A stretch of DNA of 52,431 bases from Perkinsus chesapeaki ATCC PRA-425. Its lineage: Eukaryota > Protista > Perkinsozoa. The position numbers and the translations under genes were made by a program. Below are positions 1 to 52,431 of the stretch, piece by piece. Numbering within the stretch: position 1 is the first letter of the stretch; each line of letters begins with the position of its first letter. The stretch lies in assembly GCA_013115145.1 (NCBI GenBank), contig JAAPAO010000210.1:1-52431 (forward strand), read 5' to 3'. The notes under the pieces are model-generated. The model saw only the letters and a list, made by a program, of their open reading frames with translations, made no database searches and had not been told where the DNA came from.

Positions 1-1
1 T

Positions 2-1183
2 CGAAGAGTATTCTTTCATCTTTATTCAAATGGTAAAGATAGACGAAGATTTGGTCAAGTAATAGAAGCCGGATTAGTTATGATTATTACCATATTATTG
101 GCTTATGGTGTATCTTGGTCTGATATGGGAGCATGTAAACCTTTAGATGGTCAAAGCTATATACCAAATGATGGTATTCAATCAGCAATGTGTGATGAAG
201 GTGTTAATATGGGTTATTATAATCCACTTGCTGCATTATTATTAACTGATAGAGATACTTCTGTTAAATGGTTATTCTCACCACGTCTTGGTGATTCTGA
301 ATTCCCCCAAGGTCAGTTAGCTGCAGCTGGTTTTGTTATATTCTTCCTTACTTTACTAACTTATGGTGTTGCTATTCCTGCTGGACTTTTCGTTCCTAAT
401 ATTATGTTAGGTGCGTGTTTTGGTAGATTATTTGGCCTTTGGGTTGGTGATTGGGCATCATCACCAGGTGTTTATGCTGTTATGGGTGCTGCTGGTATGA
501 TGGCTGGCTTCACTAGAATGACAATTAGTCTCACAGTTATCGTTATCGAGTTAGTTGGTGATTTACGCCTTCTACCAGCAGTAATGGTTACAGTTGTTGT
601 ATCTAAACAAGTTGCTGATATGTTTAATAAAGGTGCGTATGATATCGTATCAGAACTTCGTGAATATCCTTATCTTGAAGAATTGAATGTTTATGATAAA
701 CGTAACATGCTTGGTAAAGAGATAACCTATCGTATGTCTCCAGCACCTTTATCGGGTTTTGGTCAGATTGAATCTTTACAAAAAGTTCAACAAGTTCTAT
801 CAAGATGCACTCATAATGCTTTTACAATCGAAGATGAGAATCATAACTTAGTTGGTTTGGTTTTACGATCTGAAATAGTTGATTGGGTAAAATCAAAAGG
901 AGGTGTAGTTGCAGCTAATGGTGAATTGAATCTTATGGAATTCTGTAATAGAAGTCCAACAATAGTATCCGAGTTAACACCACTTGAACAAGGTTATATT
1001 ATGTTTCGTGATTTAGCACTTCGACATATGCTTGTTGTTGATAAAGATAATGCTAATCATGTTGTTGGTATGATAACTCGTAAGGATCTTATCCAAGCTC
1101 TTGAGGATGCTACACAAGCGTCAAGTTACGCTCGAAAGATATCTTCCATCACTACGAGCAGCCATGCAAGGAAGTCGGTCTAA
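2..1183 (+). CDS. CLC-family chloride channel/transporter, C-terminal part with two CBS domains (5' end outside window)
   Basis: Frame is open from position 2 (RRVFFHLYSNGKDRRRFGQVIEAGLVMIIT...). CLC motifs GLFVP and YAVMGAAGMMAGFTRMTISL, then CBS-like segments (HNAFTI; LRHMLVVD...VVGMITRKDL). No introns in this part. Confidence 0.92.
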   Translation, partial: RRVFFHLYSNGKDRRRFGQVIEAGLVMIITILLAYGVSWSDMGACKPLDGQSYIPNDGIQSAMCDEGVNMGYYNPLAALLLTDRDTSVKWLFSPRLGDSEFPQGQLAAAGFVIFFLTLLTYGVAIPAGLFVPNIMLGACFGRLFGLWVGDWASSPGVYAVMGAAGMMAGFTRMTISLTVIVIELVGDLRLLPAVMVTVVVSKQVADMFNKGAYDIVSELREYPYLEELNVYDKRNMLGKEITYRMSPAPLSGFGQIESLQKVQQVLSRCTHNAFTIEDENHNLVGLVLRSEIVDWVKSKGGVVAANGELNLMEFCNRSPTIVSELTPLEQGYIMFRDLALRHMLVVDKDNANHVVGMITRKDLIQALEDATQASSYARKISSITTSSHARKSV

Positions 1184-1458
1184 GCGCTTTCCCGATCAGC
1201 CTTTCTCGTACACCCAGTCATCACCACTACTGTTGGGTCATCAGTGCCGACTCGCCTCAGTTTGTGTCTTCTCGATACAATTTGATTAATACGAAGTCTC
1301 TCTGTTGTGTTACATCTCTCACCAAGTATGGTTTAGGCCGGTTAGATTCCTGCTGTATCACAAGAAGATTCTGGATATGTAGGCGTTGCAAGCATGACAA
1401 CCTAGAGCTAGGTGAACGACTTCAAAATTGGATGGTATCATTTTTTCTGCAAGAGTTA

Positions 1459-4400
1459 TTACAAAAGCTCGAGCACCCGGTGGAGGAACTTGCGTCGATC
1501 CGCTGCTATAGAAGTACGCTAGTGGCCGCAGTAGAATCAACCAGCACCTGCGCGACATTCGGAAGTCGTCCCGAATTCCGGTTCGACTAGCTTTACGAAA
1601 CACATCGCGGCTATGAAACTCCATGAGAGCTACAATTAAGCTAATTGAAAGCAGTATCATGCTCGAAGAATTAGAAGCTGACATGGAAGGCATAAAGATA
1701 CTAGGCGACATATAACAACCCCACCTGTTGCTTGGCTTGGCGGTACTTCTCCTGCAGTATGTCCCGCGAGGCCTCCGCCTCTCGAAGCCTCTCAGTCATC
1801 CTATCATGCTTATGCCAAACCTCCACGACCTTGTCGCATATGTTCTTCGCATACCTCTGGAGTGAGCTGCGTTGATGCTCAGCACGAACCTGACTGCAAT
1901 CTTGAAACAAGCTCATCCAGAACCAAGCAAGGCAGTGGTACACTTCACCTTGATGGCATTCGTATTCACAAGAGCCGTCCACCCCTGGGACATGAGATCC
2001 TCGTTAGCCATAGAGGCACGCTCCAGAGAGTCCATCGCCATTTGGCTGCGCTCGTTGACTCTGAGTATCGGCAAAGATGCAGCCGCCGAGGATCGAACTT
2101 GCGCAATCTCACCTCCCGATGGTTTCAGTTGTAGATTTACAGAACCTGTTCACCTCCGCCCTCGATGAGCTTATGAGCTCCGAGATGCTCCGCATCTCCT
2201 TCGAAGTTAGGAGGGACTTCCTAGTATGAGTATTGCCGCTAGTTACAAGTGCATAGGATTCCGGGCACTGTCTGGACTCGTAGTCAGCACATCGCATGGA
2301 GGATCTTTCCAAGCCCTCTAGAGCATGAGTCCACCTAACCAACCCAGTAAGGATCAGCTAGTGTGTATGTCTTATGCTCTTACCGGTGAGCTAGCTGATC
2401 CACGGCAGTTAGTAATCGGGTAAGTTCATTGCGACCGCATTCCACCGAGGCGAGCGACGATTCGCAATCAGCCAGACGCATGCTCAAACTGATCAGTGGA
2501 CAGTGGAGGCTGGAGGTCCTCGTGGCCTACCGTTCCCTGGCGGCCAGCTCTTCGCTTCGATCGAGCAACCTTCCTCGCAAAGACTGTAGCTCTGCATGAT
2601 GCCTGCCTTGCTCAACGACCATCGTATCCTGAACTCGCTCTAACTCTTCTCGGAGGTCCTCAGCTCCGTCCTTCATTTCGTCAAGCTGGTCCGTCAATGC
2701 CGCGCGATGCTCCCGTGACGCCACGAGCATCGAGGCCGTCCAGTCGGCAGATATTTTTAACTGCCGCTCTCTAAGCATGGCCTCTGCCACAATGGTATGA
2801 GTGTCTTCCAGTTGCATGCTCAGGCGCTCCCTGTAACGTCCTTCGATATCCTCTACCCTCGCAAGGTGGTCTGCCTTGGCCGCCATAAGGCGCGCGAGTG
2901 AGTCACTTCGCATCATAGCGATCAGCTCTCTCTCCCTCCCAAGTGATTCATCTGCGAGGTTCGCTGCTGACTCTCGTGCTCCTTCCAGCGCCTCACACAG
3001 CTGCGTGTTCCTCTCTTTCATTTCATCCACTTCATTCTGCCTCGAGATTACAGCTTCCCGAGCTACTCGCAACTTCTCCTCAGTCTCTTCCACCTCAGCA
3101 CATAGTTCAGCCACCCTTGTCCCCATTTTGGTTCGGCACTCGCTAGCCCTCCATAGCTCATCATTGAGGGTAGATAGCCTCTCCTGCTGTACAAGTAGTT
3201 GGGACTTGCACTCCCGCAGTTCCTCCTGCAGCCTAGCGCAGCGGTCATCAAGCTCAGCTTCTCGGGATTGGGATTTGCTCGCCAGCCCTTGTAGTCTTCG
3301 GACTTCATCGGCGAGGGACACAGGCATGCCAGACGCCCTCTGCTCAGCTTCAGAGAAACCAACGGCGGCCATAATCGCACGGAATTCCTCCACCAGTTTC
3401 GTTGCCGATGCGCCAGTTTCCATCAACGTGGATTCAGCCCGCTCCAGCCGATCCTCCAAATCCCTGGCCCGTCTCTGCCAGGCCTGTCCGTCATCTTTCA
3501 CACCCTCTACAGCGCACCTTACGCGCCGCGCAACATCGTCAGGCTCGATACCGTCATCCAGTTCGATTTCCAGAGCAGCTCCCATCAGTGAGAGCAACTT
3601 CCTTTGGTCACGAAGCGACTGAGAGCTCATGTCGTTTTGAAGCATTCCAGTGCCCTCTGCGACTTGTTGCTCTTTCCCTTCAAGCAGTTCCTGCAACTTT
3701 GCTGCAGCGTCGCTGTGCTGCGTGACCATCGTCTGGGCAACAAACAAGTCTTGGCGAGCGGCATGGAGTTGTTCCTCCAACCTACGAACAACATGTCCTC
3801 GGCGATGTTGGATGGAACCTTATCGAGTAAAGCATCTACCTAGACCTAGGGGAGCTAAATTTACTAAGATGCAAGAATCTCTGTTGAGAACAATCAGACG
3901 TAACCTTCCTCGTACTTGGCATTCTCGGACAGACAGTTGCTGCCAATGCTCTGCCTTCCAGACCTGAAGAGTAGCGATGCAGCAGGAGACTCAGACCGTT
4001 CCTGCCTTATATCCTCCATCGACATAGACATCAGTTCGGCACGCCTGCTATGAGCCTCTACTAGTGCAGCTTCCGTACTTAATCTGAGGGGGAGGGGAAA
4101 TACCAGGGACTCCGAATCGAGTACGTATCCCTGCGCTGCAGTTCTCACTTCTTAGATTCCATATCAATTTGACTTCGTAATGAGGAGACTTCTTCTCGAA
4201 GCTCCGATTCGATTTTTCTGGCTTCAGCCGCGTCGCTTTTCGCTCTGGCAGATGTTAATGAACTCTCCCCGAGTCGACCGTGCCAACTTTTCCTCCGCCA
4301 AGAACAGCAGCGCTTCCTCCTCAGTTGCCTTGGCCATTAGGCGCTCCATGTCATCCATGACAGATGCATTCTGCTCGTGAAGGCTTCGTACTTGGTCACT

Positions 4401-7400
4401 GTGCGCCGCATGTGACCTGTGACGCGGCCTTAATAAGTGAACATAAGCCTTTAAAGCTCATCAGCATTTGCCAGCGCAAAGGTTTAACATATCGAGCAAG
4501 CTCAAGATAGGTCTTGAAAGTGTTCAAGTCGAGCGGAAGGAATGCATCGACATTGTTAAACTGAGAGCACCTATCCGAGTAAAACTCCCGTCTGGAGTGA
4601 TCCATGAAGTATCGGGTCTTCGCTGGATCGAGGGCAACATGATTCACCGGTCGATGGTACTTAGAGCTGTAGATACCAGCGACCGAATAACATTTGTAAA
4701 GCCAGAGGCCGGCAACAACTTCGTTCGCTTCACCTCGGAACCTTCCCCGCCCATCCCCTCACTTCGCAAGCTCCTCTTCAAGTTGGGTACACCTAACCCT
4801 CAGCTCCGTTATGGTCTCGTCGTAGTTCTTAATTTGCAAGTTGCTGATCAGTGAGTCTTCATATACGTTGTAGGATGCTAACCTCTGTGCATCGTGCTCC
4901 ATGAGAAGCCGAGAGGACTCGGAAAGTTCTTCCTTCATGGCGAATAATCTACCCTCAAGCTCGGCCACTTGCATACTTGCTTCCTCGTCTCGGCGGGTGC
5001 GGGAGGTTTGTTGGTCGAGGCTGAATGGATCACAAGGTGATAATATCAACCAGGGAAACTGAGGGCCTGCCTCCTCTGGAGCTCTTCGCATCGGCCTCGT
5101 AGTGTCAGTACAATCTCCTCGTAAGCTGCAACTTGATTGTGCCTGACAGGCGACTATCTGCGCAGTCTGCTAGGCCATAAGAGAGCATCTGTCACCACCC
5201 AACAGTCGTTGCTCTTCCCTTAGGAGTCTGATTGGAAGTGCGCGGTGTGCAAACATCGATTCCAAACCCACCATCACCGAACTCCCCGCAATGCTTACAT
5301 TTTCCTCGCGTTCTCTTCATTTGACCGCTGCAAACTCGCACTAATCTCTCCTATCCGAGCTGTCAATGACCTGAGGCATTGTGACATGAAGCAAGAGTCG
5401 TCTCGAATGATGGGTACATGTTATCAGTGCGAAGATCCCGGATCTGCGCAGTCAGCCTGCTGCGTTCCCCTTCGAGGGTAGCTATCTGATACTCCTTCTC
5501 CTTCAGAGCAGCGGCTTTCCTGGCATGAATGCTCCCTTGTGCAGAAAAACGCCCTCACTCCGACGCCTGCAATCGCGAAGCCTCCATCTCCCGCACGCGA
5601 CCGTCTCTGGAGGCCATTATGTCCTTCATCGCCTTCGAGTCGTGCTCTGTAAGATGCCTAACAGTGACCTTGACTCCCCAGTTTGTTCGACGCGGCTGCT
5701 GACGCTACAGAAGCTCTTCTTTATGTAGCTGTTCAGTCGTCTTCAGCCGCTCCTTCAATGATACCACCTCCAGGCGTAGATCCTCCTTTGCAGCCAAAGC
5801 TTCACCAAGCTCATGGCCATTTCTATAACAGAAATGTACTCTCAAGGGCCATCAAGATAGTCACCACTTCGCAAGTCGTTCGCCCTGGATCGCCACTTCC
5901 GCGGCCATACGCGCCGCTTCGCTTTGTAAGTCGTACCGGCCCGCATCGCTTCGACGAGCCCTATAATCGTATTGGGAACACGGGACGGCCGGTGCGTGGC
6001 GAACCTTTCCCTCCAATCCTCGCAGGCCATCCGAGAGCGTTCGATTGCAGACTCCAAGCTGTGCACCTTAAGGTGGAGCTCCTCTTGCACCCGGGACGCT
6101 GCCGCAGCGACCTGTGAAAACGCCGACGTGTGCAGTGGGAGCACTGGAAATCCCTCGTGCTTTCGCCATAACAATTGCCATTCGACAACACACCGTAAGG
6201 AGGTGGAGCGGGCTGGCAGGCACTAGGAGAGATATACTCAACCAACCGATACCCCACCTGTCCAGAGATGAATTCATCAAAGCTCTTTGATGGATCTGGC
6301 AGCCTCAGCGCGCAGCCAGCTACTTCTGTCTGGCAATAGTTGTTCCTCTTATCAAGAACGTCTTGCGGATGCCTCCTCAGCGATAGAGCCTGCTGCTGCT
6401 CCTGAGCTTCCATGGCGATCTGCTCAGCAACCGCAAGCGCCTCAGTAAGGTCGGCAATCTCGGCCTTCATCTGGTTATGTGCTTCCTCGAGCTGAGATGA
6501 TACACGGAAAAACTTGCCAAGATATTGTAAACCTCACTTCCCTGGTGAGATCTTGACTCCGCCATGACAGGTTCATGAGTGATGACGGGCTCGCCTTGGC
6601 CAGCGCAAGCTCTGCTTTCCCATGGCTCTCCACCATGGATCGCGTGACCGTCAAGCTCCCCTCAAGTGACTGTAGTCGAGACAGCTCCTGCGGGGGGGTG
6701 TCTGCGACGCTAAGCTCTGGCAGCCCTCACCATCGCCTCCTCGCGGGAACTCTTTTCACTCCGAAGTGCGACAACTTCTGCCGTGACGACTTCGAGTTCA
6801 TGAGACTTCTCGTCCACCAATCGCAGAGCCGCCTGCTAGACGCATGTAGGGCGAAGATGAGCTCCGCTTGGTGAACCCACTGTGAGTTGATGGTCTTGCT
6901 CCCTCCCAGTGGCCTGTGTCTCGTGCAGTATCTCTGTCAGCTCAGCGATGCGCCGTTTAAGGCTGCCGACTTGATGATGTCCACGACGGCTCTCCTCGGC
7001 AATATAGGAGTTCTGTACAGTAAAGCGGAAGAGGCCACAGCTAGTGAGGGATGTCACCTCCTCTCGAAGTGCATCGACCTCCTCCTCGAGTCGGGCCGTT
7101 TTGTTGCCAGCGTCGACGGCCTCGGCTTTCCGGTAGTCCAGCTAACAACGAGAGCTGGATTTTTAGGGAGCCGCCGCACCGATGAGGCTCACTTCTTGCC
7201 GTAGAGTGTGTGCCTCGGACTCGAGTTCAGTTCTGATTAGTTGATGCTCGCGGCGGATGCTAGCTAATGCATCTTGAAAGCGACGGGATTGGTGGGAGAG
7301 CTAGAAGGAATGTGGTGAAGGTAAAGACTGGTTTTTTTCATAAAATAATATATAAATGTAATGAGGAAGTGAAGGCATGAAAATAATATATAAATGTAAT

Positions 7401-9303
7401 GAGGAAGTGAAGGCTTAAACATATGAAATGATGCCACTTTTGTTAAGGTACTGAGTCATTACTTATCACGGTCGCCTACCTGAGTTTCAAGTTCTCTTAT
7501 ACGTGCTCTTGAGGAACCAAGTTCGCGCTTGGTATTTCCGCACTCTTCGCGAGCCAAAGCACACTCCCGTTCCGATTCCGATATTGCAGATTTCCCCTTC
7601 GCAATCTGACAGCGGTCCTCGAGTTGCACCACTTCCATATTTCCCACCTGTTCCATAGCTGCCCGGAGTTCTTCAGCCAGCCTTGTCTTATCCCTCTCTT
7701 GCTCTTGTAGCTGGTTGGCTGCCTAAAGCGCACGCCTTCGAGGAGCTAGCGGGCCACCCTTGCCTGCTGCTGGAACATCTCTAAGGATCGTCTCCATTTC
7801 AGCATTTCACCTTTCAGCTTCTCTTCCGCTCGCTTATGCGTTCCCACCTCGATTGCCTGATCGACTGCTATCAACTGAAGCGGCTGCGGTCGGCCTACCA
7901 GGCGGTCCTTTTCGGCTTCAATCTCGGCCTTAGCGCCTTCCAAGGCTTCGCATCTTGCTGATAGTTCTTTTCGAGATTGCTCACTCGCCGCGAGGTCGTC
8001 TCTAATAGCTGAGTAAATGCTTATCGTTCATCCAGCTATCTCCGTAGCTACCCTTGTCAGTGTCCTCCCCTCCGGACAGAATGCCGAACTGAGCAACTTC
8101 GCTCAATCTGTCGCTCAGCACGCTCACCCTCCGGCGATGTCTGGCGCACTCGTCTGTTATTCTCTCCACTTCTTCGGAGAGTTTCCTTTCTACCAGCTGC
8201 AACCTTTCGTATCGACTGGCTTCCCCGTCGATTTCTATGCCGCACTTCGTTGCCCACGCGACTATGAGGTTATCCAACTCCTCCTCGGCGTCCACTGGCC
8301 GTCGGCCCACTAGTGCCAGAGCCCGCCTAAGGTCCCCCTCCAGCGCTTCTGGATGGTGTACAGCTTGGGGAAGATACATGAACAAACAGGTGTGGGTGAT
8401 CGAGGGGATGGTACGTATTATAGAAGGGAATATAAAGGTACTCAGTGATCGACACGAGGAGTTGATGACAGTGGCCGAGCCCCCTCGAAATTTGAAAACA
8501 GTACAGGTGTCGTTGTAAGGTGAAGACATCAACCCGGGACCGAGCGACAAGCAAGCCAGAAGGTCCTCGAGTGTTTGGCAAACGGTGTTCTCTATAAGCT
8601 GGTTGGCTGTGGAGCCTTCGCGGGCTGTCTCGTGCATTTCGATAGATACTTCATCGGTAAGTTCAATAGCGTGCTTCGCGAGTTGCTCCTGTAGCTTGTT
8701 CCCGGTTGAGGTAGAGCCGATGACCAGAAGTAGAGCGCCTCGACTGGTTTCTGCTGATAATGCAACGAGATCGGCGAACACTCGCTTGTAGAGATCATCG
8801 GCAGTGCTGGCGTTTGGGTCCTCGATGACTGTGTGGAAGGCGTAACTGAAGAAGACTGAGTTAGCTGCGAGTCGAGGAAGACTAACAACTGTGCGATTGG
8901 ACACATGCGACGACTATCACAAGCACCACTCACAAGTGAAGCAAAATACTTATCCCTGAAATTGAAAAAACGCTCTAGCGACCATAAATGCACTTAGTGA
9001 ATGCACGGAGACCGACATGAGAAGTATCATCCCAATCACCCCCAAAATGCTCACTGAAGTACTTCCACGCTAGATCTTGGAACACCCCCCCCCAAATCTA
9101 GCGAGAATAAGCTCAGCGGTATTAAGCGTCGATAACCAATAGGGGAGGTATCGATACCTCAATCCTTTGTAGTGGATCTTGTCTTGCTTATCTACTTTAA
9201 CACCTTGACACCCCTTAGCAACAGCAGCTACCACACGAGGTAGAGCTGCTGCTGCTGATGCAGCAGTGAAGGATGATGTGGATACCGATAGCTCAAGGGA
9301 CAT
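1459..9303 (-). CDS. Very large multi-exon coiled-coil protein with N-terminal degenerate kinesin-like motor domain
   Basis: Many minus-strand E/R/L/A-rich heptad exons (e.g. ORFs 2527-3780, 5961-6470, 7459-7943) separated by GT-AG introns. Exon 1 (9303-9158) splices in phase over a 312-nt intron (9157-8846) to the 8002-8904 ORF. Putative C-terminus RRKFLHRVLELL-stop at 1461-1459. Full exon model not verified; could be more than one gene. Confidence 0.62.
7342..7414. repeat. 35-bp direct duplication in an AT-rich intron
   Basis: aaaataatatataaatgtaatgaggaagtgaaggc at 7342-7376 and 7380-7414, 3-nt spacer. Confidence 0.9.
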
Positions 9304-9674
9304 TATACATGGTCAACATCTAACGACCAAGATGGGTCACGACTCTATAGGCTTTCTGATCAAACGAAATGCTCCCAATGGCAGTTCAAGGTCCGACACC
9401 AGATTTCCGTGGGCCATTCCGATATTCCCCTCGAAGATCAAGTTGAATCAAACCCTACCGTTAATTCTTCATCTAGCTGATTGTACCATACACCACTTTA
9501 CTATCAAGAGCATCGGTAAAATCAACAAGGCACGACAGGACACTAGGATTGGTTGCATCTCTGTTTCGATCTTAGCTTTAGATGTTTGCCCCCGATGACT
9601 ATAAAACGCAAGACGTTACTGTCAGTAGTGTAATATTAAAACCGTCATGCACAAAGTCATTCTGCAGACTTCTT

Positions 9675-10352
9675 CTACCACTTCATATCGACAGCAGCTG
9701 GGCCCATGTTCTTAACATCGTTAACACCATCAAACACCTTCACACCCTTCTTGTCATCATCCAGCACCTGGACGAACGCTACTGGGCAGAAGCAACATCC
9801 CGACAGGGGCTCACCACTAGGCAGGGAATGCCTGACTTATGGTTGTTGATGATACCGAGGTTTTCCTTCTCGATGCCAGCGCAAACTCCGAACTCCCTCT
9901 TGAGAGCGTCTCTGGTCTCCACGTCACTGTAGGGCACTCTGAGCCATTCGCCTTGGTCCTCCTTGTGATACTCAACCTGAAGTCGGGACAGAAATGCGCA
10001 TAGATATGAAACCGAAAGATTCTCAGGAGCTCACTTGTTCCTCCTCCGACTTGTCGCTGGACACAAACACAATCTCCAGCTTGTCCTCGTCCTCTTCTTG
10101 GACTTCCTGAACCAACACGTGAAAGCAGCTAGCAGAAATTAGGTTGCCTCGTAGAACTCCTTCAAGATGGGGGTGAACTTGCGGCAAGGAGGACACCAGT
10201 GAGCCGAGAAATACCTACAGTCGGAATGGATCTGACACCGGAGCAGCCAGACAATCCTACAGGGCAATCTTCTCTTTTTTAGCAAAGACGTCATCAGCCT
10301 TCACTTCGGTGCCGTCTTGGGTGAGCAGGGTTTTACCAACCAGGGCGGACAT
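9675..10352 (-). CDS. Nucleoredoxin/tryparedoxin-like thioredoxin-fold protein (single WCPPC domain, 5 exons)
   Basis: Spliced translation [93 protein letters not shown]...[36 protein letters not shown]; all four introns keep frame. Confidence 0.92.
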
Positions 10353-10921
10353 TAGAGACAAGGGGAGTGGTTACGAGCTGCTTGGAGGGGCTATCAGAAC
10401 AGACAACATGACAAATGAGAGATTAACGAAGTATCACAGGCGCACGTCTCTTCGACGGAACTGACAAGAGTGCCAAGAGGACTCCAAGGTGTTCGACAAA
10501 GCTATGTTTGTCTGAGCCATGATGGGCTACTCAATATAAAGCTAGATTGTAGGCTAAGCCTACTGCAGGGTGCTTTAACTGAAACGGCCCTGTCCACGTA
10601 ACTTGCGCAATAATTTGATGGACCGGAAACCCTTGTGATTGTCTACGAGGAGGTATGCTACGCGTGGCTTCTTATACAGTGATCAGTATCCGATAATGTC
10701 CAGGTAACCTAAAGTAGGATTGAGCGAATGGTACAAATGTTCACAAAGCCACCAAAGGGCATTCAAAGTGGGCTTTAGCACTTTCGCGGGTAAGTGATGA
10801 AAGCAGAGCCCGTTGAGTATATTCACCACCACCCTGCACCAGTGCAATGACTGGATACGATAAGATTACGACACTAGAGCCCATGACTGTCAGGTAGTAC
10901 TAAAACTCAACCCACCTAACA

Positions 10922-13900
10922 TCAGCAACAACAGTAAAGACAACAAACAGAGTAACACATGAATGGTGCAGCACTATTATTATGGGGACAGCAGCTGTCA
11001 TCATCTAGCATCCTCTTTACAACGGCAATGGATGCTCTGCCTTCCATTGGGATAAGGTGAACAAGAAGGAGACAGCAGCTCCCCCGCCTGAACACAAAAA
11101 TCTGCACGCAAGCGCACATCGATCAGTCCTACGCTGTCGGTAACCCTTCTCCATGTCGGTTCAGCCGACGCAGAGCGACCAGCCGAGGTGCTTCGAGAAG
11201 CTAACCGATAAAAGGTCGGGGACAGCCTCGGTGTGCCACCACCTCCAGTTGCCGTCGAACGAGACGTCAACGTAGGTACAATCGGGGACTGTGAGAAACA
11301 ATAAACACTGGCTACCAATGGAAAGCCTACCCTGTTGGACGGAGGTGTCTTGATAGCTCCATCTCGGTGAGAAGAGAAGGAGCAAGAATTGGGAGGATGG
11401 CCAGCAGCCTCGGCCACCCTCTTGTGCAGGCGAGCTAGCTCCCGCCTGAAGTACTCGGAATCACCCGTATTCGAATCAACTTCATGATTTGTCGACAACA
11501 ACGATTATATGACATCGCTGGAATCTTAGCAACGCCATCGAATATGAACGCTAATAAAGGCTCATTTGAACGGCATTGGGAAGCCCTTTGCGGTGGTCGC
11601 ATCTCCAACTAAAATCGTTATACAACTCCAATTGGGTACCATCGCGATGGGAACTGTATCTCTATTATATAATTGATACAAAAGCACTTTACTATATATC
11701 TTAAACGGATCAAACCCGAAACCAGTTACTATTGCCACCACTAGCACTCCTCAATAACACTGCAAGAGCTGCTATATAAGGCTTACCCGACGCCCTGCCT
11801 AAGTGAATCCAGATCCACAGCAATCACATCGAACAGTCTACCCACAGCCTGAGACTTAACCACATCTCTCATGACTGGATAATTGCTTCACCTTTCGGCA
11901 ATCCGGAGACATGGTGCTCAGCTCCACGTAATCGGTGATGCGTTTGGAGCACACCCTATCCACACACTTCTCAATATTGCGAGATGATCGCATCACCGCT
12001 AGTAGCGCATCTCGACTAGGAGGCACCTGAGGGACAGCCTGCTGCTAGAGGGCAATATGGCCAAGTCACCGTAGGCTTCCAAGGCGTTGGAGCAACCTCT
12101 AGCGTATCTTTCCCGTGTGACTAAAGAAGAATCTTTGGCATCGATAAGATTCCCTCTGCCTACCCCTTCACAAACCAGTCTTCTACTAGGCAACTTGAAT
12201 GGTTTCACAGCAACACCCTCGTACTGGGAGGCCTCTCGTGGTCCCCTGTCGCCGTCGATGGTCCTGATCCCCGATATGAAACCACATAAATGGCTACGGT
12301 GCCCTCACCTGACTGTCCTCAAGGTTGTCAGGTTACCACGTATCCTCTCTATTTCGTCCTCTGCACGCTTTAGCCGATTACGTAGGTTGGAATTGTCGCT
12401 CTGAGCAGGTGTGAAAATCGCATCGACGAGCAGTTGCCCATCGACCCGGTGGAATGAGATGTTGTAGCATCACAATACAATTTGTGTTGTTCTGTATTAA
12501 GCTTAATAACATTATTGTGAGTAGTAAGTATATAGTCAATAGTTAACATTCTATAATTAACTATATTGTTAGTTAAATTATAGTTACTATACATTATTTA
12601 TTGTGTTGTTCTGTATCATACAAACATAGAGGCATGTTGCCTGATGGTTCCGATCATTGCGAGGTGTTTGCATTATATTCTTACGCTGGCCTATTTGATA
12701 ATGAGAATACTCATTTGACTGAAATCTAAAGACCAATGGACTTGTACGGGAAAGGTTCCTTCTCGGAAAGTTTTCTCATTTTCAGGGAGTGCGCCGCCCG
12801 AGCAGCTGTTAATAATACAGCTGCTCGGATGCTAATACAGACGAAGTGGTTAAGACGGTGAAAAATTATCAAATATTTACTAAGGAAAGGAAGCTGAATC
12901 TTGACAAGTAGTGAACAGCCCCGCGGCGGAGGCCGGGGCGTGCCGAGCCCGCAAACAAGAAGATTAACGTCTCACATTTTGTCGTGATAGTCCAGCCTGT
13001 AGCATTGCCACCTTGACATAAGGGTCATCGATATCACCGATACGAACCTCTAATGAAGCTGATCCTCGAACACCAGCAGCATGCCGACTAAAACAATAAC
13101 CGAGTGCGGCTTAATAAGCGGTTAAGTTCAATTACAGGGGGGGGGGGCAAAGTTGACGTAGTTAAAAAGGTAAGCGATTGTGTTTCTCGACACTATCTTT
13201 ACGGTCATTTACGGTGTACAGTTCACGCCGGCTAAGTCTTGTGCACAGTGATTTCACTGTTAAGGACAAAACTTCAAGATAAATGCGCCATAGATCACTG
13301 GGAGACCGAGAGGAATATCGTAAGGAACGCACTCGATAAGAATTTCCATCAGACCTCCTCCCCATCAGGACCACTTGCCGAAAGGCTAAATGCCTCTCTA
13401 AAAACTACCCCTAACTTACAAGGATAATTTAGCTCCAGCCATCTGATCACTGCGGGAGGTGCTATTAGCTCCGAGCCTCCTTGGCTCACGATTCTGCCAG
13501 TATAAGTATCAAAACTCTGGATGATGAGATCTAACCTACCTCCGGTAGTCGTCGTATCGGCGATGGTCTTGTTGGTGAGACATTTCGGAGCTCGGGTGAC
13601 CTCATTATTGGCATTAGTGTGGAAAATGAATCACCGACAGATCTGCAAATGTGGCTTCTTGGGAAGATAGTCTTTCCTATCTCCACATTAAGAGCCCTTT
13701 CCAGAATCACACGACTAATCAAAGTTCTATAGTCCTGGACATGAAGCTCCGACGGGTAAACATGTTAACGGTCTAGATTTAATACTTATTTCCCTGCTCC
13801 ATCGCCTTAGGTACAGCTTACGTTAATAACATACTTGGTTTGAATAATATAACTACATTGGGTTCAAAACGAAATACCATCATCTTGGTTTGCTATGTAC

Positions 13901-14260
13901 AGCCATCACATCAAACGTGCCGAGCTCCATACTAGGAGGGAGTGACTAATCAAATAAGAACTAGCATATGAGCCGCATACTTCCTTGACGGATGCGACTC
14001 GGATAATTCAACGATTTCTCGGGAACAGTTGGATATAAAAGTGCACAAGTCGGAAAGATGACCGTCAAATCCTGGAGTGACCACCAAGACCTCCATCCCT
14101 TAATTCCCTACCACTATTATCCCTCTCTCTGTTATTAACGTAACAAAGGCTGCCGTGAGGTGAAACATAGATATACTTACTCCTAGGTGAAACAACAACA
14201 ACAACGGGACAAAAAATACCATAAAATCACCACCAGCAGTCTTCGTGAGATATGCTGCCT
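10922..14260 (-). CDS. Probable multi-exon hypothetical protein (one or more genes; boundaries uncertain)
   Basis: Protein-like minus-strand segments with splice signals, e.g. NRLKRAEDEIERIRGNLTTLRTV spliced in frame over a 45-nt intron (12308-12264) to TIDGDRGPREASQYEG; also EYFRRELARLHKRV and DYRTLISRVILERALNVE. Confidence 0.35.
12798..12828. repeat. Perfect 12-bp stem, 7-nt loop inverted repeat
   Basis: ccgagcagctgt-taataat-acagctgctcgg. Confidence 0.85.
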
Positions 14261-14460
14261 TTAGAGTAGCAAGTACAGTTTACAAAATAATTTGACACCG
14301 CCAATCGACGAGCCATCACCTTGGTGGCTCGGGGACGCAGATAGCCGGAGGAAGGGCTGCACTGTATAGGCCGAATCAATAAATGGCAGAGACGACAGCC
14401 GAAACCGGCAGTAGGATTAGTTGAACAAGGGGAGCGAGATGGACTGTGTAGATATGAAAC

Positions 14461-14492
14461 AAGGCGCCCTGGTTCGAACCCAGGGAGGGGCA
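14461..14492 (+). pseudogene. tRNA 3'-half fragment (T-arm, acceptor 3' strand, discriminator) followed by TTTT
   Basis: cctgg-TTCGAAC-ccagg T-arm, gaggggc, A, then tttt (14493-14496). No matching 5' acceptor strand or D-arm upstream, so isotype cannot be assigned. Confidence 0.5.
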
Positions 14493-15712
14493 TTTTCGGC
14501 TCCTCGGAGCAGGATCACGGCCAAGACATCCGAGCAGCTAAATAGAGTAACGAATGATAACCTGAACCAGGCGGATAGATAGGACGCTACGAAGATGCCG
14601 AGGGTGCTCACATTAGGAACTAAAAAATTGGTATAGCGGTATCGCTCTGGCCATGGAAGCTAACCTGAGATGGAGATATATACTGTAGGGAACAGTACTG
14701 TATAAGCAATAACATGGCAAATTGTCATGACATAATGACAATTATGAGATGACGATACACTGAGAGACTCTTAGCCGTTGGAAGTACAAAACCGGGTAGA
14801 TTCGAGGTCCGATGACAACTCCCCGTAGTAGGAGGTGCCGTTATGGAGAATTTTTTAAACTAGTTAAATAATATTCCAATACGGGCTACTGAATAACGCC
14901 GAGGTCAACAGACACCCGGTCATTACAATCTTCCAAATCCTCATCATGGCCTTGGAGAAAATCCAAACGAAGAGTCTTGTGGGCTTTCGGAGTGCCATAG
15001 CAAACCTCCTCTGTTCTAACTTTACGAGTATTGCCAAATCTGAAAAACGAATAACACCCGGCCGACGGAGCGAAGCTTTTTACTCTGGCTGTTCTTCGGG
15101 ATGGGAAGCTAGCTCATTACAGGCCTCGTCGTAGTCAGGTGCGATAGGCACGCGAATCTGATGGAAAAATAGGAAAACTCCGGCCAATATTGGGGCATAC
15201 CAAACGCCTCAAATTGGAGGGAGAATAAATATGGCTGCTCTTGGGCATCTCATTAAGGCGCTCTCTAAGATGTTGAGGGCTCGCTGGGGAGGAGGATTTA
15301 CGGACTGCCCAATGAGATGGCATGACTTAATAACAATGTAATAACTACAACAAATGAGAGACATACTTTGCCCCGACTACTGGAAGATTTGCTGCGCTCC
15401 ATCGCTGCCTAAACATCTTGACCTCACCGATCTACTATTTTAGCTCTCACGGAAACACACATTTTCTGTATGGTAGTTAATATATATGGGTTCATGAATC
15501 GCGGAGAGAAGTCGCGAGGCCGCCTTAACGAAGGATATTTCCCTGCGCTCGTATACATAGACTATTATAATACTTATAACGTCTATACTTGCCGATAATT
15601 TTTTCATTATCCGATTGTATATCAACATCCCCGATACCTTCACCATCCCTCAATACAAGGTTGGATGCGATAGCAAGTGTACTGGGAAACGAATAATACT
15701 AATTTTGCATTT

Positions 15713-16922
15713 TTATTCTTCATCATCAGATAGATCCGACATATCTTTGGTGAGCTCATCCGCGACCGCCCAGGAATCCTCCACACATTGAACCACCTTC
15801 AAGTTATACCTATACCAAATCTCTCCTACCTCCCTCCCCCACAGTGTACTACTCCCGTCTGTTCTCGCTCCATAACCGAGCCGCCTCACTGTTAGCTGGA
15901 GAATTGGGGTTAGGGTCGCATAGAAGCGATTGGATTGACGTGAGGATGGCTGCTATATCGTAGATAGGAGACCACTAAAAAAGACAATATTGATTGTGTT
16001 ATCTTGAACCACCACTTAGGTGTCATAATAGGCTGTTGTGGACCCTAATAGTGATAGTAAGTACCACCATTAGATGCTCCAAGACCCGAACAACACGTGT
16101 GAGTAGATTTCTCTGAGTCATCAATCTGAGTCTAATTTCATGTCCGAGTCTGAGTACATTAATGCTGTTGTTGCGCTATTATAATAGATATCGAAAGGAT
16201 ATAACAACAGCACATGATTTAAGGACATAACGTTGAATTCGAAGGACACTGAGGGGCATGACGAGCCAACTACTAGTGTACCCCTACCATCACTCTAGGA
16301 GCATGCTTGAGATAAGATACCATTCGACTCAAGTGTATAACAGTTAATGCACCAACACTAAATGTAACTCAGACTAAATAAACGTATGGTAAAGAAGCAA
16401 TGGACACTGTATTGGAAACCACCCTCCCCACCGTAAAGGGCCCTCCAGCTCACCTGGTTCTGTAATATATCCAAGCATATCTCCCCACTGGTGTAGATAT
16501 TAGGATGGAACATGGGATTCAGGAACCGCACCCGAGGAGGCTTAGTGGGGAACTCCTCACTGAATGTTACTTCCAATTGGAAAGTACCTTAGGAAATACG
16601 TTAATGACTATAGATGACCATAATGACCATTAATACACCATATTTTAGAGATGATAGAAAGCTGCGGAAAATCCGTTTTAAGTCACCAGTGTGTATTTTC
16701 AACGGTGACGATAATTTTGTCGGAAGGCATTCCACGGATCACCGCGCGAGCATGGCTGGGTGGGATGCTACCTCCTTCCCAAGGCGTATCTTCCGGGCCA
16801 AACATAACCGCGGTCCACCTCATGATATCATCCGTTGCTGGGGCCGCACTGACTCCACTGGGAGGATCTTGCTGGAGCTTTTTGAGATCTCGAATGAGCC
16901 TTCGACGAGCAACTGTTGACAT
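15713..16922 (-). CDS. UBC2: Ubiquitin-conjugating enzyme E2, Rad6/UBC2 type
   Basis: [23 protein letters not shown]...[31 protein letters not shown]...[73 protein letters not shown] plus acidic tail; 4 exons. Confidence 0.96.
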
Positions 16923-17644
16923 TTATATAACTCGGTCTTAAACTGCTGCAGACCACTTGTCTCTTTCTGTGCAACATTGTGGAACGGGCAGAACAAAGCT
17001 GATCGGCCTGCATTGGACTTAGAGAGAGTTTCAGCTTGTGTGGTCTCTCAGAGCAATTGCAGAGTCGCTTCGAATGCAGTAAGGTTGGTGTAGGGATAGG
17101 GCCACGATAGGTCCGCTAGAGATTTAAAATATGGTTAAAGCCCCCAGTCCTAACGAGCGGTATGCTGGACTTAGCTACACTTGCTAAAAGTTCAATTATA
17201 AACAGACAGTTGCGAGTGGCTGCACAACCAACAGGCCAATGCCAGGACAAATCCGGTCAACGCGAATCGTTTCGCTCCGCTATTCGTAACCCGCGCGCGC
17301 CCCTCAATTTTCTGCTCTTCCATTGGAGAGACACACCAACGCTTTTATCGTCCTGTAACGACTAAACTACTGTTGGGCCCTCCTAGACACTCATCTGCCC
17401 CTCTCCGGCTAATGGTAACCGCTGAGCTGTTTTGGGAAATTCTGTGACTTAAACTTTTCGCTGGGATTGCATTCTCCCGGCCATCTGGTTGAACTCAGCC
17501 AACCGATTCTATTATGGGACATGGTTGGAGAAACTATGGGCCAATTCCGAATACTGAGAATCTTGCCATAATAATAATCTCAGTAGGCGCTCATCTCTGT
17601 TATCATCCTTAGTTGGCTGCTGTTTGTAAAGTACCTTCGACAAC

Positions 17645-18394
17645 ATGCGTATTGAGAAGTGCTGGTACTGCAGTAGTAATATCTACCCAGGCCATGGTGT
17701 CATGTTCGTACGGAATGACGGCAAGGTAATCCATCCAAAGGGAGCAACGGGGCCAGCACCTATGGCAGGTGTTCCGTTTCTGCCGATCGAAGTGTCATCG
17801 TCACTTCAAGCGGAAGCACAACCCTCGCAAGGCCGCTTGGACCAAGGCTTACAGGTAGGAGTGCTCTAGGCCAGGAGAAGGAGCTTCATCAGGGCGGCTC
17901 ATGGCAAGGAGATGACCACCGACTCGACGTTCGACTTCGAGAAGAAGAGGAACACTCCTGTAGGGTCCTGCTGGGGAGGGGGAAGGTCGATGGTTTGGCA
18001 GGTTAAATACGATCGCGACTTGTGGGTTAAGACCGTGAGGGCAATGAAGATCGTGGACCGTATAAGAACGGTAGTGATATCTCTGGGGGTTGGGCGGGGT
18101 AGGGCTGTTGGCAGGTACGCAAGGACAGGTTCCAGAAGAACAGGCTGGCGGCACAGAGGAAGGTCCGTATACATCTGGCAGAGAAGGAGATAGCCAAGCA
18201 GGGTAACAAGCTGGGAAGATACGTTTGAGGTTGATTGGTGTGCATTATCATCAGGCGAGCTGCTGAAGAAGCCTATCACCAAGTTGGACCAGATGAAGCG
18301 TCGCGAGGAGCTCAGGCGCAAAGAAGGAGCATTGCCGGCCCAGCAGGAGAAGGTCCAGAGGATGGATGTCGACCAGGGATCCGACTCGGACTAG
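17645..18394 (+). CDS. RLP24: Ribosome biogenesis protein RLP24 (L24e family)
   Basis: [101 protein letters not shown]...; six exons in frame. Confidence 0.95.
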
Positions 18395-18561
18395 GGCCCT
18401 CGGAAGAAGGAGAACACCCCGCAATCACTGCGGACACGTTATTACTGAAAACCACAGCTTCTATACGTCACAGTCACATTACTACTAGGAGGTTTCTACG
18501 ACGTTTGGTTGGGTTGTGTTGGGGGTTAGAGGTATGTTTGGTGGTAGCAGCCGTCGGATAA

Positions 18562-21500
18562 ATGCCAACGAAGAAGACAGCTAATAAGCTGTCTAGTAGA
18601 GACAGGCAAAGGCCCTCTGATGGCTCTGGTTTCAATCAATTTGATATGAGAGCTAATAGGGCGGCACGGAAGCCTGTGCTTGGGATGGTAATAGCCTAAA
18701 GGGGTCTGATGGGGCTTCTGGGGGAATGTCTGACACTTGAACGTAGAGTGTGGAGGAGTTGTTATTCGGCGGTAGCTTCATGAGGCTTGCTGCGGGGGTG
18801 GCTTAGGGGAGGGGTGCTAGTGAGCTTTGATAACATTTGCTACCCAATTAAATTTAACGTGTTCAACCCACTAAGGCAGTAGAACCCCAGTAGACTATTT
18901 GACGTTTACTGCATAGGAGATATAGATTGATAATCGAGTATAATATAGAAATGAGGTTGAAGCGTGCATAATATATATAATAAGATACGCAGTAATAGTG
19001 CATACAATAATATTCCGGTTTATCTTTAACCCACTAAAGCGTCTTTAGCTATCCGTCAGATGGGTAGATAAGTTGTCCGGGTATTCAGGCTCAGCAGCAT
19101 GGGTCACGTCGTAATATGTCGGAGAGTAAGTCATATGCTAAGACCTCTCGCAAGGACTCGCTACTGAAGGAGTTCAGAGCTTTGGGGAAGACAGGCTCAT
19201 TTAAAGACAAGTAAGAGGGGATGGCAGGCTACATTGTATGCATTTGCCACTTAGGCGATTGGATGCCAAGGCCAGAGGGATGTCCTCGGAGGAGCTGGCA
19301 TCGGCACGGTTTAGGAAGGAGCGTATGCGGCAGCAGGAAAAGAGAAAGAAAAGGAATGCTGCCTTCGGCCTGGAAGAGGAAGAGCAGGACGGAGAGACGG
19401 CTGAGGTTGGAATATCTTTTGGGGTTATTCGGTAAAATTTCCTCGCTGAATTGCTATAATAAATACGCTGATGGGGAGGATGGCCAAATCTCATTTAGTG
19501 GAATTTTCCCAGAATTTTTGTTTCTCGCTCTGGGGTCCGGGTGTGGGTGGGATTTTATCGTGATGGTAGGATAATTTGCTGACGCACGGTGGGAAGCCGG
19601 TGAAGGCAATGACGGCCGATGAGCTCCGTGGAGATCCTTTAAGTGACTCCGATGATGATGAGGAGCTTAAGAGAGAGATTGAGGCCGAGGTGAGGAGGTG
19701 AATTGGGGGGAGAAGGTAAATCTTGGTGGTAGTTGATGAAGACGTCAGAAGGTGGCAGCAGTAATAAGCACGGTAGTAAGCAGGAGCTTTATCAGGAGAT
19801 CATGGCAAAGGCAAAGGCATATAAAGCTGACAGACAAAGGGAGAAAATGAAACATGTAATAGGGGGGCAATCCCTGCCTGGAAAGCGTTGCTTGTTGGGG
19901 CGGTTTGGTATTTCAATATGGTAACACTGGGTTGTATTATATAGGCTTAATGGTCATTGTGTGCATTTAGGGTGCAAGGAGCACACTACTCGCTCATTTG
20001 CTTTTAAATATCTTTTACGCTTTTTATCTGCCGTCAAATTCGAGCCTTGGTTGCCAGGCTTTCGCCGTAGCTCTTGCGAAGCTACCTTCTTTCCTTTCCT
20101 GATAGAATCCATGAATTCCTTTTCGTTTTCAGGAAGAAGCTCTGGCGTCTCTAGATGCCGACTATAAGGGTATCTTACCGTCACTTAAGTTCCGCCCCAG
20201 CAAGTACAGTGTAGAGGTAATATCTGTGTGGTGGGGAGGGGTGGTGATGGTGTGAATAGGGAATAAAGGCGGCAAATGCATTGTCATCTGAGGGACCGGA
20301 TGAGTTTGATATGATCAGTAAACAGCTTATGATGGAAGGAGGACATGCTGCTAAGGCGGCTGATAGGTAGTAGTGAGGGGACAGTGGGGACAGTGGGTTT
20401 GGGGTTTAAAGGGGGCTTGCTGAGTGCTGATGAGCAATAATATGAATAATGATATCGAGTGAAGAATATATGTATCTACAGTACCGTAAAACATACGATA
20501 TAACTGGCCCGCTGTGAAATCTAATTCTCATTGGAATGGCACTATTTTCACTGATGCTGCTGTAGTTAGTGTTTTATCTCCATAGGACTGTATAACGAAA
20601 TGATGCATGGGGAGCATATCTATATTGATATATTATTGCCAAGGGCACATCCCTCTAGTGGGGACTTATTATTCCACCGCTTGATGGCCGGTATCTACTC
20701 GAGCACGGGACGAGCTAGTAATGCTGATAAACCCTTCAGCTCAGTCGATTATCATAATTGTGCAGTGAGTTGGGGACTTAGCGGGCCACCTCGATACGAT
20801 GAAAATCATTTGCGGCACCATCAGCGTTTGTGGTTGATAATATATGGAATAATGTCCTTTGAGATGCATGGGCACTAGTAGGGATGGATGATGATGGTGT
20901 TTAGGTTGATGAGCTCGGAGGAGGTAGCATTGGAGAATGCTAAGCGATTGGAAAAGTTGGAGGAACAGAGAAAGAACAGGATGTTGAATGATGAACCGGG
21001 CGTTGAGGAAATGCAAGAGGAGCAAGATGAGCAAGAGGGAGAGGATATCCCAGATGACGATGACGTGGAGGATGATGAAGAGGAAGAGGGGGAGGTGAGG
21101 TGTAGCTACTGACGTGTAGATTTCATGCTCTTGCGAGAATGAGCACGTTTTAACATCTTAAAACATTTTTCCCTCGAGCTTGGGTTATCATTGGCTCCTT
21201 CAAGTGAGCTCGGTAGCGAAGTAATGGAACAGGTATTACCAAAAATATCTAAATTGGCTTGTTGTTGCAGAACATTTAGCACTGAAAAACTGTATTATCT
21301 GCTCAGGCTGATGAGATGCCCGCCGAGAGCCAAGTTGAAGATGTCGAGGAAGGGTCGGAGGGTGATGAGGAGGAGGTAAGTGGGATGCCGTAGTGATGGC
21401 GAACTTATGGAAGAGAAGGCAACAGTGAAATACGGACAGCAGAGGGAATTTGCAACCTGAGAGAAGTCCCTTTCGGTGATAGGAAAGCGAGGTCGGTGAG

Positions 21501-24127
21501 GAGAGTACTGCTGCTGGCCCAGCTGATGATGACGAGAGGCTGGCCATGTTGGCAGTGGATGATAGCGACTCTGATATAGATGATGAGGATGCTGAGGCGA
21601 TAGATGATTATACAGTGGGGGATGAGGAGATGATTGAGGAGAAAAGTGGTATGAAAATATGGAGGATGAGTTGGAAGGAGCGGCTGTGGTCTTATAGGAG
21701 CTATGGAGTATCCTATGGAGCTGCCAGTTGGGTTCGATGCATTTATTAACAGTCCCGATGAGGATAAGGCAGGCCTGCCGTTCTCTGTAGCCTGCCCGCA
21801 TACTGGTGATGTTATGGAGGAGCTATTGGCTAAGTTCGAGCCTATCAGTAAGTGTCCTGAGGGTGGGGGAGGATCGAGCAGGGAGTTATAGAGAGACGTC
21901 AAGCGTTATTTTGGAAAGGGTGTTTAAGTCTTGCCTTCGATTTCTATTAATGTCTTGTATTTTCACGCAGTGCGCACTTTCTCTCGAGGATCACATATTT
22001 CTTATAGAGGGATACTTGTTTTGTCGTTAAGTCTCCCTTCTGCCGTCTGTCTATTTGAAGCTACGGAAATCTATTACGCATCATTATATGGTCTGTATAA
22101 GACGATTTAGGTCGGGCCAAACTAGTGTATCGTCTCATTGCCTGCCACAACACTCCAGATGAACGCGCCAAGCCTCAGAAGCTCCGGGTAGGCATTTCGT
22201 ACTTCCCTTCGTACCTGTATGGCCCCATCAGGTCCTCTTAAGCTCGCTGCTATCTTATCTGTCCGATCATGACATTCGTCTGTTGCCGCTTGTGCGAGCG
22301 CCACTGCTGGACCTTGCCAGGCTGATGCCAGATTGCGCTACTGAGTGCGTCTTTAGAAAGGTTTTCATTAATAATAGCATGACTTAGTTACTTTTCGATG
22401 AATCTTATCGCAGCCTACTCCAACTCTAGAAGGCCGGACACCAAGGCTATTAACATGCTGCACATAGTGGCGACTATCTTCCAAACCACCGATATTCGGT
22501 AGGAGCTGACGACTTTGTGCACTCGATATTGTGTATCAGGCATAGGATAGTTCAGCCGGCTTTGATGCTGCTGGAGCAGTGGGCGTGCTGTACACAGGAT
22601 ACCAGGCTGCTTGCTTTATTGTAAGCTGAGGGATATCTAACTTCGGTCGGAGGCGGAAATAAAGGAGGACAGTTCACTGAGCTTCTCTGAGGGTCAAGCA
22701 TTTGGTTCTGTAGGAGCTCATCCAGGTGTACGGTGAAGAAGAAGAATCCTGGGCGATTAGGTTTTATTCGAAAGAGTGATTATGATGCTGAAATCTTGGA
22801 AACACTGTTGTCGATTTGATAAACATGAAATGCGTCGACTTTCCCCCTTTCGGCCGTTAAGATTGCCTTGATGAAGTTGGTTTGGTAGGTACGAGTTCCT
22901 GCAGCCAGCCAAGCGATACAGCCCGGCCTTCTTCCAACTGGCTGGTCGACTGATGAGATGCGGCGCTGAGGTTAGCTCTACAGTAGTCATGGTGATAATT
23001 ATTTGTTGAGCCAGGCTGAGAAGGAGACTGCAAAGACGTTGGTTAGGAGGGCTTATATGCAGGCAGGCTCCGATGAGAAGGGAGGGCTGCAGATAGCAGT
23101 GCAGAAGTAAGGAGGATTATGGAGGCAGGGAGGAACAGCACGCGCTCGCAACAGGAACGGATTTGATGTCTTACCGAGGTTGCATTGCCTATTATGGCAT
23201 ATGGTTGAAAGATGCCGAATAGGTTATTCAGCTCCAGCAGGAAAGTTTCTTGGGGCTCGAGGAACATTGGGATGTTAGGTACTGCCCTGCCCTCTCCCGT
23301 CTGGTGCTAGGACCTCATCCAAGGCTGAGATTGCATGCCTTCCGACCATTAGCGGTGCCTAGCTTGGAGCCTGTGTTCTACGATCCAGATTCAGCACAGA
23401 GCCATCTTAAGGGTAAGCAAGGGGACTTAAGGAATCGTTCTTTGCTTTGGTGAAATTTCTTTACTGGTGAAAATATGATGGAAATATGGAACTTTTTTCA
23501 CGTTTCAGCTTGTATTAGAGCATATATCCAGATCACCCAGGCTTTGCGCTTTTCTCAAAAATGCTTGCCTTGAACGTTGGGGGAGTTAGTCACTTCCAGC
23601 CGGATAGCTCTATATGGATCTATGTTAGCTGTTGGCTTGATTGAAGTGATCTCTGTGATGGAATGCTAGCAGATCTACAAAAGCAGCAGGGCAGGTATTG
23701 TTATTCAGGTAAGGATCCCGTCCTGCATGAGGTGCAGAAGATGAAGAGGCAGTTCAAACAGGAGAGAAGAGGGGCCAAGCGACAGCTCAGCAAGGATGCC
23801 AGCTTCCTTAGGAGTGTAGGCCAGGGGCTGATGTGGGCGAAAAGTGGTATGAATTCCTTAGGTGCGGGCGAATGACCTTCACGCTAAGGACGTTGCGATT
23901 CAACAAGACAAGAAGCGGATACGAGCGGCCTTGGATGAGAGCACTAATAACTACAAAGTGATGCGGACGGAGAATGCTAGGATGGATACAAAGCTGGTAG
24001 GTGGGGAGGAGAGAGGAAGGTGATTGAGGGTGTGGTTCAGCATGGAAGCTACAGGAAGAACAAGGAGAAGAAGAAGGCCAATAGGAGGATGGCCGGCAAC
24101 CAGGTGGCTCAGAAGTCTACGGACTAG
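18562..24127 (+). CDS. NOP14: Nucleolar protein 14 (SSU processome), many exons
   Basis: N-terminal RKDSLLKEFRALGKTGSFKDK-RLD...MSSEELASARFRKERMRQ, acidic middle, C-terminal EVQKMKRQFKQERRGAKRQLSKDASFL; these match Nop14 signatures. Internal exons only partly traced. Confidence 0.85.
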
Positions 24128-24363
24128 AGGAGGGCCCCTGCAACGTTGATAACACTGTTCAATAGAGGGAGAGTGCCTAAGTTTCTTGGAGCTCTCCCTC
24201 ACTAAGTTCACCACGTCGGTTTATTGATCCTCCCTGTGTCGAGTTGTTAATTCAAGGCAATGGGTTTCTCAAAAATTAAACAACGTATTCTGTGTGGCAG
24301 GTCTCGTGGGCGATGTACTCCACATTTGAGTAGTTGTGTGTTTTATGGTATGAGTAGTCGAAT

Positions 24364-27300
24364 ATGTTAGACATCTTCGGTGGGTTCGGCTCAAACAGCT
24401 ATAACCCTGGGCGCCGCTATGAACCCTCGAGGTCCTCCAGGGGGGGCCGTTTGGCAGCTAGAAGGTCGAGTAAGGCATCGAGAAGTCAGTGTGGACGACG
24501 GCAACGGTCGGGATCGCCGGGTGTTGTGGAGCTCTGGGAGGATTTAGACCGACGGCTCTCACAAGGAGGAGGAGGAGGGAATTCAAGAACCTCGGTGACC
24601 GACAGTGCTGCACCACAGCGGGTTGTTGCAGGGAAGCCGCCGCTGGCGCCAAATCGGGAGATGAGGGAATGGGCGGTGGCGCCGCCATCAGATGACGACT
24701 CTGAAGTGATTGAACTGGACGACTCGGCAAGCATTGGAGCCTTCGGGGAGAAGAACGAGGCCGTTTTGCAGTATGCGCCGCGACAACGCCGATCACGATC
24801 CCCGAGTGTCAGCGATATCATCGCCGCCCCTCTCGCAGAGCCGGACTTGATAGACATGAACGATGCTCCGAAGGTCTACAGCGGGCCCCGGCAGTCGGGA
24901 GCCTTCGCTGGCCTGTTTAGTGGTTGGATGTGGGGGACCAACCGACTGGATACTCCTGAAGAAGAGGGAGGCAGCGGGAGGTTGATAAATACTGAGGAGG
25001 ATAAGCCGATGGAAGCCGCAAAGAACTCCTCTAGTGGTGAAGGATCGAGCTCCCACCGGGGCCTGGATATAGGGGAAGAGGACGGTGAGAGTCTGATGGA
25101 CTTGCCTGCGAGTCTGCCGAAGAGGACTGCTAATAACAATGACTTCTTGGGCAGCTCAGAGGTGCTGCCTCCACCGCTGGTCGACATCGAAGAGGATGTC
25201 ATTGGTGGTAAGAAAGAACAGAGCAATGCAGTGGAAGAAGAGGGCAAAGGGCTGCTGGGAGGCCTTATGAGTTGGTGGGCCAAAGAGGGGGAGAAGGAGC
25301 ACCAGGAGAGTTTGAATGGGGAAGTCTCAAAGGAAGAAGAACGCCCTGTGGAAGCTGACGGTCGCAGTGGGCTGGTAGAAGTGAAAGCAAATGAAATGGC
25401 GGCGGCGTCGACGACGACGAACGAGAAGATTGCCTCACCGACGAGTGCAGACGCTCGAGTGTACGAGACAGCGATGGAGATCCTTGATGGCTACACCGAC
25501 TCTGAAGTGATCTCGCTTTCTAGCAACACCAGCGTTGACTTGCTGGGGCCCTCCTTGCCAGCTGCCAGAGGAGGAGGCAGGACTGGGAGCCTGGATCAGT
25601 GGGAACAGAATGTCGACTTGCTCAATCTGGAAGATGCTCCGCTGCCCAGGGGATGGCTGGCTGAGATACACTCGGGGTTCCGTTTGGATGCTTTAGCTGC
25701 AGCGGTAGATACTTCAGGCTTGCCGAGGGGAACTGTGGCGGAGGTCTCTCGAGAAGTAAGTGTCGGCTGGTTTTATATATTCATAGAGGTGACATAGCGG
25801 AATAGCCTTTGAAGACTTTCATCTATCTAACCAGCGAAATGAATTCAATCTGAGCTGTTTATGGGATTAGTATGTTACCTTTACCTTTGCTTCGGTGAAA
25901 GCAAAGGAGGATATATCGAAGAACCTCGTATTGAGATTCTAGTATGCCGTAATCCATCTCCTATTATGCCGGATGTGAAATCTAATTGTAATAATGTTAC
26001 GGATAGCTTTGCCGTGTAGATACTAGCGCATGCGTACGGTTTGCCGCCGAAGGTAGCGTTACCGGAGATTGAGGTTGAGGACTCTCCCGAGCCACAAGAT
26101 AAACCGATGGTATATAAAGTGCAGTATCGGAGGAACAACAGCCCGCCTCTGCCGAGTAGGCTGCGCTGATGTTAGTGTATCGTCTTGATTGTACTCTCGT
26201 CCTCAGGCACCAGCTCGTTTGTTAAGGTTGGAGCGACGGAGATGCCCAGGCCCACCAGGAACTGTCACCATGAAGCACCAGCTTCCCCGCCCAAAGCAGC
26301 AACAGTGCCGGCTTCACCTTTGGACCTTACAGCAGCTAACCGCATTCATGCACTTGTGAACCGGAAGGACCGCCCGAAGCCCGCCCGTGATGGTGACAGT
26401 CAAGCTAGGCTGGATACCATTATCGATGAGTGCAAAACCTTGTTCCAGCGGGATAGGCGACGCCCGTCTGAGAGGAAGACCTTTGCGTCTGCGTGCAGGT
26501 CGCCGGAGCTATCATATTCAAATGGGACTGTTTTGGAGGACTCGCCCGAGAAGAAGGTGGAACGCGGAGATGCTCCTGTAGAGTTGGTTGAGTCTCCTGC
26601 AAAAATGAACGACAGCAAGCAGGAGGCTTATGGTGTGTTAGACTCGGAGGCTGTGACGAAGTTGAGATCTCCGCTGGGACAGTTTCATAGTGATCTGCTG
26701 AGGGAAGCTCTACGAGCGAAGGAGAGGCTCGAGAGGCAGGCAATGCCATGCGGTGTGGATGATCGAGCTCTGGCGGATATGGCCAGGTTGGCGCGGAAAA
26801 GATTCCACCTGTCTCAGACAATGGCCGACATCCTCGCGAAAAGTGACTCTTCGAAGCCTCTTGAGGGTAGGGGCAGAACCGCAGTCGATACGAAACCCCC
26901 CGCACAAATGCCCGAGTACATTCCGGCGGAGCCCGAGCTGGCGGCCATGCCCATTGCAGTCGTCAAAACAGAAGTGAGGAAGCTTAGCGGTTTGCCCACG
27001 CCTGCGCGGTGTGAAACGGAACCGTCAGTGAAGCAGCGTTGCGAAGACAGCTCATGCCCCTCGGAGGCAAGTAGTGATGTCGAGAGCATTAGGCCTGATG
27101 TTAGCTCACCAAAGTGCACGAAATGCGGCGCAGGTGTGGACATGACGGGCCGGAAGTTGTCCAGTGTCGTCAAGGAGCAAATGAGCACCTGGAGTTGGTG
27201 TGCAATGTGCACCTTCGAGATGTTCCCATCGATCTCGGCAGCACCTAAAAGGTCGAGTTTCGTGAGCCAGAGGATCTTCCTCGGCACTAACGCTGAGGAG

Positions 27301-27711
27301 TGGCTATGGGAACTGACGCTCGAGTCGAGCCTCCCTGTGGAGTATCCAGAGGGCAGCCGAGTGATGTGGCCCACTGGCAGACACCTTGTCCTGGCCCTGC
27401 TGTTCCGAGACTCAGAGATAAAACGGCAGGTGCGAGCCGCGGTCACGGTCGAAGATCTGGAGGCGATTCTGGACAGCAACAAGCACTGCTTGAGGGAGGG
27501 CTATGCGGACCTCCGGGAAGCAGCCGTGCAGATGGTGGTCGATCTCCGACTGAAGCAGCACGCCCTGCTCAAAGTGGTTCTGAAGTCGATACCGAACTTT
27601 GTGGTAGAGTTGAGGCAGAGGAACGACGACGAGCTCTTGGAGGAGATTGTTGCCGATGTTTGGAACGAGATCCGGAGAGGCATGGCCGGCGCGCCGAATT
27701 TGGCACAATGA
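24364..27711 (+). CDS. Large disordered protein with SIM-like motifs, C4 zinc finger and C-terminal degenerate NADAR-like domain
   Basis: ORFs 24364-25797 and 26185-27711 join in frame through three GT-AG introns (...VSRE-EDISKNL-ILAHAYGLPP...PPLPS-TSSFVK). CTKC...CAMC at 27112-27211; WPTGRH...LRLKQHALLKVVL region at 27268-27680. Confidence 0.72.
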
Positions 27712-27965
27712 TATTTATCAGCGACAATTTATTATATATTTTACCTTACCAATTCCCATGGTTTGCGTTCAGCCACTTTTCGAAGGCCGCGTTGATCATT
27801 GTTTCAGATGGTCTTATAAAGCTGAAATGCCGATGAGTCAATCTCCCTATAGATCTAGTATTATCGGTAGGAGCACCGGCGGCCTAGCTGTCATCGATCG
27901 AACCGTCAGGTACAAAGCTGCAACGAACGCTGTCCACCATCGAGGCTGACCGAGCTCTGCAGGCC

Positions 27966-29109
27966 ATGGCACGGGACGAGCTCGTGGGCATTTATCCCTC
28001 CTATGACCCAAGGGATGATGTGAGAGTCTTCGGGCCAATCACTGTCACGTTGCAGAGAGACACCGCGCCTTACAGGATCATCAGCTACGTACGGCTTCAT
28101 AGTGGTGGCCATACCGCTCCTTCCTCAACTCTTCAGGAACTTGACCATTACCTTCTCCGATTCGAGGTTGAATGTGCTGTTCCTAAGGCAGCTCTTGTGG
28201 ACGGTCAGCTACTACTTCTAGTGTATCAGCAATCTAACACTCTGGTTGCCAGATCCAAATACGACCGTTAGTGTTATCTGCGGAGTGGCTGTCCATTCAT
28301 CTGGCGAGCCCACTCCCGAAATACCGAAGAGGGCGACTGATGGAGACCAAGAGGATGGAGAAGGTTCGTCGTCGGCAATTCCTCGAGAGTGGATTACTTT
28401 TTCTGCTGCAGACGACAAGTCTCCTGCAAACAACACTTCAGTTGCTGATGGAATCGCTTCACACGCTTGGGTGATATAACCACTAGGATCGCTATTTCAA
28501 CGTATCTCTCCCCACAGGTGGGCCCGCTGGAGACCTGGCCCGGAGCTGCGTGCTGGCTCTGGACAGAAAGGACCGCTTACGGCGGCTGTGGCCGTCGCGG
28601 TACAAGACGCCACCAGGTAGGGCGACGGTCTCTGAGCGCAAACTATATCTTGTGGGCAGGCTGGCGGCGACGCCCTCCGTTCTAGACCCCCTAATAGTTG
28701 CCTTCTGGCGTCGACCTCGCCTCGCTTAAATGGCAGCTCTAATGGTGAAGAAGTTGTTCTGGTCAACGAGACTTGGGAGATCCTGGTAGAGAAAGGAGCT
28801 CGGAAAAGAACATTGCGCCTGGTCTAATAGGTACATGGAGATGTGTGCGAATGGAGCGTTCTCAGCAACACCGGTGGCCAAGTGCGGTCGGAAGTGTTCG
28901 CGCTAAACAGGTGAGCTCAGCCGAGACTCGATGTAGCCCATCAGGGACGCAGCGCATGCAAATGTGTCCTCAGGTCCGATGGTCTCATCTACATTTTCAA
29001 CCTCTCCTGTTCGAGCTCTGACAAGCTGTGCGATGTCGACGTTACGATGCGAGATATCGAAATAATCGCCCTCGACACTGCCGATGAGTTTTTCACAAGA
29101 ATATCTTAA
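27966..29109 (+). CDS. Multi-exon hypothetical protein
   Basis: Protein-like exons with canonical splice sites (ELDHYLLRFEVECAVPK; CVLALDRKDRLRRLWPSRYK; CEWSVLSNTGGQVRSEVFALNR-SDGLIYIFNLSC...FFTRIS-stop). No family recognised. Confidence 0.45.
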
Positions 29110-29570
29110 ACTTGCACAAGAAAGATTCTAACTAGCTCAGAATGTGCCACATGTGTCCCAACTTGCCCACAGTTGTTCTGTACTTTTGTTCTATTTTATA
29201 TACTATGCGATGTTCCTTTGTTACCGTATTAACTACTGGAGCCAACATCTCCGTTCACTCTACCAATTAAGAGCTTATTCGTATCCCTTCAACCGTGTTG
29301 TGTAGTGGGAATCTATCCTAGCATTGCCTTTGGGAACCTAGGCTAGCCGGGTGCGTGCTACCGACTGCTCGGCTAAGCGACGCTATAAAGGCTAAGTGAA
29401 TAGGTTAACTTCATCAGTTCTATGGGTTCAAGAGTTACGTGGGTACGATTCCTGGTGAGGGTATTTTTACTGTAATTACTTTTTGTGTTTCGCTCCGCTG
29501 TAAATAAGGGTTTTAGCTGTGTGTTCTCTTACCAAAACTGGGTCGCAGTTTTTACGAACCTCTTATTACA

Positions 29571-30914
29571 ATGGTTTCTACCTCGCTTCCTAGCGACATC
29601 TCTGATCGTTTGACGGAGGCTGTCGGCAAGTTCGACACTCCCAGGGAGACCATGATCAAGGTCAAGGACGACTTCCTCGAGGAGATGAAGCTTGGTTGGG
29701 AAGCCGGTCAGGGTGCTGGTGCCCCTCCAGAGGCCTCCAGTGTCAAGATGCTCACTTCTCATATTAATGTGCTTCCTCGTGGTCACGAGGCTGGCATCTA
29801 CTACGCCCTTGATCTCGGTGGAACTAATCTACGTGTTCTTCGTGTTGTTCTCAGTGCCGAGAAGAAGCCTGAGATTGCCGAGAACAGAAAGCCCATCCCC
29901 CATGACGTTATGGGTGGTACCGCCGAACAACTCTTTGGTTTCATTGCCTCTACTGCTAAGGAGCTTACCGATAAGTTCCATGATGATGACCTCATGCCTG
30001 CTGGATTCACTTTCTCCTTCCCCATGAGCCAGTCTGCTATCAACCACGGCAAGCTCATCGAGTGGACCAAGGGCTTCTCTGCCACTGGTGTCGTCGGTGA
30101 GGACCCCGCCGAGCTCCTTAACAAGGCTTTCAAGGAACAGAACGTCCCGATCTACGTGGCCGCTTTGTGCAATGATACCGTGGGTACTTTGATGACATGC
30201 TCTTACGAGTTCGAAGGTTGTGGTACCTGCAGGGTTGGTATGATTATCGGTACTGGTACCAATGCCGCCTACTCCGATCCTACCCTTGGTAACTTGGTTG
30301 TTAACACCGAGTGGGGTGGATATAACTTCAGGAACGTTCCTTCCGTTCTCAACTGCTATGATGAGGCCGTAGACAGGTCTTCCCCCAACAAGGGCAAGCA
30401 GTACTTCGAGAAGACTATCTCTGGTATGTACTTGGGTGAGCTCACTCGCCTGGCAACCCTCGATGTCCTCAAGGGTTACTCTGCTCATCTCCCCGAGTTC
30501 CTTACCAAGTCCGGTCTGGATACCAAGTACGTTTGCGCTGCCTTGGAGGGTGATAACCTTGGCTGTGATGACGAGGTTATCATGACCGTCTTCCGTCAGA
30601 TCGGCGAGGCCGTTCTTGAGCGTAGTGCCCGTCTTTGTGCCTCCGCTCTCTCGGCCGTCGCTCAGAAGTGTAACATCATGGACAGTGAAAAGCGTCACAT
30701 GCGCGAGGTGTGCATTGTTCATGGCATGCCCAGGTCTCTGACAATCGGTGTTGATGGTTCCCTTTACCAAAAGGGTTACCGCTACCCTCAGCGTTTGGAT
30801 GACGCCTTTGCCATGATTATCGGCAAGTCGGCTGCCTCCTTGGTCCATACTGTTCACAGTAGTGATGGATCTGGTGTCGGTGCTGCCCTCGTTGCCGCGG
30901 CCGTTTCCCGATAA
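29571..30914 (+). CDS. Hexokinase, copy 1 (intronless)
   Basis: LDLGGTNLR, FTFSFP, WTKGF, NDTVGT, IIGTGTNAAY, NTEWG, EKTISGMYLGE, GVDGSLY, DGSGVGAAL motifs. Confidence 0.97.
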   Translation: MVSTSLPSDISDRLTEAVGKFDTPRETMIKVKDDFLEEMKLGWEAGQGAGAPPEASSVKMLTSHINVLPRGHEAGIYYALDLGGTNLRVLRVVLSAEKKPEIAENRKPIPHDVMGGTAEQLFGFIASTAKELTDKFHDDDLMPAGFTFSFPMSQSAINHGKLIEWTKGFSATGVVGEDPAELLNKAFKEQNVPIYVAALCNDTVGTLMTCSYEFEGCGTCRVGMIIGTGTNAAYSDPTLGNLVVNTEWGGYNFRNVPSVLNCYDEAVDRSSPNKGKQYFEKTISGMYLGELTRLATLDVLKGYSAHLPEFLTKSGLDTKYVCAALEGDNLGCDDEVIMTVFRQIGEAVLERSARLCASALSAVAQKCNIMDSEKRHMREVCIVHGMPRSLTIGVDGSLYQKGYRYPQRLDDAFAMIIGKSAASLVHTVHSSDGSGVGAALVAAAVSR

Positions 30915-31660
30915 ATTATTGGTAGGCATTGCCGCTAACGTGGCAATAACCAGTACTATTGTTATTAGTAATGACTATCATTTGCTACTTTCATTTGCCA
31001 GTGAATGTTACTATATAACATAGTACTTGTTGTAATTTATCTATAGTAGTTCCATGGTAGATTCGTCAAGCCCTATATGTCGTGCCACCACCGTTTTTAG
31101 CTGTTATGATGCCGGCGATGGTAATGCCGCCTTCTGCACTTAAAGGCTCGAGGACGACGACGATTAATGCCTGACCGTTCTTGGGGTGCTCATCATCTTT
31201 ATCCTCTTCGGGCTTCATCTGTTACTCTTGTTTGTTTATAGTTATAGAGCCGTATAAGTTAAACTGCTGCTACTAACACTGCTGCGGTCGCGATAAAGCG
31301 CCTGTTATCATTGCTCGCATTCGTCGATTAATGGCTAAGGTGTTAAAGACCGCCACCGTACATTCATCTTACCTTGCAGCTTTGTGTTTAGATACATTGT
31401 GTTAATGATAGGGGAGCTGTAAGTAGTAGTAGCTGTATGTTTGGCAGGATCTATGTCATTAAGGTCGCCTTCGTGCCACTATCTGATACTTTCTTGACTG
31501 TGGTTTATTATTGATTAACTGTGTTTTCGAAGTCATTTTCGGCATAGAGAAGTCCCTCCTTTTTCATGGGCATATGAGGCATGGAAGGGTTTGCATCGTT
31601 GAGCGGTTATGACCGTCCGAGTTTCCTAGTAGTTGATAGCGCTTTCCCCTTTCGTGGTTG

Positions 31661-32998
31661 ATGACCGAATTAGATTCAGAGATATCTCAGCGCCTCGACG
31701 AAGTTCTGGACAAGTTTGACGTACCAGCCTCGACGCTAGTAGAAGTAAAGGATGACTTCCTTAGAGAGATGAGGGCAGGTTGGGAGGCTGGTAAGGGGTT
31801 TGGAGCTCCTCCCGAGGCATCCAGCATCAAGATGCTCAACGCTCATATTAACGTCCTTCCCAGAGGATACGAGAAGGGCGTCTATTACGCCTTGGACCTC
31901 GGTGGGACCTATCTGAGGGTCCTTAGAGTTGTCCTTGGCAAAGGTGAGAAGCCTGAGGTTGCCGAGCACCGGAAGCCGATACCGAAGGAAGTGATGAACA
32001 GCACCTCAGATGACCTCTTCGACTTCATAGCGATAACCGCCAAGGAGATGACCGATAAGTTCAACGATGATGGTGACATTCCAGCCGGTTTTACGTTCTC
32101 ATTTCCGATGAGTCAGGAGACGATAAATCGCGGGACTCTGGTGGAGTGGACCAAGGGCTTCAAGACCGCTGGGGTGGTGGGGGAGGATCCAGCGGTACTG
32201 CTCACCAAGGCCATGCAAAAGAGGGATGTCCCGATCTACGTGGCCGCGTTGTGCAATGATACTGTCGGCACTTTGATGACCTGTGCTTACCAATTCGAAG
32301 GTTGTGGTACCTGCAAGATTGGTATGATTATCGGTACTGGTACCAATGCTGCCTACTCCGATCCTACCCTTGGTAACTTGGTTGTTAACACCGAGTGGGG
32401 TGGATATAACTTCAGGAACGTTCGTAAGGTTCTTAATGAGTACGACACAGCAGTTGATGAGGCTTCTCCTAATCCGGGCAAACAGCTATACGAGAAGACC
32501 ATCTCGGGTATGTATCTGGGAGAGCTCACTCGCCTGGCCTCACTAGAGGTCCTCAAGGATTATCCGTCCGAGCTACCGGAGTTCCTCACCAAGGGCCCGC
32601 TGGACTCCAAGTTTGTCTGTGCCGCTCTGGAGGAGGATGGCCTGAAGTGCGAAGACCCAGTCGTGAAGGAAGTCTTCCGTACAATCGGTGACGCTGTTAT
32701 CGAACGAAGCGCCAATTTGTGCGCAGCTGGCCTGGCCGCCGTTGCAGAGAAATGTGGTATAGGCCGCGAAAACAAGCGACATATGCGAGAGGTCTGCGTC
32801 GACCACGGAATGCCGAGATGTCTCACAATAGGCGTCGATGGCTCCCTCTACCTCAAAGGGTACCACTACCCGGAGCGGCTGGCCATGGCATTTAGTAAGA
32901 TAGTTGGAGATGTGATGGCATCGCTCATTCACACTGTTCATAGTAGCGATGGTTCTGGTGTGGGAGCTGCTTTGATGGCGGCGGCGGTGTCCCAGTAG
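31661..32998 (+). CDS. Hexokinase, copy 2 (intronless tandem paralog)
   Basis: Colinear with copy 1 and has the same motifs, except LDLGGTYLR; ATG at 31661. Confidence 0.96.
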   Translation: MTELDSEISQRLDEVLDKFDVPASTLVEVKDDFLREMRAGWEAGKGFGAPPEASSIKMLNAHINVLPRGYEKGVYYALDLGGTYLRVLRVVLGKGEKPEVAEHRKPIPKEVMNSTSDDLFDFIAITAKEMTDKFNDDGDIPAGFTFSFPMSQETINRGTLVEWTKGFKTAGVVGEDPAVLLTKAMQKRDVPIYVAALCNDTVGTLMTCAYQFEGCGTCKIGMIIGTGTNAAYSDPTLGNLVVNTEWGGYNFRNVRKVLNEYDTAVDEASPNPGKQLYEKTISGMYLGELTRLASLEVLKDYPSELPEFLTKGPLDSKFVCAALEEDGLKCEDPVVKEVFRTIGDAVIERSANLCAAGLAAVAEKCGIGRENKRHMREVCVDHGMPRCLTIGVDGSLYLKGYHYPERLAMAFSKIVGDVMASLIHTVHSSDGSGVGAALMAAAVSQ

Positions 32999-33224
32999 TT
33001 ACTAGCTAGTCTAGCTTGTTGTTCAGTTTATGTAGTAATTTCTGTAGGAAGTTTTTCGCCTAATATTTGGTGCTTGGGTTCAAGTCAATAATGGTGGTAG
33101 TTTGTGAACTGTTGTTGTTAATATGGCCGATATCGATCAAGCTTTGGGGGCTACTATTGAGAGGTAGTAATCTCGGAAGGGTCATCAAGATATATAGGCG
33201 GGCGAAGGTCGTTTATGGGGTATC

Positions 33225-37280
<4,056 letters not shown>

Positions 37281-37766
37281 TGAATGAAAGTCGTAGGCCC
37301 AATGAAGGCACAGAACGTGACAAAATAGGACCCTAGTCGAGGCAGCACAAGGATATACTAGCCAGTATGTAGCAAAAGCCAAATCTTCACCGAACCTATA
37401 GGACCGGCGTGCCGGGTAACCTATTAGGTTATTACGTGACATGCGTATCGGTTGGTTCAAGATATTGCTTAAAAAACATGTTTTTGTCGCCGACGTTCCC
37501 CAATTTGTACACTGCCAGCACACTGTGTCGAACACAACTATGGGAGTAGATCCTGCAGGGAGGAAGCCGAATAGTTGTGCGATCGATATCAAGTCCCAGA
37601 TAAGTATGTTTATGGCTGACGAAAGCATGTTGAAACGATCCCTATGGATGTAGTTCAAACCAACGACTAGCAAAGCCGAATTCTGGCCCTTCGCTTATGA
37701 CTCGCACCGACTGAGTATAGATTGATGAGATCTAGTAGATTCCGTTGTACCATAAGTCGATGGGTC

Positions 37767-37788
37767 TTCGTGTGACACGAATCGTGTC
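37767..37788. repeat. Excision-type scar X[1-7]+rc(X)+X[2-8], X=TTCGTGTC (perfect)
   Basis: ttcgtgt-gacacgaa-tcgtgtc. Confidence 0.85.
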
Positions 37789-38260
37789 ACGCACATGTTT
37801 GCGAATATTCTCAATACGCGCGACAGATCTTATTTCCTATGGTTGAGCGAATCAAGTAGCACTTTTCTTCTCCATACTTTCATCGACGGTTGGCCGTGGA
37901 GAGGTGTCGCTCACAATGGAGGCACCGCTGTAGCTCTAAGAAGCTCTAAGGCGAGCTTTTGGGAATACTCCCCCACAATTTGTGTGGGGCAACTTCTCCG
38001 CTCTCAAAACCTTTATTACGAAGTATCGTGCTGCAGGGCTGACAGTTCTGAGCGAATAAGGTACAATAGAAGATAGCGAGAGTAGAGAGTTGACGAAAGT
38101 TCGAGTGGAATACGTCAGCCCGAGGTTCTATTCATCAGCACATGGGCTTGATTGGTAGCGCTGGTGGAGCAAACAGACGCAGTTACGGCAGGAATTCATG
38201 GGTATGCGTACCTTCGGCATAAAAGTTCTCTGAACTCCCTCGACTATAGTTAACATCTCA

Positions 38261-38626
38261 ATGTTTACCCTTGTCACCTTCTGCCGTCTGTTGGTTCTCG
38301 GGGCTCTGGCCAGTGCAGCTCCAAATGGAAAATACTGTGGGGGTGTCTCCTTCATATTCACGATTAGTCTAACGTTCAATGGGGACACTTTTGATCTTGA
38401 TGGGAGGTATTTCTTCAACCGCGGTTCGGCTAGAAATGTGCCCTACTCTATGCCCGCTGCTGACACTATCCAGTTTCCTCTCGACAACGCAGCACTCCAA
38501 AAGGCATTCGATGACATCAGCCCTCCAGTCTCGAGATCAGAACTGCAGTCCCTGCACTTCGCCAACGATCAGCTCACTGCAAGCACTTCCCTCGGCAGCC
38601 TGACCCTGACAAAAGGGGCATGCTGA
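38261..38626 (+). CDS. Small secreted protein, PxGKYCG...C family, copy 1 (intronless)
   Basis: Hydrophobic N-terminal signal-like segment; 101-aa mature part colinear with copies at 40689 and 46837; Cys near N-terminus and Cys as last residue. Confidence 0.85.
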   Translation: MFTLVTFCRLLVLGALASAAPNGKYCGGVSFIFTISLTFNGDTFDLDGRYFFNRGSARNVPYSMPAADTIQFPLDNAALQKAFDDISPPVSRSELQSLHFANDQLTASTSLGSLTLTKGAC

Positions 38627-39238
38627 TGAGATCAACGCCAGACCTGCCTGCGGCCGAAGACGGAGAGGCTGCAACTCATCTGAGGATAATGCCTACTCTG
38701 CTCTTTAAACTTTCTTGACATTGAAACCCTCAGAGGGATATAGAACATATGTCTGGATAAGGCCTTCATTGGCTGGGTGTACATCTGTCCTTAGGTCAGT
38801 AACTCGTTTGAAAGTCAAGTCTGCTCCAAAAGTCTATTGTAATCAAGTTTTCTGTCTAAGCCCTCGTGGATACCGGCGACTACATTGTATGCTCGCATGG
38901 CAACGGTATTTCTTACTGCGTGCTCTTAGTCCAACACAATATAGTTTGACCAGTCCTTGGGTGCTGTCATCAGTCCTATTCATGGTCTTGCTCATTGCTT
39001 GTTGTGTTCGAAGTACCGCAAAACCTGGCCTCGTCACGGATCATGACTCACGACTCATACCGTGGTTGTCTTATATCGTGAAGACTGCGAACAAACCTGG
39101 ATCCTCTCTCAACATACATAGTATGCTTGGCACACCGCATCAGTTGTCTACCCGCTATGGTACTTCCCTGATATGAAGCTGCGTCCTGACGTAGCTTTCA
39201 GGACGTGCTGGTCCTCAGACTCTGATATTCAGATCATC

Positions 39239-39708
39239 CTACTTCAAGGTTCCCGGCTGCCCCGACATTTTCGCCAAGGCCCTGACGGCGCGCATGAGAA
39301 CCTCCATTACCGTTAGCCGTAGTCTATGCTTCCCTCCTCGATGAGGAGTTGCTGTGGTCTTAAATATAACTCGGAGATATTCATTCGAGCACGGGGTAAT
39401 CCGAAGATGCAGATGAGGATCAGTAGTTCGTTCCATATACTAGGGCCCCTAGCCTAGGGGCCTTGTATGAGTCGTTGTCTACCAGAGCGAAAAATGAACC
39501 CGCTGGCAAATCAGAGCATGAGGCAGTCTCACTTAGTACTGCTAGATAGTAGAAAGAGACTGGTGAAGCAGGAATGGAGAGGTGAATATCATTCACCTGG
39601 GACACGCAGGATGCGAGCCTCCTTAGACCGACAAGGCACGACGATGGTCTGTGTCGATGAATGGGTGGATTCTGCTGCTTTCCATGTGTCGGCGGTGTGC
39701 ACACACAT
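39239..39708 (-). CDS. Small three-exon hypothetical protein
   Basis: MCVHTADTWK...ARILRVP-VLSETASCSDLPAGSFFAL-YMERTTDPHL...GTLK; frame kept across two GT-AG introns (39596-39539, 39482-39440). True start may be further upstream. Confidence 0.5.
39439..39460. repeat. Excision-type scar, X=ACTAGGGG (1 mismatch)
   Basis: actaggg-cccctagc-ctagggg (expected middle cccctagt). Confidence 0.75.
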
Positions 39709-40352
39709 TCAGCTATTTGAGGGAAACACCGCCCACTTTACACTAATGAACTAACACTTACTGCTTGCTACACGTCGGTCAATGGGGTAAACAGCCTAGT
39801 GCGTTCATCAGGCATATAAGCCCAACTCATATGAGCTAGAGGAACGGAGCATCTTCTTTGAACATCGAGCTTGAGTTCATATACAGCGAAGTTATATACA
39901 GCTTATTTTGACAATAGTAACTCCCAAAAAACCGAGCCGTGTCCGTCGTGAGTTATCAGAGCCAGTGCAGGAGATGTCATATGATCTATGATGAACACCC
40001 TTCACCTTACATCTTGCTTGTTCTTTAGCCATCGTGGCTCTTTTTTCCTATCAGTCTAGCAGCTTAGCTCTCTACTTCTTCTGCCGCTCAAGCAGGGGTC
40101 GACTCAGGAACACTGATTGAGTGAGAGGGAGGTGAAGTAGAGAATCTACACATCACAATGTAGCGAGCTTCGATGAGCTTCGAAATTTTGGTTTATCATG
40201 TACTAGAGAACGTAGCAAGGACGACTACTCGATTGTGGCTCTCGCACTGCACGTGCACCACCAGTGGAGCGCGCCCCTTCCTAATCACTCAAGCGCGGGG
40301 CCTCTCCATAGGCTGTGCGGAACTAATGAAACTTGATCAATTGTGCTTGATA

Positions 40353-40374
40353 GTCGCGTGATGCGACTCGCGTC
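40353..40374. repeat. Excision-type scar, X=GTCGCGTC (1 mismatch)
   Basis: gtcgcgt-gatgcgac-tcgcgtc (expected middle gacgcgac). Confidence 0.75.
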
Positions 40375-40688
40375 CCGGCTTTTAGTCCGGGCAGAGGGTT
40401 TTACGATCGTGAGGTTTCTTCTTATCCTTAGTTGTCTCGTCTCTCACTTGTGTTTGAGAAACCACTCTTATCATCCCCGAACTAGAAGTCTATCTTCTTT
40501 AACCAATTTTGACGTTGAGTTCGGTGGCTACACCACTGTTCATTTATGTTACATACTGAGGCGTCGGGCTCCAGTGCTTCAACTTGAATTTCGCTACCGT
40601 TTACGACCTTGCCTTCAGCATTTACTACACTCTGGCGTCTAGTGCCTAACTCGTGTTTGACAGGACGTTTGTATCGCCTATATTTACC

Positions 40689-41072
40689 ATGAGATCTGCC
40701 TCAAGCTTCATTTGCCGCCTCCTTGTTGCTATTCAAGTTGGTCTACAACTCCTAGTCCTCGGTGCACCAGACGGAAAGTACTGTGGCAAGGTAGGCGCGA
40801 TATTCAGTATCAGTCTGACCTTCCATGGTGATACTTTTGATCTCGACGCGAAGTACTTGGCATATACCGGATCGGCTCAGAACGTGCCATATTCTATGCC
40901 CCAACCCGATAAGATTAGGATACCCCTCGATAACCCGGACCTTAATAAGGCATTCGACGACCTGAAGCCACCGATCAGAAGGGCGGACTTGGAATATCTC
41001 GACTACGTCAACGACCAGATTACAGCGCATACGTCGTTGGGAAGTCTGACCTTGGCAAAGGATACGTGCTGA
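40689..41072 (+). CDS. Small secreted protein, PxGKYCG...C family, copy 2 (intronless)
   Basis: MRSASSFICRLLVAIQVGLQLLVLGA-PDGKYCG...LAKDTC; gapless alignment to copies 1 and 3. Confidence 0.85.
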   Translation: MRSASSFICRLLVAIQVGLQLLVLGAPDGKYCGKVGAIFSISLTFHGDTFDLDAKYLAYTGSAQNVPYSMPQPDKIRIPLDNPDLNKAFDDLKPPIRRADLEYLDYVNDQITAHTSLGSLTLAKDTC

Positions 41073-41234
41073 GCCAGAGCAGTGTAGTCTAAACTATGTA
41101 GATCCATACTGGCTCTCCAGCACTACTTTGACCGTCTATCATTTTGTCTATCTCACTTCTTGCAATCATTGCTGGCCAGTATGGCGGAACTCTTCGGATG
41201 GGAGTCACTGCATACTGACCCAAGCATCAGGTGG

Positions 41235-42024
41235 TCATTGAGAGTCATCTGGACCACTGAGCGAGGCGGCCTCGCCGGAGCCAGCTCTGACAAAATTGTC
41301 CTTAGTTCTCATATGTAATGAGCTTCTTGTGCCATCAGTCCTCCTCTTATCGACGAGAGTTGTCACTTGTAGTAGTAGATAAGACTGTTTTACACTCTCA
41401 GTAAGCTTTTGAGTTTCAACTTGGGTCACGCGGGACACACACTTCAAGATAAAGAAGAAGATAACCTGAGGCTCGAACATATGTAGGGAAGTCTCATCTC
41501 CATTAGAGACTCCAAAGCGTACAAGTTCATAGGCTGACTCGGGCATTCGGGTAGCAAAAGGCGGCAATGAGGAACGGGAGCCTCGAAAGTTTGACCACCC
41601 GAGGTCGAAGCGCTATTCGGTTCCGTTATCAAGCTTCTGGAACTCGCATTCTTCCCCCCCATCCTCCACCTCTGAGGCTCTATCCGAAAATTTCACTTGC
41701 GAAAGCTTGGCAGCGCCAGGTTAGAACATCAATAATCCTCGTCCTGAGGTGAAGTACACGGTGTACTGTACACCATAGTCATCTCGGCTAACAACAGACG
41801 CGAAAAGGCAGGATTTACGAAATCCCGTGATAATTTACGCGTAATGCATCCAAAATCTGCTGCAGCTGTTGTGGTGAAGTTCTTGCTGTTGACAACAACG
41901 ACTGAAGACTCGTTAGTAAAGAGTTGCAAATTTTTAATGATCTTCGATGAGCGCTCTGGTTATCTGGCATCAGAGCAACAGTTTTCTCTAGCCAGACGGC
42001 GGCAATTGTTGTGATGAGTGTCAA
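41235..42024 (-). pseudogene. Probable hypothetical gene or pseudogene (broken ORFs)
   Basis: Overlapping protein-like minus-strand ORFs (41235-41567, 41729-41929, 41815-42024); contains a perfect scar at 41753-41774. Confidence 0.3.
41753..41774. repeat. Excision-type scar, X=AGTACACC (perfect)
   Basis: agtacac-ggtgtact-gtacacc. Confidence 0.85.
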
Positions 42025-43002
42025 GTTCTCAACGAGAACTTCTCAGCGAGGAGGGTTTCAAGGCGAACCCACGACTAATATAAAGGCTATTCCGTACTTG
42101 TACAGTTTTGAGTCACTATGACAGCTCTAATTGTTGTACCTCAGTTTTGTCTTTCCACTGGAAACCTTCTAGTGTCAAATTGTCACCGACAAGTGTTATT
42201 GGCTCGTACAGTGTGGGCTGAAAACAGCGCGCCAAGACGTCACGTCATTGCTCAGTATCTCCGATAATTTCTACTACTCTCCCTGTTTGATACGGCGTCT
42301 ATTAATGAGTATGGCCTGAGGTATCTCTCACGTACCCCTGGTGCAGCGAATCGTTTTAGAGTTTCAGTCTCGTCCCGAAAAGTACATACTTATTCCGCAG
42401 TCATGGCTCAGTGTCATAATCGATGGCGGTACCCAACAAGGAAGAATAACAATCTCATTTAATCAACCAAGATCATATCAAACTTTCCGCGCTGTTCAGT
42501 TCGTGATTGGAGCCCGTGCTTTCTTAGCTCGGACAGGACTTTATGTGCCCGTAAACTCGTGGCTGGAACTCTCGATTCCTACCTGGCGCTAGATATTCGC
42601 TCCACCATTAGGACAGCAGCGTAGAATATGGGCGCATTCTTCACACGAGCGTTGCGAAAATAACCTTCGCGAAAAATTCGTGAAAGTTTCCCGTTGAGAC
42701 GAAGGTGTATTGTTCTAGAAAGTTCGTCAGGGGCATATGGCACAGTAGTGACGCCGCTGCCAGTCCGGGAAAGACAGCTTGTGACCGGTATTATTAGCAC
42801 CTTCGGTAAACGATGTCCGACTCCGGCTACACCAATGCTTTATACGAAGTATTACTTAGCGGACAGGCGATTCGGCCTTTAGTTACTATAGCCTCGGAGA
42901 CCTTGTAAGCTCGAAGAACCTAAGCTCACGCCAACGGCGAAGGCACGAGATTCCTGCGAACCTACACTTTGTACCTCGTGTGACACAAACTCAACGCACG
43001 CA

Positions 43003-43024
43003 TGTGCGCGGCGCACAGTTCGCC
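43003..43024. repeat. Excision-type scar, X=TGTGCGCC (1 mismatch)
   Basis: tgtgcgc-ggcgcaca-gttcgcc (expected last part gtgcgcc). Confidence 0.7.
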
Positions 43025-43483
43025 CAATCGATCCGGGCAAAGGGCTCCACCCTTGCGACCTATAGGGGCTATGTTGTAGCCTGAACAAATTGAATAATAT
43101 AGCAGGCATTAAGCTACAGTCGCCAGCCGAAGGTATTCAGGATCCTCCTGCCACAAGTTCTCCACTTTTCAGACCCTTCCGATGATACTTTCCTCAATTT
43201 TGGTTTTACTCATCTGCGGAGTCAATATCTCTATGGTTCACGGCATATGTGACGATAGAGTGAAGCATGACTCCGGCTACTTACATGGCGGTTCAGATGC
43301 TTTGTAAACCTGCCTCCGAGATCGTAGCCGCGTATTACTTTTTTTGTCCTCAGGTTGTTCTATTGGTTCTTTGAATCGCGCACAGACCCTGCTACGAGCC
43401 CCACCCTTATTTACTTCCAGGGAGGCCCTGGAGCCAGCAGTATGTATTCACTCACTGCGGGCAATGGCGGACCATGTGTACTT

Positions 43484-43505
43484 GATCGGGTCCCGATCAT
43501 CGGGA
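43484..43505. repeat. Excision-type scar, X=GATCGGGA (perfect), in coding exon
   Basis: gatcggg-tcccgatc-atcggga. Confidence 0.92.
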
Positions 43506-44713
43506 TGGTAAGGATACGTCGGTAAACAGGTAAGCGGCCCCGAATTATTCCAGCTCATTTTTTGATGTACGTCTAATTATAAGGTATTCGTTCAATACCT
43601 TTGCCAATGTTTTGTACATCGACCAACCCGCTTCGACAGGCTTCAGCAAAGGAACAACTCCGAAGGATTCAGTCGCGGCGGCGAAAACCACGTAAGTAGT
43701 TCATTTGCTTTCAGCTGCCGATGATTCCCTCACAGTCTCCAGGCGTTGAAGAGTTTCTTCTACAAATACCCAAATTACAATAGACAAGTATTCTTTATCG
43801 GCGAGTCATATGCAGGTGGGTATCACGGTCCACTTTCTGACGTTCTCCCTTGGGCTCGAGGATCTTTGGCAGGACATTACATCCCACCCCTGGCGCAGCT
43901 CACCATTGCGAGTACGCCCTCTATCAAGCTGAAGGGTGTCATTCTCGGTAATGCTCTAGTCAACCCTAAGCTCCAGTAAGTATTATGTGTTCCATGCATA
44001 ACTCCAGCGTCAAATCATATTACTACCCAGGTATCGATCAATGCCCATGATGGCTTTTAAAAGTGGCACGGCCCCCAGCGTCATTACAGAGAAAGAGTAA
44101 CGAAAACATTCAGAGGCGCGGCTTCACTGCCGTTCATGTTCTTAGGTACCGGCGTATGCTCGATGCCGTACATACAGTCCTTTCCGAAATGCAACTTTGT
44201 CTCGATAATCGGGAGAGCGAAGAACTGTGCCAAAAAGCATCTGATGACATTTTCAAATACTTGAGAGACCCCATCAGAGATAAGGACATCGATCCGTATG
44301 TTACACGAGATTATTCACAATGCGGTGCGCAAATATAATAGTTTTTCAGGTTCACGGTTCGCTCAGTTTGTGATAGAGTTATGAATTGCCTGTTGCAGGT
44401 ACGACCTTCGCCTCAAGTGTACCGAGCCAGCTCCTGGATGTGAATATACGAAGAATGTGAGTTGGGCAACATACTTAGGTTTCGTATCTTTCATGGGTAA
44501 TCGATGCCATGAAATTTCAAATTTCATGCATTGTACGAGCGCTATAGTCTTCGTTTTCAGTTCGACACCTACTTCAATAGCCGGAAGGTTCAAGATTATC
44601 TCAAAGTCAATAAAAAATGGACGCTTTTCGACGTTCAGGTGAGCCGTTGTTGTTCCACTGCGACCGTACTCATAGATTCACAAGTGCGAGCTCATCAGGG
44701 GCGCCTAGTTTGT

Positions 44714-44770
44714 GGCTACTTTGTAAGGTTATCAGCGCCTAGTAGGCCACGATAACCCCACAAAGTAGCC
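44714..44770. repeat. Decayed 57-bp odd-centred palindrome in an intron
   Basis: ggctactttgt/acaaagtagcc (11 bp), ggttatc/gataacc (7 bp), gccta-g-taggc at the centre. Confidence 0.75.
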
Positions 44771-45608
44771 TTCCGTACATTTCCTGTTTCTTAGGTTTTT
44801 AATTCCTTCCTTGGTGACTTGCCCGTTGACTACAGCCCGGATTTGTCGACGGTCCTAGATACAGGTTTACGGGTAAGTCGTCGGGCGGTACACTGTCGTC
44901 ACGACACACTATACACCTGTATACGGCATGTATCAAGGGAGTGAGAAGCATTGTTTGAATCTATACAGTGAGGACTGTGTCGCATAGTCGACGATACTTC
45001 GAAAGGATTTGGTTGGAAGGCTTTCATTTGGCAGGTCATGATATACGCCGGAGACCAAGACTATCTCTGCAACTGGATAGGAAATCGTAACATGGCTCTG
45101 AGCATTCAGTGGAGTGGTCAAGATGGATTTGTCAAGGCTAAAGATGTGCCATATCGTGTAAGAGACGCTATTGCTTTAAGGCGCTAAATGGGAGTGATAT
45201 GTTCGCAACAAATAATTGAGACATCGCGATGATGTCATTATCATAATGGATCGGTGTGCAATGACAAGTATACTAGCGGCGAGCAGCGCAACCGAACGTG
45301 TCACCGAGAGCGCCTTTCAAACGCGCAACTTCCCTTAGCTGCCAACCGGAGAGCAAGTTGGAATATTTAGAAGTTTCACTTCCCCGAGTACAGGAGGGCA
45401 ACTCAACTTTGCTCAGGTAGGTTGTGTTCTGTGCATACAGTCATTCTCAACTCAGATTTACAAAGCCGGTCATAGCGCTGCAAAAGATTCCCCAGCGGCG
45501 GTTCTCAAGCTCCTATCAGAGTTTGTAGCCGACCGACTAAACTGAAGCCGGGCTTTAGCTCCTAGGCAACGATGACATTCTGAACCTTTCAGGGGTTATG
45601 ATTGGATT

Positions 45609-46292
45609 TTACGAACATGTGAGAAGCTTTACCGTCGATTCGGGAACTCCTGCCGCTAGGGCGCGCTCAGCAACGAGAGTTTTTCGTACGTCTCTCATAC
45701 TTCTTATGAGTTGTGTTTCCAGAAAGTCTGCTAATGCCTTGTCCACGCCTAGTTCCCGTGATACGCACGATAGCTTAGGCAGAGAACCCAGGCAATGTTG
45801 ACGACGCCGTTGCTACGGATCCGGGATCCTGTTCTACTCATCCTTTGCGTCCAATATGTAGCTGCATGGGAAGGTGGCCAGTAGTCAACGGGGAATCCCG
45901 GGGTCCCGGGGTGACGAGGCGGCCTCGTCGAGGCCATCGAGGCACATCACCGTAGCAGGCCACCTCCTAAAGCTGATGGGAGATGACCTTCGCGGTTCTC
46001 CCCAGGAATCGTCCACTGCTCGTTCTCGATTGCTTTCATGCCTTTCGTATTTTGTTCGGTGCAGCCTCTGTTAAGATAAAATGTCTCAAATGCAACGATT
46101 CTCGTGTGGTTTTGTGCTCCATAGAGACCCACCCCGCCGCAAGCAGGAAACATCAGACCAAATTGCGGCTACTCGGTGATTGAGAAGACGCTGTTCAGTC
46201 TCGATGTTTTCAGTACGAGGGTGTCCAGGTTTATCGCGATATAACAGATCTTCGAGAACTTTATTCATAAGGCCAATAAAGGGCGCCCTCAA
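45609..46292 (-). CDS. Probable multi-exon hypothetical protein
   Basis: Protein-like segments KVLEDLLYRDKPGHPRTENIETEQRLLNHRVAAIWSD and terminal LSCVSRELGVDKALADFLETQLIRSMRDVRKTLVAERALAAGVPESTVKLLTCS-stop; exon model incomplete. Confidence 0.35.
45914..45935. repeat. Excision-type scar pattern, X=ACGAGGCC (perfect)
   Basis: acgaggc-ggcctcgt-cgaggcc; could alternatively arise from codons GLDEAAS on the minus strand. Confidence 0.65.
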
Positions 46293-46836
46293 AGTTCTAA
46301 CTTTCGCGTGCAGTTGTTCAGATCAAACGATTAATGTCCAACCAGCACAACTGTTTAGGATATCACAAAGATAACCTTACTCACCTCCATATACTGGCAA
46401 GGGCTCACCAAAATGATACTAGAGATCAAATTAGTCCGAACGAATAGTCTATTCTAACGAGTACACCTATACATGAGTAGCTCAACTCAGTAGATTGAAC
46501 TCTGCAACAGCTCTCGATATTTTTCACCGCATAACTCTGCACACACGAATCCTCCACCCGCGCAAACGAGATTAGAAAGTGAAACATCAGCGGATTTAAA
46601 AGTCATAAACAGATGAGTTACTAACCTTCTCTACAGGGATATCAAGGCTCAAGGCATCCACTTGAGCATGAAATAATCAGAGCATAAAACAGAAGAAAGA
46701 TTTGACGAGAGACAACTACTCGATGTCTACCATTGCTCCATTCGCATACTCACCGCCACCAAACTGACGAAGCCTATGGGAAGCCGAGGGTTGCCGATTT
46801 GCAAGGTTTTTTGTCGTTGACACCTTCACCTTTCTT

Positions 46837-47205
46837 ATGTCCGCTATGTTCAGCTTAATCTGCCGGCTGTTGGTTCTTGGGGTTCTAGCCTATTCTGACC
46901 CGAATGGAAAATATTGTGGGGGCGTCGGCTCGCTCTTCCAGATTAGTGTGGATATTCGTGGCAGAACTTTCGACCTCAACGCGAGGTTTCTCTCGAATTC
47001 TGCATCTGCTCGCAACGTGCCCTTCACTATGCCTAGTCCGGATACTATCCGACTTCCTCTCGATAACAGTGCGCTGAATAAGGCATTTGATGACCTCAAG
47101 GCTCCCATCCAGAAGGAAGATTTGCAGACCCTACACTTTGCCAACGATGAGATCACGGCTACCACTCCTGTAGGTAGCATTAGCTTGACAAAAGACCAAT
47201 GTTAA
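46837..47205 (+). CDS. Small secreted protein, PxGKYCG...C family, copy 3 (intronless)
   Basis: MSAMFSLICRLLVLGVLAYSD-PNGKYCG...LTKDQC; 59/101 identical to copy 1 in the mature part (hand count). Confidence 0.85.
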   Translation: MSAMFSLICRLLVLGVLAYSDPNGKYCGGVGSLFQISVDIRGRTFDLNARFLSNSASARNVPFTMPSPDTIRLPLDNSALNKAFDDLKAPIQKEDLQTLHFANDEITATTPVGSISLTKDQC

Positions 47206-48842
47206 GAACAGGGATATGACGGCTGCGAGATATGAGGCTATATGACGGTCTAGTCTAGTCTAGTCTCACGGTCTCATGGTACGCCGGTGCTGAGGGTTGT
47301 GAACATTGTGAGCAAGTTGCCCGGAGCAATGCTTTTGTAGTCTCTTGAAGAGACCAACGCTAACCGGTCGTCTACCTGTCTAAATCCCTTCAACGTCGCC
47401 AGCTCCATCCTAGGCCCACATGACAATATACTTGTAGACTTGTTAGTGGTAAGTCTACGAATGACGAGCTGCCGTCCTATGCTCTTGTTCGAACACAACT
47501 CCATCTAATCGTCGAGTTTCATTAGTTCTTAGCCGATCCTTGTCAAGTGACTGTTGGGTTTGAAGTGTCACGATCCCTCTGCATCGCGCTAAGCGTTGCT
47601 GACCCGCAAAATGACAGTTTTTCCCTTCATTCATTCATTTTATACCACGTTTATTGCTCTGGAGATGCGACGACCGCAGCAACCCCGATGAGTCATTGCC
47701 AACTATAAGGACAATTGTTGAAAAGCATGAATCGGGTGGATACGAAGAATGCAAAGAATGACCAGAACGTCTATTGTTTCATGGTTATCTGCCTGTCTTA
47801 CCTCAGTTGCTTCGTCCTCTGCTGACATGACGGAATGTTTGTGGACTCCACAAACATTTCGGGTTTGTGGAGTTCTCCACAATATGGAGATGCCATCGGG
47901 TGCTCGTACTATAACACAACGCTGTCCAACCGTCTCATTCGGACGATGCTAATCTGGGTCTCGTTAAGTGAGTGTTGGATTCGAAGCATTAGAGGAAATA
48001 GCGACTTCTCCATAACCCCCAACATGGCTGACTTCTATAAGAATGAAAGTTATCCCATCCTGTGAGATCGGACCTGCCGCGCTTTCCACGATAAACGGAG
48101 TATAATGAGGGGCTCAGTTGTGTCCGAAGGGCCGTCTGAGTAAGCCACGTGCCAACAGTGCGGCATTGTTAATGCTTCTCGGTGCGAGCTCCCGAACGTG
48201 CGCGGCGTCGTTATGCAGGGCTCCCTGCTCCGTCTAAAACTTCAGAATAGGCTGTAAGGCGTCCGCGCGCGAAGGGATACGGTCCCTCGCTAGAGCTGAG
48301 TGAATAGCGCAGATAAGAGAAGCTACTTGTCGAATTTGAAAATCACCGGTAATTCTTCTTCACACTCTGCACCGTAGAAACTATTGTGTGGGGAGGATGC
48401 TGTCAAAAATTCCAGCCCCAGGTAGCTCGTGGACGATTTACAACTTGCGCAGCGAGAGCGCTAATATCTGTGTCTCCCGCGTCGATCGTAACTTGTATAC
48501 GAGATTCTGGACAAACTCGAAGGGCTCGAGATCCTCCTTCAACAGCGAGGCGTATCTCATCCACCTATATAGTTAGCCTGTTCGACGCCAATATCTGGAA
48601 ACTGACTGGAGTGGCGCTCACCACAGATCCCCAGGTGCACTCTACTGCCGGGCAGTTTATATGTGTAATTAGCTCCGGACTCGAGTCTGGAGAATCAAAG
48701 AGGGCAGAAACGAGTGAGTAGTATCTCGTGAGTTTCGGGCTTCTGGGCACCCACTCTAACTTATACTGAGCTTGACTCTGTAACTGCTGATGAACACAGG
48801 TCTCCAAAGCAAAGACGAAACCTGCTCTTAACTTTATGGAGC

Positions 48843-48864
48843 ACAGCGGCCCGCTGTCAGCGGG
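48843..48864. repeat. Excision-type scar, X=ACAGCGGG (perfect)
   Basis: acagcgg-cccgctgt-cagcggg. Confidence 0.85.
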
Positions 48865-48962
48865 AGATACCGCCTTAGCTATGCACAACGCTAAGCGTGA
48901 AAGGCGCACAATTGCGCTGTCTACTATAAGTATCTAGCTAGGGCACTACAGCAGATTTGTGA

Positions 48963-48984
48963 TACATATAATATGTAACATATT
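48963..48984. repeat. Excision-type scar, X=TACATATT (perfect)
   Basis: tacatat-aatatgta-acatatt. Confidence 0.8.
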
Positions 48985-49464
48985 GTGGATGTAAACCCAA
49001 ACTGTTGAGCTCAACTATCTTGATGAGCTCCTTATCTACTTGGGCACTTGCCCGTGGTGAGAGAGTTAGCGAGGCTCATTCCATGCCTAGTCCCCTGCCG
49101 CTATCGTACCAACCACTGGTAACCTCTTTCCTGACCTGCTCATTCCTTATGAATGCAAGTGCCACATCTACTCGTATCGGTGTCTATCGCTGTATCCGGA
49201 TTTCGGGCTTCGATAGTTGTTATTCGACTGATCAAATTATGAAGGAAGTAGCTTAAGTTTGAGCCTTGAGCGAATTCGTCCGACTGGACGAACTATTCCC
49301 CGAAGGTGCACTCAGCATGAATTCCAATGATAATTTAACAATCGAATAAACGTTCAAGGTGAGTCTCGGCTTACTCACCATGTACTAACTTTCACCAGGC
49401 TGATTATAGTGAAGATACACATTGCCTTATACTCTGTAAACGTCTTACATAATGGAGTCTCACC

Positions 49465-50100
49465 CGCGTTATATAAAACGCCGGTTTAATACACATAACG
49501 CATAATACAACGCGGGTTGTCGCTAAATAGCGCACATAACGCGATAAACGCAAAATTCGTTTTACTCACGCACGCTAAAACGCGTAGCTATACCTGGTGT
49601 AGTCCCCACAATAACACCTGAAGTGGTCCACTTCAGGTGTTATTGTGGGGACTCGCGTACGTGCCGACCTGAACTTGACAAACTCCACTAGTCGAACTCG
49701 AGGTTGTTTGGGCAACCCAACAATAAGTTTCGTGAAATGCTGAAACTACTGGTCGCTATCCGACTAGAGCTTCTAACTGGCTGCCCGTAAAGAAAATGGA
49801 AATTAGCTAGAATACGACATCAAGAAAGGTCTGGGAGCTCGATTCCCCCTTCAACGGCATTACCGATGTCAAAGAAGTTGATAGTTTCGGGATTTTCCTG
49901 GGGTCCCTTGTAGTACTATTGCCGCCGTTCCAGGTTAGTTCTAGTAGTACTCTACTGCTAAGTTTGTATCTATATACAACGCGTTATATCGCGCTAAACT
50001 CGTATGCGTTGTGAGAAACGCGTTTTACTCACGCCTTAACGTGTAAAACGTATTATAACGCGTTATGATGGAGGTATGAAAGACATTATTGCGTTTTACG
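49465..50100. mobile_element. Probable non-autonomous DNA element with AACGC/GCGTT-rich subterminal arrays
   Basis: Dense AACGC motifs at ~49465-49590 and GCGTT/AACGCGTT motifs at ~49975-50100 flank a non-coding core; cgttttactcacgc occurs in both arrays (49558, 50021). No clean TIR or TSD found. Confidence 0.45.
49601..49653. repeat. Perfect 53-bp palindrome (26-bp arms, 1-nt centre)
   Basis: agtccccacaataacacctgaagtgg-t-ccacttcaggtgttattgtggggact. Confidence 0.97.
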
Positions 50101-50254
50101 CTGGCAATTGAAGCGGTGCTTAATAACGAGCAAATACATGATACAGCAATCACGTCTTCCTGCTACTGGCCTTAATCATCATCATCTGCTCCTTCTTCCT
50201 CGGGCCTCGAAACACTCGGCGAGTCTTGACGGCTCGAGAACTTGGACCTTCTTA

Positions 50255-52283
50255 TCTGCTGCTGTTGTTGTTGTTTTTTCTCAACAGCGGCATGCAGAAT
50301 ACAAGTATACAGAACTGGCCCTCGCGGGCAGATATACTAAGCCCTCGCGGGCAGATATACTAAGCCCTTGCGGGCATACGAAAAAGCCCTTGCGGGCAAA
50401 CCAAATTACAGAAGGCCCCGACGAGCATCAAGATGCTGCATCATGGCCTCGAAGAGTCGATTGAAGGCCTTGCGGCGCTTCAAATCGACGACCATTTTAT
50501 AAAAGTGATAGGGGACACCACCCTTAACGCGCTTCCTGACATGCTCTAAGAGCGGGCAGGAGCGCAGGAGGTGCCTTAGGTTCCCTATCGGGGCTCCGCA
50601 ATCACACTCCGGAGAGTCGATTACCCCACATCTGTGAAGATGAGCTGGGGTTGGAGCCCTACAGAACACTACAGCACTAACTGCTGGGGTAACTTCCCCA
50701 CGACTCCACAGCCTCGCATGCGAGGCACAGTAGAAGAAGTCGTTGCAGGCAGTGCCAAGACCAGCCCGTTTCTCTGACCACCAGTCACTTGCGTAGTGAC
50801 AGAAGCCCGGCTTCGGCTTGATACCGCCGAAGGGTCCTCACACTGATTTCTGTCTCCGAGGAGACTTCCGTCATGGAGGCACCCTTGGCTGCCAGTTCAT
50901 CAGCTCGGTCGTTGGCAGGCATGCCGCTGTGACCAGGTACCCAATGAAAGGTGACCTTGTCCGGGAGTCCAGCCAAGAGCAGAGTAATCTGCCTGGCTTT
51001 ATCCCGCCGAGCTACCGTAGATCTAGACGACAAGATCTTGAGTACCGCCTGAGAGTCCATGAAGACTTCCCAGCTTTCCTCTTGATCTGCCGCCGAGACG
51101 ACCCAGCGGACTGCTTCGAGAACTCCAAGGAGTTCACAGTCCGTAATAGTAGCGTAAGGGGAGAGCTTCCAGCAACTAGCGTGGAGCTCTACTCCCTTAC
51201 GATAAACCACCATGCCAGCACGCCTTGCGGTCTTTGACCACCGAGCCATCAGTAAAGATGGCATTTCCGGTTAGGAGAGCCGCCTGCGCGTAGCGCTTGG
51301 CTTCCTCCTTTGGCCGGATGGTTGTCTTGACCGAGGGCTCCCACGGAGGAGTGGGTAAGCCCCGCCAGCACTGGACTTTGTCCAGACTACCATGGCCCTC
51401 AGAGAGGACCAGGCCTTTGACCGCAAGACATTGGTCTAGGGCCCTCGCACAGCCAAGTGCGGACAGCCTTGCGGCTGCGGTAGTCTTCAGCTCTAAGTCT
51501 GCTGGCAGTAAGCCAGCCGCGACACAGAGTGCCGCGTTAGAGCTGTTCCTTGGAGCCTGGAGGGCTATCCTCGCAACCATGGCTGTGACCTGCAGCATTA
51601 CAGACTTCGCCGTGGCGGATTCAAGCCCTTCCTTCCAGGCTACTACTGCGTGAGCAAGGGCGGGTTGGATCGCCACCTTATAGGTTTTGATTATCTTCCT
51701 ACCAGTGATCCCTGCTCGCGCCCAACCAAGGTGCCTCAGCCGGCCAAGTTTGGCCTTGGCTTCGGACACCTTTAACCGAATATGGTGCTGGAAAGACAGA
51801 CGATGGTCAATCCAGACACCAAGAACCCGAACGACTTTGACAATGTCGACGGGTACACCATCAAGGGACAAGACATGGTCCCCGATGGTCCTAGGCAGGA
51901 GCGCCTGGCTTTTGGCCGGCTCATAGGACACTACCGCTTCGGCAGCCCAGGCCAGCAGCAGAGCCTCTGCTGACCGCCACCGTTCAACCAAAGACGGGCC
52001 TGTGCCACCCGATACCATTACCGTCGTGTCATCCGCATAGAGGGTCAGGCTCACGCCTTTCTCCTCCATACCTGCGAACTCATCCACGAGCGGTAGGGTG
52101 CTCAAGAGGAACAGGAAAGGGCCCAGAGCACTGCCCTGGGGGACGCCCCTTTCCAGCTCTAGGCTGGCACCGTCAGAACCATAGACAGCCGAAACACCCT
52201 AGGCTCTTAAATAGCTCTCTACAATGTCCACAACGTACCGTGGAACATTGTATCGGGCCAGAGTTGCCAGGATGTGGCTGTGT
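50255..52283 (-). mobile_element. 5'-truncated, degraded non-LTR retrotransposon (RT, RNase H, C-terminal CCHC finger)
   Basis: RT motifs GVPQGSALGP and LYADD; RNase H residues FTDGS, DCELLG, FMDSQ, WVPGHSG...NDRAD; CDCG...HLLRSC. In-frame TAG at 52199-52201; frameshifts near 51230 and ~50800; (AAC)n/(CAG)n tail-like run near 50255-50280. Confidence 0.93.
50318..50397 (-). repeat. Four tandem 22-23-nt units in the retroelement 3' UTR, each a GCCC-GNRA-GGGC hairpin
   Basis: Sense strand of element: gcccGCAAgggc x2 and gcccGCGAgggc x2, starting 9 nt after the stop codon. Confidence 0.9.
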
Positions 52284-52351
52284 TTTAATAAACGGTAAAC
52301 GAGGTTTGCCGAAGTAAAACGAGGGGGCTCCGCTTCGCCCTGTGCACGCGT

Positions 52352-52369
52352 GCGAGGCCCGGGCCTCGC
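52352..52369. repeat. Perfect 18-bp palindrome within a GC-rich extended hairpin
   Basis: gcgaggccc-gggcctcgc, flanked by cacgcg...cgcgtg. Confidence 0.8.
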
Positions 52370-52431
52370 CGTGCGCGTGTTGTGTTTGGTGTCACCTGGC
52401 GGGGTGATGATCCCCGGCCTGCTGTCGACTA

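What the first reader, a model, noticed from the sequence alone, without database searches (positions are those of the whole stretch)
37767..48984. A recurring 22-nt scar grammar X[1-7] + rc(X) + X[2-8]: repeated hAT-type insertion and excision with stereotyped repair
Seen: the same architecture with nine different 8-mers. Perfect at 37767, 41753, 43484, 45914, 48843, 48963; one mismatch at 39439, 40353, 43003; two-mismatch candidates at 41261 and 45228. A perfect instance fixes 14 bases, so about 52431/4^14 = 2e-4 are expected per window under uniform composition. Established: hAT transposases (Ac, Tam3, Hermes) make 8-bp TSDs and leave hairpins on the flanking DNA, and opening these gives inverted duplications centred on the complement of the base next to the element. 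Inference: both hairpins opened at the outer TSD edge expose complementary inverted-TSD overhangs that anneal, always giving a net +14-nt scar. Near-uniform outcomes imply one dominant microhomology-driven repair route, and about one event per 1.2 kb implies a strong local hotspot. Because 14 is not a multiple of 3, every coding hit is a knockout. I saw no such scar in 1-37.3 kb (eye scan). I do not know of this described as a genome-wide signature in perkinsids.
Basis: partly seen in the sequence, partly recalled or inferred. Interest (0 to 1): 0.92.

Follow-up and report, generated by a model that had tools for sequence, protein, structure and literature searches.

The report
Stereotyped 22-base transposon excision scars
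This oyster/clam-parasite genome (Perkinsus chesapeaki, and also P. olseni) is littered with identical-format 22-base scars, each adding exactly 14 bases, which fit the mark left when a hAT-type jumping gene leaves its site; they record heavy past transposon traffic and can break genes.

Summary
Six perfect and at least five near-perfect X[1-7]+rc(X)+X[2-8] motifs lie in 37.7-49 kb, against about 0 expected. Among all unit lengths of 7-12 and all end offsets tested, only length 8 with a one-base offset at both ends occurs.

- **Not an artefact.** Read-derived contigs from two samples carry the scars unchanged.
- **True +14-nt insertions.** Three intact paralogues of the S10 carboxypeptidase have a single X where the window has the 43484 scar. 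Two P. olseni genomes differ by exact 14-nt presence/absence at five sites. Two retroelement copies show the same.
- **Not local.** Four P. chesapeaki contigs (109 kb) hold 19 perfect scars and P. olseni loci (87 kb) hold 19. P. marinus looks poorer. The scan had already noted the same scar on many other pieces of this genome.
- **Two hairpinned ends.** Variants that keep two inverted copies (X[1-7] rc(X) filler rc(X) X[2-8]) show this.

Best reading (0.8): footprints of an 8-bp-duplicating, flank-hairpin-forming (hAT-type) transposon. The hairpins are opened far from the tip and joined by annealing of the inverted duplications.

Not shown by me: a hAT transposase or a filled allele. I found no published description.

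The parts
37767..37788 (.). Perfect scar, X=TTCGTGTC
39439..39460 (.). Scar with 1 mismatch, X about ACTAGGGG
40353..40374 (.). Scar with one substitution in the middle copy, X=GTCGCGTC. It lies in a multi-copy repeat, and a paralogous copy in read contigs reads ...GATAG|TCGCGTC..., i.e. a single X
41261..41282 (.). Degraded scar (2 mismatches), X about GCGAGGCC
41753..41774 (.). Perfect scar, X=AGTACACC
43003..43024 (.). Scar with 1 mismatch, X=TGTGCGCC, upstream of the S10 gene
43484..43505 (.). Perfect scar, X=GATCGGGA, inside an exon of the S10 carboxypeptidase. It is an exact 14-nt insertion relative to three intact paralogues and shifts the frame from +2 to +1
43194..45539 (+). S10 serine carboxypeptidase gene (part of annotated FOL47_003565) with about 8 short GT..AG introns. 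It is frame-broken by the 43484 scar. Its introns hold the 45228 scar and the 44508 palindrome
44508..44528 (.). Lone palindrome with a one-base centre and 10-nt arms, in an S10 intron. Candidate one-sided hairpin footprint
45228..45249 (.). Degraded scar (2 mismatches) in S10 intron 45155-45338
45914..45935 (.). Perfect scar, X=ACGAGGCC
47834..47893 (.). Complex footprint: X[1-7]+rc(X)+5 flank-derived palindromic bases (12-nt arms, one-base centre), then a second X / rc(X) / X[2-8]-like set. X=TTGTGGAG
48843..48864 (.). Perfect scar, X=ACAGCGGG
48963..48984 (.). Perfect scar, X=TACATATT
49601..49653 (.). Perfect 53-bp palindrome with 26-nt arms and a one-base centre. Candidate hairpin opened 26 nt from its tip
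41081..42193 (.). Cluster of five 3-mismatch candidates (41081, 41902, 42025, 42151, 42172), likely older decayed scars
   Evidence: 13 three-mismatch hits in the window against 2.2 expected, some of them offset-7 self-overlaps of true scars

Best explanation
The 22-nt motifs are germline excision footprints of a cut-and-paste transposon that makes 8-bp target-site duplications and leaves hairpins on the flanking DNA. This is the chemistry known for hAT elements.

1. Insertion duplicates an 8-mer X, giving X-element-X.
2. At excision the transposase nicks one base inside each flank. The flank's 3'-OH attacks the opposite strand, so each flank ends in a hairpin whose tip is the complement of the base that touched the element.
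3. The host opens both hairpins at least 8 nt from the tip and they unfold. This gives 3' tails ending in rc(X) on the left end and, on the other strand, X on the right end.
4. The tails anneal over exactly 8 nt. Flaps are trimmed, gaps filled and nicks sealed, giving X[1-7]+rc(X)+X[2-8], a net gain of 14 nt.

Shown here:
- the fixed 8/1 geometry;
- that scars are exact +14 insertions over a single X;
- that they are polymorphic between P. olseni genomes;
- that rarer products keep both inverted copies;
- that one scar breaks a gene.

Inferred: the hAT identity of the element, the way the hairpins are opened, and the annealing step.
For: **Geometry**
- P. chesapeaki: 19 perfect scars in 109 kb on 4 contigs, only at k=8 with offsets 1/1. 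Every other k>=7 or offset pair gives 0.
- P. olseni: 19 perfect in 87 kb from 3 assemblies, with the same exclusivity.
- Expected per 100 kb is about 4e-4.
- Odd-centred palindromes are enriched (23 against 3.45 expected); even-centred ones are not.

**Insertion over a single X**
- The S10 exon at 43484 has exactly 14 extra bases against three intact paralogues. The protein alignment is collinear across the scar, with the frame shifted by 2.
- The L003/L004 alignment has exact 14-nt presence/absence at L003 6695 and 4430 and at L004 8940, 6856 and 6294. One scar is shared.
- Retroelement copy L008 has two 14-nt insertions (10812, 11004) that are absent from L009 and from the window's copy.

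**Two hairpinned copies of X before repair**
- X[1-7] rc(X) filler rc(X) X[2-8] occurs at L004 6027 (filler ACC, the reverse complement of the left flank), L011 8082 (filler AA), L011 6373, L011 7231 and L008 11410. In L011 6373 and L008 11410 the filler ends match the reverse complement of the flank.

**Not an artefact**
- Logan contigs of two samples from two studies span 40431/40811-46000 with 0-1 differences and no indels.

**Literature**
- hAT (Ac/Ds) footprints are palindromic insertions centred on the complement of the base next to the element. Arms reach 20 nt in yeast, and microhomology is used in joining (PMC5873905; PMC1978519).
- The MULE Muta1 makes an even 43+43 hairpin (PMC5499845), which would give offset 0. 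No offset-0 motif is seen.

**Leads only**
- Unchecked scan notes report hAT transposases elsewhere in this genome.
Against: - I saw no hAT transposase and no element with inverted termini and an 8-bp duplication in about 220 kb of fetched Perkinsus DNA.
- No orthologous filled allele (X-element-X) was found.
- The 37 reconstructed targets show no hAT-like nTnnnnAn consensus; information content is at most 0.09 bit.
- Classical short hAT footprints (1-3 palindromic bases) are not enriched.
- No empty allele was seen for the window's own scars in read contigs, though contigs drop rare variants.
- Merlin relics, which also make 8-9 bp duplications, are reported in P. marinus (PMC8101967).
Confidence: 0.8

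Rival explanations
1. The scars are excision footprints, but of a non-hAT superfamily with 8-bp duplications (Merlin, an 8-bp MULE, P, Zisupton or an undescribed family) that happens to form flank hairpins with a one-base offset.
For: Merlin-related ORFs and remnants are reported in P. marinus, and Merlin makes 8-9 bp duplications. MULEs form flank hairpins and can have 8-9 bp duplications. I did not see a hAT element myself. No hAT-type target consensus was found.
Against: The one-base-offset hairpin, with the palindrome centred on the complement of the adjacent base, is documented only for hAT. The Muta1 hairpin is even, 43+43, which predicts offset 0, and none is seen. MULE and Merlin duplications vary between 8 and 10 bp, yet no k=9 or k=10 motif occurs. 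Unchecked scan notes report hAT transposases in this genome.
Confidence: 0.1
2. The scars come from transposon-independent mutation: replication template switching, or snap-back synthesis (for example by polymerase theta) at random breaks, creating forward-inverted-forward triplications.
For: Template-switch and snap-back events are known to create short inverted duplications (my own knowledge, not tested here). No element was seen at any site.
Against: Such processes give variable lengths, whereas 38 perfect events in two species all have unit 8 and offset 1. Products that hold two separate inverted copies, each attached to its own forward copy and extended by reverse-complemented flank, require X to have been duplicated on two separate hairpinned ends before joining. 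A single break in unduplicated DNA cannot provide that.
Confidence: 0.05
3. The scars are a sequencing, library or assembly artefact.
For: Palindromic artefacts are known from some library preparations (my own knowledge).
Against: The same scars appear in read-derived contigs of two samples from two studies, at single-copy depth and without alternative forms. They are present in four assemblies of two species, with one orthologous scar shared and others private. Decay by point mutation (1-3 mismatches) and avoidance of the gene-dense 1-37 kb are not artefact behaviour.
Confidence: 0.01

Closest known systems
hAT (Ac/Ds, Tam3, Hermes) excision footprints: the flank-hairpin / P-nucleotide model (Coen 1986; Zhou 2004; PMC5873905, PMC1978519)
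   Same: The unit is 8 bp, as for the hAT duplication. The palindromic insertion is centred on the complement of the base that adjoined the element. Joining uses microhomology. Long palindrome arms occur, as in S. cerevisiae.
   Different: One product dominates among the recognisable footprints: the whole duplication is inverted and shared by both ends (+14 nt). The short, heterogeneous 1-3 nt footprints of plants and Candida are not seen. The scars are fixed in the germline at up to several per kb of intergenic DNA across a genus, rather than seen in reporter assays. No target consensus was found.
V(D)J coding-joint P nucleotides (RAG) and Transib
   Same: Hairpins form on the DNA that stays behind, are opened off-centre and give palindromic additions.
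   Different: RAG and Transib hairpins are even (no unpaired centre base) and Transib duplicates 5 bp. The scars need an odd centre and 8 bp.
MULE (Muta1) excision
   Same: Flank hairpins; 8-10 bp duplications.
   Different: The Muta1 hairpin is 43+43, i.e. even, and most Muta1 excisions are repaired precisely (PMC5499845). Offset-0 and k=9/10 motifs are absent here.
Precise repair of mPing excision sites through microhomology derived from the target-site duplication (title of PMC4561436, listed; the paper itself was not read)
   Same: The duplication made at insertion supplies the homology used to rejoin the donor site.
   Different: There the forward copies pair and the site is restored. Here the inverted, hairpin-derived copies pair and 14 nt are added.

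Membership tests
hAT-superfamily excision footprint | The repeated unit equals the 8-bp target-site duplication | tested here: met
   Only k=8 gives perfect motifs among k=7-12, in the window, in 109 kb of P. chesapeaki and in 87 kb of P. olseni.
hAT-superfamily excision footprint | The palindrome is centred on the complement of the base adjoining the element (the nick lies one base inside the flank, giving an odd-centred hairpin) | tested here: met
   Offsets 1/1 only; all other offset pairs for k=8 give 0. One-base-centred palindromes number 23 against 3.45 expected, even-centred 5 against 3.05. The rule as stated in PMC5873905.
hAT-superfamily excision footprint | The ancestral or empty allele has a single copy of X | tested here: met
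   Exact 14-nt gaps in paralogues or orthologues: 43484; five P. olseni sites; two retroelement sites; 40353, from a loose end.
hAT-superfamily excision footprint | A filled allele X-element-X with hAT termini at the same site in another haplotype or strain | tested here: inconclusive
   None was seen in the 15.5-kb L003/L004 alignment. TSD+TIR scans gave no hit in the window and only chance-level hits in the other loci. The sample is far too small.
hAT-superfamily excision footprint | hAT transposase genes present in the genome | not tested
   No ER.FS C-terminal motif in the six-frame translations that contained it as a hAT domain, and no hAT Pfam family among the called genes of the fetched loci. 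Only unchecked scan notes report hAT transposases elsewhere in this genome.
hAT-superfamily excision footprint | Target preference such as nTnnnnAn (Ac/Hermes-type families; not universal) | tested here: not met
   37 reconstructed targets, symmetrised, give at most 0.09 bit at any position.
MULE / Transib / RAG-type footprint (even hairpin) | Palindrome without an unpaired centre base (offset 0); duplication of 9-10 bp or 5 bp | tested here: not met
   k=8 with offset 0 gives 0. k=9, 10 and 5 with any offset show no enrichment. Muta1 hairpin is 43+43.
Template-switch / snap-back inverted duplication | Variable unit length; a single pre-existing copy of the duplicated segment | tested here: not met
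   The length is fixed. Five products hold two inverted copies, each tied to its own forward copy.

The most novel reading that the evidence does not exclude
Perkinsus olseni and P. chesapeaki carry, or recently carried, a very mobile hAT family. Its excisions are repaired by one unusual route: hairpins opened far from the tip, then annealing of the inverted target duplications. The resulting fixed-format +14-nt scar would then be a major class of medium-sized indel. About a third of indels of 5 nt or more between two P. olseni genomes in one 15.5-kb alignment are of this kind. The scars would give a genome-wide, datable record of every excision and a recurrent source of gene knockouts and promoter change near secreted-protein genes. 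The adjacent 'double' scar (L009 7448/7463, and possibly L010 6301-6332) further allows that old scars are preferred re-insertion targets.
Probability: 0.55. Interest if true: 0.8.

Novelty: new variant of a known kind. Interest (0 to 1): 0.74.

Why it matters
Excision footprints are usually studied a few at a time in reporter assays, and they are heterogeneous. Here a whole genus carries thousands (by extrapolation) of footprints of a single exact format.

- Each scar reveals its original 8-bp target, its age (through decay) and the repair route used.
- This gives a direct read-out of hairpin opening and microhomology-type end joining in a protist lineage where DNA repair is almost unstudied.
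- It supplies markers that differ between parasite isolates.
- It is a mutational source that demonstrably breaks genes: the S10 carboxypeptidase here, and retroelement ORFs in P. olseni.
- It misleads automatic annotation. The gene model at this locus is read through the scar in the wrong frame.

Tried and rejected
- **Classical short hAT footprints.** X[1-7]+1 base+X[2-8], and the general forms with p+q<8 palindromic bases, are not enriched. The gap-1 class gives 10 hits inside against 13 outside the scar-rich region, and the centre-base rule is no better than chance.
- **'Variant scar' at 50424.** Rejected: the P. olseni retroelement copy has the same length there, so it is native sequence.
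- **Apparent identity of scar 40353 with P. olseni L003 20058.** The flanks are unrelated, so this is coincidence.
- **Filled sites.** Scans for an 8-bp duplication plus inverted termini gave nothing in the window and three weak hits in the other loci against about 0.7 expected.
- **hAT transposase.** A search for the ER.FS C-terminal motif in six-frame translations of the fetched DNA gave one spurious hit.
- **High-copy ~100-nt repeat at 40368-40480 as a candidate MITE.** It has a CAGAGGG-like start but no matching duplication and no further copies in the fetched loci.
- **Exact-protein look-ups.** The window's own small proteins and hexokinase are not on record.
- **RNA.** No RNA run holds this stretch, so expression or RNA-level removal could not be examined.
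- **Rfam.** No match in the window.
- **Literature.** Searches found no description of this scar in Perkinsus or elsewhere. Yu et al. 2004 could not be read.


Full report
**1. The observation**

The perfect motifs X[1-7]+rc(X)+X[2-8] start at 37767, 41753, 43484, 45914, 48843 and 48963. Sites 39439 and 43003 have one mismatch. Sites 40353, 41261 and 45228 have two by my count; at 40353 this is a single substitution in the middle copy.

Shuffles in 1-kb blocks give 0, 0.03, 0.17 and 2.2 hits for 0-3 mismatches. The window has 6, 2, 4 and 13; some of the 3-mismatch hits are offset-7 self-overlaps of true scars. All hits with at most 2 mismatches lie in 37.7-49.7 kb, and further 3-mismatch candidates cluster at 41.1-42.2 kb.

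I scanned unit lengths 5-12 with 0, 1 or 2 bases dropped at each end. For k>=7, perfect motifs occur only at k=8 with one base dropped on both sides. Palindromes with a single unpaired centre base and arms of at least 7 number 23 against 3.45 expected. Even-centred ones are at expectation. Besides the triple motifs there are lone odd-centred palindromes with 10-, 12- and 26-nt arms at 44508, 47834 and 49601.

**2. Source and setting**

The window is the whole contig JAAPAO010000210.1 of assembly GCA_013115145.1, Perkinsus chesapeaki.

- Positions 1-37 kb are gene-dense: a CLC channel, two tandem hexokinases and an MCM gene.
- The scar-rich 37.7-50 kb has no stop-free segment of 200 aa or more. 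It holds three small paralogous ORFs, an S10 serine carboxypeptidase gene with short GT..AG introns and a retroelement at the end.
- The hexokinase-hexokinase-MCM order is kept in P. olseni, and hexokinase-MCM in P. marinus. Synteny ends just past MCM, where the scars begin in both P. chesapeaki and P. olseni.
- About 40% of 1-37.5 kb, notably 10-17.5 kb, lacks long stop-free segments yet has no scar. Coding constraint alone therefore does not explain the clustering.

**3. Not an artefact**

Logan contigs built from reads of two samples in two studies span 40431/40811-46000 with 0-1 base differences and no insertion or deletion. They thus carry the scars at 41261, 41753, 43003, 43484, 45228 and 45914. 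No empty allele was seen, but contigs drop rare variants.

**4. Scars are exact +14-nt insertions over a single X**

- (a) At 43484 the intact paralogue P0123 aligns up to residue 84 in frame +2, ending at 43489. It resumes at residue 83 in frame +1 from 43498. Both copies of X encode the same two residues. A DNA alignment of this exon with three intact P. chesapeaki paralogues (L002, L010, L011) shows one gap of exactly 14 nt in all three, with a single X-like 8-mer in its place. I saw no other frame-breaking lesion in the aligned exons. The remaining interruptions are GT..AG introns.
- (b) At 40353 a paralogous copy of the surrounding multi-copy repeat joins ...GATAG directly to TCGCGTC..., i.e. 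a single X.
- (c) Orthologous 15.5-kb stretches of two P. olseni assemblies (L003 and L004, 93% identical) differ by exact 14-nt presence/absence at L003 6695 and 4430 and at L004 8940, 6856 and 6294. The other genome holds a single X each time. One scar (L003 7447 = L004 7412) is shared. Seven of the 23 indels of 5 nt or more in that alignment are scars or scar variants.
- (d) In a P. olseni retroelement copy (L008) the perfect scars at 10812 and 11004 are 14-nt insertions. They are absent from another P. olseni copy (L009) and from the P. chesapeaki copy in the window.

**5. The signature is genome-wide and genus-level**

- Four P. chesapeaki contigs (109 kb) hold 19 perfect scars, all with k=8 and offsets 1/1. 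No motif has any other geometry with k>=7.
- Five P. olseni loci from three assemblies (87 kb) hold 19, with the same exclusivity.
- Scars pile up in long intergenic stretches. L011 5876-9200 has 17 hits with at most 2 mismatches in 3.3 kb.
- A 21-kb P. marinus locus has no perfect scar. It has one 1-mismatch hit and one variant, which suggests a lower load there on a small sample.
- The scan's index lists 114 notes with the word 'scar' for this genome, several describing the same 22-nt format on other pieces. The scan therefore found this before on other DNA of the same genome. Those notes are unchecked.

**6. Mechanism**

*Hairpin geometry.* The fixed unit of 8 and the one-base offset are what hAT chemistry predicts. 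The element is flanked by an 8-bp duplication. The first nick lies one base inside the flank. The flank therefore ends in a hairpin whose tip is the complement of the base that touched the element. This rule is stated for Ac/Ds footprints in PMC5873905 and PMC1978519. By contrast the MULE Muta1 hairpin is 43+43, i.e. even (PMC5499845). RAG- and Transib-type hairpins are also even (my own knowledge). These predict offset 0, which never occurs here.

*Joining.* If both hairpins are opened at least 8 nt from the tip and unfold, the two 3' tails end in rc(X) and, on the other strand, X. They can pair over exactly 8 nt. Trimming and fill-in then give the 22-nt product.

*Direct support for two hairpinned ends.* Five products have the form X[1-7] rc(X) filler rc(X) X[2-8]:
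- L004 6027, where the filler ACC is the reverse complement of the left flank and L003 has a single X;
- L011 8082, with filler AA;
- L011 6373, L011 7231 and L008 11410, where in 6373 and 11410 the filler ends match reverse-complemented flank.

Together with the lone 10-26-nt-arm palindromes, they show that opening occurs well away from the tip and not at a fixed place. The uniformity therefore stems from the 8-nt pairing.

*Ascertainment caveat.* Short palindromic footprints of the plant type are not enriched. Precise repair and deletions would be invisible, so 'near-uniform' holds only among recognisable products.

**7. What is not shown**

- I found no hAT transposase, no element with inverted termini plus an 8-bp duplication, and no filled allele in about 220 kb of Perkinsus DNA.
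- The 37 reconstructed targets have no consensus.
- hAT transposases in this genome are reported only by unchecked scan notes.
- Merlin relics, which make 8-9 bp duplications, are published for P. marinus (PMC8101967). This keeps a non-hAT element as a minor rival.
- Transposon-independent template switching is very unlikely, given the fixed length and the products with two inverted copies.

**8. Novelty**

The hairpin / P-nucleotide model is textbook. Three things appear new:
- a single full-duplication-inverted product (+14 nt) as the dominant recognisable footprint;
- its density and spread across at least two Perkinsus species, with polymorphism between isolates;
- its role as a gene-breaking mutation.

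Eight full-text searches found no description of it. Yu et al. 2004, the most relevant yeast study, could not be read, so a similar product in yeast assays cannot be excluded.

**9. Verdict**

Confidence is 0.8 for hAT-type excision footprints joined by annealing of inverted duplications. Class: new variant of a known kind. Interest: 0.74.

Noticed in passing
window 43233-47202 (protein P0121 = FOL47_003565): The public gene model at this locus is chimeric. It follows the S10 exons, continues in the wrong frame after the 43484 scar, and ends with the C-terminal 88 residues of the separate small-protein gene at 46939-47202.
   Followed up: partly
window 40368-40480: A repeat of about 100 nt with 10-20 times single-copy depth in read contigs. 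Many diverged copies break off at 40385 and at 40449-40503. It starts with a CAGAGGG-like motif, but no duplication or clear inverted termini were found.
   Followed up: partly
window 48783-48831; L003 20730-20777 (minus strand): A 49-nt stretch 94% identical between P. chesapeaki and P. olseni, in otherwise unalignable intergenic DNA, 12 nt upstream of the 48843 scar. No Rfam match.
   Followed up: partly
window 38234-38623, 40650-41069, 46768-47202 (+): Three paralogous small ORFs (about 120-140 aa, N-terminal hydrophobic stretch, conserved NGKYCG motif) interspersed among the scars. All three are still open.
   Followed up: no
window 29571-37186; L003, L004, L005: The tandem hexokinase pair followed by MCM is conserved in P. 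olseni, and a single hexokinase plus MCM in P. marinus. Synteny ends right after MCM, where scar-rich, lineage-specific DNA starts.
   Followed up: partly
window 50407-52285 (-): A non-LTR-type RT/RNase H retroelement relic, 75-77% identical in DNA and 82% in protein to P. olseni copies. The family is shared by both species.
   Followed up: partly
L009 7448-7484 (P. olseni): A double scar. The third segment of one scar is the first segment of the next, so two events used targets shifted by one base. A similar pile-up may lie at L010 6301-6353. This may mean re-insertion into old scars.
   Followed up: no
window 10000-17500: About 7 kb with almost no long stop-free segments and lower G+C (0.45), yet not a single scar, unlike the ORF-poor 37.7-50 kb.
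   Followed up: no
window 7342-7417: A tandem duplication of a 38-nt A+T-rich unit, 95% identical.
   Followed up: no
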